Shown here one piece after another: positions 1 to 64,000 of a DNA stretch of 64,000 bases (positions within the stretch are counted from its first letter, which is position 1; each line of letters starts with the position of its first letter). A program made the position numbers and the translations under genes. Under the pieces are notes generated by a model, which saw only the letters and a program-made list of their open reading frames with translations, was not told where the DNA came from and did no database searches. Origin of the DNA: Alphaproteobacteria bacterium (lineage in GTDB: Bacteria > Pseudomonadota > Alphaproteobacteria > CAISOG01). Where the stretch lies: NCBI GenBank assembly GCA_044375625.1, contig JBILMH010000001.1:8667-72666 (forward strand), written 5' to 3'.

Positions 1-334
1 CACGCTGGATCCCGCCCGCCACCAGCTGTTGCAACTTGCTTCGCAGGTGCGAGATAAGTTGGCGGCGCGTGGCTATGACACGGGGCAGTCAACGACCCAA
101 ATCGTGCCGCTGTTGGTGAGGGGGGAGGAGGACGCCTTGCAGCTGAGTCATCAATTGCGGCAGGCTGGCATCATCGCCCCCGCTATCCGCCCGCCGACGG
201 TGCCGCCCAATCAATCGCGCCTGCGTTTAGCCCTGACCGCCGCCCATCAACCCCAGGATTTGGATAAGCTGTGGCAGGCGTTGGATAGGTTATCTCCGCC
301 CAGGTTATCTGCTGCTAAGGAGGGGATGGCATGA
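1..334 (+). CDS. bioF: 8-amino-7-oxononanoate synthase, C-terminal part (5' end lies upstream of the window)
   Basis: C-terminal BioF/AONS-like sequence (…IVPLLVRGEE…IRPPTVPPNQSRLRLALTAAH…). The ORF runs off the window start, and bioH and bioC follow immediately downstream. Confidence 0.7.
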   Translation, partial: TLDPARHQLLQLASQVRDKLAARGYDTGQSTTQIVPLLVRGEEDALQLSHQLRQAGIIAPAIRPPTVPPNQSRLRLALTAAHQPQDLDKLWQALDRLSPPRLSAAKEGMA

Positions 335-1080
335 CCATCGACAAAAGCATCAGCAACGCTGCAAGCAACCCCAAACCGACCATCGTGTTGGCGCATGGGT
401 GGGGCAGTGGGGCACAATGTTGGCAGGGGTTGATGCCCTTTCTGGCCGACTATCCCGTGCAGCTGGTCGATTTTGGCTATACCGGCACGCCCGATGCCGA
501 TAACCATCCCCCCGTCATTCCTGAGGGGCAGCCCTGGATCGGGGTGGGGCACTCCATGGGGGTGATGTGGCTGTTGGAGCAGCAGGCCAAACGGTTGCAA
601 CAGGGGGATAGCGGGTTGCAAGGCTTGGTCAGCCTGTATGGTTTCAGCCGCTTTGTCGCAAACCCGAATGACCCCCAGGATTGGCCGCACGGTATCCCGA
701 CCAAACATTTGGCACCGATGCGTGCCCATCTGCCCCACAACCCGCTTGAGCTGTTGAGCGGCTTTTATAAAGCGGCGGGCAGCCCGCGTCAGCCGCCCGC
801 GACTGTTGATGGTCACGCCCTGCACCAGGGGTTGCAGTGGCTTGAGGATTGGGATCATCGTAACACTCTGCGTAATCTTAAGGTGCCCGTGCTGGCGGTG
901 GCGGCGCAGGCAGATCCGATCGTGCCCGCCGCCCTGTCACAGGCCAGCTTTGCCGACCACGACCATGTCACCCTGCATTGGGAATCGCACGGCCGCCATG
1001 CGTTGCCAGAGGATGCCGCGGACTGGCAGCCGTTGGCGGAAAAGCTTATCGCCTTTTTTCGGCGGTTGCCCCCATGCTAA
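331..1080 (+). CDS. bioH: alpha/beta-hydrolase, pimeloyl-ACP methyl ester esterase BioH-like
   Basis: The HGWG oxyanion motif and the GHSMG nucleophile elbow are present. The start overlaps the bioF stop (ATGA), and the gene sits between bioF and bioC. Confidence 0.75.
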   Translation: MTIDKSISNAASNPKPTIVLAHGWGSGAQCWQGLMPFLADYPVQLVDFGYTGTPDADNHPPVIPEGQPWIGVGHSMGVMWLLEQQAKRLQQGDSGLQGLVSLYGFSRFVANPNDPQDWPHGIPTKHLAPMRAHLPHNPLELLSGFYKAAGSPRQPPATVDGHALHQGLQWLEDWDHRNTLRNLKVPVLAVAAQADPIVPAALSQASFADHDHVTLHWESHGRHALPEDAADWQPLAEKLIAFFRRLPPC

Positions 1081-1907
1081 AATCGGCGGTGGCGCACAAT
1101 TTTGGTCTGGCAAGCCCCCACTATGATGCTCAGGCCAGATTGCAGGCGTTGGTGGCGCAGCAATTGGCGCAGGCGATTTTGGCCAGCCATCCTGCATCAG
1201 GGCTAAGCGTGTTGGAAATCGGTGGCGGCACGGGGGGGCTGACCCGCCACCTGCTGCCCACCCTCTGCCCCGCTATGTATCTGTTCAGCGATTTATCCTG
1301 GCCAATGGTGCGGCGGGCACAATGGCCGCCTGAATATGACGCGCTAGGGGAAAAGAGGGCGGTGCCACCCCCCTATCGGCTGGTAATGGATGGGGAGCTG
1401 CCCGCCCTGCCGCCTGCCAGCATTGATTTGGTGGTCAGCAGCCTGGCGGTGCAATGGTTCAGCCAGCCCGCCCTTAGTCTGCCTGGCCTGTTGCGCGTGC
1501 TGAAGCCTGGGGGGCAGCTATGGGTTAGCACGCTGGTGCAGGGCAGTTTTGATCAATGGCGGCACGATTGTGAGCAGGCGGCATTATCGGCGGGGATTAT
1601 CCCCCTGCTTAGTGAGGCGCAGTTGGTTACTCTGTTATCGGATCACGGCTCCCCAACCAAAGGCTCCCAAGTAGAAGGACAAGTGCCAGGTCACGCAAAA
1701 GGTCAGGTAACCGGCCAAGTGCATAAGATACGGCGTTTCTATCCCAGCGCCCTGGCGTTTTTGCAGAATCTACGCGCCATCGGGGCGCATCATCCCGCCG
1801 CCGCCCATCGCCCCGTCAACGCGGGTCGGTTGCGCCAGCTGCTAAAAACCCTGCCCACCCCCTATCCCGTGGATTATCACGTGTGGATCGGGTGTGTGAC
1901 GGTTTGA
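1074..1907 (+). CDS. bioC: malonyl-ACP O-methyltransferase BioC (SAM-dependent MTase)
   Basis: SAM-binding motif VLEIGGGTGGLT. The in-frame ATG at 1074 overlaps the bioH stop. The gene contains an unusual Gln/Gly/Val-rich insertion (…EGQVPGHAKGQVTGQV…). Confidence 0.7.
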   Translation: MLKSAVAHNFGLASPHYDAQARLQALVAQQLAQAILASHPASGLSVLEIGGGTGGLTRHLLPTLCPAMYLFSDLSWPMVRRAQWPPEYDALGEKRAVPPPYRLVMDGELPALPPASIDLVVSSLAVQWFSQPALSLPGLLRVLKPGGQLWVSTLVQGSFDQWRHDCEQAALSAGIIPLLSEAQLVTLLSDHGSPTKGSQVEGQVPGHAKGQVTGQVHKIRRFYPSALAFLQNLRAIGAHHPAAAHRPVNAGRLRQLLKTLPTPYPVDYHVWIGCVTV

Positions 1908-1970
1908 TGGATGTGACGGATTCACCCTTATGCTGTCATTTGCTTAGCCTGAGGCGGGTTACCAGAGTTT

Positions 1971-2306
1971 TTACAGCGCGGCATCCTGTGGCTGATATTG
2001 GTACGGGGGGCGCTGTTTGATGGTGCGCTTAATTTCTTCCTCGATTTGCTCGCTAGCCAGATCAAGTTCATAGCGTTTTTGCAGGTTCATCCAAAAGGCG
2101 GCGGAAACCCCAAGCCATTGTTGCAGGCGAAGGGCGGTGTCGGCCGTCATGGAGCGTTTGCCAGCCAGCAACTGATAAATCCGATTGGCGGGCACATGCA
2201 GCTCCCGCGCCAGCTCGGCTGGTGACATGTTCAGCTCGGCCAGCTCATCACCCAGGATGGTGCCAGGGTGGATTGGGTAGATGGGTCGTTTTTCTGGTGC
2301 GGTCAT
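1971..2306 (-). CDS. higA: HigA-family antitoxin (XRE-type HTH, addiction module antidote)
   Basis: HTH region …MSPAELARELHVPANRIYQLLAGKRSMTADTALRL…, lying directly downstream of a HigB-like ORF. Confidence 0.8.
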   Translation of the reverse strand: MTAPEKRPIYPIHPGTILGDELAELNMSPAELARELHVPANRIYQLLAGKRSMTADTALRLQQWLGVSAAFWMNLQKRYELDLASEQIEEEIKRTIKQRPPYQYQPQDAAL

Positions 2307-2316
2307 GTTGTTCTCC

Positions 2317-2619
2317 TTAATGGTAATCGACGATTTCGATGTTGAAGGGCTTTATGTGATCGTCAGGCCACTCAAAGCAGATGCGCCATTTTTGGTTTAT
2401 GCGGATGCTGTATTGCCCCTTACGGTTGCCGCCTAAGGCCTCAAAACGGTTGCTCGGTAACTGCATTAAGTCTTCACGGGATTGCGCATCCTCCAGAATT
2501 GCTAGGCGTTTCTTTGCTTGCTCCTCAAATCCCTGAAACGTTTTAACCCGCTCGCCCGCAACAAAAGCCGCTGTGCGCTTATCCCTACAGGAGAGTGGTT
2601 TTGGTTTATCCTCCGACAT
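2317..2619 (-). CDS. higB: HigB-family toxin (RelE/ParE superfamily, plasmid maintenance system killer)
   Basis: ~100-aa protein with the HigB-like end …WRICFEWPDDHIKPFNIEIVDYH, placed upstream of the higA-like gene in the same orientation. Confidence 0.75.
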   Translation of the reverse strand: MSEDKPKPLSCRDKRTAAFVAGERVKTFQGFEEQAKKRLAILEDAQSREDLMQLPSNRFEALGGNRKGQYSIRINQKWRICFEWPDDHIKPFNIEIVDYH

Positions 2620-2782
2620 ATGTTCAATATGGCAAAAAAGACGTGATACGTCAAGCGTCTAGCTTTTCCTGTTGCCACCCACATATCGGCAATCCAAAGG
2701 ATTGGCCTTAAGAAATGTTTATGGTAATGGTCGGGAATTCAACAACCCTGTTTATCATCTCAAAAAGTTTAAGTTGCCGACC

Positions 2783-3343
2783 ATGTTTATCCAAACCGAA
2801 TCCACCCCCAATCCCAACAGCCTGAAATTCATTCCGGGTCAACCGGTTATGGCGGATGGGACGGCCGATTTCCGCGAGGCGGCTAAGGCCAAACAATCGC
2901 CGCTGGCCAACCGCCTGTTCCGCATTGACGGCGTGGTGGGCGTGTATTTGGGCGGCGATTTTATTACGGTGACTAAGCAGGATGGGGACGACTGGCTGCT
3001 GCTGAAACCCGCCATTATCGGGGCGATTATGGATCATTACAGCAGTGGCGATGTGGCGGTTGCCGCCGATTCTGCCGCCCCTGCGACAGCTGGTGAGGCC
3101 GCTGAGGATAGCGACCTGGTTACCCAAATTAAGGAAGTGTTGGACAGCCGCGTTCGCCCCGCCGTGGCCATGGATGGCGGCGACATCATCTTTGACCGTT
3201 TTGAGGATGGCATTGTTTATTTGTATTTGCAGGGGGCTTGTTCCGGCTGCCCCAGCTCCTCCGCGACCTTGAAAAACGGCATCGAAAACATGCTGCGCTA
3301 TTATGTGCCAGAGGTGGAGGAGGTGCGGGCATCCAACCAATAG
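2783..3343 (+). CDS. NifU/Nfu-family Fe-S cluster scaffold protein (Nfu_N + NifU C-terminal domain)
   Basis: The start MFIQTESTPNPNSLKF is typical of Nfu_N. The C-terminal NifU domain carries the CxxC motif (LQGACSGCPSS). Confidence 0.8.
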   Translation: MFIQTESTPNPNSLKFIPGQPVMADGTADFREAAKAKQSPLANRLFRIDGVVGVYLGGDFITVTKQDGDDWLLLKPAIIGAIMDHYSSGDVAVAADSAAPATAGEAAEDSDLVTQIKEVLDSRVRPAVAMDGGDIIFDRFEDGIVYLYLQGACSGCPSSSATLKNGIENMLRYYVPEVEEVRASNQ

Positions 3344-3364
3344 GTTGCGCGCATCTTAGCAGTC

Positions 3365-3688
3365 ATGCCCCCCGTTTTGCCCCATCCAAACCCCAACCCC
3401 CTGACCCTGAACATTGACACAGCGGGGGAGACTTGTCGGCTGTGGCTGACGACTGCGGATGGCGCGGTGGTGGCACAGCGGGCGGAGTTGGTTGGCAAGC
3501 ATCACGAAAGCCACCTGTTGCCCCTGTTGCGCCAATTGTTGGATCAGGCGGCGGTTGGATTGCCCGATTTGGGCGGGGTGACGGTGGTGGCCAGCCCTGG
3601 TTCCTATACCAGCCTGCGCGTCGGGGTGGCCAGCGCCAAGGCTCTCGCTTTCGCCCTCAACCTGCCGCTACAGCTGCAAACCGCCTGA
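3365..3688 (+). CDS. tsaB: tRNA threonylcarbamoyladenosine biosynthesis protein TsaB (YeaZ), N-terminal domain only / truncated
   Basis: The YeaZ-like N-terminus is present (…LNIDTAGETC…GVTVVASPGSYTSLRVGVASAKALAFALNLPL). The ORF stops after 107 aa, and degP starts ~80 bp downstream. Confidence 0.5.
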   Translation: MPPVLPHPNPNPLTLNIDTAGETCRLWLTTADGAVVAQRAELVGKHHESHLLPLLRQLLDQAAVGLPDLGGVTVVASPGSYTSLRVGVASAKALAFALNLPLQLQTA

Positions 3689-3771
3689 TGGGGGTGGGGT
3701 AAGTACAACTACCACCCCCGTCATCCTCACCCTTGCCAAGCTAATGACTTTTTCGGTAACAGTTTTGGGTT

Positions 3772-5208
3772 ATGATGGCTATGATGAACCGATGGAATCG
3801 CCCGACAGTGGTTTTTTGCATGGCGTTGGCTTTGGCCTTTGCCACCCTGGGGCATGGCCAGATGGTGGGGCAGGCGGTGGCGCAAACCGTGCCCACCAGC
3901 CGTCAACAAGTACAGCTGAGTTTTTCCCCGATTGTTAAGCAGACTGCCCCCGCGGTGGTCAATATCTATGCCAAAAGGGTGGTTAAATCCCGCCTTAACC
4001 CGATGCTGAACGACCCGATTTTTCAAAAATTTTTCGGCAACAGTTTGATGTTTGGCCTGCCGCGTGAACGGATTGAAAATTCGTTGGGCTCTGGGGTCAT
4101 TATTCGTGCCGACGGTCAAATCGTTACCAACTATCATGTGGTGGAATCCAGTGATGAGATCACGGTGGTGTTGGCCGACCGCCGCGAATTTCCTGCCAAA
4201 GTCACTTATGGGGATAAGCGGATTGATCTGGCCTTTTTGAAAATTGAGGCTGGCAATGTGCCCTATGTGGAATTGGCGGATTCGGATGCGGCCGAGGTGG
4301 GGGATGCGGTGTTGGCCATCGGTAATCCCTTTGGCGTGGGGCAAACGGTCACGATGGGCATTATTTCTGCGTTGGCACGAACCGCGGGCGGCATTTCTGA
4401 CCTGAACTTTTTTATTCAGACCGATGCCGCCATCAACCCGGGCAACTCCGGCGGGGCGTTGGTGGATTTGAATGGGCGATTGCTGGGCATCAATACCGCC
4501 ATTTTCAGCCGTGATGGTGGATCCAACGGCATTGGATTTGCGATTCCTGCCAACATGCTGCGCGCCACTGTTGCCTCCTTAGAAAAAAATGGGCGGGTGG
4601 TGCGGCCATGGCTGGGGCTTAGTGGTCAGCCCGTCACCGCCGAAATTGCCAACAGCCTGGGGCTTAGTCGCCCGACTGGTGTGGTGGTGGCCAGGGTGGT
4701 TCGGGATGGTCCCGCCGCCACCGCTGGCCTCAAAAGCGGCGATGTGATTTACGCGGTTGAGAATAAAGAGGTTACCGATCTGGAATCCCTGCGTTTCTAT
4801 GTATCGACCGCTAAGCCCACGGGGTCGGTACGGCTGTCGATCATTCGCCAGCAACGGCAGCTTAATCTAGCCATGCCGTTGCAACCTGCGCCAGAAAATC
4901 CCCCCCGCCAGGAAACCAAGCTGGCTGGGCGTACCCCCCTGACGGGTGCCACCGTGGTCAATCTGTCGCCAGCGGTTGCCGAGGAATATGGTTTTGCCAG
5001 CGATCAGGGGGTGGCGGTGATCAAGACGGATCAGGGGACGCCCGCCGAACAGTTGGATCTGCGCGCTGGCGACATTGTGTTGGCGATCAATGGCGTGGAG
5101 GTGGATTCGGTGGCCAGCCTGCGGGATTTGGTTAAGGAGCCCAATCGCGGCTGGCAAATCACTGTTCGCCGCGGTGCCGACGTGCTGAATGTGGTGGTCA
5201 GGGGCTAG
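3772..5208 (+). CDS. degP: periplasmic serine endoprotease DegP/HtrA family (trypsin domain + 2 PDZ)
   Basis: N-terminal signal peptide, the catalytic motif GNSGGALVDLNGRLLGINTAIF, and two PDZ-like C-terminal regions. Confidence 0.9.
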   Translation: MMAMMNRWNRPTVVFCMALALAFATLGHGQMVGQAVAQTVPTSRQQVQLSFSPIVKQTAPAVVNIYAKRVVKSRLNPMLNDPIFQKFFGNSLMFGLPRERIENSLGSGVIIRADGQIVTNYHVVESSDEITVVLADRREFPAKVTYGDKRIDLAFLKIEAGNVPYVELADSDAAEVGDAVLAIGNPFGVGQTVTMGIISALARTAGGISDLNFFIQTDAAINPGNSGGALVDLNGRLLGINTAIFSRDGGSNGIGFAIPANMLRATVASLEKNGRVVRPWLGLSGQPVTAEIANSLGLSRPTGVVVARVVRDGPAATAGLKSGDVIYAVENKEVTDLESLRFYVSTAKPTGSVRLSIIRQQRQLNLAMPLQPAPENPPRQETKLAGRTPLTGATVVNLSPAVAEEYGFASDQGVAVIKTDQGTPAEQLDLRAGDIVLAINGVEVDSVASLRDLVKEPNRGWQITVRRGADVLNVVVRG

Positions 5209-5323
5209 GGAAAAGCGGTTAGTAGTGGGCACTGCACAATCATTCGGCACAGGCTTAAGTATGTGTAAGCTGACGCCCGTGAATGCTGGTGTATGATTTA
5301 TAACTTTTTTCTTATTTTGTTCT

Positions 5324-5360
5324 TGACAGCATGGCTAGTAGGCGCAATATGGTATCAGTT
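5324..5360 (+). promoter_or_regulatory. putative sigma70-like promoter upstream of phasin gene (TTGACA …16-19 nt… CAATAT/TATGGT)
   Basis: A TTGACA hexamer followed by an AT-rich -10 candidate lies ~95 bp upstream of the start. There is also a strong RBS (AAGGAGAG) at -12. Confidence 0.35.
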
Positions 5361-5453
5361 GTTGCGCCGCACCATTTTCGTGGAATGCGAAAAAATGATG
5401 TGGGGCATCAGGCCTAGCTTTATACCCATTTGCTCTAATTTAAGGAGAGACTA

Positions 5454-5996
5454 ATGACCAACAACAACACTTCAGCCAAAACAAAGGCTGCCGAAGCTCT
5501 TAGCGCGACCACCCAGGAAGCCATTCAGGGCGCCATCGCCAACGGTGTTAAAGCCGCCCAAACTTCTGGTGCCGAAGCTGCCAAAGCTGCCACCAAAATC
5601 GTCAACCTGGTTGCCCAAAACACCAGCAAGGCCAATTCAACCATGGTTGAATCCTTTGACGGTATGTCCAGCTTTATGCGTGAAAACCTGAACGCTATCA
5701 GCAAATCCAGCGCCGACCTGATTGCCGGTTGCGAAAACATTCTGAAGCAGTGCTTTAACTTTGCTCAAAGCCAGTTGGAATCCAGCCTTAGCGCTCAAAA
5801 AGACCTGGTTAACTGCAAAAACCTGCGTGATGTTTTTGAAACTCAGGCTGAATTTGCGCGCAATTCCTATGAGCAAAGCGTTAGCGAAATGACCAAAATT
5901 TCCGAAAGCTTGATCAAAATCACCAACCAGTCAGCTGAGCCAATTCAAGCGCGCATCAACGTGTCGATTGAAAAAGCGTTCAAATCTGCTGCCTAG
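5454..5996 (+). CDS. phasin-family protein (PHA granule-associated)
   Basis: ~180-aa Ala/Lys/Gln-rich helical protein with an alphaproteobacterial phasin-like layout. It has a strong RBS and a rho-independent terminator. Confidence 0.6.
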
Positions 5997-6019
5997 GCGG
6001 TTTTAACCAATCCCCGAAG

Positions 6020-6056
6020 GGGGCTGGAGGTGTTTGCCTCCGGCCCCTTTTTTTTG
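6020..6056 (+). terminator. rho-independent terminator (GGGGCTGGAGG-tgtttg-CCTCCGGCCCC + T8)
   Basis: An 11-bp GC-rich stem, a 6-nt loop and a run of 8 T, immediately after the phasin stop codon. Confidence 0.8.
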
Positions 6057-6091
6057 TACCATCGAAATCCGTAGAACTTTTCTTAAAGGTC

Positions 6092-6478
6092 ATGGTGTTG
6101 GTAAGCGTGATGCGCCCGCTGCTACCGCAATTGCAAGTCCAGCTGCAAGCCAGCCTGCCCCCCAATGCGCCTCCCCATTTGGGGCAGCAGCAGGATACCG
6201 CGACCAAGCCGCGCGAACGCCTGAAAAAACCGCCGCTGTATCGCGTGTTGCTGCTGAACGACGATTTTACCCCGATGGACTTTGTTGTTGATATTCTGGA
6301 AACTATTTTCCGCAAAAATCATGAGGAGGCTACGATCGTCATGTTGCATGTTCACAATCATGGGGTGGGGGTTTGCGGTATCTACAGCTGTGAGGTGGCG
6401 GAAAGTAAGGTGCAGCAGGTGTTGGACTATGCGCACGCCTTTGGCCATCCATTGCGCTGCACGATGGAGCGGGCATAG
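6092..6478 (+). CDS. clpS: ATP-dependent Clp protease adaptor ClpS
   Basis: Conserved core [28 protein letters not shown]…. It lies directly upstream of clpA. Confidence 0.9.
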
Positions 6479-6508
6479 GAAAAGATTTTTGCAACAGGGG
6501 GGTAACCA

Positions 6509-8869
6509 ATGTTAAGCCGTAATTTAGAAAGAACGCTGCATCGCGCGTTGGATTTTGCCACTCAACGGTACCATGAGTTTGCCACGCTGGAACATTTGTT
6601 GCTGGCGCTGACCGATGATCCAGAGGCGGTGGCGGTCATGCGTGGTTGCCATTTGGATCTGGCCAAGCTGCAACAAGATCTGAAGACCTATATCGATGGC
6701 GAACTGGCCAATTTGGTTAATCGACAAATTAAGGAATCTAAGCCAACGGCGGGCTTTCAACGGGCGGTGCAGCGTGCGGTTATCCATGTACAGTCCGCCA
6801 GCCGCAGTGAGGTGACGGGGGCAGACCTGTTGGTTGCGATGTTTTCTGAACGGGAATCGCACGCGGTGTATTTCCTGCAAAGCCAGGATGTTACCCGTTT
6901 CGATGTGGTCAACTTTTTGTCGCATGGCATCAGCAAATCTTCTGCTGGCCATCGCGATGCCGCCAGCAAGCCCGCCGATCATCAGCAGGAGGAGGGGGGT
7001 AGCCCGTCGGAGCGTCCGCATCGCCGCACCCCCAGCGCGCTGGAATCCTATACCACCAACCTGAACGAACGGGCGGCAGCGGGCAAAATTGATGTGCTGA
7101 TTGGTCGTGAAGCGGAGCTGGAACGGACAATTCATATTTTGTGCCGCCGTACCAAAAACAATCCGTTGTTTGTCGGCGATCCGGGGGTGGGCAAAACCGC
7201 CCTGGCGGAGGGATTGGCGTTGAAGATTGTGGCGGGGGATGTACCCGAAAAGCTAAAGCCCGCGGTCATTTACGCGCTGGACATGGGAGCATTGCTGGCG
7301 GGAACCCGCTATCGCGGTGATTTTGAGGAGCGGTTGAAAACCGTCATGAGTGAGCTGGCCGCCAAAGACATGGCGATTTTGTTTATTGATGAGATTCACA
7401 CCGTGATCGGGGCAGGCGCCACCAGTGGCGGCGCGATGGATGCCTCAAACATCCTGAAACCCGCGCTGGCCAAGGGTTCATTGCGCTGTATGGGATCGAC
7501 CACTTACCAAGAATTTCGCAACCATATTGAAAAGGATCGCGCCCTGGCGCGTCGGTTCCAGAAAATTGATATTCCCGAACCCAGCCCTGGCGATACGTTG
7601 GCGATCCTGCGCGGCCTTAGCGGTGCCTATGAAACCTATCACCATGTGCGTTTTGATCCGCCCGCGTTGCAGGCGGCCATCGACCTATCCACCCGCTATA
7701 TCCACGACCGCAAGCTGCCCGATAAGGCCATCGACGTGTTGGATGAGGCTGGCGCGGCGGCGCACCTGGCCAACAAAAAGGGCGCGACCAGCACGGCTAA
7801 GCGTCGCCGCCTGGTAACGGTGGCCGATGTGGAAAAGGTGGTGGCCAGAATGGCGCGGGTGCCCGCCAAACAGGTGACGCATGATGATAGAACCCAGCTG
7901 ATTCAGCTGGAACGCAACCTGAAAACCATGGTGTTCGGCCAGGATCAGGCGATTTTGGAGCTGTCGGCGGCGATAAAGCTGTCACGGGCAGGCCTGCGTG
8001 ATGGTGAAAAACCGATAGGCAGCTATCTGTTTTCGGGGCCAACCGGCGTTGGTAAGACGGAGGTGGCGCGGCAATTGTCCAAAGCCTTGGGCATTGAATT
8101 GGTGCGCTTTGATATGTCGGAATATATGGAACGCCACAGCATTGCGCGGCTGATTGGGGCGCCGCCAGGCTATGTTGGCTTTGAACAGGGGGGGCTGCTG
8201 TCGGACGCCATCGACCAACACCCGCACTGCGTGTTGTTGCTGGACGAAATCGAAAAGGCGCATCCCGACCTGTTCAATTTGTTGTTGCAGGTGATGGACT
8301 ATGGAAAATTGACCGACCACAACGGCCGCCATGTCAGCTTTCGCAACGTCATTTTGATCATGACCACCAACGCTGGCGCGGCCGACTTGGCCAAACCCGC
8401 CATTGGTTTTGCCCATAACAGCAGGGAAGGGGACGATAAGGAGGCGATCAACCGCCTGTTTACGCCAGAGTTCCGCAACCGACTGGACGCGGTGATTCCC
8501 TTTGCCGCGCTTAGCCCCGCCGCGATTGAACGCATTGTCGATAAGTTCATCATGCAGCTGGAAATGCAGTTGCAGGAGCGCAACGTCACCATTGATTTGA
8601 ATAAGGAGGCGCGCGCCTATCTGGCGACCCATGGGGTGGAGCCTGGCTTTGGCGCCCGCCCAATGGCGCGGTTGATTCAGCAGGAGATTAAACAGCCGCT
8701 GGCGGAGGAGTTGTTGTTCGGGCGGCTGGCCAAGGGCGGCATGGTGCGGGTAACGGTTAAGGATGGCCGCCTGCACTTCATCTATCCCGACCTGCCCGTG
8801 CCATCAACAGGTGGCGAGGGCGAAAAACCGCTGCGTGCCAAGCGCAAACCCACCACTGTTCCTCGTTAG
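6509..8869 (+). CDS. clpA: ATP-dependent Clp protease ATP-binding subunit ClpA
   Basis: N-terminal Clp_N repeats. Two AAA+ modules (GDPGVGKTA and GPTGVGKTE Walker A motifs). ClpA-specific length and position after clpS. Confidence 0.95.
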
Positions 8870-9047
8870 GGGATGGGGGTGGAGTAGGGCACTTTGCAAC
8901 CCTTGCCATAGCGTACAATTTTAAAAAGCTTCTGTTGACTTTATCTATTTAATAGATTATATATTTTATATGAAGCATTAATAGCATTTTTTATGAGTAA
9001 GTCTTAATATTAAAATGCATTATTGGATTAATTGATGGGTAAAAAAA

Positions 9048-9857
9048 ATGAATAAAAGTTTTTTGAACAAAAATAATGTATTAATTGTTCCAATGGAACC
9101 TAGCAAGGAACAAATAGACTGGCTTGCTTTTAGGTGGGGTCATGTTAGAGATTATGAAGAGAATTTTGATAAACCTCTTCAAGAATTCAAAAATCTACCT
9201 CCGAATACAACGCAATTGTTTGTCATGTGTATGGCAGCGGAGGGTTGGAATGTTGAAAAAGCAATTTTTCGTCTAAATGAATTTGGCATTAATGATGCAA
9301 ATGCGATCGCGGCCGCTCAAAAAGATCTAGGTTTGTGCGATAATAATAACTTATTAGATGGAAAAGCTGTAAAAATAACAATGCCGTGTTTTATAGCGGT
9401 CGATTTAGTTGCGAATTCAAAAAAACTTTTAGAAGATGCCATCAAAAAATGCCCTGACTTTTTAAAAAAAGTGGATCTAAGATGTTCCAATATGCCAAAT
9501 ACTATTTTGCGACGTGCGGATCTTACAGAGACTGATTTCGAGGGAGCAAATCTTAAAGGTGCCGATTTACGTGAAGCAAACCTAGAAAAAGCTGTTTTGT
9601 GGAAAGCAAAAATGGTTTTTGCAAGAATAGGGCGCGGTATTGTTAATTCTAAGACGAATTTTACTGGGGTAAATCTTAGTGGTGTAACCAATTTACCATG
9701 GAATCCTGAGGTCAATCGCTTTGGTTATGTGTTTGCCAGAGGGGTTGATCGTACAACACGTCAGCAGATGTATGGCGAGGATAAACTCATAGGGGGACTG
9801 TCCAACATTTTAGAGGCGGGAAATAATGTGCTTAAGGCTTTTGGCCTTAACCGTTAG
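9048..9857 (+). CDS. pentapeptide-repeat protein (unique N-terminal domain + C-terminal pentapeptide block), AT-rich island
   Basis: The C-terminal part reads …ADLTETDFEGANLKGADLREANLEKAVL…. The gene body and its upstream region are ~35% GC, far below the flanking genes. Confidence 0.7.
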   Translation: MNKSFLNKNNVLIVPMEPSKEQIDWLAFRWGHVRDYEENFDKPLQEFKNLPPNTTQLFVMCMAAEGWNVEKAIFRLNEFGINDANAIAAAQKDLGLCDNNNLLDGKAVKITMPCFIAVDLVANSKKLLEDAIKKCPDFLKKVDLRCSNMPNTILRRADLTETDFEGANLKGADLREANLEKAVLWKAKMVFARIGRGIVNSKTNFTGVNLSGVTNLPWNPEVNRFGYVFARGVDRTTRQQMYGEDKLIGGLSNILEAGNNVLKAFGLNR

Positions 9858-9890
9858 CTTTGGAAACGCTACCTTTTTCAAAACTTTGGG

Positions 9891-9917
9891 GCGGGGGTCG
9901 GTATAGAACCCCCGCGC
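9891..9917 (-). terminator. GC hairpin (GCGGGGGT…ACCCCCGC), probable terminator for convergent trpS / pentapeptide gene
   Basis: An 8-bp perfect inverted repeat sits between the convergent gene ends. On the minus strand it is followed by a TTTTG/AAAAA run. Confidence 0.4.
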
Positions 9918-9943
9918 TGTAGGAGAAGTCCGCTTGAAGCGCT

Positions 9944-10948
9944 CTACCGCAAACCCATCCGCTCCATCACCCCCTGCAGGGTGGGTTTGGCGATGGCGTT
10001 GGCATTGGCCGCGCCGGTGGTTAGCACCTGTTGCAGATAGGCCTTGTCGGCCAGCAATTGTTGCATCCGCTGGCCAATCGGGGGCAGGTGATCCACCAAG
10101 GCGGCGGTCAGTTTGGCCTTAAAGCCTGAAAATTGGCCGCCCCCCACTTCGGGCAGCACATCGGCCAGGCTTTTGCCCTGAATGGCGGCATAGATGGTCA
10201 GCAGGTTGCGTGCCTCCGGCCGGTTGGCCAGCCCCGCCGCGTCAGAGGGCAGGGCGTCGGGGTCGGTCTTGGCGCGCTTAATTTTGTCGGCAATGGTGTC
10301 GGCATCGTCCAGCAGGTTGAGGCGCGATTGGTCAGAGGCATCCGACTTGCTCATTTTTTTGGTACCGTCGCGCAGGCTCATCACCCGTGTCGCCTCCCCC
10401 ATCATCAGCGGTTCAGGCAGCGGGAAAAAGTTTTCCCCGAACTGGTGGTTAAAGGCGCCAGCAATGTCGCGGGTCAGCTCCACATGCTGCTTCTGATCCT
10501 CTCCCACCGGCACTTGCGTTGCCTTATACAGCAAAATGTCGGCGGCCATCAGGGCGGGATAGGCCAACAGCCCCAGCCCCGAATTGTCACGATCCTTACC
10601 CGCCTTATCCTTAAACTGCGTCATGCGGTACAGCCAGCCCAGCGGGGTTTGGCATCCCAAAATCCACCCCAATTCGGCATGGCCGCTGACATGGCTTTGC
10701 ACAAAAATGCTGTTGTGGGCGGGATCCAGCCCACAGGCCAGATAGGCCGCCGCCGCCTCCAACACCGCCTGGCGCAGCTTGGCCGGTTCCTGCGCCACCG
10801 TGATAGCGTGCAGGTCAACGACGCAGAACAGGGAGTTTTGCGGGGTGGCGTTCTGGGCACGCGACAGGGCAACCCAGTTGCGGATCGCGCCCAAATAGTT
10901 GCCCAGGTGAATATTGCTGGTCGGCTGAATGCCCGAAAGGATGGTCAT
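9944..10948 (-). CDS. trpS: tryptophan--tRNA ligase
   Basis: Class I HIGH-type motif (NIHLGNYLG) and KMSKS motif (KMSKSD); ~334 aa. Confidence 0.95.
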   Translation of the reverse strand: MTILSGIQPTSNIHLGNYLGAIRNWVALSRAQNATPQNSLFCVVDLHAITVAQEPAKLRQAVLEAAAAYLACGLDPAHNSIFVQSHVSGHAELGWILGCQTPLGWLYRMTQFKDKAGKDRDNSGLGLLAYPALMAADILLYKATQVPVGEDQKQHVELTRDIAGAFNHQFGENFFPLPEPLMMGEATRVMSLRDGTKKMSKSDASDQSRLNLLDDADTIADKIKRAKTDPDALPSDAAGLANRPEARNLLTIYAAIQGKSLADVLPEVGGGQFSGFKAKLTAALVDHLPPIGQRMQQLLADKAYLQQVLTTGAANANAIAKPTLQGVMERMGLR

Positions 10949-12549
10949 GGTTCTAACGTGTTGTTTTGGTTGGAATTGCTAGCTTTGGCCTTGCGCTTGC
11001 TTTTGCCCTTCAGGGGATTAAAGCGCGCCAAATCGCCCCAAGCATAAACCCGCATCCACCCCAACAGCAAGAAGTACAGAGCGCTGGCCGCCGCAATAAT
11101 CACACCAAGGCCGATAACCTTTGCCAGCAGATGCCCGTCCAGATAGGGGGTCAGCAGCGGGCGGGTAAGAGCCAGCAGCAGTGCCATCGACAGGGCGGCT
11201 ATCACGATTTTTTGCAGGGTGTTGCGTAGGCGAAAATCGCCCAACCAATAGCCACGCTTATGCGACAGCCAGGCCAGGGCTGCAACATTGCCCCAGGAGG
11301 ATAGGGCGGTGGCCAGGGCTATGCCAACCTGCGCCATTGGCCAGATCAGCAGCAGCTTTAGGATAAGGCTGGCGCCCAACCCTGCCAGCGCGATTTTCAC
11401 CGGCGTGCGGGTATCACCATGGGCGTAGAACCCTGGCGTAAAGACTTTAATCAGTACATAGGCGGGCAGGCCGATGACATAGGCCTGCAGGGTGGCGGCG
11501 GTGGCGATGGCATCGGTGGGCAGAAATTTGCCGCGCTGAAACAGGGTGACGATAATCGGAAAAGCCAGCAGCAGCAGGCCGATGGCGGCGGGCAGGGTGA
11601 TGGCCAACCCCAACTCTATCGCCCGATTTTGAATATGGTGGCTGCCCTGATGATCGCCATCCGCCAGTTTTTTGGACAACAGCGGAATCAGGCTGGTGCC
11701 CAGGGCAACCCCAATAACGCCCAGCGGCAATTGGTTCAGTCGATCGGCAAAGTACAGATAGGAAATGGCGCCCTGATCCAAATAACTGGCCAGCTGCATA
11801 TCGATAATCACACTAAGGTACAGGCCGCCCGCACCCAGGGAGACGGGCACCATCCGCCGCAACATGGTGCGCACCTCTGGCGTCAGGGCGGGACGGCGCA
11901 GGCGTGGTTGCACCCCTGCCTTTTTGCAAGCGCGCCAGCACCAGGCCAGCTGCAACACACCAGCCAGCGTTATCGACCATGACAGCCAATAGCCCGCCAC
12001 CGCCGCATCCCCAACCCGTAGCAGCATTGCCAGGATCATGACGGCGTTTAACAGGGTTGGCATGCTGGCAGGAACCGCAAAACGCTCATGCGCGTTCAGC
12101 AGGCTGCTAAGCAGGGTGACCAGCGACACAAAAAACAGATAGGGAAAGGTAATGCGGCAAAAATCAATCGCCAGCGCCAAGACATCAGGCTTGCTGCCAA
12201 AACCTGAGGCAAAGGCATGAATGACATAGGGCATCCCGATTTCCACCAGCAGCAGAAAGGGGATTAGCACGGTTACCAACACCGCCAACGCCTGTTCGGC
12301 AAACAACAACGCCCCCTGTTTGCCATCGTTTTTCAGGCATTTGGTGTATTGCGGCACAAAGGCGGCGTTAAACGTACCCTCACCAAAAAATTGGCGAAAA
12401 AAATTGGGCAGGCGAAAGGCTACCAAAAAGGCGTCGGCGATTGGCCCCGCCCCCAACACCGCCGCCAACATCGAATCGCGGATGAATCCGACAACGCGGC
12501 TAAGCATCGTTAGGCCGCTGATGGTGGTAAAGGCTTTGGCAAGGCTCAT
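10945..12549 (-). CDS. murJ: lipid II flippase MurJ (MviN)
   Basis: N-terminus …LSRVVGFIRDSMLAAVLGAGPIADAFLVAFRLPNFFRQFFGEG…; 534 aa and multi-TM. Confidence 0.9.
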   Translation of the reverse strand: MSLAKAFTTISGLTMLSRVVGFIRDSMLAAVLGAGPIADAFLVAFRLPNFFRQFFGEGTFNAAFVPQYTKCLKNDGKQGALLFAEQALAVLVTVLIPFLLLVEIGMPYVIHAFASGFGSKPDVLALAIDFCRITFPYLFFVSLVTLLSSLLNAHERFAVPASMPTLLNAVMILAMLLRVGDAAVAGYWLSWSITLAGVLQLAWCWRACKKAGVQPRLRRPALTPEVRTMLRRMVPVSLGAGGLYLSVIIDMQLASYLDQGAISYLYFADRLNQLPLGVIGVALGTSLIPLLSKKLADGDHQGSHHIQNRAIELGLAITLPAAIGLLLLAFPIIVTLFQRGKFLPTDAIATAATLQAYVIGLPAYVLIKVFTPGFYAHGDTRTPVKIALAGLGASLILKLLLIWPMAQVGIALATALSSWGNVAALAWLSHKRGYWLGDFRLRNTLQKIVIAALSMALLLALTRPLLTPYLDGHLLAKVIGLGVIIAAASALYFLLLGWMRVYAWGDLARFNPLKGKSKRKAKASNSNQNNTLEP

Positions 12550-12573
12550 GAAATTAAACTTAATGAGCGTTGA

Positions 12574-12878
12574 TTAGCCGCCCTGCAGGCTGGTGACCAT
12601 CAGGGTTACGGTATCGTTGGACACTTCATAGAAGCCGCCAGTGGGCAGAAATTCGCGAATCTGCCCATCGGTTAAGGCAACAACCACGGGCTTGCCATCC
12701 AAAATGCCCGCCAAATTGGCATGGTGCACCAAAATTTGCCTCTGGCCAATGCTGTCATGCAACGATACGGATTGCGCGTTCAGCTCAATTGGGGGCTGAT
12801 TGGGGGTCAGCAGGCGCACCAACAACTGTTGATGCTGCCCGCCGCCATCATGACCGCTGGTGGATTGCAATACCGCCA

Positions 12879-12879
<1 letters not shown>
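12574..12879 (-). CDS. atpC: F0F1 ATP synthase subunit epsilon (short form)
   Basis: Beta-sandwich domain pattern (LLVRLLTP…ILVHHANLAGILDGKPVVVAL…GGFYEVSNDTVTLM), immediately after atpD. Confidence 0.75.
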
Positions 12880-14453
<1,574 letters not shown>

Positions 14454-14627
14454 CTAGCTGAAAAAATCGGTGCGACATCAGTTGATCACGTGGCTGATAT
14501 AAACCGTTTTGTCCCAAAGGTTAAGTCAAAAATGCATCGACCTGTGGGATGGTGTTTTTAGTGGCTTTTGCGGGGATAATCGAATCGTCATGAACCATCC
14601 GATTCGGGGCAATTATGCGTGACCTGC

Positions 14628-15113
14628 CTAGCTTTTTTTATAAGCGGCGGCCAGTTGCCCCAAAGTTTCCTGTTGCCGCTTGGCGGCGATTTTGCCTAAA
14701 GAAGGCGGGCGTTCAATCGGTTTGGTCAATTGGCTAATGACAGTGACCGAACCGCTGGACGGCGCGCTGACGGCATCGGGCTGCGTATGACCCCAGGCCT
14801 GAACCACCTGATCAATCTGCTGTGCGGACAGGGCGGCATCAGATTTCGATAGGGAAGCGGAAGAGGTTGCAGGTTTTGCGTCGTTTTTGACTGAACCAGC
14901 GGCTTGTTGGCTAAAGCGATCGGCAATGCCATAGCTTTGCGCCACCTTTGCCACCATGCCAGAAACCGCGCCGTTAAGCCAGGGATCAACAATGGCCAGC
15001 AGCAGGCGGCTATCCTCACGGCAACGCTTACGCAACAACAAACTCGCCCGTTGATAGTCGTTATCGCTATCAGCAAGCGCCTCAAGAACCGCATCGGTTA
15101 GAACAGCAGACAT
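14628..15113 (-). CDS. hypothetical protein (161 aa, Ala/Ser-rich)
   Basis: Clean ORF between ccmF and atpD in the same orientation, with no recognisable motif. It sits where atpG would normally be. Confidence 0.4.
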   Translation of the reverse strand: MSAVLTDAVLEALADSDNDYQRASLLLRKRCREDSRLLLAIVDPWLNGAVSGMVAKVAQSYGIADRFSQQAAGSVKNDAKPATSSASLSKSDAALSAQQIDQVVQAWGHTQPDAVSAPSSGSVTVISQLTKPIERPPSLGKIAAKRQQETLGQLAAAYKKS

Positions 15114-15198
15114 AGAATTAAGAATGGCGCAATTTGGTTAAAAACTTGTTAAGGCAGGGGTGGGAGGGGGGCGCCCGACTTAAGGCGCATGTCTAGCC

Positions 15199-17265
15199 TT
15201 AGAGGGCTGGCGGCTGGTGCGAAATTGGCTTCAAAGATTGCCAGCTGCGGATGGCGCCTAGCCAGGCGGCCAGGGTGGCCAGCACGACTGCCGCCCACAG
15301 CCAACTTATCAGCGGGTTGATCAAGAATTTAATGGTTAAAGTGCCCGCCGCAATATCGGGTTGGCCAATGACCACATACAAATCGCGCCACAGTCCATAA
15401 TCTACGGCTGCCTCGCTGGTTACCATTTCCTCAACCTGATAGTGACGTTTTTCGCTGGTCAGCAAAATGGGGTGGCTGGAAGGATTATGGGCGGGGCGAA
15501 TGGCCACCACCGCCTGCCAAGTGCTATAATTTGCTCCGTTTTGGCCGATAGGAATTTCCCGCAACTGTTGCAGGGTTAGTTGATAGGAACCAGCAACCAC
15601 ACCCTTACCAGGCGCCAGTTTGACGATATAGGATTGCTGCCACAAGCTGGCGCCAACCATGCCGATAGCCGCCAACCCCGCGGCCAAATGTGCCAAAGCC
15701 ATAACCCGCCGTTGAGGTCGCCAAATCGGCGCCCAATTTTGGATAATTGCCAGTCCCCCCATGGCAACAATCACACCCCCCGCTATCCAATGCCAACCAA
15801 TCCACAGATTCAGTACGCTGGCCAAGACCAACAAAGCCAGGGCTGGCCAACGGTATCGCTTTAGGCCAGGTGATGTTGGTGATTTATCGGTTCGCGCCAA
15901 ATGTGGCAATCCGACCACCCCGCCTAGCAACAACAACAACAGGGGCACCACCATCTGCTGATAAAAATCGCCCGCCACCGCCATCGGGGAATCGGTAACC
16001 GTCTGATGCAGCAGGGGATAGGCGGTGCCCAGCAGCACGGTGACAGCGGTTAAGGCAAAAATTAAATAGCCAAACAACAGCCAGGCCGATGGCGAAAGCC
16101 AGGAGGTTTTGGTCGCCACGGGGGCTGTTGGGGCAACGGGGACGCGCAACGCGAATAAAGCAAGGCTGGCCAGGGTGACCACCGCCGTAATGGCCAGCAG
16201 CACACTACCCCTGGCAGGATCCAGGGCAAAGGCGTGGACAGAGGTTAACAGGCCGGATCGTACCAAAAACATCGCCAACAGCGTGCTGCCCAAGGTAAAA
16301 ATCGCCAAAAGATGGGGGGCAGATGCCCATGCAGCTTCCTGCACAGCTTGCACCTGTTGTTGACCCTGCTGCTGTTCTGATGGCTGTCGTTGCAAATTCA
16401 GGGCGTGCATCAGGGCGCTGGCAAACAGCCAGGGAATCAGTGCGGCATTCTCCACCGGATCCCAAAACCACCACCCGCCCCAGCCCAATTCCCGATAAGC
16501 CCACCAACTGCCCAGCGCGATCCCCAACGTTAACCACCCCCAGGATAGCAACAGCCATGGGCGCGCTAGGATTGTCCAGGCTGGTTCATCCCCGCTGCTT
16601 TCAGACGATGCGGTTGATACGGTGGTGGCGGCGAATGGGGTAGGGCAATGGTTGCCCAACAAGGCCGCTATCGATAGGGCAAAAGCGATGGTGATTCCTG
16701 TCAGGCCAAGGTACAGCACGGGGGGATGGATGGCCAGGCCAATATCCTGCAGCAAGGGGTTTAAGCCAGCGCCAGATTTAGGCGCAATCGGCAACCGCCA
16801 AAATGGGTTGGAAAGGATTAAGGCATAGCCTGTCAGCAGGATTTGTAGCCCCCCCAGAACCGCTAAGGCACGGCCAGTTAGCTTAGGAGCCAATCGTTGC
16901 GCGGGATGCCAGGCCAGCGCCGCCGCATATAATCCCATCCACAGCAGCCACAACAGCAGGGATCCCTCATGATTGCCCCAGGCGCCCGTGATGCGATACA
17001 GCAACGGGGCGTTGGCGTTGGTGTTTTGGGCGACATTCGCCAGGCTAAGGTCAACATTGACATAGGCCGCAATCAGACTGGCCATCGATAGGGTTAGGAC
17101 TGTGGCGTTTAGGCCAGCAATTTCAGGCAAAAAGCTGCTGAATCTTGGCCAAAAGCGACTGCCCGCCAACAGCTGTAGCCCTGCCAGACACAGGCTAAGC
17201 TGCAAAAGGGTTTGTCCCAAGTCACCGAAATCAACAAAACTGGTCATTATAGGGGCGTTTTCCAA
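15199..17265 (-). CDS. ccmF: cytochrome c-type biogenesis protein CcmF (heme lyase subunit)
   Basis: WWD-domain motif WGGWWFWDPVENAALIPWL; 688 aa polytopic membrane protein. Confidence 0.9.
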   Translation of the reverse strand: MENAPIMTSFVDFGDLGQTLLQLSLCLAGLQLLAGSRFWPRFSSFLPEIAGLNATVLTLSMASLIAAYVNVDLSLANVAQNTNANAPLLYRITGAWGNHEGSLLLWLLWMGLYAAALAWHPAQRLAPKLTGRALAVLGGLQILLTGYALILSNPFWRLPIAPKSGAGLNPLLQDIGLAIHPPVLYLGLTGITIAFALSIAALLGNHCPTPFAATTVSTASSESSGDEPAWTILARPWLLLSWGWLTLGIALGSWWAYRELGWGGWWFWDPVENAALIPWLFASALMHALNLQRQPSEQQQGQQQVQAVQEAAWASAPHLLAIFTLGSTLLAMFLVRSGLLTSVHAFALDPARGSVLLAITAVVTLASLALFALRVPVAPTAPVATKTSWLSPSAWLLFGYLIFALTAVTVLLGTAYPLLHQTVTDSPMAVAGDFYQQMVVPLLLLLLGGVVGLPHLARTDKSPTSPGLKRYRWPALALLVLASVLNLWIGWHWIAGGVIVAMGGLAIIQNWAPIWRPQRRVMALAHLAAGLAAIGMVGASLWQQSYIVKLAPGKGVVAGSYQLTLQQLREIPIGQNGANYSTWQAVVAIRPAHNPSSHPILLTSEKRHYQVEEMVTSEAAVDYGLWRDLYVVIGQPDIAAGTLTIKFLINPLISWLWAAVVLATLAAWLGAIRSWQSLKPISHQPPAL

Positions 17266-17419
17266 AAAAATGATGCTGTGGGCGGGTGCGAGTTATGGAT
17301 GATGCGTGAGGCGACTGCTAGGCTTAAGTTTTTGTTAAGCGCCTAAGGCATAAACTGATTTTGGTCAATGGTCGCATTTTCTCCTGCCATTTTCTTTTGC
17401 ACTTTATTTTGAGAATTTA

Positions 17420-17752
17420 ATGCCATCTGGATTCCTTCACCATCTATTTATGCAGTTTGATGCTATAGCCAAACGCCTGCCAGAAGATACTACAAAGGCT
17501 GGCGAAGGCATGCGGGAGGGTGTCCCATCCTGGTTCATTTTGTATGGATTGGATGAGCCAGGGGGGGAGCGGTTGCAGCAAAAGCACTTCAAAAGCTCAG
17601 GAATCACGGTAGATCAAATCAAATCCACCGAGGCCTTTAAAAATCTTATTGCGATAGGGGATCGGGCGGGTTTTCGCCTGGAATTGTCTGAGCAGGTTGA
17701 TCCCAATGACAGTGTTCCCGTCTATCTTTTGGTCGTAAGCGGCTGGGTTTAG
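17420..17752 (+). CDS. hypothetical small protein (110 aa) immediately upstream of pentapeptide-repeat gene
   Basis: ORF in a lower-GC pocket that ends 6 bp before the next gene start. No known motif. Confidence 0.4.
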   Translation: MPSGFLHHLFMQFDAIAKRLPEDTTKAGEGMREGVPSWFILYGLDEPGGERLQQKHFKSSGITVDQIKSTEAFKNLIAIGDRAGFRLELSEQVDPNDSVPVYLLVVSGWV

Positions 17753-17758
17753 GGGGCA

Positions 17759-19039
17759 ATGGCCATGACCAATCAATTGACAGATATCGAAAAAAAAATC
17801 CTGGAACACGAAGCGTGGGTTGATGGAGAGGAAACAGGATCTCGTTTGGTGCTTTCTGGTCGGTCCTTAGCAAGAATCCAAATGCCTAATCGCATGCTTA
17901 AGTCGGCAAAAATGATGGGTTGTGATCTGCAAGAGGGCAATTTTGCAGGAACCGATCTAAGTTTTTCAGATTTGTTTTGTTCCAATTTGGAACGCGCCAA
18001 TTTTTCCGAAGCCAATTTGATGCGTGCCAGCATGCGTGGGGTTAAAATTCGTAACGCCAATCTACGTGGAGCCAATTTAACGGAGGCCGATTTGCGGGCG
18101 GGGGCGATTGTTCGCCATGTTAATGAGGCCGCGGAAGAGGTCAGGACGGATCTGTCGTTCAGTCGGTTGGATGACGCCGTTATGCCCAATGTTAATCTAA
18201 ATGGCGCGGATTTGCGCAATGCCATCATGACAGGTGCTAACCTTAAAGGGGCTTATCTGCGCGGATGCAACTTGAGTTCCGTGGATTTGCGTAATGCGGA
18301 TTTATCCAATGTGGACTTGTCCAATGCTGATTTAAGCTTTGCCAATCTTAAGGGGTCATCCCTAAGCTATGCTGTCATCAGTCGTACCAGTTTTGACAAC
18401 GCTGTTGTTGATAATATGGATATCACGGGCACAGTCTTTGATGATAGCGCCCCGGCTGAACTGGTTGACATGCTGCAAGATAAAAGCCGCAACCAACCCC
18501 GCAAATTGGATGAGGTGTTGGCCAACCATGTGCAATGGATTGATTCACAGGGTGCCAAGGGGCAGCGGGCGATATTGGTCAAACGGGATCTTAGTAGTTT
18601 TGATTTGAATCATGTCAATCTTAGTGGGGCTGATTTACAAGAAGTTTTACTAATTGAGGCCAATTTGTTCCGTGCACTTTTGGTCATGACGAATCTTAGT
18701 GCCGCCAACTTGCGGGATGCCAATCTGTCCAAAGCCAATTTGGCTGGTGCCAATTTAACAGGTGCTGACCTTAGCCATGCCGATCTTAGAGATGCTGTTC
18801 TTAAGGCTATCATTTCGCGTGCCAGTAGTGCGCTCCCAGGTTCCAAATTGTGGCCAACCAACCTTAGCAATGCCAGGTTGGTGAACAGCAATCTTAATGG
18901 CGTGAATTTGACGGGGGCAAACCTGGCTGGTGCTGACCTTCGGGGAGCCAGCCTGCGTCGCGCCGTGCTTATAGGTGCCAATCTGACGGGGGCTAATATC
19001 GATAAAGCCGACTTCACCGATGCCATTTTGAAACAATAG
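17759..19039 (+). CDS. pentapeptide-repeat protein (426 aa), paralog of 53353..54723
   Basis: Long runs of A(D/N)LxxANLxGADLxxA…, with a central non-repeat linker (HVQWIDSQGAKGQRA). GC is lower than the flanks. Confidence 0.8.
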   Translation: MAMTNQLTDIEKKILEHEAWVDGEETGSRLVLSGRSLARIQMPNRMLKSAKMMGCDLQEGNFAGTDLSFSDLFCSNLERANFSEANLMRASMRGVKIRNANLRGANLTEADLRAGAIVRHVNEAAEEVRTDLSFSRLDDAVMPNVNLNGADLRNAIMTGANLKGAYLRGCNLSSVDLRNADLSNVDLSNADLSFANLKGSSLSYAVISRTSFDNAVVDNMDITGTVFDDSAPAELVDMLQDKSRNQPRKLDEVLANHVQWIDSQGAKGQRAILVKRDLSSFDLNHVNLSGADLQEVLLIEANLFRALLVMTNLSAANLRDANLSKANLAGANLTGADLSHADLRDAVLKAIISRASSALPGSKLWPTNLSNARLVNSNLNGVNLTGANLAGADLRGASLRRAVLIGANLTGANIDKADFTDAILKQ

Positions 19040-19294
19040 AGTGGATTGTTTGGGACTGTTTCTGGCTTTATGATTCTATAAGCAATTAAAAAACAATGAT
19101 TTTTTAATCGGGCTTGGCAGAGAGACGCGATTTGTTTATAGTCCGTTCCTATGGCTGTTCGATACACCAACGATCTTCCGATCCTATGCTTAACCAACCA
19201 GGCATTCATGCAGACGTTTACGCTAACCCCGTTTGCGTCTAAAGGAATGACTTCGTTAGGCGCCTGAGTCACCCTTTAGCTGTTAATGGTCGCA

Positions 19295-19756
19295 ATGCCC
19301 AAACCCAAACTGCTGCTGTTGCATGGTCCCAACCTAAATATGTTAGGTTTGCGTGAACCATCGATTTACGGATCGGTGACGATGGCGCAAATTGATCAAC
19401 GCTGCCAACAATTGGCATCTGAGCTGGGCTATGACCTTAACTGCCGCCAAAGCAACCATGAGGGGCAGTTGGTTGATTGGTTGCAGGCAGCCGCAGGCGA
19501 ATTTGTCGGCATTGTCATCAATCCTGGTGCCTACAGCCACAGTTCAATTGCCTTGCTGGATGCCATCCGCGCGATTAGCATTCCTGTTGTCGAGGTGCAT
19601 TTGTCCAACATCCATGCGCGGGAGGCTTTTCGAAGCCACAGCGTGACGGCGGCCGGCGTTGTTGGCCTTATCAGTGGCTTTGGTGCCGACAGTTACCTGC
19701 TGGGCGTTCGCGCCGTGGCACAGTTGTTGGCCGATTCTGTTTCTTCTTCATCCTAA
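19295..19756 (+). CDS. aroQ: type II 3-dehydroquinate dehydratase
   Basis: …[21 protein letters not shown]…[16 protein letters not shown]… (DHquinase II signatures). Confidence 0.9.
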
Positions 19757-19767
19757 CCATCTATTGA

Positions 19768-20265
19768 GTGACCCCTATGACTGCTTTAGCCGATCTTGAC
19801 CGCAAATTGCTTCGCCAGCTGGCCGAACTTATCAACGATACTGGCCTTTCAGAAATTGAGGTGCAGTCGGGCGATTTCCGCCTAAGGCTGGCCAAACAGA
19901 TTACGGTGCAGGCCACGGTGCCCGTTGCTGCCCCTGCCGCTTCTGCCGTGGCGGTTCATGCGCCAGCGCCCGCTGCTGAGGCTGCTGCGGTTACAGCGGA
20001 TCCCGCCAAGCCTGTGATTGGCCCCGACCATGTAGGCGCCGTGTTGTCGCCGATGGTGGGCACGGTCTATCTGGCTTCTGAGCCTACCTCACCGCCCTTT
20101 GTAAAGGTTGGCGATACGGTAGAGCAGGGACAAACCCTGTTAATTGTTGAGGCGATGAAGGTGATGAACCCGATTCAGGCGCCGCGTGCAGGCAAGGTCA
20201 CGCACATCATGGTCACCAATGGTATTCCGATTGAGTTCGGCGAGCTGTTGATGATTATTGAATAG
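19768..20265 (+). CDS. accB: acetyl-CoA carboxylase biotin carboxyl carrier protein
   Basis: Biotinyl-lysine motif EAMKVMNPIQAP at the C-terminus, with an Ala/Pro-rich linker. It lies upstream of accC. Confidence 0.9.
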   Translation: MTPMTALADLDRKLLRQLAELINDTGLSEIEVQSGDFRLRLAKQITVQATVPVAAPAASAVAVHAPAPAAEAAAVTADPAKPVIGPDHVGAVLSPMVGTVYLASEPTSPPFVKVGDTVEQGQTLLIVEAMKVMNPIQAPRAGKVTHIMVTNGIPIEFGELLMIIE

Positions 20266-20311
20266 CATTAGCTTACGACAACGTACCGAACATTTTATTT
20301 AGGTTAGACGC

Positions 20312-21670
20312 ATGATTGCCAAACTTTTGATTGCCAACCGTGGGGAAATCGCCCTGCGTATCCATCGCGCCGCTAAGGAGCTGGGTATGGCAACCGTTGC
20401 CGTCCATTCCACCGCGGACGCCGATGCCATGCATGTGCGGTTGGCGGATGAAAGCGTTTGCATCGGCCCCGCCGCCAGTAAGGATAGCTACCTGAATATG
20501 CCAGCGATCCTGTCGGCGGCCGCCATCACGGGGGCGGATGCCATTCACCCTGGCATTGGCTTTTTAGCCGAAAATGCCCGCTTTGCGGAGATGGTGGAGG
20601 ATCACGGCCTGATTTTTGTGGGGCCCAGCGCGGAACATATCCTGTTGATGGGCGATAAACTGACGGCTAAAGAGGCCGCAACCAAGCTGGGCATTCCGAT
20701 TGTGCCGGGCACGCCCGAACCGGTGGAGGAGGATGCGGTGGCCTTAGCCTTTGCTGAGGAGGTTGGCTATCCCGTGCTGGTGAAGGCGGCTGGTGGCGGG
20801 GGCGGTAAGGGCATGAAGGTGGTGATGACAGCTGAGGAAATGCCAGAATCGCTGTCGATTGCCCGTCGTGAGGCGCAAACCCATTTTGGCAACCCCGCGG
20901 TTTATATCGAAAAATACTTGCCCAGCCCGCGCCATATTGAGGTGCAGATTCTGGCCGATAAATTCGGCAACGCTGTCCATTTGGGGGAACGCGATTGCAG
21001 CCTGCAACGCCGCCACCAGAAGTTGTTGGAGGAGGCGCCTTCGCCCATCCTGACCCCTGAGCAGCGGGCAGAGCTGGGCACGCAATGCGTTAACGCGGTT
21101 AAGGAGCTGGGATACTACGGCGTCGGAACCTTTGAGTTTTTGTATCAGGATGGCCAGTTTTATTTCATCGAAATGAACACCAGGTTGCAGGTGGAACATC
21201 CCGTGACCGAGATGATCACCGGCATTGATTTGGTGCGCCAACAGCTGTTGGTGGCGGCTGGTGAAAAACTGCCGTTCAAACAAAAGGATATTAAATTCAC
21301 GGGGCACGCAATGGAATGCCGTTTGAACGCCGAAAACCCAATTAGCTTTGCCCCCCGTCCTGGCAAAATTAGCGATTACCATGCCCCTGGCGGCTTTGGG
21401 GTGCGGGTCGATTCGGCGCTGTACAACGGCTATAGGGTGCCCTCCCACTACGACAGTTTGGTCGCCAAGCTGATCGTCCACGGCAATGACCGCGCCACCT
21501 GCGTCGATCGGCTAAAGCGGGCATTGGGCGAATTTGTGATTCTGGGGATTGAAACCACGCTGCCGCTGTTCCAACGGCTGTTGGAGGATCCCGACTTCCT
21601 GGCCAGCAATTTTGATGTTAAATGGTTGGAGGGCTTCGTCGCCGAACTTCAGGAGAAAAAGGCGGCTTAG
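20312..21670 (+). CDS. accC: acetyl-CoA carboxylase biotin carboxylase subunit
   Basis: ATP-grasp protein starting MIAKLLIANRGEIALRI… (canonical AccC start); ~452 aa. Confidence 0.95.
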   Translation: MIAKLLIANRGEIALRIHRAAKELGMATVAVHSTADADAMHVRLADESVCIGPAASKDSYLNMPAILSAAAITGADAIHPGIGFLAENARFAEMVEDHGLIFVGPSAEHILLMGDKLTAKEAATKLGIPIVPGTPEPVEEDAVALAFAEEVGYPVLVKAAGGGGGKGMKVVMTAEEMPESLSIARREAQTHFGNPAVYIEKYLPSPRHIEVQILADKFGNAVHLGERDCSLQRRHQKLLEEAPSPILTPEQRAELGTQCVNAVKELGYYGVGTFEFLYQDGQFYFIEMNTRLQVEHPVTEMITGIDLVRQQLLVAAGEKLPFKQKDIKFTGHAMECRLNAENPISFAPRPGKISDYHAPGGFGVRVDSALYNGYRVPSHYDSLVAKLIVHGNDRATCVDRLKRALGEFVILGIETTLPLFQRLLEDPDFLASNFDVKWLEGFVAELQEKKAA

Positions 21671-21702
21671 ATATTTGAAAAATTTTTGAAGGACGGCTGA
21701 TT

Positions 21703-22884
21703 ATGACCAGAAAAGAGCTCGAAAAGCTTTTACAGGCTGGTGAGTCTAATAAAATTGAGTTCAAAAGCAGATTCACTAAAGACAACAAATTGCCTCAGAC
21801 AATTTGCGCATTTGCTAATAATCTAGATGGTGATGGCAAACCTGGATATATCATTATTGGCATCAATAATGATAAAACATTTAGTGGATTGCGTGATACC
21901 GATCAAATACAAACGACAATTGCTGAATATCGTTCAAACGCTAACATTAATCCGTTGCCATCTATAAGTGTACAACTCATCTCATGTGACGAGGGTGATG
22001 TGCTGGTAGTAAAAGTAGAGCCTTCATCAACCCCACCTCTACGCTATGAAGGGGTGGTATGGGTTAGAACGGGATCCAGCACTAGGAGGGCAAATCCAGA
22101 AGATGAACGTCGGCTTTCAGAGAAACGAACATCTTTGACAAAAACTTTTGACGCTGAGCCATGTAGAGATGCTTCTGTTGATGATCTAGCATTGCGCTTG
22201 TTTGATGAGTATCGCGGGCACGCAGTCAATTCTAGCGTTATAGCCGAGAATCATCGAAGTACCGATGAAAAATTAGCCTCTTTAAGTTTTTTTGATTTGA
22301 AAAATCAATGTCCGACTTATGCAGGGATATTATTATTTGGCACCAATATTCGGAATTTTTTACCAGGAGCTTATGTGCAATTTCTAAAGTTTTCAGGTAG
22401 TGATATTTCGGATCAACCAGAAGACATAGATGAAATCAATGGAGATTTAAGGACGCTTGTTGACAGAGTTTATGAGAAAATTCGTTCACATAATCGTGTT
22501 TCTCTGGTCAAAGGTGAACGTTTTGTAGAGAAGAATGTTCCAGAATATCCCGAATCTTCTCTGCGAGAATTTTTGAATAATGCTATTATACATCGTGATT
22601 ATCAATCAAATACTCCAATTCGGTTTTATTGGTATGAAGATCGCATAGAAATTTCAAGTCCTGGTGGTCTTTATCCTCCTGTAACTTATGATAAAATTGA
22701 AAAAAGGACTGGCTATAGAAATCCAATTGTTGCAAATGCGATGAAAGAGCTGGGGTATGTCGAAAAATTTGGCCGTGGCATTCAGACTGCTCAAAAAGCA
22801 CTGCAGGATAATGGTAACCCAGCAGCAGAGATTGCAAGAGAAGAAGGGTTTTTTCAGGTGACAATTTATAGGCGGGAATCATGA
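21703..22884 (+). CDS. AlbA_2 (Schlafen-like divergent AAA) + HATPase_c_4 domain protein (often annotated as putative transcriptional regulator / RecG-C-like)
   Basis: N-terminus …ESNKIEFKSRF…ICAFANNLDGDGKPGYIIIGINND… (AlbA_2). C-terminus …REFLNNAIIHRDYQSN…IEISSPGGLYPP…YRNPIVANAMKELGYVEKFGRGI (HATPase_c_4). GC is ~40%. Confidence 0.7.
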   Translation: MTRKELEKLLQAGESNKIEFKSRFTKDNKLPQTICAFANNLDGDGKPGYIIIGINNDKTFSGLRDTDQIQTTIAEYRSNANINPLPSISVQLISCDEGDVLVVKVEPSSTPPLRYEGVVWVRTGSSTRRANPEDERRLSEKRTSLTKTFDAEPCRDASVDDLALRLFDEYRGHAVNSSVIAENHRSTDEKLASLSFFDLKNQCPTYAGILLFGTNIRNFLPGAYVQFLKFSGSDISDQPEDIDEINGDLRTLVDRVYEKIRSHNRVSLVKGERFVEKNVPEYPESSLREFLNNAIIHRDYQSNTPIRFYWYEDRIEISSPGGLYPPVTYDKIEKRTGYRNPIVANAMKELGYVEKFGRGIQTAQKALQDNGNPAAEIAREEGFFQVTIYRRES

Positions 22885-23918
22885 AGATTGTTGCATTTTT
22901 TAACAACAAAGGTGGGGTAGGTAAAACAACCCTTGTTTACCATTTAGCCTGGATGTTTTCGCGTAAAAAAATTAAGACACTGGCGGTTGATTTGGATCCG
23001 CAAGCTAATCTGACGGCTATGTTTCTGAAGGAGGAACAATTAGGAGAAATTTGGCCAGATGGTGAGCATCCTAAAACCATTTATGGTGCTATCCGTCCGC
23101 TTACCAAGGGAACTGGTGATGTTCTTGATAATCCGCATGTGGAAGAAATACCAGATGTTATTCTCGATATTCTACATGTGGAAGAAATAGCGGAGTCTTC
23201 TTTAGGTTTAATTCCTGGAGATCTAGGGTTATCGCTTTTTGAAGATAAATTGTCAGAATCTTGGCCTAAATGTCATAATGGAGATGAGTCAGCTTTTCGC
23301 ACCATGACGGCTTTTTACCGTATTATTGAAAAAGCTGCTAAAGGATATGATTTGGTGCTGGTTGATATAGGTCCGAATTTGGGAGCAATCAACCGATCCG
23401 CTCTTATTTCCTGCGACCACGTTGTGTTGCCCTTGGCGGCGGATTTGTATTCGTTGCAAGGACTAAAAAACTTAGGGCCAACGTTGCGAAGTTGGCGCAA
23501 GACCTGGGGGGAGTTAAAGTCTAAAGCTCCAGGTGATTTGTCATATCCTAGTGGCGATATGAAACCAGCTGGATATGTGGTGATGCAACATGGCGCCAGA
23601 AAGGATCGTCCAGTTAAGGCTTACGATCGTTGGATGGCCAAAATTCCTGAAGTCTATCGGAAGTTTATTTTGGCCGAAGAAAACCCTAACGAGACCATAA
23701 CCGTTAACGACGATCCGTATAAATTGGCTACACTTAAGCACTATCACAGCTTAATGCCATTGGCACAGCAGTCACATAAGCCAATGTTTGATTTGAAACC
23801 TGCTGATGGAGCCATTGGTTCTCATGTTGAGTCAGTACAGGGTTGTTATCGCGATTTTGAAGCTTTGGCGAAAAGATTGGCACAAGAGATCGAATTGGTA
23901 TGGCCAGATGGTGCCTAG
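22881..23918 (+). CDS. ParA/Soj-like deviant Walker-A ATPase (AAA_31/CbiA family) with ~120-aa C-terminal extension
   Basis: N-terminal MKIVAFFNNKGGVGKTTL… and DLDPQANLT. The start overlaps the upstream stop (ATGA), and the gene is in the same low-GC island. Confidence 0.7.
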   Translation: MKIVAFFNNKGGVGKTTLVYHLAWMFSRKKIKTLAVDLDPQANLTAMFLKEEQLGEIWPDGEHPKTIYGAIRPLTKGTGDVLDNPHVEEIPDVILDILHVEEIAESSLGLIPGDLGLSLFEDKLSESWPKCHNGDESAFRTMTAFYRIIEKAAKGYDLVLVDIGPNLGAINRSALISCDHVVLPLAADLYSLQGLKNLGPTLRSWRKTWGELKSKAPGDLSYPSGDMKPAGYVVMQHGARKDRPVKAYDRWMAKIPEVYRKFILAEENPNETITVNDDPYKLATLKHYHSLMPLAQQSHKPMFDLKPADGAIGSHVESVQGCYRDFEALAKRLAQEIELVWPDGA

Positions 23919-23936
23919 TATTGAGTTATAACCCCC

Positions 23937-24539
23937 ATGCCCATTTCTGACCAAAGCTTGCTGTTGCATGCCTATCGTCGTGGGTTTTTCCCAATGGCTA
24001 AGGGGCGGGAGGAGTCAGAGATTTATTGGGTTGCCCCCGATCGGCGCGGCATCATTCCGTTGGATAGCTTCCACATTCCGCACAGCCTGCGCAAATTTCT
24101 GAAGCACAGCGGCTTTCACTACAGCATCAATCAGGCGTTTGAGACGGTGTTGTTATCCTGCGCTGCGCCGCGCGCAAAACAGCCCGACAGTTGGATTAAC
24201 CCGGCGATTGCCGCCCTGTATCGGGATCTTTGGCAGCGCGGCTTTGCCCATAGTGTAGAGGTTTGGCAGGGGGCGGTGGGGGAACAGCTGGTCGGTGGGT
24301 TATACGGCGTGGCGATGGGGGCGGCGTTTTTTGGCGAAAGCATGTTTAGCCGTCAAACCAATGCCAGCAAGGCGGCGTTGGTAGAGCTGGTACGGCACCT
24401 AAACGAACGCGGATTTCGCCTGTTGGATGCCCAATTCTATACCCCCCATTTAGGGCAGTTCGGCGCGCAGGAAATTGACCAGGCCGACTATCTGGTTCTG
24501 TTGGACGACGCCTTAGCCCGTGACGCACGTTTTGTTTAG
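23937..24539 (+). CDS. aat: leucyl/phenylalanyl-tRNA--protein transferase
   Basis: …RGFFPMAKG…WVAPDRRGIIPLD…LVGGLYGVAMGAAFFGESMFSRQTNASKAALV… (Aat signatures). Confidence 0.85.
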   Translation: MPISDQSLLLHAYRRGFFPMAKGREESEIYWVAPDRRGIIPLDSFHIPHSLRKFLKHSGFHYSINQAFETVLLSCAAPRAKQPDSWINPAIAALYRDLWQRGFAHSVEVWQGAVGEQLVGGLYGVAMGAAFFGESMFSRQTNASKAALVELVRHLNERGFRLLDAQFYTPHLGQFGAQEIDQADYLVLLDDALARDARFV

Positions 24540-24783
24540 GGGAAATGCTCTGAATCGCCCCACAGCATGGGTGACAAGTTGGCGGTTTGGCGTATCATGA
24601 GGGCGATTGAACCGCTATAGTCATTCCACTTTAAAAATCTACAGTGCTGCAAATGTCACGATCTCTGTGATACGGTGCTCATGTACGTCCGTGTACGCTC
24701 CGCTCCGTTTCTCGACCTCGTAACATTTTCGCAGGCTGTATATTTCTAAATTGGAACAACTATAAAACCCATACGTCCCGCCG

Positions 24784-27700
24784 ATGAAGCCCGCCGCCAA
24801 CGCCCTATCCATGACCAATGCCGCCATTAAGGCCACAGGCCAGCCCCCCTTAACGCCAGGGCAGGCGGTCACCCTGTACGCCGCACCGCAGGGTTATCGC
24901 GCCCTACAGCTGGCTGGGTGGCAGCGGGCATCCCCTGGCCGCTGGCTGGTGGTGACGGCGGATGAACGGGGCGTAGCCAGCTGGGCGGCGGATTTGGCGG
25001 TGGTTGCGCCGGATCTGACGGTGCTGACCCTGCCCGCCTGGGACTGCCTGCCCTATGATCGCAGCCCCCCGCACGCGGCGGTGATGGGGCAACGGCTGGC
25101 CACCCTGCATCAGTTGCAGGCTGACCCCGCCCGCTCCACGATAGTGTTAGCCCCTGTGGCGGCGTTGTTGCAGCGGGTGTTGCCCGCCACCGAGCTGGCC
25201 AAGTTGGTCTTTCCGTTGAAAACAGGAGCGTTGCTGAACCGCGACAACCTGCTGCGCTGGATGAATGACCAGGGTTATGAGCGGATGGAAACCGTGCGGG
25301 AACCTGGACAATACGCGGTGCGCGGCGGTCTGTTGGATCTGTTTGCGCCCGCGGGGGATCAGGCCTTGCGCCTGGACTTTTTCGGGGCGGAGCTGGAACG
25401 GTTGCGGCGCTTTGACCCGCTGAGCCAACGCAGCCTGGGTGAGGTGGAGGAGGCGTTGCTGCTGCCCGCCAGCGAGATAAGCCTGAACGAGGCGACCATC
25501 CGACGATTCCGCGATAACTACCGCGCGACCTTTGGCGCGGCCGCCCTGCATGACCCGCTGTATCTGGCGATTACTGAGGGGCGACGGTTTAGTGGCGCCG
25601 AACACTGGTTGCCGCTGTTTTACGATCATCTGGCCAGCCCGCTGAGCTATTTTGGCGCGGACACCCGAGTGGTGATGGAGGAGGAGGCGTTGCCGCGTGG
25701 CCAGGCCTTTTTGCAAAGCGTGCAGGAATACGCCGCCGCCCGTCGGCAGCATGCCCGCACCGGTGACACCCCCTATCGCCCGCTGGCGGAGGAGTTGTTG
25801 TACCTGAAGGCGGCGGAGTGGCAGCAAGATTTAACCCGATACCCGCTGGGGCAATGGCTGGCGCGGGAACGCCTGCCTACGCATCTGCCAGGCCTTGCGG
25901 AGCAGCAACATTGGTCAGTGGGCGGTGAGCAGGGCTATAATTTTGTGACCATCCGCCAGGATGCCGCGCAAAACCTGCTGGCCAAGGTGGTGGACTATAT
26001 CCAGGCCGAATGGGCGGCGGGGCAGGCCGTCATCCTGACTTGCTATTCTGAGGGCAGCAGCCAACGGTTAAGCCAACTGCTGCGGGAGGCTGGCTTAACC
26101 AACCTGCGCCCCGCACCGACTTGGCCAGACCAGCCCCAGCCGCAATTGTTGGAGCTGGTGCAATGGCCGTTGGCGGCGGGGTTCCGCAGCGAAGGGCTGA
26201 CCGTTATTTCCGAGGCCGACATTTTTGGTGAGCGGTTGGGTGCCAGCCCAAGCCGTAGCCGTGGCCGTCGGGCGGAGCATTTTATCCGCGACCTGACCGC
26301 CCTGCTGCCAGGTGATTTGGTGGTGCATGCCGATCACGGTATCGGAAAATTTGAAGGCCTGACGATGATCAGCGCGGGTGGGGTGCGCCACGATTGCCTG
26401 TGCCTTATCTACGCCGACAACGCGAAGCTGTATCTGCCGGTTGAGAATTTGGAGTTGCTAAGCCGTTTCGGGGGGGAGGAGGCCGCCGCGGGCGTCGCCC
26501 TGGATCGCCTGGGCGGGGCAGCCTGGCAAGCGCGTAAGGCGCGGGTGAAGAAACGCCTGATGGAAATGGCGGGGCAGCTGATTCAAACGGCGGCCAGCCG
26601 CGCGATGGCGCAGGCGCCCGAAATTGCCCCTGACCAGACCGCCTATCAGGCCTTCTGCGCCCGCTTTCCCTATGCGGAGACCGAGGATCAGGAGCAGGCG
26701 ATTGCTGATGTGCTGGCCGATTTGGCGGCGGGTAAGGCAATGGATAGGCTGGTTTGCGGCGATGTCGGCTTTGGCAAGACTGAGGTGGCGTTGCGGGCAG
26801 CCTGCGCCGTGGCGCTGTCGGGTTGGCAGGTGGCGGTGGTGGCGCCAACCACCCTGTTGGTGCGCCAACATGCCGCCAATTTTACCAACCGTTTTGCTGG
26901 CCTGCCCGTCCGCCTGGGCGCGCTGTCCCGCCTGACCCCCGCGGCGGTGGCGACCGACACCAAAAAAGCCTTGGCCAGTGGGCAGGTCGATGTGGTAATC
27001 GGCACCCACGCCCTGCTGAGCAAGTCGATGAATTTTGCCCGCCTTGGTCTGGTCATTGTGGATGAGGAGCAGCATTTTGGCGTGGCGCAGAAGGAGCGGT
27101 TGAAGGAGTTGCAGGCGGGCGTTCACGTCCTGACCCTGACCGCGACGCCGATTCCCCGCACGTTGCAGCTGGCTTTGTCGGGGGTGCGCGACCTAAGCCT
27201 GATCACCACCCCGCCCGTTGATCGTCTGGCGGTGGAAACCCATGTGATGCCGTTTGACCCCGTGGTGCTGCGTGAAGCCCTGCTGCACGAATACCATCGC
27301 GGCGGCCAAAGCTTTTTTGTGGTGCCGCGCATTGAGGATCTGCCCAAGTTGCAGGAGGAGTTGGCCGAATTGGTGCCAGAGATCAAAATTGCCGTCGCCC
27401 ATGGCGGCCTAAGCGCGGGCGATCTGGAGGCGGTGATGGGGCAATTCCTGGATCGTCGTGCCGACCTGTTGCTGTGTACTCATATTATTGAATCGGGGCT
27501 GGATATTCCGCACGCCAACACCATCATCATCCACCGCGCCGATCGTTTCGGCCTGTCGCAACTGTACCAGCTGCGCGGGCGGGTAGGGCGGGGCAAGGTG
27601 CGCGGCTATGCCTATCTCACCCTGCCGGCGGGGCAGGTGGTGACCGAATCCGCCACCCGCAGGTTGCAGGTGATGGCGGGACTGGATCAACTGGGCGCGG

Positions 27701-28380
27701 GATTCCAACTGGCCAGCCATGATTTGGATATTCGCGGTGCGGGCAATCTGTTGGGCGATGAACAGTCGGGGCAGATCCGTGAGGTGGGGATTGAGCTGTA
27801 TCAGCAGATGTTGGCCGACGCGGTGGCAACGGTTAAGGCGGGCGGTACAGCGGGCGGCGGCGATGGGGCAGCAACCCAGCCGCAGGGTCAGGATTGGACG
27901 CCCACCATTCAAATCAGCGATACCGCCCTGTTTATCCCAGAGGACTATATTGGCGATTTGAATCTGCGCCTGCAAATCTATCGCCGCCTGGCGGATCTGG
28001 CCACCACGGCGGAGGTGGAGGCGATGGCGGTGGAGCTGATCGACCGTTTCGGCAAGTTGCCGGCGCAGGTGGACAATTTGTTGCAGCTGCTGATCATCAA
28101 ACAACACTGCAAGACGTTGAATATTGATCGGTTGGAGGCGGGGCCAAAGGCGGTTGTGCTGTCCTTCCACAACCATCAATGCCCCAACCCAACCGCGTTG
28201 GTGCAGATGATTGCCAGTGACCCGATTCGGTTTAAGCTGCGCCCTGATCAGCGCCTGGTGTACAGCCTGGGTGGATCCCTGACCCAACTAAGCGCCCTGG
28301 CCGCCTGTCAACACGTCTTGGCGCGGCTGGCGAAACTGGCGGAGCCAATCCTAAATGCGCAGGCAGTTCAACAACGATAA
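24784..28380 (+). CDS. mfd: transcription-repair coupling factor
   Basis: 1198 aa with a UvrB-interacting N-terminus, a central RecG-like helicase (GDVGFGKTEVA Walker A; DEEQHFGV) and the TRCF C-terminal domain. Confidence 0.95.
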   Translation: MKPAANALSMTNAAIKATGQPPLTPGQAVTLYAAPQGYRALQLAGWQRASPGRWLVVTADERGVASWAADLAVVAPDLTVLTLPAWDCLPYDRSPPHAAVMGQRLATLHQLQADPARSTIVLAPVAALLQRVLPATELAKLVFPLKTGALLNRDNLLRWMNDQGYERMETVREPGQYAVRGGLLDLFAPAGDQALRLDFFGAELERLRRFDPLSQRSLGEVEEALLLPASEISLNEATIRRFRDNYRATFGAAALHDPLYLAITEGRRFSGAEHWLPLFYDHLASPLSYFGADTRVVMEEEALPRGQAFLQSVQEYAAARRQHARTGDTPYRPLAEELLYLKAAEWQQDLTRYPLGQWLARERLPTHLPGLAEQQHWSVGGEQGYNFVTIRQDAAQNLLAKVVDYIQAEWAAGQAVILTCYSEGSSQRLSQLLREAGLTNLRPAPTWPDQPQPQLLELVQWPLAAGFRSEGLTVISEADIFGERLGASPSRSRGRRAEHFIRDLTALLPGDLVVHADHGIGKFEGLTMISAGGVRHDCLCLIYADNAKLYLPVENLELLSRFGGEEAAAGVALDRLGGAAWQARKARVKKRLMEMAGQLIQTAASRAMAQAPEIAPDQTAYQAFCARFPYAETEDQEQAIADVLADLAAGKAMDRLVCGDVGFGKTEVALRAACAVALSGWQVAVVAPTTLLVRQHAANFTNRFAGLPVRLGALSRLTPAAVATDTKKALASGQVDVVIGTHALLSKSMNFARLGLVIVDEEQHFGVAQKERLKELQAGVHVLTLTATPIPRTLQLALSGVRDLSLITTPPVDRLAVETHVMPFDPVVLREALLHEYHRGGQSFFVVPRIEDLPKLQEELAELVPEIKIAVAHGGLSAGDLEAVMGQFLDRRADLLLCTHIIESGLDIPHANTIIIHRADRFGLSQLYQLRGRVGRGKVRGYAYLTLPAGQVVTESATRRLQVMAGLDQLGAGFQLASHDLDIRGAGNLLGDEQSGQIREVGIELYQQMLADAVATVKAGGTAGGGDGAATQPQGQDWTPTIQISDTALFIPEDYIGDLNLRLQIYRRLADLATTAEVEAMAVELIDRFGKLPAQVDNLLQLLIIKQHCKTLNIDRLEAGPKAVVLSFHNHQCPNPTALVQMIASDPIRFKLRPDQRLVYSLGGSLTQLSALAACQHVLARLAKLAEPILNAQAVQQR

Positions 28381-28386
28381 GCTGGA

Positions 28387-28794
28387 TTAAAACTTTCGCT
28401 TTGCCCACCCAAAAACCCCATAGCGTAGTAGGGCGCGGGCGTTGTGAAGGACGCTAACGGGGCGTTTTACAATCGCATCCTGGAACAGGGCGATGGCGGG
28501 GCGATTTTCCCTTTGGTAAATATATCCAATCCCCAACATCAATCCGCAGTGGCGGCAGACCAGCTTTTTATCGGTGGCGAATTCCTGGGCAAATTCCTGG
28601 ATAAGATTGGGCGACAATTCCTGTGCCGACCTGTCCATCATCACGCGATCTAGGTACAGTCGGCGCAGCGATCCAAAGCCGTCTTTTTGATACAGGCACA
28701 GCGTTGTGGCGCAGCATCGGCAGGTTATTGTGTAGAACCGAAAAACGCCGCGGCGATTGGCCAAAAACGAATCGCGCTTTGCCACTGCCATCAT
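28387..28794 (-). CDS. hypothetical protein with two CxxC pairs (possible zinc-ribbon)
   Basis: ORF between the convergent mfd and recA ends at ~52% GC. It contains CRCC…CRHCG but no family I can name. Confidence 0.25.
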   Translation of the reverse strand: MMAVAKRDSFLANRRGVFRFYTITCRCCATTLCLYQKDGFGSLRRLYLDRVMMDRSAQELSPNLIQEFAQEFATDKKLVCRHCGLMLGIGYIYQRENRPAIALFQDAIVKRPVSVLHNARALLRYGVFGWAKRKF

Positions 28795-28842
28795 GGGCTA
28801 TCACACCTATCACACTTAGCACACCATTTTGCGCAAAGGCCG

Positions 28843-30000
28843 CTAAATGTCTTCAGCGTCGCTGATGGCCGCGCCGCCGCCCAGGCCGCCACCCTCATTG
28901 GCCTCAGCCGCCTCAGCGCTGGTAGGCTCCGCGATTAGGTTTTCGGCAACCAGGCCAGCGTTTTGTCTGATGTAGGCCTCAATACTGTCGGCCAAGGCGG
29001 GATTATCCTTCAGGAATTGTTTGGAATTCTCGCGCCCCTGACCAATCCGTTGCCCCTGCGCGCTGAACCAGGCGCCCGATTTTTGCACCACGCCAGCGGC
29101 CTCACCCAGGTCAATCAGCTCACCAATTTTGGAAATACCCGCGCCATAGATCATGTCGAATTCCACCTGACGGAAGGGGGGTGCCAGCTTATTTTTCACC
29201 ACCTTAACCCGCGATTTTTGACCCAGGATGACATCCTTATCCTGAATTTTGCCGATGTTGCGGATATCCAAACGAACCGAGGCATAGAATTTTAGGGCGT
29301 TACCGCCGGTGGTGGTTTCGGGATTGCCCCACATCACCCCAATTTTTTGGCGCACTTGGTTCAAAAAGATCACCATGGTGCGGGAACGGGAGATAGAGGC
29401 TGTCAATTTCCGCAAAGCCTGGCTCATCAACCGTGCCTGCAATCCCATATGGGAATCGCCCATATCCCCCTCCAACTCCGCCTTTGGTACCAGGGCGGCA
29501 ACCGAATCGACCACCAACACATCCACCGCGCCGCTGCGCACCAGGGTGTCACAAATCTCCAACGCCTGTTCCCCATGATCGGGCTGGCTGATAATCACAT
29601 CGTTCAGCACCACGCCCAGCTTTTGGGCATAGGCGGGATCCAGGGCGTGCTCTGCGTCAATAAAGGCGCAGGTGCCGCCCGCCTTTTGCGCCTCAGCAAT
29701 CACATGCAGCGCCAGGGTGGTTTTACCAGAGCTTTCCGGGCCAAAAATTTCAATAATCCGCCCACGGGGCAAGCCGCCAACGCCCAGCGCGATGTCCAGG
29801 CCGAGAGATCCTGTCGAAATCACCTCAACCTCCACCGCCTGATCCCGTTGACCCAAGCGCATGACCGAGCCCTTGCCAAAGGCGCGCTCAATCTGCCCCA
29901 TCGCGGCCTCTAAAGCCTTCAGGCGCTCGCCCGCCTTTTGGTCGGTGGGTTTTAATTCGGTCACATTGGTGTTGGAAGATGACGTTGCGCGAATCGACAT
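28843..30000 (-). CDS. recA: recombinase RecA
   Basis: …[22 protein letters not shown]…[38 protein letters not shown]… with N- and C-terminal low-complexity tails. Confidence 0.95.
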
Positions 30001-30125
30001 GGGGGCATCCTGTAAGTAAGAGTTCCGATTGTGGTTCTAGTCATAGCGCTTTCGTTGCCTGCCCGCAACATTATGTATGCGCGGATGTAGCACGGGGGTT
30101 ATCGCATCCCATCTCTCCGTCTGTT

Positions 30126-30290
30126 GTCATCCTACTCCTTGTAAGTAGGATCTCCTTAGGCTTTTACCGATTGTGCAGCGGTTAGGGTTTGAGACCCTAC
30201 CCATAAAGAGTAGGATCTATGCGATGGTATCGCCTGAAAAGCGGTGAGGATTTGAGATTCTACCCACAGGGGGTAGAATGACATTGTGAG
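30126..30290. repeat. cluster of short palindromic (hairpin) elements shared with 38846..38944 (GTCATCCTACTCCTTGTAAGTAGGATCTCC; GATTCTACCC…GGGTAGAATGACATTGTGA)
   Basis: Each element is an imperfect palindrome. Near-identical copies recur ~8.7 kb away, in the corC-hflC intergenic region. Confidence 0.8.
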
Positions 30291-30342
30291 GTGGCGACAT
30301 TGCGTCCATTCTTTACCCCGCCCCCGCCATTATTTGCCCCCG

Positions 30343-30410
30343 CCCCTGTCTTTTTTCGCCCCCTCCCCTGTCTTTTTTCGCCCCCTCCCCTGTCTTTTTT
30401 CGCCCCCTCC
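30343..30410. repeat. 22-bp tandem repeat x3 (CCCCTGTCTTTTTTCGCCCCCT), followed by a CCCCCTCCC…GGGAGGGGG palindrome
   Basis: Direct reading gives units at 30343, 30365 and 30387. A related sequence (TTTTTTGTTCCCCCTCCCCCAACC…GGGAGGGGG) occurs at 38465-38515. Confidence 0.85.
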
Positions 30411-30541
30411 CCCAACCCCCTCCCGCAAGTGGAGGGGGAACACTCCCACCCACATCGTGCCTTGTCATCTGGACTTGTCATCCAGAGGGGGCATGCTTAA
30501 ACTTAGTTTTTGTGCCGCAATAGCAGATGGGGTGGGGTTGG

Positions 30542-31429
30542 ATGATTCCTTTTGATGATCGCGATGGCCTGATATGGCTGGATGGTAAGCTGGTTCCCTG
30601 GCGGGAGGCGCGCGTGCACGTGCTGACCCATGCATTGCACTATGGCAGCGCGGTGTTTGAGGGCGAACGGGTCTATGATGGCCGCGTCTTTCGGGAACGG
30701 GATCACGCCATCCGCCTGCAAAAATCGGCCGAAATTTTGGATTTCGAGATCCCCTTTAGCCTCGAACAAATGGCGCAAGGCGTGCAGGAATTGATTGCGC
30801 AGAACAACATCCCCAATGGCTATTTGCGGCGTTTAGCCTGGCGCGGCAGTGAGATGATCGGGGTGTCGGCGCAACACACCCGAATCCACCTGGCGATGGC
30901 GGTGTGGGAATGGCCCAGCTATTTCCCGCCGGAGTTGTTGCAGCAGGGTATCCGCCTGGCCACCTCAGACTGGGTATGCCCGCCCCCCAACGCGATGCCA
31001 ACGGCCAGCAAGGCGGTGGGCAATTACATGATCCGCACCCTGTCGAAACATAAGGCTGAGCGGGCGGGCTTTACCGATGCGCTGCTGTTGGACTGGCGTG
31101 GCAATCTGGCTGAGGCGACGGGCGCCAACCTGTTCCTGCTGATCGATGGCGCGCTGCACACCCCAACGCCCGACTGCTTTTTGAACGGTATCACCCGCCA
31201 AACCGTTATTGCCTTAGCGCGGCGGCGGGGGATTGAGGTAATCGAACGGCATATTGCGCCGTCGGAATTGGCCGCGGTGGGTGAAGTGTTCCTGACCGGA
31301 ACCGCCGCGGAGGTCACGCCGGTTGGTCGTATTGATGATCGCAGCTTTGCGGTGGGCACCCTAACCCGCCAGCTGATGGCCGATTATCAGGACTTGGTGC
31401 GCGCCTCAGCCGATGATGTTGTTATCTAG
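30542..31429 (+). CDS. ilvE: branched-chain amino acid aminotransferase (class IV PLP fold)
   Basis: …WLDGKLVPWREARVHVLTHALHYGSAVFEGERVY… and …ELLQQGIRLATSDW…. The start is taken at MIPFDD. Confidence 0.8.
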   Translation: MIPFDDRDGLIWLDGKLVPWREARVHVLTHALHYGSAVFEGERVYDGRVFRERDHAIRLQKSAEILDFEIPFSLEQMAQGVQELIAQNNIPNGYLRRLAWRGSEMIGVSAQHTRIHLAMAVWEWPSYFPPELLQQGIRLATSDWVCPPPNAMPTASKAVGNYMIRTLSKHKAERAGFTDALLLDWRGNLAEATGANLFLLIDGALHTPTPDCFLNGITRQTVIALARRRGIEVIERHIAPSELAAVGEVFLTGTAAEVTPVGRIDDRSFAVGTLTRQLMADYQDLVRASADDVVI

Positions 31430-31466
31430 GTTGCCAGATGCCGTCGAACCCGCTAGTGATAGTCTC

Positions 31467-32348
31467 ATGATAACAAGCTCTGTTCAATCTGGCGCGGTGC
31501 AGCTGCCTGAAATGGCTGATACCGAACACTTCCAGTTCTCTGATCGTGGTTTCGAACCGATTGTGGTGGAATCCATGGAGATTCGCCTGGCCAGAACCCC
31601 TGAGGAGGTTTTGGCATCGCAACGGCTGCGCTATGAGGTGTTTTATGAAGAAATGGGGGCAACCCCCATTCGCCAGATGGCAGAATTGCGCCGTGACTAT
31701 GATGCCTATGACCGCTACTGCGACCATTTGTTGGTGTTCGATCGTAGGCGGCCAGAGGGCGCACAGGTGGTGGGCACCTATCGCCTGATTACCCGCGACG
31801 TTGCCAAACAAATGGGACAATTTTACTCAGCCAGTGAGTATGATATCAGCAAGATTTTGGACTATCCTGGTGAGCTTTTGGAGTTTGGTCGTTCCTGCGT
31901 GATGCGTAGCTATCGGACGTTCCCGGTGATGCAACTGCTGTGGCGCGGGATTGCCGCCTATATCTTTACCCACCAGGTGGAAATGATGTTTGGGGTGGCC
32001 AGCTTCCCTGGTCAGGATGTGCAGGCGCTTCGCGAACCGCTGAGCTTTCTGTATCACCATCATTTGGCACCAATTGAGCGGCGGGCGGTCTGTTTGCCCC
32101 AACATTATGTCGATATGAACCTGTTGCCTTCAGATCAGGTGCACACCAAGTCGGTGATGAATAAGCTGCCCCCCCTGATTAAGGGGTATTTGCGGGTGGG
32201 TGCCTGGGTGGGCGATGGTGCCTATATCGATCGGCAATGGAATTCTGTTGATGTCTTTATTTTGGTGAAGACTGATAAAATTACCCCGAAATACATGGAA
32301 CATTATGGCTTAAGCGGGGTTGTCAACGATCCACTTTTGCCAGAGTAG
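31467..32348 (+). CDS. olsB: ornithine-lipid biosynthesis N-acyltransferase OlsB-like (GNAT/hemolysin-like)
   Basis: ~295 aa with …RLRYEVFYEEMGA… and …VGTYRLI…, directly upstream of a PlsC-type acyltransferase, as in olsBA operons. Confidence 0.7.
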   Translation: MITSSVQSGAVQLPEMADTEHFQFSDRGFEPIVVESMEIRLARTPEEVLASQRLRYEVFYEEMGATPIRQMAELRRDYDAYDRYCDHLLVFDRRRPEGAQVVGTYRLITRDVAKQMGQFYSASEYDISKILDYPGELLEFGRSCVMRSYRTFPVMQLLWRGIAAYIFTHQVEMMFGVASFPGQDVQALREPLSFLYHHHLAPIERRAVCLPQHYVDMNLLPSDQVHTKSVMNKLPPLIKGYLRVGAWVGDGAYIDRQWNSVDVFILVKTDKITPKYMEHYGLSGVVNDPLLPE

Positions 32349-32357
32349 GATAGGGCA

Positions 32358-33275
32358 GTGTTAGCGGTTGGCCGATTACTGGCGTTCGTGCTGGTCACCC
32401 TGCTGTTGATACCTGTGCAAGTGGTGATGTGCCGTTTGCCTGGTCGTGCCCCATTTTGGATTACCAAATTTTACCACCGACTTTGTTGCCGATTGTTTGG
32501 CATTCGCCGCATTGTGCGCGGGCGCCGCAAATTGCCTAAGGGCATGCCCCGCCTGATTGTTGCCAATCATCTATCCTATTTGGATATCACGGTGTTGGGA
32601 TCGCTGCTGCCTGCCAGTTTTATTGCCAAGTCCGAAATTGCCAAATGGCCTTTATTTGGTTTGTTGGCCAAGCTGCAAAAATCCCTGTTTGTCAAACGCA
32701 GCTCAGAACAAACCGCCAAACAACTGCATGATATGCGGGCACGTTTTCACAATGGCGACACCCTGATTTTGTTTGCTGAGGGAACGTCGGGGGATGGAAC
32801 GCGGCTGTTGCCCTTTAAGTCATCGCTGTTTGGCATTATCAACAGGTTGGATGACCAGCCGTTGGTGGTGCAACCCGTGGTGATCAGCTATGTCGCCTGC
32901 AACGGTATTCCGGTTGGCCGTAACGAGCTGCCCCATCTGGCCTGGTATGGGGATATGAGTATTTTGAGCCACGGATGGAACATGCTAAAAATTGGTCGTA
33001 TCCAGGTGCTGATAGACTTTTTGGATCCGATGACGGTTCAGGCTAGCGATAACCGTAAGCGGATTAGCGAGCAGTGCTTTGAGGTGATGCGCCAAACCTA
33101 TGAACAGAATATGCGTAGCTGGTCAGCGGTGGATGGCATCCCCAGGCGACCACGCAGCCTGCGCCAACGCCTAAGCCGTAAGCCGATGGCGGCGATTGCC
33201 GCTACCCCTGCTGCTCCTGCCAGCACCGCATCCGCAACAAAAGTGCCTTCCCCCGACAATCAGGCCGTGGCCTAA
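32358..33275 (+). CDS. olsA: lyso-ornithine lipid O-acyltransferase OlsA-like (PlsC/LPLAT family)
   Basis: HX4D motif (IVANHLSYLDI) and FAEGTSGDG motif, with an N-terminal TM segment. Confidence 0.75.
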   Translation: MLAVGRLLAFVLVTLLLIPVQVVMCRLPGRAPFWITKFYHRLCCRLFGIRRIVRGRRKLPKGMPRLIVANHLSYLDITVLGSLLPASFIAKSEIAKWPLFGLLAKLQKSLFVKRSSEQTAKQLHDMRARFHNGDTLILFAEGTSGDGTRLLPFKSSLFGIINRLDDQPLVVQPVVISYVACNGIPVGRNELPHLAWYGDMSILSHGWNMLKIGRIQVLIDFLDPMTVQASDNRKRISEQCFEVMRQTYEQNMRSWSAVDGIPRRPRSLRQRLSRKPMAAIAATPAAPASTASATKVPSPDNQAVA

Positions 33276-33280
33276 TTGGG

Positions 33281-33736
33281 ATGGAAGCGGCGGAAGGATT
33301 AGAGAGGGCGGTGGCGATGGCGGCATCCGATCTGCTGGTACGGGCGGGGCAGCCCGCCGATCTACCCTGGCTGAATCAGGTTAGTCCTGAGTCACAGGCG
33401 GCGTGGCGTGATGCCTTTGGTGCCAACCCGCCGTTGGCGCTGTTGATTGCTGAGCTGGCGGGGCATCCCGTGGGCTATTTGGCGCATCATCCGGGTTATA
33501 ACGTCGAAACGGCGGAGCGCGGCTGGCACATCATCGACCTGTTGGTGATGCCGTCGCATCGTCGCCAGGGGGTGGCCAGCGCGCTGTTCGCCATCGCCCG
33601 CCATCAGTGCAGGCAGGAAGGCGGGGGGTGGATGAGCTGGACAATTGATCTTAGCAATCATGATGCCCAAGCGTTTTACCGTCGTCATGGTGCCCATGTA
33701 ACGTCAAGCTTGCGAATCATGCATGTCCATTGCTAA
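33281..33736 (+). CDS. GNAT-family N-acetyltransferase
   Basis: …VMPSHRRQGVASALFAIARHQCRQEGG… (Q/RxxGxA acetyl-CoA binding motif). Confidence 0.7.
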   Translation: MEAAEGLERAVAMAASDLLVRAGQPADLPWLNQVSPESQAAWRDAFGANPPLALLIAELAGHPVGYLAHHPGYNVETAERGWHIIDLLVMPSHRRQGVASALFAIARHQCRQEGGGWMSWTIDLSNHDAQAFYRRHGAHVTSSLRIMHVHC

Positions 33737-33797
33737 AACCATTTTTGGTTGAAACTGCTTTGGGTGGATTTTTTGGGGAAAAAGGACGGGAAACAAC

Positions 33798-35231
33798 ATG
33801 ACCAACAAAAAACTGTATATCAAAACCTATGGTTGCCAGATGAATGTTTATGATTCTGGCAAAATGGCTGACGCGCTGTCGGTGCAGGGCTATGAGATGA
33901 CAGAGCAGGTGGCGGATGCCGATATGGTGGTCATCAACACTTGTCATATTCGGGAAAAGGCGGCGGAAAAGCTGTATTCCGATCTGGGGCGTCTTAAACC
34001 CTTTAAGCTGGCACGGCGGGAGCAGGGGCAGGACATGATCATCACCGTCGCGGGCTGCGTCGCGCAGGCCGAGGGGGCGGAGGTGTTTGAGCGCGCCCCC
34101 TTTGTGGATATTGTGGTCGGATCCCAGGCCTATCACCGCCTGCCCGCAATGGTGGGGGAGGCGGAGTCGATGCACCGCGCCGGGCGCAAGGTTCGCCGCC
34201 GCCTGTTGGACACCGATTTCCCCAGTGAGAGCAAATTTGATGACCTGCCCGCCGCGCAGACGGGCAACATTTCCGCCTTTTTAGCGGTGCAGGAAGGGTG
34301 CGACAAGTTTTGCAGCTTTTGCGTGGTGCCCTATACCCGTGGCGCGGAGTTTTCGCGTCCAGCCGATCAGATTCTGGCGGAGGCGCGCAATTTGGTGGCA
34401 AAGGGGGGGCGCGAAATCACCCTGTTAGGGCAAAATGTTAACGCCTGGCATGGGATTGCCCCCACTGCCGCCAGCCATGCGGCTGGCAGTTCAGAATGGG
34501 GATTGGGACGGCTGATTCAGGAGTTGGCGGAGATTCCTGGCCTGGCACGCCTACGTTACACCACCAGTCACCCGCGTGACATGGCCGATGACCTAATCGC
34601 CGCGCATGCCGAGGTGCCGCAACTGATGCCCTATCTGCACCTGCCCGTCCAGTCAGGCTCCGATGCCATTCTTAAGGCGATGAACCGCAAACACAACGCC
34701 GATGACTATCGCCGCCTGGTGGATCGGATTCGCGCCGCCGCCCCCAACCTGGCGCTGTCTTCAGACTTTATTGTCGGTTTTCCTGGCGAAAGTGATGCGG
34801 ATTTTGCCGACACCCTGCGCCTAATCCGCGATGTTACCTATGCCCAGGCCTTTTCCTTTGCCTACAGCGTGCGGCCAGGTACGCCGGCGGGCGAAATGGG
34901 CGCGCAACTGTCGCGCCAGGTTAAGGAGGAACGCTTGGCGGAGCTGCAAGCCCTGCTGCGTGACCAACAGACCGCCTTTAACCAAAGCAAGATTGGGCAG
35001 GTGATGCCCGTGCTGTTTGTTGAGGCGGGGCGGAAGCCTGGCCAGCTGTTGGGCAAATCGCCCTGGTTGCAATCCGTGCATCTGATGGGGGATCCGCGCC
35101 TGATTGGTCACATTCTGGACGTTCGGATTAAGGATGGCCACCTTAACAGCCTTAGCGGCGAATTCCTGATGACCGAGGGGGATGAGGATGATTGGGGCGA
35201 CGACCACGCCGCCTGCTGCGCGGGTCATTGA
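33798..35231 (+). CDS. miaB: tRNA-2-methylthio-N6-dimethylallyladenosine synthase
   Basis: [16 protein letters not shown]-terminus (UPF0004), a radical-SAM CxxxCxxC ([10 protein letters not shown]) and a C-terminal TRAM domain. Confidence 0.95.
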
Positions 35232-35335
35232 TGGGGTGATAAAAAAATTCCCCAAATGTTCATTGTGTACAAACAAACAAAATGGTACAATTGCCCTTGG
35301 GTCAAACAAAATATTGTTTGTTGGAAAGGTGTGAC

Positions 35336-35605
35336 ATGAGCCGTATATCAATTGAAGTAAGTCCAGAGCAGCACCAACGCCTTAAGGCTTTTGCTGCTTT
35401 GCGCGGTGAAACTATCAAAGATTACATTTTGGGCTGTGCCTTGCCGCCATCAGCGTCTGCAGAGGTTTTGACGGAGGAACAGGCCTTGCAAGAGCTTGAG
35501 CAACTATTGCTTCCTCGTGTTGAAGCGATTAAACGCGGCGAGATCAGTGCCAAAAGCTTTGAGGAAATTATCGCCGAAGCACGCAATGAGGCGGCAGCGT
35601 TGTGA
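35336..35605 (+). CDS. parD: type II antitoxin, ParD/RHH-like
   Basis: Small protein MSRISIEVSPEQHQRLKAFAALRGETIKDYIL (ribbon-helix-helix-like) overlapping the downstream toxin. Confidence 0.6.
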   Translation: MSRISIEVSPEQHQRLKAFAALRGETIKDYILGCALPPSASAEVLTEEQALQELEQLLLPRVEAIKRGEISAKSFEEIIAEARNEAAAL

Positions 35606-35913
35606 AACCTTTTTGCATTTCTGTTGCAGCTGAAAAAGATTTAAAACAGATTTGGCGATATACCGCTCAACATTATGGTATATTGCAAGCGGATTTATAT
35701 ACTAATGTTCTGCTGTTAGGGTGTCAAAAAATCGCCCAGCAACCGTTGGTCTTTCTCTCTCTTAGATTGGCCAACCAAGATTTTAGAGTGTATCGATATA
35801 AGAATCATTATATTTTGTATTTAGTTGCTGATGATAAGGTTGTAATTGTTGCATTTTTTCATGAGCGCATGGATATAATGGTTCGACTAAGAGCAAGGTT
35901 AGAAAATAGTTAA
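35602..35913 (+). CDS. parE: type II toxin, ParE/RelE family
   Basis: 103 aa. The start overlaps the antitoxin stop (GTGA). Typical ParE layout (…AEKDLKQIWRYTAQHYG…VYRYKNHYILYLVADDKVVIVAFFHERMD); lower GC. Confidence 0.7.
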   Translation: MKPFCISVAAEKDLKQIWRYTAQHYGILQADLYTNVLLLGCQKIAQQPLVFLSLRLANQDFRVYRYKNHYILYLVADDKVVIVAFFHERMDIMVRLRARLENS

Positions 35914-36023
35914 AGAAAAGCCCCCCCCAAAGTTTTTTCGCCACCAGCCCCTCCGCATGGCTAGCCAAATGTGGTGGCGGGGGGTATGCTAAGGGAATAC
36001 AGCAACCCCCTACTGTTTTTGCC

Positions 36024-36998
36024 GTGTCACCACAACCACCCCCACCATCCTTAACGGCTAATGAGCCGTTGCATCTGCAATTCGACAACAACAGCCTGTT
36101 GCCCAATTTGTTTGGCCAGCATGAAGCGAATCTGCACCAAATCGAAAAATCTTTGGGCGTTACCCTGTCCACCCGTGGCAACCGCGTGGCGATTGCGGGT
36201 TCCCCCTCTATGGTGGAGGCCGCCCGTCAGGTGCTGATCCTGCTGTACGAACGCGCCAAGCGCGGCGTGGTGCTGGACGGGGGGGAGATTGATGCGGCAA
36301 TCCGCGCAACCGCCGCTGAGCCTGGCAACCAATTGTTTGTTGAGGGCGGCGGTATCAAAACCCGCAAACGCTATGTTGAACCACGCACCGCTGGCCAGCG
36401 CGCCTATGTTGAGGCGTTGCAGAAACATGACATGGTGTTCGGGGTGGGGCCCGCCGGGACGGGCAAAACCTATCTGGCGATGGCGATGGGGGTGGCGATG
36501 TTGGCCGCCAACCAGGTCGATCGCATCATCCTGTCACGGCCAGCGGTTGAGGCGGGGGAGCGGTTAGGATTTCTGCCCGGCGATCTTAAGGAAAAGGTCG
36601 ATCCCTATCTGCGGCCGCTGTACGACGCGCTGTACGACATGATGCCGTCGGATCAGGCCGCCAGGCGGATGGAAACGGGGGAGATTGAAATTGCGCCGCT
36701 GGCCTTTATGCGTGGCCGTACCCTGCACCACGCCTATGTAATTTTGGATGAGGCGCAAAACAGCACCACCGCACAAATGAAAATGTTCCTGACCCGTTTG
36801 GGGGAGGGGAGTAAGATGGTGATTACGGGGGATCTTACCCAAATCGACCTGCCATCGGGGCAACGGTCAGGCCTGGCGGAGGCGGTTGATATTCTGAACG
36901 GCGTGCCCGGCATTGCCATTACCCGCTTCACCGATCAGGATGTTGTGCGTCACCCATTGGTCGGTCGTATTATTCGAGCCTATGACGCAAAATCCTGA
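36024..36998 (+). CDS. phoH: PhoH-like ATPase (YbeZ)
   Basis: N-terminal KH-like region plus a P-loop NTPase (GVGPAGTGKTYLAMAMGV). phoH-ybeY-corC is a conserved operon. Confidence 0.9.
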   Translation: MSPQPPPPSLTANEPLHLQFDNNSLLPNLFGQHEANLHQIEKSLGVTLSTRGNRVAIAGSPSMVEAARQVLILLYERAKRGVVLDGGEIDAAIRATAAEPGNQLFVEGGGIKTRKRYVEPRTAGQRAYVEALQKHDMVFGVGPAGTGKTYLAMAMGVAMLAANQVDRIILSRPAVEAGERLGFLPGDLKEKVDPYLRPLYDALYDMMPSDQAARRMETGEIEIAPLAFMRGRTLHHAYVILDEAQNSTTAQMKMFLTRLGEGSKMVITGDLTQIDLPSGQRSGLAEAVDILNGVPGIAITRFTDQDVVRHPLVGRIIRAYDAKS

Positions 36999-37551
36999 TT
37001 CGGCTATGCCACCCAATATCCCGATAAATCTTATCATCGATGATGCCGATTGGGAGCAGATGTTGCCCGACGCGTTGGCTGTTGCAGGGCAGGCGTGGCA
37101 GCAGGTGGCGGCGCTTCACCCAGAGCTGACCAAGCATCGGATCGACATCGTGTTGGCGGATGATGACTTGCTGCACCAACTCAACCGCGACCATCGGGGG
37201 CGGGATAAGCCCACCAACGTGCTATCCTTTTCCTACGGCGATGACGATGCGCCCCCCGTGCCTGTCGAACAGCTGGCCGAACAGATGGCCGAGCAACCAA
37301 CGGGGGAGCTGTATTTGGCTGCGGGCGTGGTGGCGGCTGAGGCGGCGGCGGCGGGGCTGTCGATCGCGCATCATTTTGCCCATTTGATTGTTCACGGTTT
37401 GTTACATTTGTTGGGTTACGATCATGAGCTGGATGAGGAAGCGGAGGAAATGGAAGCCTTGGAAACAAAAATTCTGGCGCAAATGGGCATTGCCAACCCC
37501 TATGACGCTTGCGACACCAACCATAAGACACCAGGCAGGATCCCATCATGA
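36982..37551 (+). CDS. ybeY: endoribonuclease YbeY (rRNA maturation factor)
   Basis: Zinc-binding motif HLIVHGLLHLLGYDHE. Confidence 0.9.
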   Translation: MTQNPDSAMPPNIPINLIIDDADWEQMLPDALAVAGQAWQQVAALHPELTKHRIDIVLADDDLLHQLNRDHRGRDKPTNVLSFSYGDDDAPPVPVEQLAEQMAEQPTGELYLAAGVVAAEAAAAGLSIAHHFAHLIVHGLLHLLGYDHELDEEAEEMEALETKILAQMGIANPYDACDTNHKTPGRIPS

Positions 37552-38423
37552 CCACCATTTGGCGCAGCATTGTTCATAAGCTTAAGCCTGAATCGGGTGA
37601 GCCAGGCTTACGCGCCGCCCTGGAGGGGTTGATTGAGGATCATAGCGATAACACCCGCCCCCTGGGGGAGGAGGAGAGGGAGCTGATCGCCAACACCATT
37701 AAGCTGCGCAACCTGACCGTGCGCGATGTGATGGTGCCCCGCCCCGACATTCTGGCCATTGATGAGGATGTGACGATTAAGGATTATTTGGCGTTGCAGG
37801 GGGATGATGGATTCTCACGCCTGCCGGTGTACCGCGAAACCCTGGATAACGTTATCGGCATGGTGCATATCAAAGACCTGTTGCCGCACTGGGGCGAAAC
37901 CGCGACCCCGATTAAAGACCTGATCCGTGAGGTTTTGTATGTGCCGCCATCGATGCAGGCCTATGATTTGCTGTTCCAGATGAAGCTGACCCGCACCCAT
38001 TTGGCGGTGGTGGTCGATGAATTTGGTGGCACCGACGGCCTGGTCACCATCTCTGACCTGATTGAGGAAATTGTTGGCGAAATTGAAGATGAACATGACG
38101 CGGCGGATCAGGGCAACATCTCCAGCCGCAACGATGGCAGCTTTTTTGTGCGCGCCCGCACCCCGTTGGAGGAGTTGGATCAATCGCTGAATTTAAATTT
38201 GGCCGAAGAGGTTGAGGAGGATATCGACACCGTTGGCGGCCTGGTCAGCACCCTGGCGGGTGAAATTCCCAAACGGGGGCAGGTGGTCGAACTGCCCGAA
38301 AAAAATCTAAGCTTTGAGGTGTTGGATGGCGACGGCCGCCGCCTGAAATGGCTGCGGGTTTGGGTAAACGCTGGCTCTGGCGCCGATGTTGGGGGTGGGG
38401 CAGGGGGTGGTACGGCTTCTTAA
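37548..38423 (+). CDS. corC: HlyC/CorC family transporter-associated protein (CBS pair + CorC_HlyC domain)
   Basis: CBS-domain region followed by the transporter-associated domain, overlapping the ybeY stop. It carries an unusual Gly-rich C-terminal tail. Confidence 0.85.
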
Positions 38424-38425
38424 AG

Positions 38426-39100
38426 CTTTTTTCAGGTCGGTTGCCCGCTTTTGTTCCCCTCCCTTGTTTTTTTTGTTCCCCCTCCCCCAACCTCCTCCCG
38501 CCAGGGGAGGGGGAATATCTGAACACACTCTCTCCGCATGGGGAGGGGGAATACACTCCACCCTTGCACTGGGGGATTGTTGTCGCGCCGCTCTAATGCT
38601 ATGAAAATGATACGAAAAACACTCCACCCTTGCGGGGGAGTCGCGGGGCGCAAGCCCAGCGGTGGGGGGTAAGTAGGGCTTCGTCATCTCCGTGTTTTTT
38701 GAAAAGGGGGGCGGAGATCCAGAGCCCTGTTGTCGCTTTTCCAAGCCCTAGCACCGCATGGATCCCCCGCCTTCGCGGAGGATGATAACTTGAGAAGGCC
38801 TTTTCAGTTTTGTCATCCTAGCCCCGCCTTTTCCGCCGCGCCGCTGTCATCCTACTCCTTGTGAGTAGGATCTCCTTACCGTCCGTGCCGCTTGTACAGC
38901 GGTTAGGATTTGAGATTCTACCCATAAAGGGTAGAATGACATTGTGATGTGGATGCATCGCACTCATCCACTCCGCCTCTCCGCCGTCATCTCCGTGTTT
39001 TTTTGAAAAGGGGGGCGGAGATCCAGAGCCCTGTTGCCGCCTTTCCGCGCCCTAGCATCGCATGGATCCCCCGCTTTCGCAGAGGATGACAGTCTATCCC
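38426..39100. repeat. composite intergenic repeat region: ~108-bp direct repeat (38681..38786 and 38985..39092) with terminal inverted repeats flanking palindromic elements shared with 30126..30290
   Basis: The two ~108-bp copies are ~95% identical and begin/end TCATCTCCG…CGGAGGATGA. The internal elements GTCATCCTACTCCTTGTGAGTAGGATCTCC and GATTCTACCCATAAAGGGTAGAATGACATTGTGA are near-identical to the recA-ilvE intergenic copies. Confidence 0.85.
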
Positions 39101-39101
39101 C

Positions 39102-39968
39102 CTATTTCTTGCCGCCACCTTGATCCATGAACTTAAAGAATCGGCTGTTGGGGGACAGGATAAGGCTGGTATCGCTGTTGGCCAGGCTGTTGCGATAAGC
39201 CTCCAACGAACGGTAATAGCTGTAAAATTCGGGATCGATGTTCAGGGCGTCGGCATAGTTTTTAATCGCCTCCGCATCACCCTCCCCCCGCAATTTTTGC
39301 GCATCGCGGGTGGCCTCAGCCAATAGGATGGTGCGCTCACGGTCAGCGTTGGCGCGAATTTCTGCCCCCATTTGCGCGCCCTTAGCCCGAAATTCTTTGG
39401 CTTCACGATCCCGCTCACTGATCATGCGGTTGTAGATAGCCTGGCTGGTTTCCTGCGGCAGGTCGGCACGGCGAATCCGCACATCGACAATTTCTATGCC
39501 AAAGGGGCGACTGGCCTCACCCACCTCACCGCGAATATCGGCCATAATCCGCACCCGATCGTCTGACAGCACGCTGCCCAGGCTGACATTGCCCAACACC
39601 CGCCGCACGCTGGAATCAATAATGTTGCTAAGACGAATATCGGCGTTGTTCTCATTCCGCACGGTTTGGAAAAATTTCAACGGATCCTTGATGGCATAGC
39701 GGGCAAAGGTATCGACCTCAATCCTCTTTTGGTCCGCCAGGGTGATTTGCTTGCCAGACGGTTCCACATCCAACAACCGCTTGTCAAAGCGCATCACCTC
39801 CTCCCACGGCAATTTGGCCTTAAGCCCAGGGGTTTGGATAACCCGTTTGGCCTCACCAAATTGCAGGACAAGTGCCTGTTCTGTCTCCTGAATCGTGAAC
39901 AGGCTGCTGCTGACCAGCATCAACAGGGCAAAGCCTGCAAACAGAGCGATCAATTGTTGCCTAGGCAT
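39102..39968 (-). CDS. hflC: protease modulator HflC (SPFH/band 7)
   Basis: N-terminal TM segment plus an SPFH domain. It lies immediately downstream of hflK with touching coordinates. Confidence 0.9.
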   Translation of the reverse strand: MPRQQLIALFAGFALLMLVSSSLFTIQETEQALVLQFGEAKRVIQTPGLKAKLPWEEVMRFDKRLLDVEPSGKQITLADQKRIEVDTFARYAIKDPLKFFQTVRNENNADIRLSNIIDSSVRRVLGNVSLGSVLSDDRVRIMADIRGEVGEASRPFGIEIVDVRIRRADLPQETSQAIYNRMISERDREAKEFRAKGAQMGAEIRANADRERTILLAEATRDAQKLRGEGDAEAIKNYADALNIDPEFYSYYRSLEAYRNSLANSDTSLILSPNSRFFKFMDQGGGKK

Positions 39969-41209
39969 TAGCGGCCTCCATCAGTTTTTGGTGGGTTGCT
40001 GGCCGGTGCGCCGCCAGATCCGTTGCCCAGGCCGTTCAGCGGCAGATAAGGAACCACTCCGTGACTGGATGCCGATGGATCCACCACCACCTTGCGGGCG
40101 TTTTTCAACACCTGCTCCATGGTTTCCAGATACATCCGTTCCCGCGTCACCTCGCGCGAGGATTTGTAGGCGTTGTACACCGATAGATAGCGTTCGGCGT
40201 CCCCCTTAGCGGCGTTAATCACCTGTTCGCGATAGGCGGCAGCATCCTGACGGAATTTGGCCGCCTCCCCCCGTGCGCGGGGCAGAATATCGTTGCGATA
40301 ACCCTCAGCCTCATTGGCCATCCGTTCCATATCGGCGCGGGCGCGTTGCACCTCATTAAAGGCATCAACAACTTGCGAGGGGGGATCCACCGCCTGCAAC
40401 TGCACCTGGCTGATGGTAATGCCCGTTTGATACTCATCCAACAGCCGTTGCATCAGCGATTGCACATCGGTTTCGATGCGGTTGCGCCCCTCCGTAAAGG
40501 CCTTTTGGATGGCGGTCTGGCCGATAATTTCCCGCATTGCGCTTTGCGCCACCATCTGAATAGTTTTTTCAGGATCCTGCAGGCGGAAAAGATATTTTTC
40601 TGGATCACCAATCCGCCACAGCACGGTGAAATCGATATCCACCAAATTTTCATCGCCCGTCAGCATGATATTGGTGCCGCGATCATCGCGATTGGTATCC
40701 TTGCCGCGCCGCGTTTCAGAGGTTTGGCGCGACCCAATTTCTAGGCGGTTTTCGCGGGTAACATAGGGCAACTTCACCGATTCGATGGGATAGGGCAGGT
40801 GAAAGCGCAAGCCTGGTTGGGTGGTGCGGACATAGGCGCCAAAGCGCAGCACGACGCCCTGCTGATCCGGCTGAACCCGATAAAGTCCTGTGGAGAGCCA
40901 CAGCAGCAGGAACACAAGGCCAGCTAGCAACAGCCCCTGCCGGCCGCTGCCCGCGCTGCCACCACCACCGCCTGCACCACCAGCAAAAAATGGCCGTAAC
41001 TTTTGCTGCAGCTGACGCAACAGATCTTCCAGGTCGGGACCACCACTGCCACCACCGCCGCCAGGGCTGGGGCGACGGGGAGGCTCCTCAGGGCGACGAC
41101 CACCGCCGCCCCCCGTACCCCAAGGGTTGCCACCATTGCCAGTCCCCCAGGGGTTGTTCATATGTTTCCACATTATCAAAGCTTCTTTGCGTGACTTGGT
41201 TGGTGACAA
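39968..41209 (-). CDS. hflK: protease modulator HflK (SPFH/band 7) with Gly-rich N-terminal region
   Basis: N-terminus MNNPWGTGNGGNPWGTGGGGG…, a TM segment and an SPFH domain (…DAFNEVQRARAD…). Confidence 0.9.
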   Translation of the reverse strand: MSPTKSRKEALIMWKHMNNPWGTGNGGNPWGTGGGGGRRPEEPPRRPSPGGGGGSGGPDLEDLLRQLQQKLRPFFAGGAGGGGGSAGSGRQGLLLAGLVFLLLWLSTGLYRVQPDQQGVVLRFGAYVRTTQPGLRFHLPYPIESVKLPYVTRENRLEIGSRQTSETRRGKDTNRDDRGTNIMLTGDENLVDIDFTVLWRIGDPEKYLFRLQDPEKTIQMVAQSAMREIIGQTAIQKAFTEGRNRIETDVQSLMQRLLDEYQTGITISQVQLQAVDPPSQVVDAFNEVQRARADMERMANEAEGYRNDILPRARGEAAKFRQDAAAYREQVINAAKGDAERYLSVYNAYKSSREVTRERMYLETMEQVLKNARKVVVDPSASSHGVVPYLPLNGLGNGSGGAPASNPPKTDGGR

Positions 41210-41398
41210 TCTACCATTTCACCCAATAGGGTGGACAGGCCAATTGCCGTTAAATTGCTTTGGCACTATAAAGGCAATACCGACGGCTGACAAGTTTTAT
41301 GACAAGCCTACCTACTGGCTATATCGCGGATTGTTGGCCAAAATATCCCATGATGGGATGCGCAAAAATAACAACTCTAATCTTGGCAATGCCCTTTA

Positions 41399-42553
41399 AT
41401 GGTTGATTTACTCCCCCCGCTTCATGAGCAAGTTACGGCTATTTTGGTGGCCAGCGGCTTAGGGGATGCCGCATCGCCCGCCAACGTGCGGCTGGAACAT
41501 CTGGCCGTTGGGGATGGCCAACTTCGTTTGCTGGTCAGTGTGCCGCCGCCAGAGGTTGCACGGCTGGGCAGTCGGTTGGAGGATTGGCGGCTGACGCTGC
41601 TGGCGGTTTTGGCGCAGCATTGGCCTGCCTATCAAACTCAACTGGCGCTGACCACTCATCAGGACAGGTATCAAGACACGCATCAGGAAGCTGCTGCCCC
41701 GACGCTTAAGCCAAAGCCCGCACCTACCAAGGCTACGCCACCCCCGAACCGCACCAGCCTGCTGCCGCCCCAGATTGCGCGGGTTATCGCGGTGGCCAGC
41801 GGTAAGGGCGGGGTGGGGAAATCGACCACCGCGCTGAACCTGGCGATTGCCTTTGGGCAATTGGGGTGGCGGGTAGGGCTGTTGGATGCGGATATCTATG
41901 GCCCCAGCCTGCCACGTTTAATCGGTCAGCCGCACACGCGCCTAGCCGCCCAACCTACTGAACCTGGCGCAGGTAAGCCCCCCCGTCCGCCGCTGCCCAC
42001 CGTGCCCTTTGCGGGGTTGGCCTGTATGTCCATGGGGTTTTTGGTGGCGGAGCAGGAGCCGATTATCTGGCGTGGCCCCATGGTGATGGGGGCGGTGCAA
42101 CAGCTGTTCAGCGATGTGGATTGGCCAGAACTGGATCTGTTGGTGGTGGATATGCCCCCCGGCACGGGCGATGCCCACCTGACGTTGGTGCAGCGGGTGC
42201 CGCTGAACGGTGCCATCATTGTGTCCACGCCGCAGGATTTGGCGCTGATTGATGCGCGTAAGGGCTTGGCGATGTTTCAACGCACGCAGGTGCCGGTGTT
42301 GGGCATGGTGGAGAACATGAGCCTGTTTCACTGTTCCCATTGTGGTCAGCATACCCCGATTTTTGGCCATGGCGGGGCGCAGGCAACGGCACAGGCTTTG
42401 GGCATTCCCTTTTTGGGCGCCCTACCGCTGGATCCCGCCATCATGCTGGCCAGTGAGGCGGGGCAGCCCATTACCCTGACTCAGCGCGATCATCCCGCCA
42501 GCCAAGCCTATCGCCAAATTGCCGAACGCTGCCGCCAGCAGCTGGAATGTTGA
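41399..42553 (+). CDS. apbC: Fe-S cluster carrier ATPase ApbC/Mrp (NBP35 family)
   Basis: Deviant Walker A VIAVASGKGGVGKSTTALNLA, a C-terminal CxxC (CSHCG) and an N-terminal DUF59-like extension. Confidence 0.9.
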   Translation: MVDLLPPLHEQVTAILVASGLGDAASPANVRLEHLAVGDGQLRLLVSVPPPEVARLGSRLEDWRLTLLAVLAQHWPAYQTQLALTTHQDRYQDTHQEAAAPTLKPKPAPTKATPPPNRTSLLPPQIARVIAVASGKGGVGKSTTALNLAIAFGQLGWRVGLLDADIYGPSLPRLIGQPHTRLAAQPTEPGAGKPPRPPLPTVPFAGLACMSMGFLVAEQEPIIWRGPMVMGAVQQLFSDVDWPELDLLVVDMPPGTGDAHLTLVQRVPLNGAIIVSTPQDLALIDARKGLAMFQRTQVPVLGMVENMSLFHCSHCGQHTPIFGHGGAQATAQALGIPFLGALPLDPAIMLASEAGQPITLTQRDHPASQAYRQIAERCRQQLEC

Positions 42554-42619
42554 TAATAGTTATCAGTTGTGCAATAATAATCGATATGAAAACGGTGCAT
42601 GGTGCTGAGGGGGGTAGCA

Positions 42620-42883
42620 ATGGCGGGAAGTTATGAGCTGGGCAGTCAGCTTAGCCTATTTGTTGATGATCTGGTGGCAGCGGGGCGCTACAATTCCAAA
42701 AGTGAGGTGGTTCGTCAGGGGTTGCGCCTGCTGCAGGAGCGGGAGCAGTTGCGGCAGATTAAACTGGATGAGGTGCGAAAAGCCTTTCAGGAAGGCATTA
42801 ACAGTAGTCGGGGCAACACGGCTGAGGCGGTGTTTGATCGGTTAGAGGCCAAATATGCGGCGATGATCGCGGTCAGCGATTGA
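42620..42883 (+). CDS. parD: type II antitoxin ParD (COG3609-like)
   Basis: …LSLFVDDLVAAGRYNSKSEVVRQGLRLLQERE… is a classic ParD fold sequence, overlapping the downstream ParE. Confidence 0.8.
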   Translation: MAGSYELGSQLSLFVDDLVAAGRYNSKSEVVRQGLRLLQEREQLRQIKLDEVRKAFQEGINSSRGNTAEAVFDRLEAKYAAMIAVSD

Positions 42884-43188
42884 TGCTTCCCGTTGTTTTT
42901 TCACACAGGGCGGCTGATGATTTAGAGGCGATTGCCGATTTCATCGCACAGGATACCCCCGCCCGTGCCGTAGCGTTTTTGCAGAAGTTGCGTCAGCAAT
43001 GTCTGAACATCGGGCGTTTTCCGAACGCGCAGCCCCGTTTTCCTGAATTGGGGGATCGGGCGCGGGTCATGCCCTACAAAAACTATGTGGTGCTGTACCA
43101 GGTTTTGGACGATGCGGTTTCGATCGAACGGATTATCCATGGGGCAAGAGATATCCTAAGCCTGATTCATCATGACGGATCCACTTAG
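42880..43188 (+). CDS. parE: type II toxin ParE
   Basis: 102 aa, …AADDLEAIADFIAQDTPARAVAFLQKLRQQCLNIGRFPNAQPRFPELGDRARVMPYKNYVVLYQVLDDAVSIERIIHGARD; ATGA overlap with parD. Confidence 0.8.
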   Translation: MMLPVVFSHRAADDLEAIADFIAQDTPARAVAFLQKLRQQCLNIGRFPNAQPRFPELGDRARVMPYKNYVVLYQVLDDAVSIERIIHGARDILSLIHHDGST

Positions 43189-43229
43189 CCGTTCATCACG
43201 ATAAAATCATGAAAAAATGGTGGGGGGGA

Positions 43230-43787
43230 TTAGGGGCTGGGTGCCACCTTGCCTGACCCCATATCCCCGCCAGACTCGCCAAATTGAAATTGATTTTTCG
43301 TGGGGTGGGCGGCGTAGTTGATCGGCTGGATAATCAAATTTTTGATTAGAACTTGCGCAACCAAAGGTTCCCCAAGGCTTTTGTTGGCCACCTCCTGAAT
43401 TCTTTGTTTGATGGCGGGTTCAGAAAGTTGATTGAATCGTTCAGGCAGGGATGCCGCCTGGCGCAGGCCATCCAACACATCGTTGCGCAACCGTTCCTTA
43501 TTGCTGGCAAATTTTTCGATGTCTTTTTCATCAGTTAGCTCTAACGTTGCCGACACAAACAGGAAATCTTTGACCTGTCCATCGCGCAAGACGGGCAGCT
43601 TAAAGGCATCCATTTTAAAAAAGGTGGGCAGCTTTACGGCGGCGACCTTTTCGGCGGGGGGCAGCTCTATCGGTTCAGGAGCTGGCTCAGGCGCAGAGGC
43701 TGGCGGTGTCATTTTTTGAAAAACGACAAAGCCGCCTATGCCCAGCAGAACCAGGATAGCACCAGCAACAAAAGCCTTTTTTTTCAT
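43230..43787 (-). CDS. membrane-anchored protein, FliL-like (flagellar basal-body-associated family) / hypothetical
   Basis: N-terminal TM helix followed by …FFKMDAFKLPVLRDGQVKDFLFVSATLEL…, resembling FliL. No other flagellar genes are nearby. Confidence 0.35.
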   Translation of the reverse strand: MKKKAFVAGAILVLLGIGGFVVFQKMTPPASAPEPAPEPIELPPAEKVAAVKLPTFFKMDAFKLPVLRDGQVKDFLFVSATLELTDEKDIEKFASNKERLRNDVLDGLRQAASLPERFNQLSEPAIKQRIQEVANKSLGEPLVAQVLIKNLIIQPINYAAHPTKNQFQFGESGGDMGSGKVAPSP

Positions 43788-43826
43788 CGCGGTGCCTGCA
43801 TCGTTAGGTTAATTCCTAAGGCTGAA

Positions 43827-44306
43827 TTATTCTGGCAACACCCCGTTCGCAACCTGTTGTTTGTAGCAACGATCCAATACGGCGTTCACAAATTTTGGTT
43901 CATCCACTTCAAAGAATTGCTTAGTAAGGTTTACATATTCGTTAATGACCACCCGTGGCGGGGTGGTGGCCAGCGTCATTTCGCACAAAGCCGTTCGCAA
44001 AATGACCCGCAGCAGCAGGGGCAGGCGATCCCAAGTCCAATTCGCGCTTAGATGGGGAATCAGGGTTTGATCCCACGCATCGCTATGGCTGCTGCTATGC
44101 TGCACCAATTCCTCTAGCAGAGCATTGTCCAGGGTTTGCCGCGATTCCCGCCGATAGGTCAGCGCGTCGGACTGCTGATGCCCGGTCAGCGCCATTTCGT
44201 ACAAGGCTTGCACGGCGGCCACACGGGCAGCCCGCCGTAACCGCTGATTCGGCTTAGCGGTGTCGGTTAACGGTTGGCCAGAATCGGCGACGGGTTGATC
44301 GGTCAT
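43827..44306 (-). CDS. nusB: transcription antitermination factor NusB
   Basis: …RRAARVAAVQALYEM… (typical NusB start), downstream of rib genes as in many bacteria. Confidence 0.85.
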   Translation of the reverse strand: MTDQPVADSGQPLTDTAKPNQRLRRAARVAAVQALYEMALTGHQQSDALTYRRESRQTLDNALLEELVQHSSSHSDAWDQTLIPHLSANWTWDRLPLLLRVILRTALCEMTLATTPPRVVINEYVNLTKQFFEVDEPKFVNAVLDRCYKQQVANGVLPE

Positions 44307-44337
44307 GGGGGTACTGTCCTTAATTCACGAACTAACG

Positions 44338-45456
44338 TTAAAAACTTTCAAAGCTTTTAACGCTTAGCCCAAAGCCATCCAATCCGACAATGGTTTTCGG
44401 CTGGTTAGAGAGGAGGGCGATGTGATGCAGCCCCAATTTTTTTAAGATTTGTGCCCCAATGCCATAGCGGCGCAGCACCGGTTTGGCAGTGCCCGTTGCC
44501 TGCAGATCGTCCAGCGATGCCACCCCCTGCAACAAATCGCCCGCCCCATGCAGCAGTACCAGCACGCCGCGCCCCTTGTCCGCAATCCGCATCATCGCAC
44601 GGCGCAGCTCATCCGGGCGACCATGCTGATCCCCCAACAGGTCGTTCAGCAGGTTCAGGCTGTGCATCCGTACCAACACCGCATCGTCATCTGAGGTGGC
44701 GGTCAGGTCGCCCTTAACCAGCACCAAATGCTGTTGCTGATCGGTCAGGGCGCGAAAGGTCATCAGGCGGAAATCGCCAGCAAAATGCGATTGAAAGGGC
44801 TGTTCCGCCACCTGCTCAACCAAGCTTTCGTGCGACAGGCGATAGGCAATCAGGTCGGCAATGCGCCCCATTTTCAGGTTCAGCTGGCCAGCCAATTGGG
44901 TAAGGTCGGGCAGGTCGGCCATCTGCCCCGCATCGTTCATAATCTCGCAAATCACTGCGCAGGGGTGCAACCCCGCCAGGCGTACCAAATCGACAGAGGC
45001 CTCCGTATGCCCCGCCCGTACCAGCACCCCCCCCGTGCGCGCCTGCAACGGGTTAACATGGCCAGGTCGGACCAGGGCATGGGGGTCGGTGGCGGGATCC
45101 GCCAGCAGTTGGATGGTGCGGGCGCGGTCACCGGCACTGCTGCCCGTACTAATCCCATCGCGGGCATCAACAGTGATGGTAAAGGCGGTTTGAAAGCTTT
45201 CGCGGTTGTCGGGCACCATTAACTCCAACTGCAGATGGTGCAGGCGGGCGGCGGTCATCGGCACGGTGATGATGCCACTGGCGTAGCGGGTCATCATGGT
45301 AATCGCCTCAGGGGTAATATGCTGGGCGGCCATCACAAAATCTCCCTCATCCTCCCGCAGCTCACCATCGACCACCTGCCCATCGACCAGGATGATCATG
45401 CGTCCCGCCGCCAGCTCAGCCAGCAATTCAGGAATCGGGGAAAAAGTATGGGGCAT
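44338..45456 (-). CDS. ribBA: bifunctional 3,4-dihydroxy-2-butanone-4-phosphate synthase / GTP cyclohydrolase II-like protein
   Basis: N-terminal DHBP synthase (…GRMIILVDGQVVDGELREDEGDFVMAAQHITPEAI…) with a C-terminal GCH-II-like domain; 372 aa. Confidence 0.85.
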   Translation of the reverse strand: MPHTFSPIPELLAELAAGRMIILVDGQVVDGELREDEGDFVMAAQHITPEAITMMTRYASGIITVPMTAARLHHLQLELMVPDNRESFQTAFTITVDARDGISTGSSAGDRARTIQLLADPATDPHALVRPGHVNPLQARTGGVLVRAGHTEASVDLVRLAGLHPCAVICEIMNDAGQMADLPDLTQLAGQLNLKMGRIADLIAYRLSHESLVEQVAEQPFQSHFAGDFRLMTFRALTDQQQHLVLVKGDLTATSDDDAVLVRMHSLNLLNDLLGDQHGRPDELRRAMMRIADKGRGVLVLLHGAGDLLQGVASLDDLQATGTAKPVLRRYGIGAQILKKLGLHHIALLSNQPKTIVGLDGFGLSVKSFESF

Positions 45457-45465
45457 GGGTATTTT

Positions 45466-46368
45466 CTAGGGCGATTTTAATGTTGGATTTACAGAGTTCA
45501 GTGTAACAGGCTGTTTTAAAATGGCTAAGCGATAATGGCCAATATGTTGGAATCCCACGGCCTCATAGGCTTTGGCGGCGGCAGCGGAATCGGTGAAGAG
45601 GATGGCTTTTTCTACACCCCTCTCCCGTGCCTGTACCAGGGTTAAGGCCAGTAGGGTTCGGGCATAGCCCTTGCAGCGATGCTCTGGCGGTGTCCATACA
45701 CCCCCAATTTGCACAATATCTGGCAGGACAACACTAAAACCACTCAAACACACGGGGTTATCGTCAATGAAAAGCACCCAATAGTCTTTGCTTTTTAAAA
45801 CTTTTTTTACAAAGCTTTCTACTAATGTATCTAGATTCTGATTATCTATTGCGGCTAAAGCTTCTATTTCGTAGGCTTTGCGCCATTGAAATAGAAGGTG
45901 GCGATCAATGTCTTTGACACTAGTCATGCGATATTTTTTATCGACTTGATAAGTGGGTAACACCAATTCTTTTAAATTAATTGAGTACAAAAACTCATTC
46001 GTATTTAGGGCAGATGGCGCGTCGGATAGCCCCAACTCCTTAATGACCTGATCTGCTTGGTGATTGACCCCTAGGACGCCAGCAATCGGGCGGCTAACCA
46101 TTGCTTTGAAATCTTGCAACAGATTGCTTAACACCTCGGGATTGCTGGCCTGCATCATAATGTTGTTGTTCCAATAGTGAGCCAGAACGCCGTTGAGGGA
46201 TCCTGCCGCATCAAACGATCCCCAATACTCTCCCTCATAGGGCTGTCCGTTGTAGGTTAGACCTGCCTCCCGTAGGTTGGATCGTATATACATGCAAGTG
46301 GCAGTATAGCCAGACAGAAAAGACTCAATGGCGGTTTCATCACGCGCCTGCAGGACACGGACGGTCAT
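45466..46368 (-). CDS. two-domain GNAT-family acetyltransferase
   Basis: The C-terminal half has a canonical GNAT motif (…IGGVWTPPEHRCKGYARTLL…); the N-terminal half is a degenerate GNAT fold. The central part drops to ~40-45% GC. It is inserted between ribBA and ribE. Confidence 0.65.
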   Translation of the reverse strand: MTVRVLQARDETAIESFLSGYTATCMYIRSNLREAGLTYNGQPYEGEYWGSFDAAGSLNGVLAHYWNNNIMMQASNPEVLSNLLQDFKAMVSRPIAGVLGVNHQADQVIKELGLSDAPSALNTNEFLYSINLKELVLPTYQVDKKYRMTSVKDIDRHLLFQWRKAYEIEALAAIDNQNLDTLVESFVKKVLKSKDYWVLFIDDNPVCLSGFSVVLPDIVQIGGVWTPPEHRCKGYARTLLALTLVQARERGVEKAILFTDSAAAAKAYEAVGFQHIGHYRLAILKQPVTLNSVNPTLKSP

Positions 46369-46982
46369 AATTTTTTCTCCAAATGCGTGCTGCCTACAGC
46401 CAGCTGGCGGGCGACGTAGCGGGCCAGCATATCAACCTCCAGATTGACTTGATCCCCCACCCGCAAATCGGAAAAGGTGGTGTGGTGCCAGCTGTGCGGA
46501 ATCAGCATGATTTGAAAACCATCGGGCAACAAGCTGTTGATGGTCAGCGAGGTGCCGTTGAGCGCCACCGACCCCTTCGCGGCAAAAAAGGGCAGCAGTT
46601 CGGGCGGCACGCGCAGCGCTATCTGCCAATAATCAGCCTGGGCGGTAATTTCGGTAATGGTGGCCAGGCCATCAACATGGCCAAAGACAAAATGGCCATC
46701 GATGGTGTCCCCCAGTTTGAGGGAGGGTTCCAGGTTCAGGCGGCTGCCCACTTGCCAGCTGGCCGCCGTCGTGCATGCCAGCGTTTCGGGCGACAACTGC
46801 ACCTCAAAATGCCCTGCATCGCCCGCCACCACGGTCAGGCATATACCGTTGCAGGCGATCGACGCGCCCAGTTTTGCCCACGCCGCCGCGTGCGGGGTGG
46901 CGATGCTTAGCCGCAGGCTGCTATCCGATTCCCAGGTTAAGCGGTCGATGGTGCCAACCGCCTGAATAATCCCTGCAAACAT
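46365..46982 (-). CDS. ribE: riboflavin synthase alpha subunit
   Basis: MFAGIIQAVGTI… and a second lumazine-binding repeat (…GHFVFGHVDG…). Confidence 0.9.
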   Translation of the reverse strand: MFAGIIQAVGTIDRLTWESDSSLRLSIATPHAAAWAKLGASIACNGICLTVVAGDAGHFEVQLSPETLACTTAASWQVGSRLNLEPSLKLGDTIDGHFVFGHVDGLATITEITAQADYWQIALRVPPELLPFFAAKGSVALNGTSLTINSLLPDGFQIMLIPHSWHHTTFSDLRVGDQVNLEVDMLARYVARQLAVGSTHLEKKL

Positions 46983-46984
46983 TC

Positions 46985-47461
46985 CTACTCCTCCTCCATC
47001 TCGCTGACCGGATCCGCCCGCAGTTCGTCAATAAAGGATTCAAAGTCGTGGGCTTCGTTAAAATCCTTATAAACACTGGCGTAGCGAACATAGGCCACCT
47101 TGTCTAAGGTTTTCAGGCAGTCCATGACCTTTTCTCCAATCATATCGCTGGCAATAATGGGTTCGCCCAGGCTTTCCAGCTGGCGGACGATGCCGTTGAC
47201 CATTTGATCCAGGCGGGGCAGCTCAAACGGCCGTTTGCGCAGGGCGACCGTCATGGATCGCAACAGCTTATCGCGCTCAAACGGCTCCACCCGCCCGCTG
47301 CGTTTCATGACCTGAAATTCGCGCAGCTCCACCCGTTCAAAGGTGGTAAAGCGGGCGGCGCAGTTGGCGCAAAAACGGCGGCGCCGAATCGCACTGCCGT
47401 CATCGGATGGCCGCGAATCCTTAACCTGGCTGTCGTTCGATCCACAAAATGGGCAACGCAA
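46985..47461 (-). CDS. nrdR: transcriptional repressor NrdR
   Basis: Zinc ribbon [17 protein letters not shown]… and an ATP-cone. Confidence 0.95.
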
Positions 47462-47465
47462 TCGA

Positions 47466-48824
47466 CTATCCCACCAAACGGCTGTAGATGGGATAGGCGT
47501 TGGTCAGTTGCCGCACCTGTTGCTTCACGCGCTGCAACACCACCTCATCCAGGCTGCCATCGGCTTTAACGCCATCAAAAACATCGCCAATCAGGTTGCC
47601 GACACTCCGCCACTCCTCCAACCCAAAGCCGCGGGTGGTGCAGGCGGGCGTGCCCAACCTTATGCCAGAAGTAATGGCTGGCTTTTCGGGGTCAAAGGGG
47701 ATGGCGTTTTTGTTGCAGGTGATGCCCGCGTGATCCAAGGCCGCCTCAGCCTGCTTACCAGTAATTTTCTTGGGACGCAGATCAACGGTAATCAGGTGGC
47801 TATCGGTGCCGCCCGTGGTAATGGCCGCGCCGCGATCCACCAGGGTTTTGGCCAGCAGGCGGCAGTTTTCCACCACATTGTGGGCATAGGTTGCAAAACC
47901 TGGTTGCAGCGCTTCGCCAAAGGCCACAGCCTTGCCCGCAATCACATGCATCAGGGGGCCACCCTGTAGCCCTGGAAAGACCGCGCGGTTAATCGCCTTA
48001 CCAAGATCCTCATCATTGCTCAGGATCATGCCGCCCCGTGGGCCACGCAGGGTTTTGTGGGTGGTGGTGGTGACAACATGGGCGTGGGGCAGGGGGCTGG
48101 GGAAAGCGCCACCCGCCACCAGGCCAGAAAAATGCGCCATATCGACCATTAGGTAGGCACCGACGCTGTCGGCAATCGCCCGAAACTTGGCAAAGTCGAT
48201 GGTGCGGGAATAGGCGGAACCGCCCGCGATAATCAACTTAGGTTTGTGTTGGTCGGCCAGCCGCGCCACCTCCTCATAATCAATCAGCTGATCATCTTGG
48301 CGCACGCCATAGGGCACGCCCTTAAACCACAGGCCAGACAAATTGACGCTGTAGCCGTGGGTCAGGTGACCACCATGCGCCAGCGACATCCCCATCACGG
48401 TGTCGCCTGGTTGCAGCAGGGCAAGGAATACCGCCTGGTTGGCTTGGGCGCCAGAGTGGGGTTGGACATTGGCAAAGCTGCAACCAAACAGTTTCTTGGC
48501 GCGCTCAATCGCCAAATCCTCAACCACATCGACCCATTCGCAGCCGCCGTAGTAGCGTCGCCCCGAATAGCCCTCAGCGTATTTGTTGGTGTTCACCGAC
48601 CCCTGGGCTTCCAATACCGCCTGGGACACAATGTTCTCTGAGGCAATCAGCTCAATTTGCTGCTGCTGGCGGTGCAGTTCGCCGATTAGCGCGTCATAAA
48701 CCGCGGGATCGCGGGTGCGAACCGACTCATGAAAAAAATTGTGCAGACCCTGTTCATCAAGATGGGCGGCGGTGGCGGTTGAGATGGTCATGATCGATGG
48801 CTCCTTAGCGATTGTTTGTGGCAT
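47466..48824 (-). CDS. glyA: serine hydroxymethyltransferase
   Basis: …[28 protein letters not shown]… and the PLP-Lys region (…[14 protein letters not shown]…). Confidence 0.95.
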
Positions 48825-48828
48825 TGCA

Positions 48829-49275
48829 TTACTTGCCAAGGTCATCAGGATTGGTCAATTTGTCAACCCGTCCTTGATGACGTCCCCCCTCAAACGGGGT
48901 GGTCACGAAAATTTGCAACATTTCGGCAGCCTGGGCAGGGGTCACCACCGCCGTTCCCATGGCCAGCACGTTGGCGTCGTTATGTTGGCGGGTTTGTTGC
49001 ACCAACTCTTTGTTGTGGCACAGGGCGGCACGCACCCAGGGATAGCGGTTGGCAGCCATGGTAATGCCCACCCCCGAATTGCAAATAAGCACGCCGTAAT
49101 CGGCTGAACCGTTTTTGATGGAACGTGCCACAGCAGTCGCATAGTCATTATAGTCAACGCTGTCAGAACCGCTGCATCCCACATCAATAAAGCTTAAAGT
49201 TGGGGCATAGGATTGCTGCATCAAAAATTGTTTTAATGCAAAACCACGATGATCCGATCCGATAGCAATTTTCAT
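48829..49275 (-). CDS. rpiB: ribose-5-phosphate isomerase B
   Basis: [15 protein letters not shown]…; ~148 aa RpiB/LacAB family. Confidence 0.9.
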
Positions 49276-49383
49276 TTTGAAGCCTTATTTAAGAAAAGAA
49301 AGAAAAAAGCGGATAATCCCTTTACACGCTACTTTGTTTGTTGTAAGTCTGCCCTTGTTGAACACATTAACCAAGGATTAAAA

Positions 49384-49839
49384 ATGTCTGAAATAAACAA
49401 CGCCGATCTGACCAACGCACAACTGTTGGAAATGACGACCGATATTACTACCGCCTACCTTAGCCGTAATACAGTTAACGTAGACCAAATTCCTGAACTG
49501 CTGCGTAGCGTGTATAGCACCCTGGATCAGTTCCAACAAGGTGTTGTGGTGGAAAAAGCCGAAGCGCAAAAGCCATTCACCAGCATCAAGAAGTCGATTA
49601 CCGATGACTACATCATCTGCCTGGAAGATGGCAAAAAGCTGAAAATGCTGAAGCGTCACCTGCGCACCACCTACAACATGACGCCTGACCAATACCGTGC
49701 GAAATGGGGTCTGCCTTCGGACTATCCAATGGTGGCGCCAAACTACGCCCAACGTCGCGCCGAATTTGCCCGCCAAATCGGTCTGGGCAAAAAAGCTGCC
49801 AACAAAAACAGCGTCAAAAAAGCCAAAAAAGTAGCCTAA
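49384..49839 (+). CDS. mucR: MucR/Ros-family zinc-finger transcriptional regulator
   Basis: …IICLEDGKKLKMLKRHLRTTYNMTPDQYRAKWGLPSDYPMVAPNYAQRR… (the Ros/MucR C2H2-like signature); alphaproteobacteria-specific family. Confidence 0.9.
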   Translation: MSEINNADLTNAQLLEMTTDITTAYLSRNTVNVDQIPELLRSVYSTLDQFQQGVVVEKAEAQKPFTSIKKSITDDYIICLEDGKKLKMLKRHLRTTYNMTPDQYRAKWGLPSDYPMVAPNYAQRRAEFARQIGLGKKAANKNSVKKAKKVA

Positions 49840-49882
49840 GCTTTCGGTTTAGACTTCGGTCTGAACGATTTTGCTAAAAAGA

Positions 49883-49933
49883 GGGGGCTGTAGCACTTGC
49901 CGTTAAGCAGGTGTTGCAGTCCCTTTTTTTTTC
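49883..49933 (+). terminator. rho-independent terminator after mucR (GC-rich imperfect hairpin + T9)
   Basis: GGGGCTGTAGCACTTGC…GCAGGTGTTGCAGTCCC followed by TTTTTTTTT, placed between the convergent mucR and uvrD ends. Confidence 0.6.
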
Positions 49934-49969
49934 TATGGCTATCTGCTTTTTGGCTATAGCGACAATGCT

Positions 49970-52450
49970 CTAAATTGTGGTCACAAAGCTGGCCATGACT
50001 TTTTTGTGGCCGATGCGGTCAAAACGCACCTCAAGCTTGGTGCCATCGACCGCCGTTATCGTGCCATCGCCAAACATCTTGTGGCGAACACGGCTGCCGA
50101 TCCCGATGCCGTTCACACTGCCCGAAATGGTGCCCGAAATGGTTCCAGAGACAGCGTTTGCGCTAGCTACCCGCCGCATGGGGGGTGGTTGCGGGGGTGT
50201 GTAAGTGTTGTCGCGGTTTTGGATCAGCAATTGGCGGGCATAGGATTGCGGTTCAGCGCTGGGTTTGCCAGCCGCACCCGCACCACTTCTACCAGTGCTG
50301 CCACCCCGACCCCAACCGCCGCCGCTATTGCCGCCACCGCCTCCGCCACCATAGGATGAACGTCCCCATCCACCTGATCCGCCGCTGCCCCGATAGCCGC
50401 TAAGCTGGCCTGCCTGCCCGCCTTGGCCACTATTAAAGCTTTGACGCCGTTCTAACAGCTGTGGGGGTAGCTCATCCAAAAAGCGTGAGGGTGCATTTTG
50501 TTGCCACTGGCCATGCACGCGGCGGTTGGCGGCGTGACAGATGGTCAGGGATTTTTTGGCGCGGGTAATGCCGACATAGGCTAAGCGCCGCTCCTCCTCC
50601 AACCCCGCCGGCCCGGTTTCGTCCAGGGCTTTTTGGTGGGGGAACAACCCCTCCTCCCACCCGGGCAGAAAGACGGTGTTGTATTCCAACCCCTTGGCGG
50701 CGTGCAGGGTCATGATGGTCACCATATCCTCAGCATTTTCACTGGCGGCATCCATGACCAGGGCAATATGCTCCAAAAAGCCCGCGATACTGTCAAAGGC
50801 CTCAATCGCGCGCAGCAGTTCTTTCAGGTTTTCCAATCGACCTGCCGCGTCGGGGGCGGGATCGGCCTTCCACATGGCGGTGTAGCCCGATTCATCCAGG
50901 ATTAGCCCCGTCAGCTCAGCGGGCGGCATGGTGGTCAGCAGGCTGCGCCAACGGGCGATATCGCGCACAAAATCTCCCAAAGCCTTACGGGCGGCGGGGC
51001 GAAGCTCATCGGTATCCATCAGCTTTGTTGCGGCGGCCAGCAGCGGCATATCCATCATGCGGGCACTTTGGTTTAGCAGTTGCAGCGACGCCTCCCCCAA
51101 CCCGCGCTTAGGCTGGTTAATGATGCGCTCAAAGGCCATGTCATCGGATGGTTGTACCACCAGCCGCAGATAGGCTAGGGCGTCTCGCACCTCCGCCCGT
51201 TCATAGAATCGGGGGCCGCCAATCACGCGATAGGGCAGGCCGATGCTGAGAAAGCGTTCCTCAAAACTGCGGGTCTGAAAGCCTGCCCGTACCAGGATGG
51301 CGGTATCGCCTAACATCTGCCCCTCACGGCGCAGCATTTCGATTTGGTCGCTGATACTCCGCGCCTCCTCCTCATCATCCCACAAATGCCAAACCGCGAT
51401 CGGCGTGCCGGTGGCAGCCTCCGTCCACAGGGTTTTGCCCAGGCGGCCTTCGTTGTTGGCAATCAGGCTGGTGGCGGCTTTTAGAATTTCGGGGGTGGAG
51501 CGATAGTTTTGCTCTAACCGAATGACGGTGGCGCCAGGAAAATCCTCCTCAAAGCGCAGGATGTTGCCCACCTCCGCTCCGCGCCAGCTGTAGATCGACT
51601 GGTCATCATCGCCAACACAGCACAGGTTGCGGTGATTTTGTGCCAACAACCGCAGCCACAGATATTGGGAAACGTTGGTGTCCTGATACTCATCCACCAA
51701 AATATAGCGAAATTGTTCTTGGTAAGATGCCAACACCTCAGGCTGGGTTTTGAACAGATGCAGGCATAATAAGATTAGGTCGCCAAAGTCGCAGGCGTTC
51801 AGGCTTTGCAGGCGGGCTTGATATTCCGTGTACAGATCCCGAATACGTTGATACACCGCGCTGCCCAAATCGGTACTGCTTAGCTGATTGGGCAACAGGC
51901 CACGATCTTTCCATCGTTGAATGGTGGCGGCAATCATCCGCGGTGGATAACGCTTTTCGTCCAGCCCATAGGCGGGCAGCAATTTTTTGATCAGGCGCAA
52001 CTGGTCATCGGCATCCAAAATCGTAAAGCTGGGGGTCAGCCCGACGGCCTCAGCATGTTTGCGCAAAATCCGCACGCACAGGCTGTGAAAGGTGCCCAGC
52101 CAAAGGCTTTCGGCCACCGACCCCACCAAGTGGGTCATCCGTTCGCGCATTTCCCGCGCCGCCTTATTGGTAAAGGTCACCGCCAACACCTGATTGGCGA
52201 ACGCCCGCCGTGACAGCAGGATGTGGGCAATGCGGCTGGTCAACACCTTGGTCTTGCCCGTTCCCGCGCCTGCCAGCACCAGCACGGGGCCATCGACAGC
52301 CTCCACAGCTTGCCGTTGAGGGGTGTTCAGACCGACCAGGTGGCTTGGCGACGCGCCCCCCGTCTGCGGCTGTAAGGGGGGATTACTATGGTCGTGGGGA
52401 AGGGCGTTCATCATGCAGCGGATTGTGCCGCCATTACCAACAGCATGCAA
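49970..52450 (-). CDS. uvrD: UvrD/Rep-family DNA helicase II with long Gly/Arg/Trp-rich low-complexity linker before the C-terminal Tudor-like domain
   Basis: Walker A LAGAGTGKTKVLT and the UvrD helicase motifs. C-terminus …GSGGSGGWGRSSYGGGGGGGNSGGGWGRGG…TISGTISG…, then a UvrD_C_2-like end (…MFGDGTITAV…). Confidence 0.9.
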   Translation of the reverse strand: MHAVGNGGTIRCMMNALPHDHSNPPLQPQTGGASPSHLVGLNTPQRQAVEAVDGPVLVLAGAGTGKTKVLTSRIAHILLSRRAFANQVLAVTFTNKAAREMRERMTHLVGSVAESLWLGTFHSLCVRILRKHAEAVGLTPSFTILDADDQLRLIKKLLPAYGLDEKRYPPRMIAATIQRWKDRGLLPNQLSSTDLGSAVYQRIRDLYTEYQARLQSLNACDFGDLILLCLHLFKTQPEVLASYQEQFRYILVDEYQDTNVSQYLWLRLLAQNHRNLCCVGDDDQSIYSWRGAEVGNILRFEEDFPGATVIRLEQNYRSTPEILKAATSLIANNEGRLGKTLWTEAATGTPIAVWHLWDDEEEARSISDQIEMLRREGQMLGDTAILVRAGFQTRSFEERFLSIGLPYRVIGGPRFYERAEVRDALAYLRLVVQPSDDMAFERIINQPKRGLGEASLQLLNQSARMMDMPLLAAATKLMDTDELRPAARKALGDFVRDIARWRSLLTTMPPAELTGLILDESGYTAMWKADPAPDAAGRLENLKELLRAIEAFDSIAGFLEHIALVMDAASENAEDMVTIMTLHAAKGLEYNTVFLPGWEEGLFPHQKALDETGPAGLEEERRLAYVGITRAKKSLTICHAANRRVHGQWQQNAPSRFLDELPPQLLERRQSFNSGQGGQAGQLSGYRGSGGSGGWGRSSYGGGGGGGNSGGGWGRGGSTGRSGAGAAGKPSAEPQSYARQLLIQNRDNTYTPPQPPPMRRVASANAVSGTISGTISGSVNGIGIGSRVRHKMFGDGTITAVDGTKLEVRFDRIGHKKVMASFVTTI

Positions 52451-52542
52451 GCATGATTTGGCCGTCGTTTTATCGTTGCCTTTTATGGGATTACAGGATT
52501 ACGCTCGCTACATAGCCTGATGCTTACTAACGGAGAAAATTC

Positions 52543-53271
52543 ATGCGCCAATCCTCTTTTGTTTTTGCCCTGGTTTTAGCGGTTTTTCTGCCCGTTGCTT
52601 CCGCTATGGCGGATGAACATGGTCATGAACCGCGAACGATTAACACCACCGGCACCTGCAGTAAGGTGGTGGTTCCTGACCGCGGCCGCCTGCAACTGAC
52701 CGCGGTGGTGGATGATAAAGATTTAAAAACGGCCAGCACTAAGGCAAAGGATCAGTATGAAAAATTGCGCACCGATATCATCGGCATGAAGCTGCCCGAT
52801 GGAGAGCTAACGACCAGTGAATATGTGGTGCAAGAACAATCGGATTATCAAGGTGGCCAGCGCATTAAGCGCGGTTATCAGGCGCGTTTCGGCTTGTCCG
52901 TTGTAACGTCTGACTTGTCACGTTTGGGCGATATTATTGAGATGGGGGCTAAGAACAACATCCCTGAAGTTAGTCAGCTGCAGTTGTTTCTTTCCACCGC
53001 AAAAGCTAAAGAGGCCGAACGATCCTGCTTGGCGGATGCGGCGGTGGATGCGCGGGAAAAAGCCAGCAAACTGGCGGCGGGTATTGGGGTTAAGCTGGGC
53101 GCGTTGCAACGGTTGGATGCATCAGGCGGTTACGCAGTGCCGCCTCCCCCTTTTCCACAGCCAAGAATGCGCGCTATGGTTGCTGGAAGTGATGCGGTAG
53201 CATCGCCAACGGTTGAGGCGGGGCGCCAAACCATTGATGTGACCGTTAATGCCGCTTTTTTGGTAGAGTGA
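52543..53271 (+). CDS. SIMPL-domain (DUF541, BP26/Omp28-like) periplasmic protein
   Basis: Signal peptide plus the pattern …SQLQLFLSTAKAKEAERSCLADAAVDAREKASKLAAGIGVKLGAL…, typical of the SIMPL family. Confidence 0.7.
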   Translation: MRQSSFVFALVLAVFLPVASAMADEHGHEPRTINTTGTCSKVVVPDRGRLQLTAVVDDKDLKTASTKAKDQYEKLRTDIIGMKLPDGELTTSEYVVQEQSDYQGGQRIKRGYQARFGLSVVTSDLSRLGDIIEMGAKNNIPEVSQLQLFLSTAKAKEAERSCLADAAVDAREKASKLAAGIGVKLGALQRLDASGGYAVPPPPFPQPRMRAMVAGSDAVASPTVEAGRQTIDVTVNAAFLVE

Positions 53272-53352
53272 ATCTATAAGAACAAACAAATGAGCCGGCT
53301 TATAAGCTGATAAAGATTTATTAACCCTATAGACCCTACAATGAATCGTTGA

Positions 53353-54723
53353 TTGTTGCTGGGGAAATCGATGGCTGGTTCAAAACATTCGGTGTCGTCA
53401 AAAGAACTGATAGCACAGATTCTTAGCCATAACAGTTGGCTTGCAGGGCGGGCAGGATCCAGAGCCAATCTGTCGTTGATGGATCTAAGTGGTTTGGGGC
53501 TAAGTTCCATCAACCTTAGTCAGGCTAAGATGGATGGCGCCAACCTGACCAGCGCGCTGTTGGTGGAAACCAACCTTAGCCAGGCCGATTTGTTTGCATC
53601 GAATCTAACAGGCTGTGATCTTAGGCAGGCAAAATTGGTTGATACCAATCTGCGTGGCGCCGTGTTGTATAAGGCGGATCTTCGCCGGGCGGATCTAACG
53701 CGGATAGATTTGCGTCCAGGAGCTTTTTTAACCCATTTTTCTAAAAAACAGGCAGCGAAGGAGAAACCCTCAGCATCGAACAAAATTTCTGAACCCGTTG
53801 CGAATTTGCAGCGGGCAAAGCTGGATGATGCCCTGATGGTTGATGCTTTGCTTTGTTACGCCGATTTTAACGGCGCATCGTTGCAGCGTATCAATTTAAC
53901 TGGTGCTGATTTAACCGGTGCAGACCTTAGCAATGCTGACCTTACGGGTGCCTGTTTGCGTAACGTCAAATTGGCTCAAGCCCGCATTCATAATACGATT
54001 CTGCGTAACGCCGACCTTACAGGCGTGCTGATATCCGATGAACAGCTACAAGCGATGGATCTTTTTGGCGCTTATGCAAGATTGCCTGTAGTGGGTAAAC
54101 AATTGGCTGTCGAAGAATCGGATGTCGATATTTCAGAAAAAATTCTTCGTAGCCTAAGCGTGAATTTGCAAGATTGTATTAGGCAGCATGAGCAATGGGT
54201 TCAGTCGGGGGGTGTGCATGGCAAGCGTGCTGATCTTTCTAACCAAAACCTTCAGGCACTTAGATTGGATTCATTGAATTTAACAGGTGCAAAGCTGGCC
54301 AATTGCCAATTGCAATCTGCCAGTTTGGTTAAAGCCGTCTTAACCATTGCCGATCTGCGCGGAGCTGTTTTGTGTGATGCCGTGCTGGAGGATGCGATGC
54401 TGGAGGGCAGCAATTTATCGGGCGCGAATCTTAAGGGGGCAAATCTTAAGGGGGCGCGCCTAGCCAGCAATGCCCATCGGGCAACCAACCTTTCCAACGC
54501 CAATTTGCAGCATGCGGATTTAAGCGGCGCTGACCTTAGTCATACCAATTTAAGAAATGCCGATCTTCGCAATACCAATTTGGCGCGCACCAATTTGTCG
54601 GGTGCAGACCTTAGTGATGCAAACCTTAGCGATACATTGTTGGATAAAGCGGTTTTGAATGGCGCCATTCTGGACAATGCCAAATTTGGTCTTAGTGAAT
54701 CCATGGCCGCCATCATCAGCTAA
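53353..54723 (+). CDS. pentapeptide-repeat protein (456 aa), paralog of 17759..19039
   Basis: Extensive A(D/N)LxxxNLxGA repeats and a central linker HEQWVQSGGVHGKRADL resembling the HVQWIDSQGAKGQRA linker of the other copy. GC is lower than the flanks. Confidence 0.8.
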   Translation: MLLGKSMAGSKHSVSSKELIAQILSHNSWLAGRAGSRANLSLMDLSGLGLSSINLSQAKMDGANLTSALLVETNLSQADLFASNLTGCDLRQAKLVDTNLRGAVLYKADLRRADLTRIDLRPGAFLTHFSKKQAAKEKPSASNKISEPVANLQRAKLDDALMVDALLCYADFNGASLQRINLTGADLTGADLSNADLTGACLRNVKLAQARIHNTILRNADLTGVLISDEQLQAMDLFGAYARLPVVGKQLAVEESDVDISEKILRSLSVNLQDCIRQHEQWVQSGGVHGKRADLSNQNLQALRLDSLNLTGAKLANCQLQSASLVKAVLTIADLRGAVLCDAVLEDAMLEGSNLSGANLKGANLKGARLASNAHRATNLSNANLQHADLSGADLSHTNLRNADLRNTNLARTNLSGADLSDANLSDTLLDKAVLNGAILDNAKFGLSESMAAIIS

Positions 54724-54814
54724 CTTTCTTTCTTAATTCTTCCTTAACAGACATATTCGATTGTATAAGACTAACAATCTGCCAGCCAACCTGCTAAGCC
54801 TATGAGAAGGTCAC

Positions 54815-56032
54815 ATGCCACAAGAATTTAAAAAAATTAAGGTTCTTTCGCCCGTTGTTGAGATTGATGGGGACGAAATGACCCGCATTATCTGGGCGAT
54901 GATTAAAGAGAAATTGATCCTGCCCTTTCTGGACATTGATTTGCGCTATTATGATTTGAGCATCGAAAACCGTGATGCCACCGATGATCGGGTGACGGTG
55001 GAGTCTGCCGAAGCGACCAAACAATATGGAGTTGGCATTAAGTGTGCAACCATCACTCCGGATGAGGCGCGGGTTAAGGAATTTGACCTGAAGCAAATGT
55101 GGAAATCGCCCAACGGTACCATTCGCAACATCCTGGGGGGAACCGTTTTTCGCGAGCCCATTATCTGCCGAAACATTCCGCGTTTAGTTTCAAGCTGGAC
55201 TAAGCCGATTGTTATCGCCCGTCATGCTTTTGGTGATCAGTACCGCGCGACGGAGTTTCGGATTCCTGGCCCCGGCAAAATGAAGTTGGTTTTTGAACCA
55301 GCCGACGGCGGTACGGTTCACACCGACTTAGTCTTTGATTTTCCAGGGCGGGGCGTCGGTATGGCGATGTACAATTTGGATGAATCGATTACTGGCTTTG
55401 CCCGCGCCGTGTTTAACTTTGCCCTAAGCGGTAAAAAGCCCGTTTACCTTTCCACCAAAAATACCATTCTGAAAACCTATGACGGTGATTTTAAAGATAT
55501 TTTTGAAAAAGTTTTCCAGGAAGAGTTCAAAGAAGAATTTGAGCTGGTGGGATTAACCTATGAACACCGCCTAATCGACGATATGGTGGCCAGCGCCCTG
55601 AAGTGGGAGGGTGGCTTTGTCTGGGCATGCAAAAACTATGATGGTGATGTGCAAAGCGATGTGGTGGCGCAGGGGTTTGGATCGTTGGGTCTGATGACCT
55701 CTATCCTGCTGACCGCCGATGGAAAAACGGTGGAAACTGAGGCGGCGCACGGAACGGTTACCCGACACTATCGCATGTTTCAGCAGGGTAAGCCAACCTC
55801 AACCAACCCGATTGCTAGCATTTTTGCCTGGACGCGCGGCCTGTGGTATCGGGCGCAGTTTGATCAGACCCCTGAGCTGGCCAGCTTTGCCGAAAAGCTG
55901 GAGCAGGTTTGCATCAATACTGTTGAGGCGGGTTTTATGACCAAGGATCTTGCCTTGCTGGTCGGATCAGAGCAACCGTATCTTAACACCGAAGCCTTTA
56001 TTGATAAGTTGGCTGAGGGGATGAAAGCTTAA
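54815..56032 (+). CDS. icd: NADP-dependent isocitrate dehydrogenase (homodimeric, eukaryote-like subfamily)
   Basis: …[21 protein letters not shown]…[20 protein letters not shown]…; ~405 aa. Confidence 0.9.
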
Positions 56033-56154
56033 AAACTTAAAAGCCAATAGAGCTTTGCAAAAATGGCCGCTTGGAATCACCATTTTGAATCATATAACCT
56101 GGGGGTTGCATGATTTTTAGGCGAAGCCAAGCGGCCTAGGTATAAGCCCATCAA

Positions 56155-57585
56155 TTAGGCGGTAAAATATTGCTCAAACTCGACCGGGTGGGTGGTATGC
56201 TCCAGACGGTAAACTTCCTGCATTTTCAGCTCAATAAAGGCATCGATCATGTCATTGTCGAACACGCCGCCAGCGGTCAGGAATGCACGATCCTGATCCA
56301 ACGCCTCCAGGGCTTCACGCAGGCTGCCACAGACGGCCGGCATCTTTTTTAGATCTTCAGCAGGCAGATCGTACAAGTTTTTGTCTATGGCCGCGCCCGG
56401 ATGAATTTTGTTTTTGATCCCATCCAATCCCGCCATCAACATGGCCGAAAAGGCCAGATAGGGGTTGGCGGTGGGGTCGGGGAATCGCACCTCAATCCGC
56501 TTGCCATTGGGCGAATTCACGAACGGAATGCGAATGCTGGCCGAACGGTTGCGGCTGCTATAGGCCAACAACACAGGGGCTTCAAAGCCTGGAATCAGGC
56601 GTTTGTAGCTGTTGGTGCTGGGGTTGGTAAAGGCGTTCAGGGCGCGGGCATGTTTGATAATGCCGCCGATGTAGTACAGGGCATTTTCGGAAAGACCCGC
56701 ATATTCATCCCCCGCGAACAGGGGCTTACCACCCTTCCAGATGGATTGGTGGCAGTGCATGCCCGAACCGTTATCGCCAACCACAGGTTTGGGCATAAAG
56801 GTGGCGGACAGGCCATATTGATGCGCAACCATTTGGACAACATATTTGTATTTGACCATCGTATCAGCCATGTTCAGCAGGGTGCCAAATTTGACGCCCA
56901 ATTCATGCTGGGCAATCGCCACCTCATGGTGATGCTTTTCGACTTCCACGCCCATATCGGCCAAGGTTGACAGCATTTCCGCACGCAGATCTGACCCCTG
57001 ATCCATGGGGGCTACGGGGAAATAACCCCCCTTATTGGGGATACGAAAGCCGCTGACCCCCTCTGGGAACAATTTGTCGCCCTCAAATTCGGCATCAAAA
57101 AGGCCTTCATCGCTGCGGACGCTATAAAAGCTGGTGGTAGCAGAATTTTTGTAGCGCACATCGCGGAAGACAAAAAATTCAGCCTCTGGCCCAAAATAGG
57201 CGGTGTCGCCAATGCCACTTTCTTTTAGATAGGCTTCGGCACGGCGGGCAATGCCGCGTGGGTCGCGGTTATAGGGCTTGCCTGTAGAGGGTTCCAGCAC
57301 ATCGCAGAACAGCACCAGGATGGTGTGATCCGCGCTGAATGGATCAATCACCGCGCTGGCCAAATCAGGCTTCAGCAGCATGTCGGATTCTTCAATGCCT
57401 TTCCATCCTGCGATAGAGGATCCGTCAAACATAATGCCTTCATTCAGCAGGGCTTCATCAATCGTGCAGACCGCCTGATCGGTATGCTGCCATTTGCCGG
57501 CGGGGTTGACGAAACGAAAGCTGACGTATTGCACGCCATGCTCTTTGATCATCGATAAGATTTTTTTGGTGTCGCTCATTGTCAT
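56155..57585 (-). CDS. glnA: glutamine synthetase type I
   Basis: …[24 protein letters not shown]… N-terminus, the catalytic region (…[16 protein letters not shown]…) and the adenylylation-loop region. Confidence 0.9.
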
Positions 57586-57744
57586 AAATCCTTGACAGTA
57601 ATAGGGGTTGGGGCACACAAGAGAGATATCTATCGCACGTCGCAGGTGGTATCGCAAGCACCATTTTGTAAAGTCATTTTTATATTTTTTGTTTTCCAAT
57701 AAAATTAAAATAAAATTATCTATTTACCGGTGTAAAAGTAGCTT

Positions 57745-58860
57745 ATGGAAAAAATTTGGAATAAAATTACAAAAGCGGGCAATCCAGGGCGTGCTTATGC
57801 CTTTGTGCTGCCGCTGTTGCGGCAATTGCCGCCTGAGGCCGCGCATCACCTGTCGCTAAAGCTTATCGGGATGGTGCCCTGGTCGATGCTGCCGATAAAT
57901 CAACCAGAAAAAAATGCCCGTTTTGATTGCCTGGGATTATCCTTTCCCAATCGGGTGGGGTTGGCCGCGGGGTTCAGTAAGAATGCCGAAGCCCTAACAG
58001 GCCTATTCGCCCTGGGTTTTGGCTTTGTGGAAATTGGTTCCGTTACCCCACGGCCGCAACCTGGCAACCCAAAGCCACGGGTGTTTCGCCTGCCCAAGGA
58101 TCACGGCCTAATCAACCGTTACGGCTTTAACAGCCAGGGGCATGATGTCGTGTATCGCCGTCTGGCCAATTGGCGCGATGCGGCGGCCAAGCGGGGTTTT
58201 GGTGGCATTGTTGGGGTTAATTTGGGCAAGAATAAAGACAGTGAGGGGGAACGGGCGCTGCGCGACTATGCCGACGGGGTAAAATTGTTTGCAGGCCTAG
58301 CCGATTATTTGGTGATCAATATATCCTCCCCCAATACCCCTGGTCTGCGCGCTTGGCAGGCGAAAGCCGCCCTGCAACCGCTGTTGGCCAGCGTGCTGGC
58401 GGCGCGGGCTCAGGCGGCTAGCAAGCCCCCGCTGCTGCTGAAAATTGCCCCCGACCTAACGTTGCCCGAGTTGGCCGAATTGGTTGAGCTGTCGTTGGAG
58501 CTGAATATCGATGGGTTGATTGTTGGGAATACCACCATCAGTCGTCCAGAGGGGCTGCATGCGGTGCCCGCAACCCTGGCGCAACAGGGGGGGCTGAGCG
58601 GTGCACCGCTGATGCCGTTATCGACGCAAATACTGGCCGCTGCCCGCCGTATGGCTGGGGCAAAGTTACCGATTATTGGGGTGGGGGGCATCAGCAGCGC
58701 CGCCGATGCCGCCACCAAATTTGATGCGGGTGCCACCCTGATTCAGCTGTACACAGGGCTTATCTATAACGCTGGCCTGCTGCCCGCATTACTGGCGCAG
58801 GATAAGGCGGCTATAGCCCCGCTAGCCAATCGCGCAGCTGGCCATACAAATCGCGCTTAA
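57745..58860 (+). CDS. pyrD: dihydroorotate dehydrogenase (quinone), class 2
   Basis: N-terminal membrane-association helix (…AYAFVLPLLRQLPPEAAHHLSLK…) and the FMN-binding core (…GFGFVEIGSVTPRPQPGNPKPR…). Confidence 0.85.
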   Translation: MEKIWNKITKAGNPGRAYAFVLPLLRQLPPEAAHHLSLKLIGMVPWSMLPINQPEKNARFDCLGLSFPNRVGLAAGFSKNAEALTGLFALGFGFVEIGSVTPRPQPGNPKPRVFRLPKDHGLINRYGFNSQGHDVVYRRLANWRDAAAKRGFGGIVGVNLGKNKDSEGERALRDYADGVKLFAGLADYLVINISSPNTPGLRAWQAKAALQPLLASVLAARAQAASKPPLLLKIAPDLTLPELAELVELSLELNIDGLIVGNTTISRPEGLHAVPATLAQQGGLSGAPLMPLSTQILAAARRMAGAKLPIIGVGGISSAADAATKFDAGATLIQLYTGLIYNAGLLPALLAQDKAAIAPLANRAAGHTNRA

Positions 58861-59359
58861 ACGCCACGATAATGTCGGGCAGCGTATCAATGTTTTGCCA
58901 ACGCCAGGCCTGAAATTCGGCGGGGGCGGTCGTGCTGTCGTGAATAGCGATCTCATGCGGTTCGCCGATGAAATCTAGGGCAAACCAACGCTGGCATTGC
59001 CCCTGATAGCGGCTGTTCCACAATCGTCCAATCAGATCGGGTGTTAAGTCGTAATGCAGCCATTCGGGATGCATCGCCACCAATCGTGCATGGCGGGCAT
59101 CAATCCCCACCTCCTCCTTCAGCTCACGCCACAGGGCTTGCAGCGGGCTTTCGCCATCATCTAGCCCACCCTGCGGCATTTGCCAAGCCGTACTCGGCTG
59201 ATCGTTATCGTTGCGTTGGCCAACAAAGACCTGCCCAAGGTGGTTGCGAAGGGCTATGCCAACCCCCAGACGGTAGAGGTGGCCATCAATCAGCCGTTCG
59301 GCTTTGGCAATCGCCTGGTCATCAGGGTTGGCCAGCGTAGGGAATTGTGGATTGGTCAT
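58811..59359 (-). CDS. rppH: RNA pyrophosphohydrolase (Nudix) RppH
   Basis: Nudix box …WQMPQGGLDDGESPLQALWRELKEEVGI…. Confidence 0.85.
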   Translation of the reverse strand: MTNPQFPTLANPDDQAIAKAERLIDGHLYRLGVGIALRNHLGQVFVGQRNDNDQPSTAWQMPQGGLDDGESPLQALWRELKEEVGIDARHARLVAMHPEWLHYDLTPDLIGRLWNSRYQGQCQRWFALDFIGEPHEIAIHDSTTAPAEFQAWRWQNIDTLPDIIVAFKRDLYGQLRDWLAGL

Positions 59360-59397
59360 TTGGGTTTGATCAGCCAGGGCGGTTCGTGTTTGGACTT

Positions 59398-60618
59398 TTA
59401 GTGTTTTGATTTTTGGTGTTTGGACTTGTCGGAACCTGGGGCAGGCGGCTTGACGGCATTGGTTTGGGGGGGCGCCGCCTGTTCCTCAGCTGCTGTAGTA
59501 GGGGCAGGGGATGGTGCAGGTGTAGGAGAGGGTGCAGGTGTAGAAGAGGGTGATGGCGGCGCTACTGCTGCTGCTGCGGGCGGATTGTTGGCGGTGCGTT
59601 GCTCTGTTATTGCGCTAAGGGGAACCAGGGCGAAGCCGCGCTCACCAAGTTTGGCGATCCAGGCATTAAGCGGTGCCAGCAGGGCGGGGTAGGCGGGTAA
59701 GCTGATGGCGGCCGCCCCCTCCGCCTTGGCGGTGGATTCAACGCGCTGCAGCTGGCTGTTCAACGTAGCCTCATCAACGGGATGATCCAGGGCAATGGTC
59801 AATGTGGCGGTGGGCACCCCTGCCACTAAGCTGCTTTGCACTACTGAGGCCGTGGGCGTGGCCAACAGATAGCCCCGCTCACGCAGGCTGGTTAGAAGAG
59901 TTGTGGCCGCCTCGCTAGCCTGCCAAAAGGCCTCATTCGCATTGGGCATAAGCCCGACAGCCCCCTCACCCCGTTCCAGCAGCCAGTCAAGCCGCCCGAT
60001 ATTCTGCATTGCCGTTAGGTCGGCACTCAGGGCAAAGGGGCCCGCATCCTCCAACAGCTTCGATTCGCGTGGATTGGGTTGGGCGGAGCTTTGCAGGGGT
60101 AGGCTTAACACCACCTCCCGCCGTTGGCTGCGGGTAAAACCCAACCATTCCTTCAGCTGGCGACCATAGCTGGAAAATCCCAACGTCACAGCGGCGGGCA
60201 GGGATTGCAGCATCTGTTGGGTCAAATTGTGCTGCAGCCCAAGGCCGTTGACCAGCACGGCAATCTTGGGGCGCGTATCCTTTGCATCAAAGGGCGCCGC
60301 AAATTTGTGCCAGGGCAAATCGCGCTCAGCAGTGCTGTTAATTTTGGCCACCTCTTCACGGGTGCGATTAATCTCGTTAACCCCCTGTTGGATCAGCTCT
60401 GGCGGAATTTCAACCAAGGCCATGGGTATCGCCAGCTGGCGTCGCGCCAGGGTGGCATCCTTACCCATTTGAATCCAAAAAGCCGCCGCCGCCCACAGCA
60501 ACAGGTTAATCAGAATAAGCCGTTGCGGCCAACGCGCAGGATTGGGTGACCGCCTGGCTAAAGACGTATTAGCGCGTCGGCGGTTATCAGCCTTTTTGGT
60601 GTCGCCCGACATGGCCAC
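59398..60618 (-). CDS. divergent polysaccharide deacetylase family protein (YibQ-like) with Pro/Ala/Ser-rich C-terminal tail
   Basis: N-terminal TM segment and a central domain, in the position typical of the ctpA-associated divergent deacetylase in alphaproteobacteria. The C-terminus reads …PSPSSTPAPSPTPAPSPAPT…. Confidence 0.6.
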   Translation of the reverse strand: MAMSGDTKKADNRRRANTSLARRSPNPARWPQRLILINLLLWAAAAFWIQMGKDATLARRQLAIPMALVEIPPELIQQGVNEINRTREEVAKINSTAERDLPWHKFAAPFDAKDTRPKIAVLVNGLGLQHNLTQQMLQSLPAAVTLGFSSYGRQLKEWLGFTRSQRREVVLSLPLQSSAQPNPRESKLLEDAGPFALSADLTAMQNIGRLDWLLERGEGAVGLMPNANEAFWQASEAATTLLTSLRERGYLLATPTASVVQSSLVAGVPTATLTIALDHPVDEATLNSQLQRVESTAKAEGAAAISLPAYPALLAPLNAWIAKLGERGFALVPLSAITEQRTANNPPAAAAVAPPSPSSTPAPSPTPAPSPAPTTAAEEQAAPPQTNAVKPPAPGSDKSKHQKSKH

Positions 60619-60624
60619 CTGCTG

Positions 60625-62067
60625 TTAGGGTTGTGCCGATGGTGACGACGATGCGTTAGGCTTGGCCACTGGGGATGCGCCATTCACTTGCTGGAATTTC
60701 GACAAACCCCGCAACAGATCGACAGCCCGTGACAGCTGATAATCCTCAGCATCCTTGGCACCGCTGTTATCCTGGGCGGCGGGCGCATCGTCAGCGGGCG
60801 TCGCCTTGCTGGCACCGCTATCTTTGCTATCACCCTTGCTATCCCCTTTGCTACCGCCCTCTTTCGGCTGATTTTTCAGCTGATCGTTGTTGAGGGCGCC
60901 TGGCAAATCGGCTTCGCGTTTGCGTTTGGATTCATCCATCAATTCCACCTTGGCGGGCGGAACGGTGATGTCTGGCTCAATCCCCGTGTTTTGAATCGAA
61001 CGGCCAGATGGGGTGTAGTAGCGGGCGGTCGTCAACCGCATGGCACCATGACCGGGCAGGGGGATAACGGTTTGCACCGAACCCTTACCAAAAGATTTGC
61101 TGCCCACCACCACGGCGCGATGATGATCCTGCAACGCGCCCGCCACAATTTCGGCGGCGGATGCGGAACCGCCGTTAATCAACACCACCATGGGAACATT
61201 CGGGAACAGTTCGCCCGTTTTGGCAAAAAAGCGTTGCCCTTCCTCTTTTTTACGGCCACGGGTCGACACAATCTCCCCCGCGTCCAAAAAGTCATCCGAC
61301 ACGCTGACCGCCTGATCCAACAGGCCGCCAGGATTGTTGCGCAGATCCAGCACCAAACCGGTCAGGCCATTTTTGTTGGCATGTTTCAGCTCTTCAGCAG
61401 CCTTTCTGATCCCAACCTCAGTCTGTTCATTAAAGACGGTTACGCGCAGATAGCCAACATCCTGAATCATGCGGGAACGCACCGACACAATTTTGATGAC
61501 CGCGCGGGTCAGGGTGACATCAAAAGGTTCCTTGGTACCACGACGAATGCTAAGTTTAATCGCGCTGCCCGGTTGGCCACGCATTTTCTCCACCGCGTCG
61601 TTCAACCCCATCCCCATCACGGGTTGACCATCCAGGTGGGTAATCAGGTCGCCAGGTTGCAAGCCAGCCTTAGCCGCGGGGGTATCATCAATCGGCGACA
61701 CCACCTTAACCAGGCCGTTATCCTGTGTGACTTCCAGGCCTAACCCCCCAAAGCTGCCACGGGTTTGCACCTGCATGTCACGAAAATCGTCTTCGTTCAT
61801 ATAGCTGGAATGGGGATCCAGGGATACCAACATGCCGTTGATGGCGTTTTCCATCAATTTCTTATCGGTTACTTCCTCAACGTAATCATCCCGCACCTTA
61901 TTGTACACATCGCCAAACAGGTTCAGTTGTTCGTACAAATCGGCATTGCCGGTGGTGGGCGTTTTGGCGGGCGTTTCGGCCGCCGCCGCGGGTTGGATAG
62001 CCAGACCATTAACCAGACCAAGAAACAGCACAAGAAACAAAAGATTCGATTTCACGATTACACTCAC
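60625..62067 (-). CDS. ctpA: carboxy-terminal processing protease (S41A)
   Basis: PDZ domain plus the S41 catalytic region (…VVLINGGSASAAEIVAGALQDHHRAVVVG…). Confidence 0.9.
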   Translation of the reverse strand: MSVIVKSNLLFLVLFLGLVNGLAIQPAAAAETPAKTPTTGNADLYEQLNLFGDVYNKVRDDYVEEVTDKKLMENAINGMLVSLDPHSSYMNEDDFRDMQVQTRGSFGGLGLEVTQDNGLVKVVSPIDDTPAAKAGLQPGDLITHLDGQPVMGMGLNDAVEKMRGQPGSAIKLSIRRGTKEPFDVTLTRAVIKIVSVRSRMIQDVGYLRVTVFNEQTEVGIRKAAEELKHANKNGLTGLVLDLRNNPGGLLDQAVSVSDDFLDAGEIVSTRGRKKEEGQRFFAKTGELFPNVPMVVLINGGSASAAEIVAGALQDHHRAVVVGSKSFGKGSVQTVIPLPGHGAMRLTTARYYTPSGRSIQNTGIEPDITVPPAKVELMDESKRKREADLPGALNNDQLKNQPKEGGSKGDSKGDSKDSGASKATPADDAPAAQDNSGAKDAEDYQLSRAVDLLRGLSKFQQVNGASPVAKPNASSSPSAQP

Positions 62068-62525
62068 TTAGTGGAACAATTCACCCCAGCGCCGACAGCG
62101 CCAAGCCAACCTTATTTTCAGAACGACAGGCCAGCTTTGATGTCATAGCTTAACACAACGCATTTGGGTAGTCATTCTTTACCGCGTCATCATCATAAAC
62201 AACCGTTAAAATTCCTTTAAGATTGTTTGTTTTTGTTTTGTTGGTGCTGCCCTGTTATCGTATAAAAATTGTCGATCATGGTTGGCCATGATTCCCCGCT
62301 GTTTTGGGGCAGGATGGGGACAGGATGGTTGGGTAGTCGTCTCCAACCCCGTCTTAAATCCTAATGATTTTTCGAAGATCTGATATGTAATAGTAAATGA
62401 TAAAAAAAATTACAATAAAAAATTCACGGAAAAGTCGGTTACTTAATAATTAGTGCTTTTTTAAATATAAAAAGGGGCTGAAACCTAACATAAGAAAGGA
62501 ATTTTATTAGGTGTCATCCCCAAAT

Positions 62526-63197
62526 TTATCTTAAATTCGTATTTCTGAATTGTCCGACATTCCATTCAATTTGAGTGTTTTGTGCTGATGCAGCTTGGCG
62601 TTTTTGTGCTTTTCTTAAGCCTTCTTCATCCAAGGCATTAACATAGGTTTTTGAATCCAAAGTAGTAATAAAAGCTTGTCTAGCTGCCTCATCATTATAA
62701 ATAGCAAATTGCACATTCATTTTTCCACCTGCGAGACTAAATTGATGCAACGCAGACATCATTGTTCTGGCTGACTGTTCATCGGTAAGTTCGCCCAAAA
62801 AGCCTGTTCCCATAGCAGGTACAGCAATAGATTGAAGTTGGTGTTCTTCTGCAATTTTTAAAGCATTATAGAAACCTGTTTGAACAACTTTAAACTCATT
62901 GTTTTTTCCAGAACATACAGAGGCCACATGAATATGATATCTTGCGTTTCCGCCTCCCTCAGTTAACAGTACCGTCCCAAAATTCTGAGGCCCCGTTTCG
63001 CGCAAAAAGCGTCGATATAAATCTAGCCCATTTTTACCACCTGCTTTTTCTATTGCGCCTGCAACACCATCATCTGATGCCTTATCGTTGAAGTGTGGGA
63101 TTATATATGCATCAACAGCTAATCTTGTCATGCTCCCGTCGAATATCGTGACTACATTTTCTTCAACTTTTCCTTCGTGTCCAGAATAAAAGATCAT
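62526..63197 (-). CDS. macro-domain protein (ADP-ribose binding/processing), standalone, in AT-rich pocket
   Basis: Macro motifs: …VDAYIIPHFNDKASDDGVAGAIEKAGG…, …TVLLTEGGGNARYHIHVASV…, …IAVPAMGTGFLG…. GC is ~40%, with AT-rich flanks. Confidence 0.7.
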   Translation of the reverse strand: MIFYSGHEGKVEENVVTIFDGSMTRLAVDAYIIPHFNDKASDDGVAGAIEKAGGKNGLDLYRRFLRETGPQNFGTVLLTEGGGNARYHIHVASVCSGKNNEFKVVQTGFYNALKIAEEHQLQSIAVPAMGTGFLGELTDEQSARTMMSALHQFSLAGGKMNVQFAIYNDEAARQAFITTLDSKTYVNALDEEGLRKAQKRQAASAQNTQIEWNVGQFRNTNLR

Positions 63198-63285
63198 TAT
63201 TTCCTCCTTAAAAAACTATTAAAGATATAATATGCAGAAAAAGATAGGCTGTCAACCATAAATTTGCAAAATTAAATTGTAGTCG

Positions 63286-64000
63286 CTATTTATGTAATAG
63301 CACGCGGCCACTCATCTCGTCGGGAATAGGCAGATGCAGGATGGATAGCACGGTTGGGGCAACATCGGCCAGGCGGGCGGGGTTATCGGCGCTGGCTTTT
63401 TCCGCCGTTGCATAGGCGGCCTGCAAAGCAAAACGATGCTGGTCATCCACCAGGATACAGGGAACCCTGGCCATGCTGTGGCTGGTGGAGGGGGAACCAT
63501 TGGTAACCATGGTATCGGCGTTGCCATGATCGGCGACAATGATCACCACGCCGCCCTGTTGCATGGTGGCGGCCACCACCTTGCCCAATTCTGCATCCAC
63601 CCGTTCCACCGCCTCAACAGTCGCGGGCAGAACGCCGGTATGACCCACCATATCGGGGTTGGCGTAGTTGATGACCACCAGGGCATAATCGCCGCTGGCT
63701 ATACCATCAACCGCCACCTGGGTCACGCCCGCCGCCGACATCGCGGGTTTTTGATTATAGGTTTCAACATCGCGCGGTGAATCTACCAAAATCCATTGTT
63801 CCCCCTCAAAGGCCTGGCGCCGCATTCCATTGAAATAATAGGTCACATGCGGGTACTTTTCCGTTTCCGCGGTGTGCAGCTGCCGCAAGCCGCTCTTCGA
63901 CACCACCTGCGCCAGGGTATTTTCCAGCGGTGGTAGCGGTGACAGCGATGGATAGCTTTCGGTCAGCTTAAGATCCTCAGAGTACAAGGCCATGCCAACC
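63286..64000 (-). CDS. gpmI: 2,3-bisphosphoglycerate-independent phosphoglycerate mutase, C-terminal part (gene continues past window end)
   Basis: C-terminal iPGM region …GGVVIIVADHGNADTM…. The ORF is open to the window edge. Confidence 0.8.
   Translation of the reverse strand, partial: VGMALYSEDLKLTESYPSLSPLPPLENTLAQVVSKSGLRQLHTAETEKYPHVTYYFNGMRRQAFEGEQWILVDSPRDVETYNQKPAMSAAGVTQVAVDGIASGDYALVVINYANPDMVGHTGVLPATVEAVERVDAELGKVVAATMQQGGVVIIVADHGNADTMVTNGSPSTSHSMARVPCILVDDQHRFALQAAYATAEKASADNPARLADVAPTVLSILHLPIPDEMSGRVLLHK

Follow-up and report, generated by a model that had tools for sequence, protein, structure and literature searches.

A strain-variable AT-rich islet between clpA and trpS encodes a narrowly distributed pentapeptide-repeat protein in an alphaproteobacterial lineage

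What is the origin of a single AT-rich gene lodged between two core genes of much higher GC content, how does it pass between strains and what might its product do? These questions are raised by a locus in a 64,000-nucleotide stretch of DNA from an uncultured Alphaproteobacteria bacterium (the window, from whose first letter all positions are counted), where the clpS-clpA pair (6092-8869, plus strand) lies to the left of a gene for a pentapeptide-repeat protein (PRP), here P0001, and the trpS-murJ pair (9944-12549, minus strand) lies to its right. Read jointly, the results show that the locus is a single-gene accessory islet, polymorphic among strains and exchanged by recombination in its flanks, and make it probable that its protein is a non-enzymatic binding scaffold. 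The features of the locus are as follows.

6509-8869, plus strand: clpA, the left flank, outside the insert
8888-9940, no strand assigned: the islet, defined as the insert relative to the empty clpA-trpS site of close relatives (1,053 bp, GC 0.372)
8888-9047, plus strand: AT-rich leader of the islet (160 bp, GC 0.256)
9048-9857, plus strand: gene of the lineage-restricted pentapeptide-repeat protein P0001 (269 aa), recognised by its ORF, a Pfam match and identical copies
9884-9922 (core 9891-9915), no strand assigned: GC-rich hairpin, a putative bidirectional terminator, between the PRP and trpS stop codons
9944-10948, minus strand: trpS, the right flank, outside the insert and convergent with clpA

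The borders of the islet were set by comparison with an empty-site strain (L096), whose sequence can be aligned to the window up to position 8887 with 99.4% identity and again from position 9941. Since homology ends at 8887 and restarts at 9941, the insert corresponds to 8888-9940, and it is made up of the AT-rich leader, one gene and the GC-rich hairpin, with no second ORF of note found by ORF calling. In steps of 100 bp, the GC content is 0.18-0.25 at 8900-9100 and 0.55-0.69 in both flanks. For the PRP gene itself, GC is 0.378 and GC3 0.30, compared with medians of 0.565 and 0.628 for 62 ORFs and a GC of 0.547 for the whole window. A first-pass annotation of this DNA had described an AT-rich islet encoding a pentapeptide-repeat protein and a very AT-rich region upstream of it; both descriptions are borne out, the former by the composition of the gene and its Pfam match (PF00805, E=4.3e-18), the latter by that of the leader. 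Its figure of about 60% GC for the chromosome, on the other hand, was too high, the actual value being about 55-57%. The same annotation took codon usage and GC content as a measure of how foreign the gene is, and here the answer is divided: the gene does differ from the bulk of the genes (Karlin codon bias 0.676, for a bulk mean of 0.336 and an sd of 0.112), but four further genes of the window with GC3 <=0.38 are equally AT-rich, and against these other low-GC genes the bias of the PRP gene is 0.273 only.

No feature of a self-mobile element was recovered. The insert, which holds one ORF, contains neither integrase nor transposase, a tRNA scan detected no tRNA in the 64-kb window, and an Rfam scan of the islet returned no match. 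The search for terminal repeats or a target-site duplication gave short repeats at chance level only; the pentanucleotide GTAGG is common to both islet borders and is too short to count. A classical integrase-mediated island, an IS or a transposon is consequently rejected, the islet being without integrase, transposase, tRNA target or significant flanking repeats.

The occupancy of the site was then compared among related strains found through the ClpA and TrpS proteins next to the islet, clustered at 90% identity. In four of them (L096, L100, L101 and L102), which come from different samples, 29 bp separate the stop codon of clpA from that of trpS, and on a fifth empty-site contig, seen as gene coordinates only, 28 bp lie between the clpA and trpS calls. 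These empty-site strains are the nearest relatives of the window strain (99.3-99.5% identity in the 3' part of clpA, 97.8% in murJ), so the earlier view of the compositionally foreign pocket as accessory DNA is confirmed. The search for orthologues in related genomes that had been proposed with it was likewise positive, the gene being present as a diverged second allele at the same site.

The core sequence on either side of the insert is unusually diverged from the nearest, empty-site strains, which delimits one further feature.

8708-10535, no strand assigned: approximate recombination tract enclosing the insert

Compared with L100, the window carries 7 mismatches in 8708-8887 on the left side and 17, 16 and 5 mismatches per ~200 bp on the right side (9941-10535), followed by 0-1 mismatches per 200 bp at 10536-11335. 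In addition, the 3' part of trpS has 15 mismatches to L097, a strain with the second allele (9941-10340), versus 33 to L100 (9941-10335). The accumulation of mismatches beside the insert and the closer resemblance of the trpS segment to L097 mark out a recombination tract spanning the insert, and these alignments show that presence or absence of the islet is exchanged among strains through homologous recombination in the conserved flanks. The tract is a sign of exchange alone, compatible with a gain in the window strain or with a loss in the empty-site strains.

The second allele (allele 2; P0131 and P0002, 286 aa) occupies the same site in more distant strains (clpA ~94%, murJ ~90%), and its left junction and leader are homologous to those of the window in L097-L099 and L007/L008. 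It shares 61-64% identity with the window protein by BLAST and 65-68% over aligned codons, for a ClpA protein identity of 96.6% across strains carrying allele 1 (that of the window) and allele 2. The dS between the alleles is ~0.59, three times the 0.19 of clpA, implying either that the alleles predate the divergence of their present flanks or that they evolve faster. L007/L008 have more between allele 2 and trpS: first a second copy of clpA, truncated at its 5' end (beginning at aa ~291) and attached via a TTGT microhomology, and next two orphan genes. One orphan gene encodes 361 aa with an HELGH motif and the other, AT-rich, 330 aa; neither matched Pfam. Short Logan contigs end within the repeated clpA sequence, as expected of a real duplication. 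Taken together, the arrangements make the clpA-trpS site a small hotspot, for which no fewer than four states are known: empty, allele 1, allele 2, and allele 2 with cargo. Such states, along with a diverged tract and the lack of an integrase, are shared with the hotspot islets known between core genes, in which cassettes are exchanged by flank homology; the present case differs in consisting of a single 1-kb gene and in having one derived state with a truncated clpA duplicate. Variation is also found within allele 1, other copies of which are longer by AILEDANFCK, ten residues or two pentapeptides, in the position of AILEDTKFCN in allele 2. The copy in the window is thus short by half a coil, and the repeat number differs between alleles in steps of two pentapeptides.

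Before the protein is considered, the possibility of an artefact has to be addressed, be it a spurious ORF, a pseudogene or chimerism in the metagenome assembly, and it is effectively refuted. The sources are indeed metagenome assemblies, and one contig has a 47-nt deletion that cuts the product to 120 aa (P0129). Against this, the identical locus, with an identical protein, was assembled independently on 12 contigs (JGI, ENA, Logan and NCBI data), the chance of 269 codons staying open at this composition is ~6e-10, distant members of the family have kept the domain architecture, and dN/dS is below 0.4. In a pairwise estimate, crude for so AT-rich a gene, dN/dS versus allele 2 was 0.32-0.37 overall and 0.29-0.47 by segment, compared with an omega of 0.10 for ClpA. 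These values indicate that the PRP gene is real, working and under purifying selection in all its parts, and that its protein changes much faster than ClpA.

P0001 can be divided into three parts.

9048-9470, plus strand: N-terminal domain, aa 1-141, delimited on the AlphaFold model and without Pfam or PDB sequence match
9471-9695, plus strand: pentapeptide-repeat run, aa 142-216, with ~15 units in ~3.75 coils of a right-handed quadrilateral beta-helix
9696-9854, plus strand: non-repeat C-terminal tail, aa 217-269 (53 aa), conserved in the family

The first-pass annotation had proposed a non-repeat N-terminal domain of ~150 aa followed by repeats. This order stands; the domain is nevertheless shorter (about 141 aa), and the conserved tail had been overlooked. 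The match to PF00805 (65 bits versus a cut-off of 20.2) is confined to aa ~141-215, where ~15 pentapeptides are in register, and the repeats account for ~28% of the protein (about 75 of 269 residues). The tail carries the motifs PWNP-VNRFGY, DRxTRQ-YG and NxLExGNxVLxxFGLNR; both alleles, 1 and 2, keep it, the family members P0121, P0125 and P0126 have it in a shortened form, and P0122 retains D..TR..YG..G.VL. Apart from a VLIVPM stretch, the N-terminus is hydrophilic. The signal peptide for which a check had been suggested did not appear in a hydropathy analysis, nor did a membrane segment, the highest 19-residue Kyte-Doolittle mean being 1.18 at aa 103 in this crude test. P0001 contains five Cys and 36 K+R for 32 D+E, its last 30 residues carry no net charge, and no catalytic motif was found in it.

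Structure prediction with AlphaFold from a ten-member alignment gave a model with a pLDDT of 77 and a pTM of 0.76; a prediction from the two close alleles alone reached a pLDDT of 34 and was discarded. In the model, the N-terminal domain is composed of a beta hairpin, a helix at 20-33, a low-confidence linker (blocks aa 31-50), helices at 54-64, 69-78 and 84-93, strands at about 102-119 and a helix at 123-134, with block-mean pLDDT values of 82-96 except for aa 31-50. A regular beta-helix of the quadrilateral type extends from aa 143 to ~215, and an irregular first coil may start already near aa 106. The tail (aa 220-269) is modelled as helical with a pLDDT below 50.

The statement that the N-terminal domain could not be placed has held up, since it is without a sequence match in Pfam, NCBIfam or the PDB and occurs in about 13 sequences only. 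Profile searches of the PDB with the domain and with its three-helix unit returned nothing significant, and in a fold search with the whole protein every match fell on the beta-helix and none on the N-terminal domain, which may still adopt a known enzymatic or binding fold. A UBA-like or TAP-C reading of helices 54-93 was also tried and rejected, the Pfam matches being sub-threshold: TAP_C matched two of six N-terminal domains without reaching the gathering score (E=0.005 at best), and UBA_8 gave E=0.74. Moreover, hhalign of the family three-helix unit versus the TAP-C domain of NXF1 (1OAI_A, sequence verified) yielded a probability of 0.7% over 12 columns.

To establish how widely the domain is distributed, an exhaustive search of 1.84 billion representatives with a profile built on aa 1-141 was followed by one of a large collection. 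Among ~15 billion sequences, only about 13 have this domain, namely, besides P0001, the members P0002, P0121, P0122, P0123, P0124, P0125, P0126, P0127 and P0128 and the variants P0129-P0131. In 5.8 billion protein clusters, P0002 was the sole full-length relative, the other matches being to the repeats only. Every complete member consists of the N-terminal domain and then a short pentapeptide run, and most end in the tail motifs VNRFGY...VLQxFGLNR or D..TR..YG..G.VL. All members with a readable context are found in close relatives of this organism; for P0122, P0123, P0124, P0126 and P0127 the context is too short to assign an organism. P0121 and P0125 occur in syntenic relatives at a different site, which follows aat and, in L013, lies upstream of recA; their GC is ~0.51. 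One 19-kb contig carries two paralogs that are 30% identical, the clpA-linked P0131 (GC 0.34) and the aat-linked P0125 (GC 0.51); the window itself has the clpA-linked copy only. The N-terminal profile was too variable for a pattern scan. A scan of GTDB species representatives detected no family member, and no relative of the domain was found in plasmids or phages, nor any relative of the two close alleles in viral contigs. A profile search with the tail alone matched nothing and is uninformative, as it missed even the family itself; a local search for the tail motifs in about 160 kb of related DNA found them in family members and in no other ORF. By these searches the family appears to be tiny, undescribed and very narrow, with an N-terminal domain of unassigned fold, and the N-terminal domain (141 aa) and the tail (53 aa) are present in no described pentapeptide-repeat protein. 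The window encodes two other large pentapeptide-repeat proteins, which have only the repeats in common with P0001.

As neither a catalytic motif nor a signal peptide or membrane segment is present, P0001 most likely acts without catalysis, as a rigid binding scaffold. This attribution draws on the absent catalytic features and on what pentapeptide-repeat proteins generally do. In such a mechanism, the surface of the beta-helix and the family-specific N-terminal domain would bind a macromolecular partner and block or recruit it, changes in repeat number would alter the geometry of the binding surface, and the tail might serve dimerisation or export. Proteins of the Qnr/MfpA type, for instance, dimerise by C-terminal helices. 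The fast divergence of the protein and its presence or absence among near-identical strains would suit a role in biotic conflict (with a host, a phage or a competitor) and not in housekeeping.

Several more specific accounts of the protein were weighed against the binding scaffold. Like pentapeptide-repeat proteins in general (PF00805; Rfr32, 2g0y, and Np275/276), P0001 is predicted to form a right-handed quadrilateral beta-helix, in its case over ~28% of its length and with the N-terminal domain and tail in addition. The NCBIfam models for Qnr, MfpA, HetL, PipB and PipB2 scored 16-30 bits versus cut-offs of 125-500, so that P0001 belongs to none of these families. A DNA mimic of the Qnr/MfpA/McbG/AlbG type, conferring immunity by shielding gyrase or topoisomerase against a poison, is very unlikely, and membership of these families is rejected (16-22 bits versus NCBIfam cut-offs of 240-500). 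Qnr-type proteins have repeats throughout, in 8-10 coils, and Qnr, MfpA, AlbG and McbG are almost wholly repeat, forming a DNA-like rod that dimerises tail to tail; in P0001, on the contrary, the repeats are limited to aa 142-216 and to ~4 coils, the large N-terminal domain is foreign to these proteins, and neither a resistance context nor toxin-biosynthesis genes are present nearby. P0001 could also be a translocated effector, in line with the first-pass annotation, which counted such proteins among the typical secreted effectors of host-associated bacteria; it would be delivered by Sec-independent export (T4SS, T1SS or T6SS) into the eukaryotic host of a protist-associated bacterium with the tail as export signal, and its beta-helix and N-terminal domain would there bind a host target. 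We consider this unlikely. In its favour, the gene resembles an orphan, evolves fast, is AT-rich and varies among strains, and its conserved tail is located outside the folded core. There are weak matches to the PipB and PipB2 models, although membership is rejected, as only the repeats were matched (26 and 24.4 bits versus cut-offs of 274 and 354), and in structure P0001 has the N-terminal domains of SopA and NleL among its neighbours. A precedent that keeps this reading in contention exists in SrfD of Rickettsia, a secreted pentapeptide-repeat effector that binds Sec61 and has full-length homologues within its own genus only (PMC11258249). PipB/PipB2, the SopA/NleL N-terminal domains and SrfD likewise combine a short pentapeptide solenoid with lineage-specific non-repeat domains in AT-rich accessory DNA; P0001 differs from these effectors in having no HECT-like domain, coiled coils or transmembrane helices. 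Moreover, it has no recognisable secretion signal, and its tail motifs recur on no other ORF of the related DNA searched. Positively charged tails mark the substrates of VirB/D4-type T4SS, and typical T1SS substrates are acidic and poor in Cys; the C-terminus of P0001, with its net charge of zero, its five Cys and its excess of K+R over D+E fit neither. The 64-kb window holds no secretion-system or host-dependence gene and instead encodes broad core metabolism and biosynthesis along with FliL, a content that does not point to a reduced endosymbiont. The only hint of host association is the 'Holosporaceae bacterium' label given by NCBI to sister MAGs; the labels of other relatives read 'Alphaproteobacteria' or 'Rhodospirillaceae', and the nearest GTDB ClpA proteins (~66% identical) belong to assorted alphaproteobacterial groups of free-living type. 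Extending export to the whole family, as lineage-specific effectors of a possibly protist-associated clade, appears rather improbable as well. There the N-terminal domain would provide targeting, the repeats a spacer of variable length and the tail a new type of export signal, and strains would swap effector alleles and other orphan cargo at the clpA/trpS site by flank recombination.

The other AT-rich pockets of the window contain toxin-antitoxin and defence-type genes and not effectors: a Schlafen AlbA_2 gene with HATPase_c_4 and a ParA-like gene (matching pAgo-associated models of PADLOC), ParDE, and a protein with a macro domain and a weak match to DarG. Their codon usage resembles that of the PRP gene (B=0.27), which, together with the presence or absence of the gene among strains more than 99% identical in clpA, the other cargo at the same site in L007/L008 and the many pentapeptide-repeat proteins among phage proteins, would agree with a defence or counter-defence function, either as a hotspot cassette acting in the cytoplasm against phages or plasmids or as a stranded phage anti-defence gene. 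We nonetheless regard this as decidedly unlikely, given that P0001 had no family match in PADLOC-DB 2.0 at E <=0.01, that no relative was found on a phage, plasmid or viral contig, that it lacks a partner gene as well as any domain of enzymatic or sensor type, and that the second paralog of the relatives sits at a different site that does not resemble a hotspot. Independently of function, the low GC content need not come from a distant AT-rich donor. The family may be native to the lineage and this copy part of its AT-biased flexible pool, or kept AT-rich for regulation, an account that we hold to be possible but doubtful. It is favoured by the occurrence of all members with readable context in close relatives and of none in GTDB species representatives, plasmids or phages, by the single genome combining an AT-rich copy with one near the host GC, and by the codon usage common to all AT-rich genes of the window. 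However, the paralogs are so dissimilar that their history must be old, a gene would hardly attain a GC3 of 0.22-0.30 in a genome of GC3 0.63 unless it had resided elsewhere for a long time, and several members, listed above, have a context too short to tell the organism.

The locus addresses no long-standing open question; structural and functional annotation gain a new domain family from it, and population genomics a clean case. It provides a base-pair-level record of an islet free of mobility genes that spreads by flank recombination in a poorly sampled alphaproteobacterial lineage. If the functional attribution is correct, the protein would be a pentapeptide-repeat solenoid joined to a new domain and swapped between strains as a cassette, and it would also be compact and tractable (269 aa, one gene), with the empty sites as natural controls.

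Signals for the expression of the gene can be proposed at both ends of the islet. In the leader, a sigma-70-like promoter candidate is formed by TTGACT (8935-8940) and TATATA (8958-8963) separated by a 17-nt spacer, and the otherwise diverged sister allele keeps TTGATT-17-TATAAA. This consensus-level candidate was not listed by the consensus scanner because position 6 of its -10 hexamer is A. At the other end, the GC-rich hairpin folds with an 8-9 bp G+C stem on both strands (z-scores -1.0 and -1.4) and is missing from the empty sites; a bidirectional terminator brought by the insert is plausible, not statistically compelling. The same window encodes a MucR/Ros protein (49249-49839), and MucR silences AT-rich accessory genes in alphaproteobacteria (PMC9410896). 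By analogy, the MucR/Ros silencer of this genome could plausibly act on the AT-rich leader and, with this silencer encoded and its action on AT-rich genes known, conditional expression of the PRP gene is plausible.

Variants of the pentapeptide-repeat gene were found on other contigs. The predicted protein P0130 corresponds to the 269-aa protein of the window with 10 additional residues (AILEDANFCK) that represent two pentapeptides, while the contig carrying P0129 displays a 47-nt deletion, equivalent to window 9339-9385, that shifts the reading frame and leaves a 120-aa product, possibly a null allele of the window's gene. Differences in length therefore segregate, and so does a possible null allele. 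The 161-aa family 'fragment' P0123 (contig L015, 554-1320) is followed in a different frame by the tail motif of the family (...VLQAFGLNR, then stop); its apparent shortness is thus probably due to a frameshift or a wrong gene call and not genuine.

In a sister strain, the clpA/trpS site carries the diverged allele 2 of the gene together with further genes:

L008 1-2710 and L007 944-4736: allele-2 gene, truncated clpA and two orphan genes

Downstream of the allele-2 gene lies a duplicate of clpA truncated at its 5' end (starting from aa ~291), with a TTGT microhomology at the join. Since the two clpA copies of this strain show 13 differences across their 180-bp 3' ends, the extra copy probably originates from another strain. 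Two orphan genes come after this duplicate, the first encoding a 361-aa protein with a HELGH zinc-protease-like motif and the second, which is AT-rich, a 330-aa protein; no Pfam match was obtained for either protein.

A second AT-rich insert was observed in the window, along with its two genes:

21671-23936: insert in the accC/aat spacer, 2.27 kb, GC 0.41
21703-22884: Schlafen AlbA_2 + HATPase_c_4 gene, with PADLOC matches to pAgo/Aga-associated models
22881-23918: ParA-like AAA_31 gene, second gene of the insert

In the relatives L013 and L103, on the other hand, only 5 bp separate accC from aat, indicating that this insert is, like the clpA-trpS one, a strain-variable islet, and its two genes probably constitute a defence module. 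The neighbouring recA-mfd segment (window 23937-30000) is in inverted orientation relative to L013 (9140-16670), where the aat-linked paralog of the family (P0121/P0125 type) lies between aat and recA; this paralog is missing from the window.

The window also encodes a regulator and two large pentapeptide-repeat proteins:

49249-49839: MucR/Ros-family zinc-finger regulator (E=7.5e-49)
17759-19039: pentapeptide-repeat protein, 426 aa, GC ~0.48
53353-54723: pentapeptide-repeat protein, 456 aa, GC ~0.48

In alphaproteobacteria, MucR is known to act as a xenogeneic silencer on accessory genes that are AT-rich (PMC9410896), and the regulator could control all AT-rich islets of the window. Counting the 269-aa protein of 9048-9857, three pentapeptide-repeat proteins are thus encoded in 64 kb, the two large ones having the repeats alone in common with it. 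A 424-aa counterpart of the 426-aa protein is kept in the relatives L013, L097 and L103, so that the gene for this protein appears to belong to the core genome of the lineage.

Further genes of note in the window are the following:

1971-2619 (-): HigB-like toxin and HTH_3 antitoxin pair, upstream of an nfuA-like gene
35282-35913: ParD antitoxin and ParE toxin pair
62526-63197 (-): macro-domain protein gene, 223 aa, GC 0.393, GC3 0.272

At least two toxin-antitoxin pairs are thus present, with a strongly AT-rich ParE toxin gene (GC 0.349, GC3 0.279). The macro-domain protein gave a weak, DarG-like PADLOC match, and its gene has the highest codon bias of the window.

Follow-up and report, generated by a model that had tools for sequence, protein, structure and literature searches.

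The window, by which we mean the whole 64,000-nt stretch of DNA analysed here, contains two adjacent genes encoding a 110-aa protein and a pentapeptide-repeat protein (PRP), referred to as PRP-A. A second PRP gene, PRP-B, lies 36 kb from PRP-A. All three ORFs are on the plus strand at the positions called in the first-pass annotation. The features of the locus are as follows.

17322..17340, no strand: inverted repeat GCTTAAGTTTTTGTTAAGC with a CtrA-type box, TTAA-N7-TTAA (17324-17338), 82 nt ahead of the small ORF
17341..17375, plus strand: conserved upstream block GCCTAAGGCATAAACTGATTTTGGTCAATGG, kept in L001, L003 and L012 despite near-saturation of synonymous sites (dS ~2)
17420..17752, plus strand: small ORF; 110 aa, 12.3 kDa, pI 5.3 (5.26), with an invariant C-terminal G-W
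17751..17756, plus strand: Shine-Dalgarno-like AGGGGG overlapping the small ORF stop codon, a putative translational-coupling junction
17759..19039, plus strand: PRP-A (PF00805); 426 aa from 17759, more likely 424 aa from the ATG at 17765
17777..17854, plus strand: PRP-A cap 1, the N-terminal helix motif LTDIEKKILEHEAWVDGEETGSRLVL before module 1, which aligns with the PRP-B linker motif
18116..18145, plus strand: module 1 loop, HVNEAAEEVR, after a conserved DLR-x-G; D109, R111 and G113 are invariant
18446..18613, plus strand: non-repeat linker between the modules, holding the cap-2 motif HVQWIDSQGAKGQRA at 18527-18571
18809..18856, plus strand: module 2 bulge with the clade-specific motif (K/R)-(L/V/F)-W-P-x-N-L
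19114..19142, plus strand: sigma-70-like promoter TTGGCA-17-TATAGT upstream of aroQ-accB-accC; 10/12 matches, kept in L001 and L003
53353..54723, plus strand: PRP-B; 456 aa as the longest ORF, likely 450 aa from the ATG at 53371 behind GGGGAAA

The small ORF and PRP-A had been described as 6 bp apart. The spacing is indeed tight, but the real gap is more likely 12 nt, since the PRP-A orthologs are 424 aa long, with a start matching the second ATG (17765), and the AGGGGG run lies 8 nt from that codon. The corresponding gap is 10-15 nt in L001 and L003, and the L007 junction is either a 10-nt overlap or a 2-nt gap. Over the ccmF-linked loci the junctions thus span -10 to +15 nt, with a Shine-Dalgarno sequence across the stop codon of the small gene. 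There are 68 nt between the small gene and the PRP gene in L010, so translational coupling is not universal. The promoter at 19114..19142 probably marks the 3' end of the two-gene unit. A consensus scan scored no terminator after PRP-A, an Rfam search of 17100-19400 gave no match at E<=1, and folding the conserved spacer between PRP-A and aroQ from 3 sequences gave a weak consensus structure. The lower GC ascribed to the PRP genes was borne out, GC3 being 0.51 for the small ORF, 0.49 for PRP-A and 0.48 for PRP-B against a window median of 0.64. Other low-GC islands are found near the locus. A third PRP-containing gene, overlooked in the first-pass annotation, lies at 9048..9857 and is unrelated.

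The CtrA-type box sits in the intergenic region between the divergent ccmF and small ORF. It matches the full CtrA consensus, TTAA-N7-TTAAC (PMC9437464, PMC7200025), at 8 of 9 positions, the last base being G or T and not C. Seven TTAA-N7-TTAA boxes occur in the window against 0.75 expected, and the inverted repeat GCTTAAGTTTTTGTTAAGC is unique in it. The same repeat is identical in L001, L002, L003, L005, L006, L012 and L013; in the diverged locus L007 the box takes the form TTAACAATCTGTTAA and lies 41 nt before the small ORF. The box is kept in 8 related loci, even where the remaining intergenic region is not alignable. The adjoining block (17341..17375) is probably, from its conservation, the core promoter or operator of the small-ORF/PRP operon, and a similar sequence, TTAAGCCCACATGGCAT, lies upstream of the first PRP gene in L010. 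A scan for sigma-70 consensus promoters scored none in front of the small ORF. From the motif we infer CtrA control of the small-ORF/PRP operon, but the box could serve ccmF instead.

Both the small ORF and PRP-A are real genes under purifying selection. For the small ORF, dN/dS was 0.07-0.10 at dS 0.8-2.0, values which rule out a chance ORF; for PRP-A it was 0.04-0.08. Searches of Pfam, NCBIfam, PHROGs, PADLOC and a PDB profile gave no family assignment for the small protein, and an exhaustive HMM search returned its own small family only. Its homologs comprise 4 representatives among 1.84 billion proteins and 8 clusters in 5.8 billion, with no fusions or stand-alone copies among them; a genome scan with the small-ORF alignment A1 yielded two MAG contigs only. 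We discarded a relation between the small ORF and the N-terminal domain encoded at 9048..9857 (hhalign probability 0.1). The pLDDT of the AF2 model rose from 66 with 5 close sequences to 84 after three distant homologs were added, and structure comparison found no match to the predicted fold. As modelled, the small protein is a lineage-restricted, orphan alpha/beta protein.

With the Pfam Pentapeptide model PF00805 (cut-off 20.2), PRP-A scored 230.1 bits (E 9.5e-70) and PRP-B 222.4 bits (E 2e-67). Membership was taken to mean at least 8 contiguous A(D/N)LXX-type pentapeptides together with a score above the Pfam gathering threshold, and both proteins belong to the superfamily, having 61-62 pentapeptides in total in in-register runs of 13-20; the 61 of PRP-A fall in four runs. 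The architecture of repeat block, linker and repeat block previously described for the two proteins was recovered. What had been missed is that the helix motif H-x2-W-x7-G-x-R-A is not confined to the linker and opens module 1 too (aa 13-31). With this motif before both modules, each protein is an internal duplication. The H of PRP-A cap 1 is invariant in the family alignment of nine proteins, and so are H255, W258 and G263 of the linker motif H-x2-W-x4-G across nine diverged family proteins. The cap motif is absent from solved structures, where the repeats alone were matched. From direct reading of the sequences, the PRPs and the small protein begin with hydrophilic helices, and this speaks for both being cytoplasmic.

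PRP-A and PRP-B had been proposed to be paralogs with true linker homology, and this was upheld. BLAST E-values for the pair are inflated by the repeats; the full-length alignment is nevertheless collinear at 35% identity and includes the non-repeat linker, where PRP-B carries its cap-2 motif, HEQWVQSGGVHGKRA, at 54187-54231. Both proteins have, collinearly, the organisation by which we defined a two-module alphaproteobacterial family: cap 1, module 1 with its loop, a linker with H-x2-W-x4-G, and module 2 with its bulge, in ~400-450 aa. Because this architecture is common to many 400-440-aa alphaproteobacterial PRPs, the linker homology is genuine. Among the 120 best database matches the motif was found mid-protein in 24 and twice in 3 more, ie at the same relative position in 27/120. 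PRP-A itself belongs to a common, ordinary family, and the small gene is very rare. Further members, for example Stellaceae P0114, Azospirillum P0099 and metagenomic P0018, P0023 and P0049, show 29-35% identity, with the same length and module order, and share the loop after DLR-x-G and the mid-protein H-x2-W-x-S-x-G. These stand alone in unrelated contexts, with neither a small upstream partner nor the W-P bulge. An NJ tree placed PRP-B outside the clade of small-ORF-linked PRPs, as an old paralog and not a recent duplicate; only 24-48% repeat-level matches to it were found when orthologs were sought in JGI metagenomes. The expectation that a small ORF would precede the paralogs failed: a SIMPL/DUF541 gene ends 100 nt before PRP-B, and the neighbourhoods of more distant two-module members also lack the small ORF. 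The partnership is thus restricted to one PRP clade.

A homolog search with PRP-A was swamped by repeat-sharing proteins and did not return the 85-92% orthologs, which were obtained instead via the contigs bearing small-ORF homologs. These homologs are 27-95% identical, and in all contig-placed cases a two-module PRP gene lies directly downstream, at -10 to +68 nt (all 4 representatives from the 1.84 billion proteins and each looked-up cluster of the 8 from the 5.8 billion). The adjacency is strictly conserved across the lineages found and, with the purifying selection, bears out the earlier suggestion of an operon of partners. The pair occurs in three genomic contexts (ccmF/aroQ, ccmF/other and RND pump/PRP-small-PRP), with flanks that include ccmF/aroQ, a ccmF/LolA side, and RND/TusA or RND/aromatic lyase. 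The ccmF/aroQ synteny is kept in relatives diverged to dS ~2, with no mobility genes alongside. In L010 and L037 the small gene is sandwiched between two PRP genes after an RND pump, all on the same strand; the PRPs of these two lineages are ~48-50% identical. The PRPs paired with the small ORF form one clade in the NJ tree. All fully sequenced ones have the W-P bulge (PRP-A, L003, L007, both from L010 and both from L037, the P being replaced by A or Y in both L037 proteins), and PRP-B and the stand-alone family members do not. The pair is represented by ~4 diverged lineages, all alphaproteobacterial metagenome contigs, and part of the synteny could reflect common ancestry and not selection.

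Solved PRPs usually carry alpha-helical caps; 13 of the 16 structures consist of one PRP domain capped by helices at its ends, and the other 3 have several domains (PMC8145042). PRP-A and PRP-B are like them in their A(D/N)LXX-type repeats and helical caps (PMC8145042), but unlike most in having two capped beta-helix modules per chain and a conserved non-repeat linker. The Alr5209 model (NF052603, cut-off 125) gave totals of 177 and 161 bits, above the cut-off but each the sum of 5 separate partial matches of a 113-position repeat profile, and on such sums we do not accept membership; Alr5209 is a 129-aa, four-coil PRP, compared to 426 and 456 aa for PRP-A and PRP-B. The HetL model (NF047416) gave PRP-A 164 bits, below its cut-off of 260. 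YjbI of Caulobacter crescentus is likewise an alphaproteobacterial PRP, with a regulatory and not an enzymatic role; it has a secretion signal, two Cys pairs flanking a helix and a charged C-terminal tail (PMC12864828). PRP-A and PRP-B, in contrast, have 3 and 6 scattered cysteines, no flanking Cys pairs and no charged tail, and their N-termini (MAMTNQLTDIEKKILEHEAW and MAGSKHSVSSKELIAQ), read from the sequence, lack a hydrophobic h-region. MfpA is a cytoplasmic PRP encoded in the same operon as small proteins which bind or regulate it (PMC3575795, PMC9769811, PMC11343762), and the Mycobacterium mfp conservon, MfpB-E, is a precedent for PRP operon partners (PMC3575795, PMC9769811). MfpA is ~183 aa long and its conservon includes the GTPase MfpB, whereas no GTPase domain was found in the small gene upstream of PRP-A.

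The explanation that we favour, with somewhat better than even confidence, is that 17420..19039 is a two-gene, translationally coupled operon for a double PRP scaffold and its dedicated small partner. PRP-A would be a cytoplasmic double PRP whose two rods, right-handed quadrilateral beta-helices with ~8.5 and 7 coils, each start with the alpha-helical cap H-x2-W-x7-G-x-R-A and are broken once by a loop. The 12-kDa lineage-restricted alpha/beta protein would be made in step with the PRP and bind to it, the clade-specific W-P bulge of module 2 being the candidate docking site. It would then tune or direct the activity that the PRP has towards another cytoplasmic macromolecule, for which the PRP would be a rigid docking or decoy scaffold, much as with MfpB, which modulates MfpA, or HetL, which binds PatS-type peptides. 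Transcription in the ccmF-linked lineage would probably start from a promoter carrying the CtrA-type box, and expression may therefore be tied to the cell cycle. PRP-B, with the same architecture, would work without a small partner. Co-transcription, physical binding and the scaffold or decoy role are what we infer. That the small ORF and PRP are functionally partnered is quite probable; for a direct complex between the two proteins the chances appear evenly balanced, and the target is unlikely to be a type II topoisomerase or some other enzyme acting on DNA.

The other explanations considered were each judged less probable than the coupled operon. In one, the PRP rods are DNA mimics that bind gyrase or topo IV in the manner of Qnr, MfpA, McbG and AlbG, the small protein regulates this, and in some lineages the genes act with a neighbouring efflux pump for self-protection or resistance. 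Each module is of Qnr size with one loop, as in Qnr and AlbG (PMC8145042), and the proteins resemble Qnr, AlbG and McbG in having a loop-interrupted helix and a probable cytoplasmic location. The matches of the PRPs to the Qnr, MfpA and HetL models were partial, however, and with 85.3 and 83.5 bits for PRP-A and PRP-B against a cut-off of 240 (Qnr, NF033086), and 75.4 and 92.2 bits against 360 (MfpA, NF000349), they amount to generic repeat similarity. Two related lineages, though not the window, have the PRP-small-PRP cluster beside an RND pump, an arrangement reminiscent of McbEFG and AlbF/AlbG, and the upstream PRPs there are strongly acidic (net charge -16 and -19). PRP-A (-5) and PRP-B (-1) are nearly neutral, and the context in the window is housekeeping (ccmF, aroQ, accBC), where neither a pump nor genes for making a toxin are present. 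Moreover, Qnr is a single ~215-aa beta-helix with loops A and B, whereas PRP-A and PRP-B are covalent two-module chains of 424-450 aa and not 180-220-aa proteins that form a homodimer through a C-terminal helix. We regard topoisomerase protection as unlikely. Somewhat less likely still is inherited synteny without functional meaning, the small gene being an unrelated, lineage-specific protein beside a PRP. The small number of lineages, all from metagenome contigs, and the many family members without the small gene would fit such a history; it is harder to reconcile with a pair that persists while its flanks change wholly, at short or overlapping junctions and with small proteins diverged to 27-31% identity. 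Among its homologs the small gene was never found apart from a PRP.

The first-pass annotation had raised the idea of a chaperone and its effector, which in full would mean a secretion chaperone and a secreted PRP of a host-associated bacterium; it drew no support and is very improbable. The small protein is acidic, has the size and charge of a type III class I chaperone and is encoded just upstream of the putative cargo, but these features are not specific, and structure comparison did not match it to the alpha-beta-beta-beta-alpha-beta-beta-alpha fold of that class. One close relative carries the label of an uncultured Holosporaceae MAG, yet the PRP family also occurs in free-living Azospirillum and Stellaceae, and the window genes examined included none for a secretion system. 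The Salmonella PRP effectors PipB2 and PipB are known, and their models matched PRP-A in part, at 123 bits (NF011743, cut-off 354) and 119 bits (NF011744, cut-off 274), far below the thresholds. The stable core-gene context and strong purifying selection are also unlike those of fast-evolving effectors. Least probable of all, and barely to be entertained, is a toxin-antitoxin or anti-phage pair of small upstream antidote and larger downstream effector. It would suit the tight order of small and then large gene, the GC3 below that of neighbouring genes and the other low-GC islands nearby, but not the long-kept ccmF/aroQ synteny or the PRP-small-PRP order of other lineages, which is not TA-like. 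PADLOC gave no match at E<=0.1 for the small protein, PRP-A or PRP-B, PHROG gave none either, and we know of no PRP with toxic enzymatic activity.

A bolder form of the coupled-operon reading, which we hold to be decidedly speculative and improbable as a whole, is a new two-component PRP system. In it a 110-aa specificity or regulatory subunit of unseen fold and a doubled rod would be switched on by CtrA at a stage of the cell cycle and, mimicking DNA or serving as a decoy, bind a machine related to DNA or to the envelope; in marine relatives the core would have undergone duplication, as PRP-small-PRP, and become linked to an RND efflux pump.

Tens of thousands of PRPs are known, and only a handful have a function. 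Nearly all of those functions were solved via a partner: gyrase for Qnr and MfpA, PatS/HetR for HetL, kinesin for PipB2 and GlgC for CipG. The orphan partner described here is an experimental handle on one clade of an opaque, widespread alphaproteobacterial PRP family, and the CtrA box offers a testable regulatory input for the pair. If the partnership is not physical, the locus amounts to a pair of conserved hypothetical genes among core-genome neighbours. If it is physical, a new small fold would be defined and a use of double-module PRPs shown.

The three open reading frames lie where the first-pass annotation had placed them, namely the small ORF, the pentapeptide-repeat protein (PRP) gene which it precedes, and a paralog of the latter.

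17420..17752, + strand, small ORF, 110 aa
17759..19039, + strand, PRP-A, 426 aa
53353..54723, + strand, PRP-B, 456 aa as the longest ORF

PRP-A orthologs are 424 aa long, with a start matching the second ATG of PRP-A at 17765, and an AGGGGG run overlapping the TAG of the small ORF is positioned 8 nt ahead of that ATG. Because of these two features the gap between the genes is probably 12 nt; the adjacency described earlier stands, but probably not the exact spacing of 6 nt. The start of PRP-B is most likely ATG 53371, behind GGGGAAA, giving a protein of 450 aa.

PRP-A and PRP-B both match Pfam Pentapeptide strongly and each contains 61-62 pentapeptides when counted in register. Module 1 has 34 repeats, interrupted by a loop of 10 residues in PRP-A and 22 in PRP-B, and module 2 has 27-28 repeats, split in both by a bulge of 5-6 residues. 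The proteins are 35% identical and collinear from end to end by BLASTP, with E-values inflated by the repeats, so the non-repeat parts were compared instead. The linker motif (HVQWIDSQGAKGQRA in PRP-A, HEQWVQSGGVHGKRA in PRP-B) aligns between the two proteins, and in the fourth BLASTP HSP it also aligns with the N-terminus of its own protein (ILEHEAWVDGEETGSR and ILSHNSWLAGRAGSRA, respectively), so that each PRP is an internal duplication of a helical cap plus beta-helix. The proposed paralogous family is therefore real, its similarity not being driven by repeats only. Among the 120 best database matches, 24 have the cap motif (H-x2-W-x7-G-x-R-A) once, at mid-protein, and 3 more have it twice, N-terminally and at mid-protein. 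Invariant positions in an alignment of nine sequences, which took in 29-35% relatives (Stellaceae and metagenomic proteins), are an H of the N-terminal cap, the linker residues H, W and G, and the D-x-R-x-G before the module-1 loop. PRP-A and PRP-B belong to a widespread, mostly alphaproteobacterial family of two-module PRPs of 400-440 aa. Helical caps in general are standard in PRPs (PMC8145042); this cap motif was not found in any solved structure, the PDB matches spanning the repeats only.

The small ORF is a genuine gene, and a very rare one. Comparison with the orthologous loci L001 and L003 gives it a dN/dS of 0.07-0.10 (dS 0.8-2.0), and PRP-A one of 0.04-0.08. It has no match in Pfam, NCBIfam, PHROG or PADLOC, or in a PDB sequence search. 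When 1.84 billion representatives were searched exhaustively with a profile, only four clusters of this family came up, and a profile search of a 5.8-billion-cluster set gave eight. Members are 100-134 aa long, or shorter gene-call fragments, and none in the clusters from either search is fused to another domain.

In every case where a small-ORF homolog could be assigned to a contig, a two-module PRP lies directly downstream of it. These relatives are all metagenomic and represent only about four diverged lineages. Close relatives (81-95% identity) have the order ccmF (divergent), small ORF, 424-aa PRP, aroQ, accB, accC. At locus L007, with a 43%-identical homolog, ccmF is kept upstream and the downstream genes differ; its PRP starts either within a 10-nt overlap with the small ORF or 2 nt after it. 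The 27-31% homologs at L009, L010, L037 and L038 are found in the order RND efflux pump, 414-418-aa PRP, small ORF, 417-427-aa PRP, and identity between the PRPs of L010 and those of L037 is only 48-50%. In these last two, marine-type lineages (L010 207-7670, L037 1-4566), the PRP-small-PRP set is directly downstream of the pump (MFP + ACR_tran) on the same strand, and each upstream PRP is strongly acidic (net charge -16 and -19). In the JGI contigs L005 and L006 every gene of the syntenic region (ccmF, atpD, accC, recA, PRP) is in short fragments, which looks like a frameshift-rich long-read assembly rather than pseudogenisation.

Partner-linked PRPs cluster in a neighbour-joining tree and share the module-2 bulge (K/R)-(L/V/F)-W-P-x-N-L; PRP-B falls outside that cluster and, like its stand-alone relatives, is without this bulge. 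The upstream neighbour of PRP-B is a SIMPL/DUF541 gene ending 100 nt before it, with no small ORF, and three more distant members of the family likewise occur on their own in unrelated contexts. Conservation of the small ORF upstream of the paralogs thus holds across the orthologous clade and fails at PRP-B, so the partnership is genuine but clade-specific.

The lower GC noted for these genes was confirmed (GC3 0.51 for the small ORF, 0.49 for PRP-A and 0.48 for PRP-B, against a window median of 0.64), but they depart from it much less than the clear low-GC islands of the window do (GC3 0.27-0.38). Other features are as follows.

9048..9857, + strand, third pentapeptide-repeat gene, 269 aa (PF00805, E 4e-18)
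14628..15113, - strand, 161-aa ORF between atpD/atpC and ccmF, without a Pfam match
21703..23918, low-GC island
62526..63197, low-GC island, Macro-domain protein

The gene at 9048..9857 carries an unrelated domain of about 140 aa at its N-terminus, lies outside the two-module family, and, with a very low GC of 0.38 (GC3 0.30), is probably a recent acquisition. L001 has a 160-aa gene at the position equivalent to 14628..15113. The 21703..23918 island, also present right after accC in L005 and L006, is a possible defence or mobile cargo element; its first gene matches SLFN_AlbA_2 and HATPase_c_4 only through the L005/L006 homologs, and its second is a ParA-like AAA_31 ATPase.

The 154-nt spacer between ccmF and the small ORF contains a block kept among relatives although dS is about 2. 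It begins with the inverted repeat GCTTAAGTTTTTGTTAAGC at 17322-17340, which occurs nowhere else in the window and includes TTAA-N7-TTAA, the core of the alphaproteobacterial CtrA box (PMC9437464, PMC7200025). At L007, TTAACAATCTGTTAA is located 41 nt before the small ORF, the sole such site in 12.3 kb, and the remaining spacer is unalignable. Sites in the window are listed below.

15138-15152, just upstream of the 14628..15113 ORF
17324-17338, ccmF/small-ORF spacer
49367-49381
54329-54343
54733-54747, just after the PRP-B stop, upstream of icd
62206-62220
63208-63222

Seven sites were observed against 0.75 expected, and six of the seven are outside large ORFs (mean 0.27 when the non-ORF sequence is shuffled). 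The 15138 site is conserved in L001, L005 and L006 with one spacer base different. This excess and conservation suggest a recognisable CtrA regulon in the source organism. For the small ORF and PRP-A, cell-cycle control via the CtrA-type box is a lead, not proof; the 17324-17338 box could equally serve ccmF, and the RND-linked loci have no such box. A conserved sigma-70-like promoter upstream of aroQ (TTGGCA-17-TATAGT, 19114-19142) suggests that the small ORF and PRP-A form a unit of their own. About 100 nt of the PRP-A/aroQ spacer (19114-19210) are kept in L001 and L003 although dS is about 2; this block opens with that promoter, followed by CCTATGGCTGTTCGATACACCAACGATCTTCCGATCCTATGCTTAACC. 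Its consensus fold, from three sequences, is weak. The block has no Rfam match, no Rfam family being matched across 17100-19400. Upstream of aroQ-accBC it could represent a leader, a small RNA or a short ORF (MAVRYTND...).

As proteins, PRP-A and PRP-B are ordinary members of the PRP superfamily, within an unnamed two-module alphaproteobacterial family. Assignment to the Qnr, MfpA, HetL or PipB types was rejected on model scores, and to the YjbI type against YjbI features (PMC12864828). The Alr5209 model gave a total above threshold, but this was summed from five repeat matches and was not taken as membership. Model scores far under cut-offs, the near-neutral charge of PRP-A and PRP-B and a local context of housekeeping genes likewise speak against a topoisomerase decoy, an idea slightly strengthened by the neighbouring pump and the acidic upstream PRPs at L010 and L037. 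The earlier suggestion of a chaperone (the small protein) and its effector (the PRP) is based solely on small-protein size, acidity and one 'Holosporaceae' MAG label, and fold, context and selection pattern are all contrary to it. A toxin-antitoxin or defence role for the pair has no support, the PADLOC search giving no match.

The two genes are inherited together, both show purifying selection, and their junctions are short or overlapping. PRP-A is a double capped beta-helix protein, and hydrophilic N-termini point to a cytoplasmic location. We propose that the small protein would bind the PRP as a stoichiometric partner, and may tune or direct the latter's role as a scaffold or decoy. Functionally, the closest precedents are the mfp conservon, in which MfpB, MfpC and MfpD act on MfpA (PMC3575795, PMC9769811, PMC11343762), and the HetL-peptide interaction; the small protein is without the defining features of those partners, with no P-loop or GTPase match. 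Nothing at the locus contradicts expectations. New here are both the orphan small protein itself and its strict coupling to one PRP clade, and no account of such a pair was found in the literature searched. The pair gives a clean experimental way into an otherwise opaque family of PRPs.

Follow-up and report, generated by a model that had tools for sequence, protein, structure and literature searches.

What function is served by two overlapping low-GC genes, one related to Schlafen nucleases and the other to ParA ATPases, that lie between the core genes accC and aat of an alphaproteobacterium? The locus was examined in a 64,000-nucleotide stretch of contig JBILMH010000001.1 (the window), and its features are collected in Table 1. 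Two ORFs of 393 and 345 aa with an ATGA overlap had been described in the original prediction, and the coordinates of both and the overlap were confirmed. The shared ATGA, in which the stop of gene A meets the start of gene B, is a sequence feature indicating that translation of the two genes is probably coupled. A Shine-Dalgarno-like GAAGGA was present about 9 nt 5′ of the A start, inside the left spacer, and promoter and terminator signals at the window junctions occurred in counts within chance. The cassette was found as a single copy in the window.

Table 1. Coordinates of the cassette, its junctions and its flanking genes in the window
Feature	Position	Strand	Remark
Gene A (ORF A)	21703..22884	+	393 aa
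Gene B (ORF B)	22881..23918	+	345 aa
ATGA stop/start overlap (A stop = B start)	22881..22884	+	sequence
Left junction, 32-bp spacer from accC stop to A start	21671..21702	+	without terminator
Right junction, 18-bp spacer up to aat start	23919..23936	+	without terminator, without repeat
Lineage-specific slip duplication inside B	23136..23189 (approximate)	+	39-bp insert bounded by 15-bp repeat CATGTGGAAGAAATA
accC	20312-21670		upstream flank
aat	23937-24539		downstream flank

The cassette has a GC content of 0.41 and a GC3 of 0.27. A contrast of about 40% GC against about 62% in the flanks had been proposed; the low value of the cassette was borne out, whereas the flanking value held downstream only (0.61 over 5 kb) and not upstream (0.52 over 5 kb). 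Insertion between two core genes without an integrase or a flanking repeat was likewise seen, as accC and aat flank the pair and searches beside the cassette found no flanking direct repeat, no inverted terminal repeat, no tRNA gene and no integrase. In the closest sampled relative (L146), accC is directly followed by aat, with 63 bp between them. Because this relative has the two genes without the pair, the pair was taken as an insertion at the accC-aat site. Two more distant Aat relatives (L143 and L144) were considered as further empty sites and rejected, their synteny being different. An integron cassette was rejected on the lack of an attC-like structure and a 3′ spacer of only 18 bp, and a group I/II intron or homing element on the lack of an RT and of a homing endonuclease and on the intergenic position of the insertion.

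At other loci, target duplications of 28-119 bp were found in about 10% of cases, terminal inverted repeats were absent in 60 of 62, and an integrase was the nearest neighbour in only 1 of 99. The view of the pair as a compact acquired module thus stood, given the empty site in the closest relative, the low GC content and the long target duplications elsewhere. The upstream neighbour was co-directional in 45 of 55 loci (p=2e-6) and lay at a median distance of 51 bp. Most copies, including that of the window, were solitary and co-directional within housekeeping operons, not in classical defence islands; accBC-aat, gyrA-serC and proS are among the occupied operons. In three diverged genomes the pair was kept at one site under purifying selection. 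The cassette lacks both a mobility gene and its own promoter, and is probably transcribed by read-through from the host gene, which is accC here.

Adjacency of the homologues in other genomes had been set beforehand as one of two tests that could refute the prediction. A was located directly 5′ of B in 76 of 77 informative metagenomic loci and in 11 of 12 other (genome or assembly) loci, and the -4 overlap recurred in nearly every genome locus and, among the 76 metagenomic loci with the pair, in 63. Moreover, a natural single-chain A-B fusion (P0440, 731 aa) was present on at least 15 contigs of one lineage. The genome contigs were searched with a single protein, giving 9 loci; an alignment query would have gone further. 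Six or more phyla or classes have the pair, with hosts among the Alpha-, Beta-, Gamma- and Deltaproteobacteria, the Acidobacteria and the Chloroflexi, and identity was 55-66% for B and 36-54% for A. These results show that the A-B pair is a conserved unit.

The domain content proposed for A, AlbA_2 (Schlafen-like) plus HATPase_c_4, was recovered in the profile search. Residues 14-131 matched SLFN_AlbA_2 (Pfam, E=1.9e-24; 86.9 bits against a cutoff of 25.3) and residues 304-388 matched HATPase_c_4 (E=4.5e-20; 71.9 bits against 26), so that a Schlafen/AlbA_2 nuclease domain at the N-terminus is connected through a middle linker region to a GHKL ATP-binding domain at the C-terminus. With PF04326 and then PF13749 in one chain, both over their gathering cutoffs, A is a standalone "Schlatpase", and the fold search agreed. 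The best fold match of the predicted model (pLDDT 82) was DIP2311 (3lmm); the N-terminal part further matched SLFN13, SLFN5, SLFN11, SLFN14 and the SAMD9 tRNase, and the C-terminal part matched histidine-kinase CA domains. Pfam found neither an HTH or wHTH nor a helicase domain in A, whose HATPase_c_4 finishes at residue 388 of 393, and NCBIfam held no family for it. Among 131 sequences, the nuclease acidic residues E14 (130) and E19 (131) were kept, as was the SAFAN motif C35-A-F-x-N39 (C-A-F-x-N in 130-131). The third acidic position is D56/D57 in the family and N56-D57 in the clade of the window. In the GHKL ATP site, E289 was kept in 129 and N293 in all 131 sequences (E-x3-N); H297-R-D-Y, S-P-G-G-L at 319-323 (including G321), Y338-R-N-P341 and G357-x-G359 were also conserved. 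The dN/dS of A (0.15-0.20) indicates purifying selection, and A is the predicted effector of the pair.

The assignment of B as a ParA-like ATPase with a deviant Walker A (KGGVGKTT) was also supported, both by Pfam (AAA_31, E=6.9e-31, and CbiA) and by its fold. The predicted model (pLDDT 86) best matched DIP2308 (3pg5), followed by Soj, ParA and McdA. A C-terminal extension of about 120 aa had been claimed for B, and this had to be given up: there is no discrete domain, the 361-aa ParA-like structure 3pg5 covers residues 1-318, B is alignable along its whole length, and the additional length is distributed between internal insertions and C-terminal helices that carry motifs specific to the family. 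K10, G11, G12, K15, T16, D37, D39 and D162 are among the invariant residues, together with these C-terminal motifs. B scored far below the cutoff of every named ParA/RepA/MinD equivalog in NCBIfam (ParA_partition 60.9 against 180 bits, RepA 71.1 against 348, SopA 25.5 against 725, PrgP 28.3 against 400, MinD 15.4 against 213). Its C-terminal half defines 859 clusters at 50% identity, and a dN/dS of 0.26-0.28 indicates that B is under purifying selection as well. The slip duplication adds about 13 residues in a low-confidence loop of the model, and neither L001 nor the remaining members of the family have the insert. B is predicted to be an ATP/DNA-dependent regulator or sensor.

The pair was compared with described systems. 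PADLOC-DB v2.0.0 contained no full-length model for A or B and gave partial matches to models of unrelated systems: PDC-S50 covered residues 3-105 of A only, a pAgo model aligned to residues 3-323 of A, and PDC-M28B covered only the P-loop of B. Partial matches of this kind speak for novelty but give no positive support for defence. Literature searches for ParA with Schlafen, ParA with SIR2 and ParA-like anti-phage ATPases, with subscription-only papers outside their scope, returned nothing relevant. The original prediction that no named system pairs these two families therefore stands, since neither the PADLOC models nor the searchable literature describe the pairing.

The closest likeness of A is to the SLFN-pAgo protein RzAgo, with which it shares both Pfam domains, their order and the conserved motifs. 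A, however, lacks the Argonaute core, a guide-dependent sensor, and is instead coupled, and once fused, to a ParA-like ATPase. In RzAgo, mutation of D32/D72 and E314/N318 abolishes tRNA cleavage and defence, and gating by ATP-driven oligomerisation of the SLFN+GHKL supradomain was shown experimentally for SLFN-pAgo (bioRxiv 10.64898/2026.05.29.728809). The nuclease triad, SAFAN motif and E-x3-N of A appear to correspond to RzAgo residues, and also to SLFN11, as judged by motif spacing and not by structural superposition; E17/D22 of Cash (PMC13462974) likewise seem to have counterparts in A. Most Schlatpases are small standalone proteins, for which that RzAgo study reports no conserved partner, and ParA is absent from its text (bioRxiv 10.64898/2026.05.29.728809). 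For BREX and Hma loci, Schlafen proteins with a minimal kinase and a wHTH have been put forward as backup effectors (PMC12839542). These COG2865-type suicidal effectors (PMC12839542; FAM_00002, bioRxiv 10.1101/2024.01.29.577857), found in BREX, BREX-related/Hma and type I R-M loci, have the SLFN+GHKL core and the placement between BREX/Hma core genes in common with A. They differ in being single genes of about 467 aa with a C-terminal wHTH, whereas A has no wHTH and always occurs with B. "ParA" is mentioned nowhere in the BREX paper (PMC12839542), and the supplements examined gave no true ParA match.

Other systems resemble the pair in logic. The Hma-embedded candidates HEC-01 to HEC-09 and the PADLOC PDC candidates follow the same guilt-by-embedding reasoning, and several consist of one ATPase gene and one nuclease gene, both of them needed; their ATPases, however, are ABC-type and their nucleases TOPRIM, NERD or PIN, and none combines Schlafen with ParA. 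PrrC and RloC, anticodon nucleases of type I R-M loci in which an ATPase-regulated tRNA nuclease within a restriction-like operon forms a second line of defence, show a logic analogous to that of A and B. Their folds are unrelated to A or B. A single PrrC chain combines an ABC ATPase with a nuclease domain of its own, and PrrC is almost exclusively embedded in R-M loci, whereas the A-B pair lies mostly outside them. Short pAgo, Thoeris and similar systems have swappable SIR2 or Schlafen effectors, and the alternation of short pAgos (SIR2-APAZ or SLFN-APAZ) recurs in the long ParA-like proteins, which pair with Schlafen-GHKL or ThsA-like SIR2; the conserved partner here is a ParA-fold ATPase and not an Argonaute or TIR/cyclase sensor. 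Partition ParA, Soj, McdA and the uncharacterised 3pg5 (DIP2308) share the deviant Walker A and ParA fold with B. In contrast to partition ParA, B falls under all curated cutoffs, has family-specific motifs and no ParB-type partner, and is absent from plasmids (above 35% identity).

Evidence for a defence role came from the neighbourhood of the pair. In about 20% of informative loci it was embedded in known defence operons (Hma, BREX). The order HmaA-A-B-HmaB was found in L068, PglX-A-B-BrxC in L028 and PglX-A-B-PglZ-BrxL in L104, and embedded pairs were scattered over the whole B tree. A neighbour census by longest-ORF calling, with 8 NOV_C matches, undercounted the Hma links; tblastn with HmaA and HmaB placed one or both beside the pair in 17 of 80 metagenomic loci. 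The pair between hmaA and hmaB is an embedded cassette and not an Hma core gene (HmaA, HmaB, HmaC), and 7 of 9 tests of predictions made from embedding in Hma yielded real defence systems (bioRxiv 10.1101/2024.01.29.577857). Hma genes were not found beside the pair of the window, and its A and B match no Hma model. The link to defence that had been proposed was supported by the loci inside Hma/BREX, and more strongly than could be seen from the sequence of the window, although the majority of copies are solitary in housekeeping operons and not in classical defence islands.

Relatives of B with other partners were also found. Those at 28-35% identity carry the motifs of the B family and were coupled to ThsA-like SIR2 proteins in 6 of 6 prophage contigs, and also in Salmonella. 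One B relative occupies a rexAB-type slot of P22-like phages, a long-ParA relative in P22-like phages has DUF3024 as its partner, and in gut-phage contigs a small ORF of 80-95 aa lies downstream of some long-ParA relatives. The SIR2 partners in prophages suggest a broader sensor-plus-swappable-effector family. More tentatively, the long ParA-like ATPase could be the conserved sensing and switching core of an unrecognised defence family with interchangeable effectors (a Schlafen-GHKL RNase, a ThsA-like SIR2 NADase or DUF3024), in which the ParA ATP/DNA cycle, for example by monitoring the nucleoid or invading DNA, triggers suicide and which spreads without an integrase, leaving long target duplications; we regard this extension as possible but doubtful.

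We consider it probable that the pair is a horizontally mobile two-gene anti-phage module, of the abortive-infection or "backup" kind, with A as effector and B as regulator. A would be a metal-dependent endoribonuclease of the Schlafen type, with tRNA as its most likely substrate by analogy with RzAgo and Cash, and its activity may be gated by ATP-driven oligomerisation of the GHKL domain, as in SLFN-pAgo. Placed co-directionally behind a host gene (accC here) and transcribed by read-through, the cassette would make B in fixed proportion to A through translational coupling. B may dimerise in an ATP-dependent manner, probably on non-specific DNA, and the dimer would bind A and either hold it inactive or switch it on upon infection; the trigger might be a change that infection causes in cellular DNA, in ATP or in a primary defence system. 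We infer the RNase activity and substrate of A, the A-B complex and the sensing role of B, and on this reading a defence phenotype, and with it an undescribed phage-defence module, is to be expected with fair confidence. Some observations point the other way. B is better conserved than A, an uncommon pattern for a sensor in direct contact with fast-evolving phage proteins, and the small downstream ORF of the gut-phage relatives could mean a true partition role for part of the family. N56-D57 in the clade of the window, the solitary housekeeping placement and the 1/99 integrase neighbours were also counted against the module reading.

A selfish addiction cassette of the toxin-antitoxin type, with no dedicated anti-phage role, would see A as a toxic nuclease, B as its ATP-dependent antidote and loss of the pair as lethal to the cell, which would let the pair persist and spread. 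Spread without a mobility gene, insertion into essential or housekeeping operons, tight coupling together with the fusion, and the retention of one site by three diverged genomes, with purifying selection on the pair, all fit such a cassette, as do the long target duplications, which are like those described for R-M gene complexes (PMC2853133). A highly conserved ATPase of 330 aa is, however, atypical for an antitoxin, a toxin fused to its antitoxin (P0440) is hard to square with differential stability, and immunity is indicated by the recurrent Hma/BREX embedding and by the relatives that pair with SIR2 in moron slots of prophages. We hold a purely selfish role to be unlikely, and addiction and abortive-infection defence are compatible, not mutually exclusive. 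The same mobility pattern might be taken to mean that the pair is its own mobility machinery, a new minimal transposon with B as a TnsC/MuB-like target-selecting ATPase and A as a nuclease or strand-transfer enzyme; the element boundaries are those of the two genes, there is no other mobility gene, insertions are oriented (45/55 co-directional with the upstream gene) and about 10% of loci have target duplications. Yet terminal inverted repeats are missing from 60 of 62 loci, the duplications are long, variable (28-119 bp) and confined to a minority of loci, unlike those made by transposases, and the window holds one copy. Known Schlafen-domain chemistry is RNA cleavage, and SIR2-paired relatives cannot be transposases, which leaves a transposon very unlikely.

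The genuine ParA/Soj fold of B with all its ATPase motifs raises the possibility of a DNA-partition or cargo-positioning module, relic or active, with B as ParA motor and A as DNA-binding adaptor for a plasmid, ICE or cellular cargo. RepA and ParA are the best NCBIfam matches of B, though far sub-threshold, and the small ORF downstream of some gut-phage long-ParA relatives is like that of type Ib systems. On the other hand, among 72,556 plasmid records no relative exceeded 35% identity and among 50,697 phage records none exceeded 27%, and a Vibrio plasmid with a long-ParA relative has its own separate small ParA pair. The cassettes are single-copy chromosomal insertions between core genes, and A, a nuclease-ATPase whose catalytic residues are conserved, lacks both an HTH and a centromere-binding domain. 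A standard partition module, which was the second outcome set beforehand as refuting, and the relic partition pair that had been offered as the alternative thus fail on the plasmid search, on the nature of the partner and on the 32- and 18-bp spacers, which are too short for a parS array; we judge any partition role highly improbable. An ordinary cellular regulator pair with a housekeeping role seems least probable of all. COG2865 proteins are often annotated as transcriptional regulators or "RecG-like helicase", the source annotations read "ATP-dependent DNA helicase RecG", "putative DNA binding domain-containing protein" and "chromosome partitioning protein", and the pair is predicted to be co-transcribed with accBC-aat in the window, with no terminator at the junctions. 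But A has neither an HTH nor a helicase domain, the pair is missing at the accC-aat site of the closest relative and has unrelated contexts in other hosts, and its GC content is atypical for the host.

An anti-phage role of Schlafen nucleases as tRNases has been shown in bacteria only recently, and the pair provides a specific candidate regulator for the abundant standalone SLFN+GHKL proteins. This candidate belongs to the ParA/MinD class, whose known roles are in segregating DNA and positioning cargo and not in immunity; if the long ParA-like ATPase is indeed the core of a defence family, it would be the first immune role for this class. The cassette also illustrates clearly how a defence-type module can move with no recombinase and sit silently in essential operons, and its placement in housekeeping operons means that such a module is missed by searches based on defence islands.

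The positions, lengths and ATGA overlap of the two cassette genes, A and B, agreed with the original prediction, and the domains claimed for them were recovered with Pfam (see table). The cassette was indeed low in GC (0.41, with GC3 of 0.27), but the ~62% expected of the flanks was matched downstream (0.61) and not upstream (0.52). The flanks of the window cassette were searched for direct or inverted repeats, tRNA and integrase, and all were absent, as predicted for repeats and integrase; no terminator was seen at either window junction. The window cassette is an insertion between accC and aat. In L146, the nearest relative of the host that was sampled (AccC 86% and Aat 71% identical), aat directly follows accC after 63 bp, without the cassette, and the same-site pair is present in two genomes closer than L146, namely L001/L002 and L011, an Alphaproteobacteria MAG with an AccC 99% identical to that of the window. 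Among these same-site copies, dN/dS was 0.15-0.20 for A, 0.26-0.28 for B and 0.03 for accC, indicating that A and B are both under purifying selection, weaker than that on the core enzyme. Compared with its L001 counterpart, B was 87% identical in amino acids (dS 0.23) and A 97% (dS 0.09). The dS of the flanking genes, compared with L001 and L011, was 0.06-0.14, below the value for B; this excess divergence of B suggests local recombination or unequal constraint inside the cassette.

Coordinates of the cassette, its relatives and neighbouring features
Feature	Sequence	Position	Strand	Remarks
Gene A	window	21703-22884	+	393 aa
SLFN_AlbA_2	gene A	residues 14-131		Pfam
HATPase_c_4	gene A	residues 304-388		Pfam
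Gene B	window	22881-23918	+	345 aa
AAA_31/CbiA	gene B			Pfam; with KGGVGKTT
A/B overlap	window	22881-22884	+	ATGA, common to both ORFs
Slip duplication in B, 39 bp	window	about 23136-23189		edges are the 15-bp repeat CATGTGGAAGAAATA
accC	window	20312-21670		5' flank; 32-bp spacer to cassette
aat	window	23937-24539		3' flank; 18-bp spacer from cassette
Pentapeptide-repeat protein	window	9048-9857		269 aa
Pentapeptide-repeat protein	window	17759-19039		426 aa
Macro-domain protein	window	62526-63197	-	222 aa
Target duplication copies	L016	8703-8790 and 11039-11126
A-B fusion P0440	L147 (also L148-L150)	8001-10196		directly 3' of proS
Frameshifted B	L012	2019-3036		upstream A missing
D12-class N6-adenine methyltransferase	L103, viral contig	5712-6689		immediately upstream of A-B
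ParA-SIR2 pair	L021, Salmonella NZ_CP148876	5001-6919
ParA-SIR2 pairs	L120, L123, L124, L125, L129, L134 (IMG/VR contigs)
DUF3024 + long-ParA genes (Orf24/Orf23)	L022, Salmonella phage ST160	3515-5068		same in SE1

Gene A is a standalone 'Schlatpase', the name given to the SLFN + GHKL supradomain (bioRxiv 10.64898/2026.05.29.728809). In SLFN-pAgo, ATP at the GHKL domain drives tetramerisation, which assembles the Schlafen nuclease and leads to tRNA cleavage and abortive infection; mutating the nuclease (D32A) or the ATPase (E314A) abolishes defence (same source). Cleavage of tRNA is also known from CRISPR-associated Schlafen (Cash), whose catalytic residues are E17/D22 (PMC13462974). In A, residues of the nuclease part (E14, E19, D56/D57 and C-A-F-x-N) and of the ATP site (E289...N293, SPGGL, YRNP and GxG) were kept and nearly invariant among 131 sequences, the window clade having N56-D57 in place of D56/D57. 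The predicted fold of A first matched DIP2311 (3lmm), followed for the N-terminal part by SLFN13/5/11/14 and the SAMD9 tRNase; the C-terminal part resembled histidine-kinase ATP-binding domains. Proteins with Schlafen, minimal kinase and wHTH domains have been described as 'backup suicidal effectors' in BREX/Hma-type loci of at least 1,017 taxa (PMC12839542), and rank among the largest families of embedded genes tabulated by Payne et al. (bioRxiv 10.1101/2024.01.29.577857). In contrast to these, A lacks the wHTH and is accompanied by B.

The C-terminal half of B defines a distinct family (859 clusters at 50% identity). The best structural match of its predicted fold, the 361-aa ParA-like DIP2308 (3pg5), aligned with it from end to end, so the separate C-terminal extension originally proposed was not upheld; the extra residues are internal insertions and C-terminal helices. 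About 13 residues (HVEEIPDVILDIL-HVEEI), in a low-confidence loop, come from a slip duplication that is lineage-specific, being absent in L001 and the remaining family. DIP2308 and DIP2311 are uncharacterised structural-genomics targets from Corynebacterium diphtheriae with locus tags three apart, a closeness that may point to a related actinobacterial locus.

Adjacency of the homologues elsewhere was checked in 12 loci from genomes or assemblies, and 11 of them had A immediately upstream of B; they represent Alpha-, Beta-, Gamma- and Deltaproteobacteria, Bryobacterales and Anaerolineales. The pair was also found in 76 of the 77 metagenomic loci with enough upstream sequence (80 loci in all), with an identical 4-nt overlap in 63. 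Moreover, one lineage carries a fusion, P0440, in which both parts form a single chain of 731 aa with a linker of ~12 residues; at least 15 contigs, assembled from independent samples, carry it, with proS upstream every time, which is classic evidence that A and B act together. Three exceptions are probably decaying copies: L012, L047 (A cut down to its first 36 residues, adjoining HmaA) and L079 (no A within 1 kb upstream of B).

NOV_C, SNF2 and DUF1156 proteins recurred in the first neighbour census of the pair; according to PADLOC they are full-length HmaA and HmaB, core proteins of the BREX-related Hma system. By tblastn, HmaA and/or HmaB flanked the pair in 17 of the 80 metagenomic loci, as in the order HmaA-A-B-HmaB (L068). 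Two BREX loci showed PglX-A-B-BrxC/PglY (L028) and PglX-A-B-PglZ-BrxL (L104). Among 81 informative loci, 16 were Hma-flanked and 2 BREX; both numbers are minima, as many of the contigs are short. Embedded pairs were spread over every major clade of the B tree, indicating that the defence association arose or persisted many times. Embedded genes occur in 62.7% of Hma systems, and seven of nine uncharacterised Hma-embedded cassettes tested gave phage protection, none of the nine being Schlafen + ParA (Payne et al., bioRxiv 10.1101/2024.01.29.577857). Elsewhere in the window, the two pentapeptide-repeat genes lie in patches of GC about 0.45-0.50, below the window average, and the macro-domain gene lies in a patch of 0.45 at the window end, its context cut by the edge.

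Most copies of the pair are solitary and wedged in unrelated housekeeping contexts: accC/aat (window and L001), an ABC-transporter binding protein gene/YkuD and permeases (L003), gyrA/serC, separated from the cassette by 6 and 15 bp (L014), the 3' end of an FAD oxidase gene (L016) and proS (L147). In 25 of 31 loci the cassette had a lower GC than its flanks (mean difference 3.8 points), the window being an extreme case. Of 55 loci, 45 had an upstream neighbour reading in the same direction as the cassette (p=2e-6; median gap 51 bp), suggesting a promoter-less cassette expressed by read-through; no orientation bias was found for the downstream neighbour. Long direct target duplications of variable length flank the cassette in ~10% of testable loci, with copies 85-100% identical (28 bp in L007, 60 in L091, 88 in L016, 99 in L034 and 119 in L085). 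The duplicated segment is the hmaB 5' end in L085 and L091, and in L016 the duplication has left a 34-aa ORF as a remnant of the host's FAD-oxidase gene.

More distant long-ParA members share the family-specific motifs of B. In all six prophage-like contigs tested and in the Salmonella record, such an ATPase, 28-35% identical to B, is translationally coupled to a ThsA-like SIR2 protein (SIR2_2, 282-300 aa), usually with a 4-nt overlap, and integrase or portal genes adjoin. PADLOC has no model for this ATPase, and the pair seems to be a sister two-gene system not described before. The Salmonella gene order is methyltransferase, ParA-like, SIR2, which the position of the L103 methyltransferase echoes. 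In the P22-like phages ST160 and SE1, the cI-like repressor c2 and the antiterminator gp24 enclose DUF3024 and long-ParA genes, a position that houses exclusion genes such as rexAB in lambdoid phages.

Other roles were weighed against defence. B has a ParA/Soj fold with all ATPase motifs invariant, and it falls far under every curated cutoff (ParA, RepA, SopA and MinD). No relative above 35% identity was found in 72,556 plasmids, or above 27% in 50,697 phage records. The long-ParA relative on a Vibrio plasmid neighbours a type I R-M system as well as a toxin-antitoxin pair, and the plasmid also has a separate small ParA. In a gut-phage subgroup the long-ParA gene is followed by a small ORF and no other partner; this subgroup may serve in true partition. 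For A-B itself, partition or positioning is a very remote reading. Self-mobilisation is hardly more probable; terminal inverted repeats were absent in 60 of 62 loci. The long variable duplications follow the pattern of R-M gene complexes, for which 'insertion with long target duplication' has been described (PMC2853133). A pure addiction module, which would be compatible with a defence role, is unlikely, and a housekeeping regulator is the least probable of these readings.

Effectors of the Schlafen-GHKL class are already known, also as embedded genes of BREX and Hma systems. On the other hand, PADLOC v2 has no full-length model for B, and neither a ParA-like partner of Schlafen-GHKL proteins nor the fusion, the solitary integrase-free spread or the sister ParA-SIR2 pairing was found in the searchable literature.

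Apart from the extension of B and the flank GC, the original interpretation was supported. The observed domain identities, motif conservation, near-obligate pairing, fusion, embedding, insertion and selection make a two-gene abortive-infection or backup module the best-supported reading, and its working steps we infer. A would be an ATP-gated RNase effector, with tRNA as its probable target and abortive infection as the expected phenotype. B would be a ParA-type ATP/DNA-dependent switch that may bind DNA and would form a complex with A, restraining or licensing it. B (~327-aa proteins in a very large family, 55-66% identical over distant phyla) is better conserved than A (~394 aa, 36-54%), suggesting that B responds to a general signal and not to a phage protein that evolves fast; the trigger may be the state of the DNA or nucleoid, ATP, or the condition of a primary system.

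Follow-up and report, generated by a model that had tools for sequence, protein, structure and literature searches.

The 64-kb stretch of DNA that we analysed (the window) contains recA and an ilvE-like aminotransferase gene, which are divergently transcribed and separated by a spacer of 526 bp. The genes and the elements between them are listed here in the order of their coordinates.

28843-30000, minus strand: recA coding sequence, an ORF of 385 aa; Pfam RecA_N and RecA_C were found on an identical protein from metagenome contigs.
30001-30107, minus strand: recA-proximal unique region, the only part of the spacer common to the window and the related locus L003.
30108-30124, plus strand: flank module CCCATCTCTCCGTCTGT; its reverse complement is the 'ACAACGGAGAGG...' flank that adjoins GGATGAC beside many copies.
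30125-30153, plus strand: hairpin 1, GTCATCCTACTCCTTGTAAGTAGGATCTCC (letters at 30126-30155), with a TGTC tag followed by ATCCTACTC, a loop, AGTAGGAT and C; CGTC-REP/SRM-like.
30154-30190, plus strand: dimer spacer 1, which contains a small hairpin CCGATTGTGCAGCGG and then TTAGGGTTTGAG.
30191-30217, unstranded: hairpin 2, GAGACCCTACCCATAAAGAGTAGGATC, a headless middle hairpin (CCCTACCC / ATAAA / GAGTAGG).
30218-30256, plus strand: dimer spacer 2 (CTATGCGATGGTATCGCCTGAAAAGCGGTGAGGATTTGAG), a spacer type shared with L014, L023 and L027.
30257-30283, minus strand: hairpin 3, GATTCTACCCACAGGGGGTAGAATGACATTGTGA at 30256-30289 (ATTCTACCC / ACAGG / GGGTAGAAT plus GACA), with a TGTC tag on the minus strand; CGTC-REP/SRM-like.
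30284-30335, unstranded: right flank (ATTGTGAGGTGGCGACATTGCG...) and the first, degenerate 22-bp unit.
30336-30412, unstranded: 22-bp tandem repeat, 3.5 copies of GCCCCCTCCCCTGTCTTTTTTC (Tandem Repeats Finder: period 22, 98% matches, score 147).
30403-30438, unstranded: family B module, C-runs and a palindrome.
30416-30438, unstranded: C-rich palindrome CCCCCTCC-CGCAAGT-GGAGGGGG, arms at 30416-30423 and 30431-30438.
30445-30526, plus strand: ilvE-proximal unique region, kept in every strain with the aminotransferase neighbour.
30527-31429, plus strand: class IV aminotransferase gene (ilvE-like), 295 aa, PF01063 Aminotran_4; on identical contigs gene callers place its start 15 nt later (30542).

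The three hairpins, the 22-bp tandem and the palindrome that the original prediction had placed in a spacer of ~530 bp were all present within a few bases of their predicted positions. Hairpin 1, whose TGTC tag occupies 30125-30128, has an enlarged loop because its stem carries one mismatch. Dimer spacer 1 can be aligned to the spacer (CCGyCTGTAmAACGG yTAGGATTTGAG) that is conserved among the ~92-nt dimers typical of the family described below. Hairpin 2 is shared by two successive dimers, as the right arm of the first and the left arm of the second, and has lost its tag. A 63-nt unit is duplicated within the spacer, giving a recombined '1.5-dimer' of 157 nt versus the usual 92. This '1.5-dimer' spans 30125-30283, and the window's single dimer lies at 38846-38940. 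When folded as ssDNA, 30120-30295 gave z = -3.5 and no shuffle folded as well. For the flank module at 30108-30124, the likeness to right flanks in L021, L018 and L030 was judged by eye. On the other side of the hairpins, a ATTGTGATG flank follows many family copies, and 30283-30325 had no BLAST copies in other loci.

Near-identical copies of two of these elements had been noted at 38.85-38.95 kb. Indeed, hairpin 1 recurs at 38846-38875 (38845-38873 when its TGTC tag is counted) and hairpin 3 at 38914-38947 (38915-38941 for the tagged hairpin, with TGTC on the minus strand), against a chance expectation of 0.00 matches for such second copies (100 shuffles). The ssDNA fold of 38840-38955 reached z = -5.6, which no shuffle equalled. 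The copies are part of a second repeat island:

38424-39101, unstranded: the whole island, between convergent corC-like and Band_7 genes.
38449-38515: copy of family B (C-rich/palindrome module).
38620-38670: family D.
38680-38790 and 38985-39095: family C, degenerate SRM-type dimers.
38813-38845: half-site linker.
38846-38940: single 95-nt CTACCC-type dimer.

Within the 64-kb window the hairpins occupy just these two loci, as would be expected if a local segment had been duplicated between 30.1 kb and 38.9 kb and no family existed. A strict hairpin pattern retrieved 14 contigs of the Holosporaceae MAG Loclat_bin-11545 and nine contigs of the alphaproteobacterial MAG ZLKRG11 (23 contigs, all from this one pattern, in two MAGs that are both fragmented) as well as 24 metagenome stretches, each with different flanking genes, which leaves a purely local duplication with next to no probability. 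Three isolated matches in unrelated phyla are about what chance would produce, and a scan of viral contigs gave no match to the hairpin. One Loclat contig (L022) is 93-94% identical to the window over 35.9-42.6 kb, so the MAG organisms are close relatives of the window organism. The original prediction had proposed a dispersed family of REP/MITE-like or Rickettsia-palindromic-element-like sequences and had named confinement to the two loci as the result that would speak against it. The occurrence at unrelated intergenic sites on 23 MAG contigs and 24 metagenome stretches bears out such a family, and it fits the superfamily of CGTC-tagged REPs. Nearly all copies are intergenic: 65 of 68 matches lie outside crude ORFs of at least 100 aa, and the remaining three fall in dubious short ORFs that run through repeat clusters. 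The neighbouring genes are convergent, tandem or divergent, and many of the relatives' copies are located downstream of genes.

The family unit measures ~92 nt, with dimers of 90-95 nt predominating, and is built of two inverted hairpins with outward-facing tags that flank a structured spacer of ~38 nt. In each hairpin (canonical sequence TGTCATCCTACCCCTTGTGGGTAGGATC) a (C/T)GTC tag precedes a 9-bp stem, which starts A-T, T-A and encloses a 5-nt loop, and a C follows the palindrome. Alignment of 25 dimers revealed that the terminal helices are 97.8% and 100% paired, compared with 50% or less in slid controls. Changes on both sides of the helix were seen at three pairs per helix (ATCC/GGAT to and from ATTC/GAAT; CTACCC/GGGTAG, CTCCCC/GGGGAG and CTAGCC/GGCTAG interchanging), and the covariation score of 0.171 (0.077 for shuffles) was reached by none of 500 shuffles. 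The stems are kept by compensatory changes.

This mode of conservation bears on the idea of IS-derived MITEs, whose terminal inverted repeats would be recognised by a DDE transposase acting in trans. Units of ~92 nt with terminal inverted repeats of ~27 nt, dispersed and often situated at the ends of MAG contigs, would suit such elements. However, conservation is centred on the palindrome of each arm and is accompanied by compensatory changes, which argues that a hairpin is recognised and not a duplex end. No target-site duplication is visible around the copies, and no locus of the related DNA displayed a transposase gene or an IS with matching ends. A true MITE in the same window (24612-24764), with an empty-site allele and a CTATA duplication, looks quite unlike the hairpin dimers. 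We therefore regard a MITE origin as very unlikely.

The hairpins fit the definition of the CGTC-tagged REPs, for which Di Nocera, De Gregorio & Rocco defined the families CGTC-1 to CGTC-4 and which include RPE-4 and RPE-6 of Rickettsia conorii as well as dRS3 of Neisseria (Di Nocera et al., 2013, BMC Genomics 14:522, PMC3733652). These repeats carry a CGTC or TGTC tag (CCTC occurs as a variant), stems of 8-9 bp starting AT, loops of 4-5 nt and a CCA tail; their hosts are mostly Alphaproteobacteria, and most copies are dimers with spacers of 20-100 bp that sometimes contain stem-loops (PMC3733652). In our material the tag is TGTC at hairpin 1, at hairpin 3 (minus strand) and at both 38.9-kb hairpins, and CGTC or TGTC in relatives. 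Stems with 5-nt loops were found in relatives (ATCCTACCC/GGGTAGGAT) and in the window (ATTCTACCC/GGGTAGAAT and ATCCTACTC/GAGTAGGAT). The relatives' copies are multi-copy, extragenic and arranged as inverted dimers in alphaproteobacterial hosts, the spacers hold small stem-loops, and heterodimers with different stems occur, all as in the published class. The repeats are distinguished by the stem ATCCTACCC and the conserved 38-nt spacer, both of them particular to an uncultured freshwater Holosporaceae-like lineage. As for the tails, relatives have GGATCCATG (CCA) on one arm and GGATCTCAA on the other, whereas those of the window copies are CTC, CTA or absent. The window copies are also partly degenerate: the stem of hairpin 1 has its mismatch, hairpin 2 is untagged, and mutations have altered the tag or stem of each family C copy. 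They may be decaying relics.

Rickettsia palindromic elements are 100-150 bp long and often lie in frame within protein-coding genes of Rickettsia (Ogata et al., 2000). We did not assign the hairpins to this group since all copies are intergenic except the three in dubious short ORFs; the tie to RPE-4 and RPE-6 consists solely of shared membership in the CGTC REPs (PMC3733652). On a larger scale, unrelated short modules (families A, B, C and D and half-sites) occur together in an order and orientation that vary, and the islands evolve much faster than the flanking genes. In this they are like the mosaic intergenic repeat clusters known as BIMEs of E. coli, NIMEs of Neisseria and RIMEs of Sinorhizobium, although the module sequences are unrelated. 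BIME and NIME have been described elsewhere (PMC2817692; PMC11893778).

A second body of literature concerns Ssn proteins, which bind hairpins of this kind only in ssDNA and cleave immediately 5' of them; for 71% of ssn homologues the flanking DNA contains such motifs (Chenal et al., 2025, Nat Commun 16:2388, PMC11893778). The 64-kb window contains no GIY-YIG/Ssn gene. In related DNA, an ORF of 100 aa with a GIY-YIG domain (PF01541, E = 3e-15 and 1.5e-13) is located within a 390-nt hairpin pair in L041/L046 and L039, and the right arm of this pair is the same CCATGGATCCTACCCACAAGGGGTAGGATGAC hairpin. Three same-strand copies in L041, spaced by ~440 bp, recall an integron attC-like cassette array but are in fact tandem hairpin pairs, and the GIY-YIG gene lies inside one of these pairs. 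In relatives of the window organism, a 102-aa GIY-YIG gene (P0003) sits between pepA and holC, with a CTACCC-type dimer 63 nt downstream of it, and the order pepA-ssn-dimer-holC (P0003, P0005, P0008) is kept in three lineages at 87-100% nucleotide identity. Two more distant GIY-YIG homologues are directly abutted by tagged hairpins of their own. One of these two, P0104, is 54% identical to the P0003 protein, and the arrays that come after it agree exactly with the published NTS consensus. For four GIY-YIG proteins NCBIfam returned no family and the PDB only weak UPF0213 matches.

The published SRM string, HGTCWYN(0-2)YYVSBRHN(0-5)WNVSBRGN(0-2)RNCYNB, had no match on either strand of the window (mean of shuffles 0.2) because the CTACCC-type stems violate its GC-rich V/S/B/R positions. 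It does match the ssn-flanking hairpins of L041, L039 and L066-L076 and 12 hairpins in related MAG loci, where heterodimers combine a CTACCC-type hairpin with one that fits the string. In the alignment of 25 dimers, G1, T2, C3 and C27, the C that follows the palindrome, are invariant; hairpin 1 keeps GTC and the post-palindrome C, and hairpin 3 keeps GTC with the C replaced by T. The GTC upstream and the C directly after the palindrome, which are the bases critical for cleavage and binding in the published system, the intergenic clustering and the relatives' 'SRM-ssn-SRM' layout around a single-domain gene of ~100 aa thus agree with the Ssn system, while stems outside the degenerate string and a window without ssn do not. 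The association of GIY-YIG genes with such hairpins is already published (2025). A link between the 2013 catalogue of CGTC REPs and the Ssn/SRM system of 2025, which is absent from the main text of the 2025 paper, is evident here, and the uncultured freshwater Holosporaceae-like lineage joins the hosts of Ssn-type hairpin repeats. Since an abundant stem type escapes the SRM string, genome surveys based on the string will undercount.

The identity of the enzyme also separates these repeats from classical REPINs, doublets of GTAG-type REPs that are copied by a RAYT of the IS200/IS605 superfamily (Bertels & Rainey, 2011; Bertels et al., 2017, PMC5581495). Inverted doublets of short palindromes with a spacer, acting as one unit and present in many extragenic copies, are common to both, and our stems contain the letters GTAG. 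There is further likeness to the REPIN/RAYT system in a single-copy, vertically inherited nuclease gene with its own flanking repeats, as shown by the synteny of pepA-ssn-dimer-holC in three lineages. However, the unpaired tag is (C/T)GTC and not GTAG, and the gene bracketed by the hairpins encodes a GIY-YIG nuclease instead of an HUH/Y1 transposase. Using E. coli RayT (NC_000913) as a tblastn query, the best hit in the window and related loci had E = 0.4, and an ORF with a Y-x-x-N-P/HUH motif was absent from these 424 kb. Nor do CGTC repeats flank a tyrosine transposase gene in the 2013 catalogue, which lists no dedicated transposase for them (PMC3733652). We hence consider a REPIN origin highly improbable.

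Taken together, we favour the interpretation that lineage-specific intergenic repeats make up the spacer as a mosaic, with a core of CGTC-tagged REP hairpins or Ssn-related motifs that are handled by an Ssn-type nuclease and are neutral for recA, and we assign it a probability of roughly 0.7. Judging from the family and its context, the hairpin would fold whenever replication, repair or DNA uptake exposes the DNA as a single strand. It might then be bound by a small single-domain Ssn-family GIY-YIG nuclease, whose gene would lie in another part of the genome, as the relatives suggest, and this enzyme might nick the strand a few nt upstream (5') of the tag. Recombination of repeat-bearing ssDNA could be limited at sites of this kind. 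Compared with the Neisseria host of Ssn, the organism is probably no naturally competent pathogen and a role in limiting transformation may therefore not apply. Recombination or nuclease-assisted insertion probably accounts for the spread and rearrangement of the repeats around these sites, and the repeats would accumulate where intergenic DNA is unconstrained.

Because the elements lie upstream of recA, the original prediction had held that they could affect its regulation. The region 30001-30107, which probably represents the promoter, operator and 5'UTR of recA, has zero BLAST copies elsewhere among related loci and includes, on the recA strand, a promoter-like pair TTGCGG-17-TATGAC (30068-30040, identified by eye). 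It also contains a GTTC-N8-GTTC direct repeat at 30022-30037. The expectation that no canonical SOS box would be found is literally right, as GTTC-N7-GTTC is absent from the whole window. On the other side, 30445-30526 lacks BLAST copies in related loci, too, and a consensus scan located a promoter-like match TTGTCA-17-TAAACT at 30475-30503. The repeats lie between these two upstream regions and are most likely neutral passengers.

An alternative is that the repeats are cis-regulatory parts of a divergent recA/ilvE control region, serving as extra promoters, operators or a phase-variable tandem through which ilvE or recA expression is tuned. Four of five sigma-70-like matches in the spacer fall on hairpins, among them TTGAGA-16-TAGAAT with 10/12 positions (shuffles average 0.4), and the copy number of the 22-bp unit varies between strains. 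But L003 encodes an identical RecA next to a different upstream neighbour and retains merely the first 107 bp of upstream sequence without any of the elements, which is why a regulatory role for recA is not supported; the repeat content of the spacer, starting at 30108, also differs among strains that are 96-100% identical. The same modules are found at dozens of unrelated intergenic sites, including the convergent genes at 38.4-39.1 kb, and more than 115 nt, including the conserved proximal segment, separate the tandem from the aminotransferase start. The promoter matches are a by-product of the hairpin consensus letters TTG...TAGGAT. A control region is accordingly an improbable explanation, with some regulatory side-effect of the sigma-70-like hexamers, which are consensus matches only, being possible.

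In other bacteria REPs stabilise upstream mRNA (cited in PMC3733652). A comparable function at the RNA level, as small RNAs, mRNA-stabilising 3' hairpins or terminators, might be considered for the present repeats given their stable predicted folds and the many relatives' copies downstream of genes. In the spacer, no mRNA 3' end is expected at the hairpins because the flanking genes are divergently transcribed, and no T-run follows the hairpins as a terminator would have it. Rfam had no match at gathering threshold in the whole window, and for the spacer at E <= 1 it returned only a plant miRNA (E = 0.18). Moreover, Ssn proteins do not bind RNA (PMC11893778). A function as RNA thus seems very unlikely. 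We conclude that the region should be annotated as a CGTC-REP/SRM dimer mosaic with a variable tandem and not as recA regulatory DNA.

The 22-bp tandem is best considered together with its C-rich neighbour. A degenerate upstream copy of the unit was detected at 30306-30346 by Tandem Repeats Finder, and unit-like sequence is also present in L010, L020 and L012. The number of copies is 3.5 in the window and L001, 2.5 in L002, 1.5 in L006 and 0 in L004 and L005. The family B module that follows recurs at 38449-38515 and at seven loci of related genomes, and its C-runs create a G-quadruplex motif, GGGAGGGGGTTGGGGGAGGGGG, on the minus strand at 30403-30424. In our interpretation the tandem is a slippage-prone module of family B whose copy number varies between strains.

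Differences between strains supply natural material on how such repeats spread: tandems of 0-3.5 copies, a unit inserted beside a tag, and islands rearranged between genes that are 93-98% identical. L006 possesses an extra unit of ~175 nt (a family C dimer and linker) within 30108-30124. This unit sits 4-5 nt 5' of the TGTC tag of hairpin 1, exactly where Ssn would nick ssDNA, a position that hints at insertion of new units at Ssn cut sites next to hairpins already in place. Should this be true, Ssn would be the 'missing' mobilising enzyme of the CGTC-tagged REPs. We put forward only tentatively, and as rather unlikely, the broader notion that CTACCC-type hairpins are a class of SRM missed by the published string and that Ssn mobilises CGTC-tagged REPs, in which case the Ssn/SRM system would be broader than catalogued. 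A clean empty-site allele of the CTACCC-type dimer was not found among the strains compared. Further rearrangements are a 33-nt deletion in one family C copy of L002 and the second island of L022, which is itself rearranged between genes that are 93-94% identical to those of the window; L027 loses synteny past the shared gene. Other indels between strains do not involve these hairpins and comprise a 2,259-bp gene insertion, a 153-bp MITE, a 410-bp indel and a replacement of 774 versus 244 bp.

The spacer between recA and a divergently oriented class IV aminotransferase gene (526 bp) carries a real, dispersed and structured repeat family, a lineage-specific member of the CGTC-tagged REP/Ssn-related-motif kind. 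It sits within a rapidly evolving mosaic that includes a 22-bp tandem of variable copy number. The three hairpins, the tandem and the palindrome of the original prediction are all present, and their coordinates were confirmed. The relevant features are:

28843-30000, minus strand: recA
30001-30107: unique sequence, the sole part of the spacer common to L003 (a contig with identical RecA)
30108 to ~30440: ~340 bp, nearly all of it modules that recur elsewhere
30126-30155: hairpin 1
30191-30217: hairpin 2
30256-30289: hairpin 3
30336-30412: 22-bp tandem, 3.5 copies (Tandem Repeats Finder, 98% matches, score 147)
30416-30438: palindrome CCCCCTCC-N7-GGAGGGGG
30445-30526: unique sequence, conserved in all cases where the aminotransferase gene adjoins it
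30527 (30542 by gene callers on identical contigs), plus strand: start of the class IV aminotransferase gene (PF01063, ilvE-like)
38424-39101: second repeat island, between convergent corC-like and Band_7 genes

The division of the spacer into two unique ends and a modular centre was derived from comparison with other strains and other loci. The modular centre opens with a flank module and hairpin 1, continues with a spacer that holds a small hairpin, the headless hairpin 2 and another spacer, and closes with hairpin 3 and a C-rich family B module that includes the 22-bp tandem and the palindrome. The exception is the right flank of ~50 bp (30284-30335), of which no copies were found in the fetched loci. 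When folded as single-stranded DNA, two hairpin-bearing stretches gave z = -3.5 and z = -5.6, and none of the shuffles folded as well. The minus (recA-sense) strand carries a strong G-quadruplex motif, GGGAGGGGGTTGGGGGAGGGGG, at 30403-30424; the motif belongs to the dispersed family B module, and its position overlaps one palindrome arm.

Near-identical copies of two elements had been predicted near 38.85-38.95 kb. Indeed, hairpin 1 recurs at 38846-38875 and hairpin 3 at 38914-38947, with 0.00 matches expected from shuffles. The surrounding island also contains family B, a family D module, two family C elements, a half-site linker and one ordinary dimer. We scanned one genome per prokaryotic species with a strict pattern for one hairpin type (GAGAYYCTACCCNNNNNGRGTAGRAT) and obtained matches on 14 contigs of the 'Holosporaceae bacterium' MAG Loclat_bin-11545 and on 9 contigs of the alphaproteobacterial MAG ZLKRG11, besides three isolated matches in unrelated phyla, about the number expected by chance. 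L022, one of the Loclat contigs, is 93-94% identical to 35.9-42.6 kb of the window, which identifies the window organism as a close relative of this MAG; the whole second island is rearranged in L022 at 93-94% identity. A metagenome scan added 24 further stretches with the hairpin, some of them from more distant organisms of 44-62% G+C. Because the pattern recurs on 23 MAG contigs and 24 metagenome stretches, the elements are not confined to the two loci of the window, as a local duplication would have been. Hairpin matches fell outside crude ORFs in 65 of 68 cases, in convergent, tandem and divergent gene contexts. Several of the genome-scan matches lay at contig ends, as expected of repeats that break assemblies.

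Aligned copies define an element of ~92 nt. Its first arm reads (C/T)GTC-ATCCTACCC-yyTrT-GGGTAGGAT-C, followed by a ~38-nt spacer with a small CCG...CGG hairpin and TAGGATTTGAG, and its last arm reads ATCCTACCC-AyArr-GGGTAGGAT-GAC(G/A); the element is thus one tagged palindrome present twice, inverted, with the tags outward. Among 25 distinct copies the terminal helices were paired at 97.8% and 100%, three pairs in each helix had changed on both sides, and the covariation score was 0.171 compared with 0.077 in shuffles (0/500 reached 0.171), while slid controls paired at no more than 50%. One arm per copy had been chosen by its palindromic pattern and is therefore biased; the other was chosen by GTCATYCT alone, and this arm bears most of the variant stems (CTCCCC, CTAGCC, CTCCGC). 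The window element at 30126-30282 is a 157-nt '1.5-dimer': a half-unit of 63 nt occurs twice, the hairpin in the middle is untagged, and the whole looks like a product of unequal recombination. The window copies are partly degenerate: the stem of hairpin 1 is mismatched, hairpin 2 is untagged, and each of the two family C copies has mutations in tag or stems.

CGTC-tagged REPs are defined by a terminal CGTC, often TGTC, a CCA tail, stems of 8-9 bp that nearly always begin with A-T and then T-A, and loops of 4-5 nt. They occur mostly in alphaproteobacterial hosts and mostly as inverted dimers with spacers of 20-100 bp, some containing stem-loops (Di Nocera et al., 2013; PMC3733652). Rickettsia RPE-4 and RPE-6, together with Neisseria dRS3, are assigned to this superfamily in the same paper. 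The hairpin of the window family fits this published definition. The published degenerate string for Ssn-related motifs (SRM) had no match in the window (shuffles 0.2), because the CTACCC-type stems misfit its GC-rich stem positions. It did match 12 hairpins in related MAG loci, including the type of the window's family C elements, as well as the partner hairpins of CTACCC-type arms in heterodimers and the left arms of the ssn-containing pairs described below. Since the string misses the window hairpins and matches their partners, we treat them as a putative diverged SRM/CGTC-REP subtype and not as strict SRMs; a local stem type that escapes the published search string goes beyond the routine. 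RAYT, the REPIN enzyme, was looked for and not found: the best tblastn hit with E. coli RayT had E = 0.4, and 424 kb held no ORF with the Y..NP motif.

Association of such hairpins with GIY-YIG genes has already been published. Ssn proteins are single-domain GIY-YIG proteins of ~94 aa that bind hairpin repeats solely as single-stranded DNA and cut a few nt 5' of the tag; cleavage depends critically on the GTC preceding the palindrome, and binding on the C that follows it. Their targets are called NTS in Neisseria (consensus CGTCATTCCCGCGMAVGCGGGAATCYRG) and SRM elsewhere, SRMs flank 71% of ssn homologues, and the Ssn/NTS system reduces the transformation of N. meningitidis by DNA that bears NTS (Chenal et al., 2025; PMC11893778). 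In metagenome contigs of organisms more distant from that of the window (L041 6946-7335, the same in L046, and L039 5898-6289), a complete Ssn-type GIY-YIG ORF of 100-101 aa (PF01541, E = 3e-15 and 1.5e-13) lies within a 390-nt heterodimer hairpin pair whose right arm is the same CCATGGATCCTACCCACAAGGGGTAGGATGAC hairpin. One hairpin lies 7 nt from the stop codon and the other 16 nt from the start codon, and the pair adjoins tandem gene-less dimers of 137-180 nt. These loci share the IS-like 'SRM-ssn-SRM' layout of the Ssn system (Chenal et al., 2025).

Closer to the window, pepA and holC enclose a gene for a 102-aa GIY-YIG protein (P0003) that is followed, 63 nt downstream, by a CTACCC-type dimer; this holds for the Loclat MAG and for metagenome contigs from three related lineages (87-100% nucleotide identity). 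The hairpins there are perfectly conserved and the dimer spacer has diverged: in two lineages that are 90% identical overall (L058 3372-3544 and L062 3369-3541), both 27-nt hairpins and the CACAAT flank are identical, and the 119-nt spacer shows many substitutions. This pattern suggests that selection or gene conversion may act on the hairpins. For P0075, a more distant homologue, a tagged-hairpin dimer ends 6 nt before the start codon. The gene of the hscB-linked homologue P0104 (54% identical to P0003; L066-L075, 1501-1791 in most) is followed from 7 nt after its stop codon by canonical dimers matching the exact NTS consensus with a period of ~258 nt, their number varying by sample (two in L066, L068 and L074, three in L067). 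Up to 1.5 kb of flank around the P0075 and P0104 genes held no further such hairpins. The 64-kb window contains no GIY-YIG gene, and we infer from the relatives that the organism's genome carries one.

The mosaic varies among contigs that encode identical RecA and share 96-100% nucleotide identity. The window and L001 have 3.5 copies of the 22-bp unit, L002 has 2.5, L006 has 1.5, and L004 and L005 have none; in L002, one family C copy also carries a 33-nt deletion. L006 carries an extra unit of ~175 nt (a family C dimer plus linker) 4-5 nt 5' of the hairpin 1 tag, the position at which an Ssn nuclease would cut. This single polymorphism, likewise beyond the routine, hints at insertion beside the tag; a deletion in the window lineage would explain the difference equally well.

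The repeats had also been proposed to affect recA regulation. This idea was not sustained, as L003 keeps an identical RecA with a different upstream neighbour and just 107 bp of common upstream DNA, beyond which it has different repeats. On present evidence the mosaic is not a recA regulatory element. In Alphaproteobacteria the canonical LexA box is GTTC-N7-GTTC, and in agreement with the original prediction it is absent from the whole window. Within the 107 bp conserved in all strains, a GTTC-N8-GTTC direct repeat lies at 30022-30037 with a promoter-like pair, TTGCGG-17-TATGAC (found by eye, recA strand), just upstream, both within 30022-30068. Their position makes a non-canonical LexA/SOS operator possible but unproven; a G>T change in L004 and L005 gives GTTC-N7-GTTT instead.

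Four of five sigma-70-like matches fall on hairpins (TTGAGA-16-TAGAAT, 10/12; shuffles average 0.4). The tagged hairpins at 30124-30284 read TTGTCA/TTGAGA-16-TAGGAT/TAGAAT, scoring up to 10/12, three facing the aminotransferase gene and one recA. These scores are a consequence of the bases that make up the hairpin consensus and are not evidence of function; the matches are probably its by-product.

Other variable loci were observed in the window. A MITE-like element of ~153 bp at 24612-24764, just upstream of mfd (TRCF), is unrelated to the hairpin family. It has imperfect terminal inverted repeats of ~20 nt (TAGTCATTCCACTTTAAAAAT / ATTTCTAAATTGGAACAACTA) with CTATA on each side, is absent from L004 and L005 (empty site ...AATCCATAAAACC...), and has copies of 92-100% identity, frequently located at contig ends, in L051, L010 and L021. 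The window, L001 and L002 share a precise insertion of 2,259 bp (21670-23928) that L003-L006 lack; it separates accC from the leucyl/phenylalanyl-tRNA protein transferase gene. The insertion encodes an AlbA_2/HATPase_c_4 protein (21703-22884) and a ParA-like CbiA/AAA_31 ATPase (22881-23918), and may represent a small cassette of mobile or defence type. At the 3' end of mfd (window 28339-28360), L004 and L005 have an AT-rich insertion of 410 bp that includes a small ORF. They also have 774 bp, with a divergent ParE and an extra ORF, where the window has 244 bp (35678-35923) spanning its ParE toxin gene, so this toxin-antitoxin locus varies between strains. Finally, 15-nt-periodic arrays of the AATTTAACnGGTGCTGAyCTT type, typical of pentapeptide-repeat protein genes, occupy two separate genes (18059-18940 and 53587-54627).
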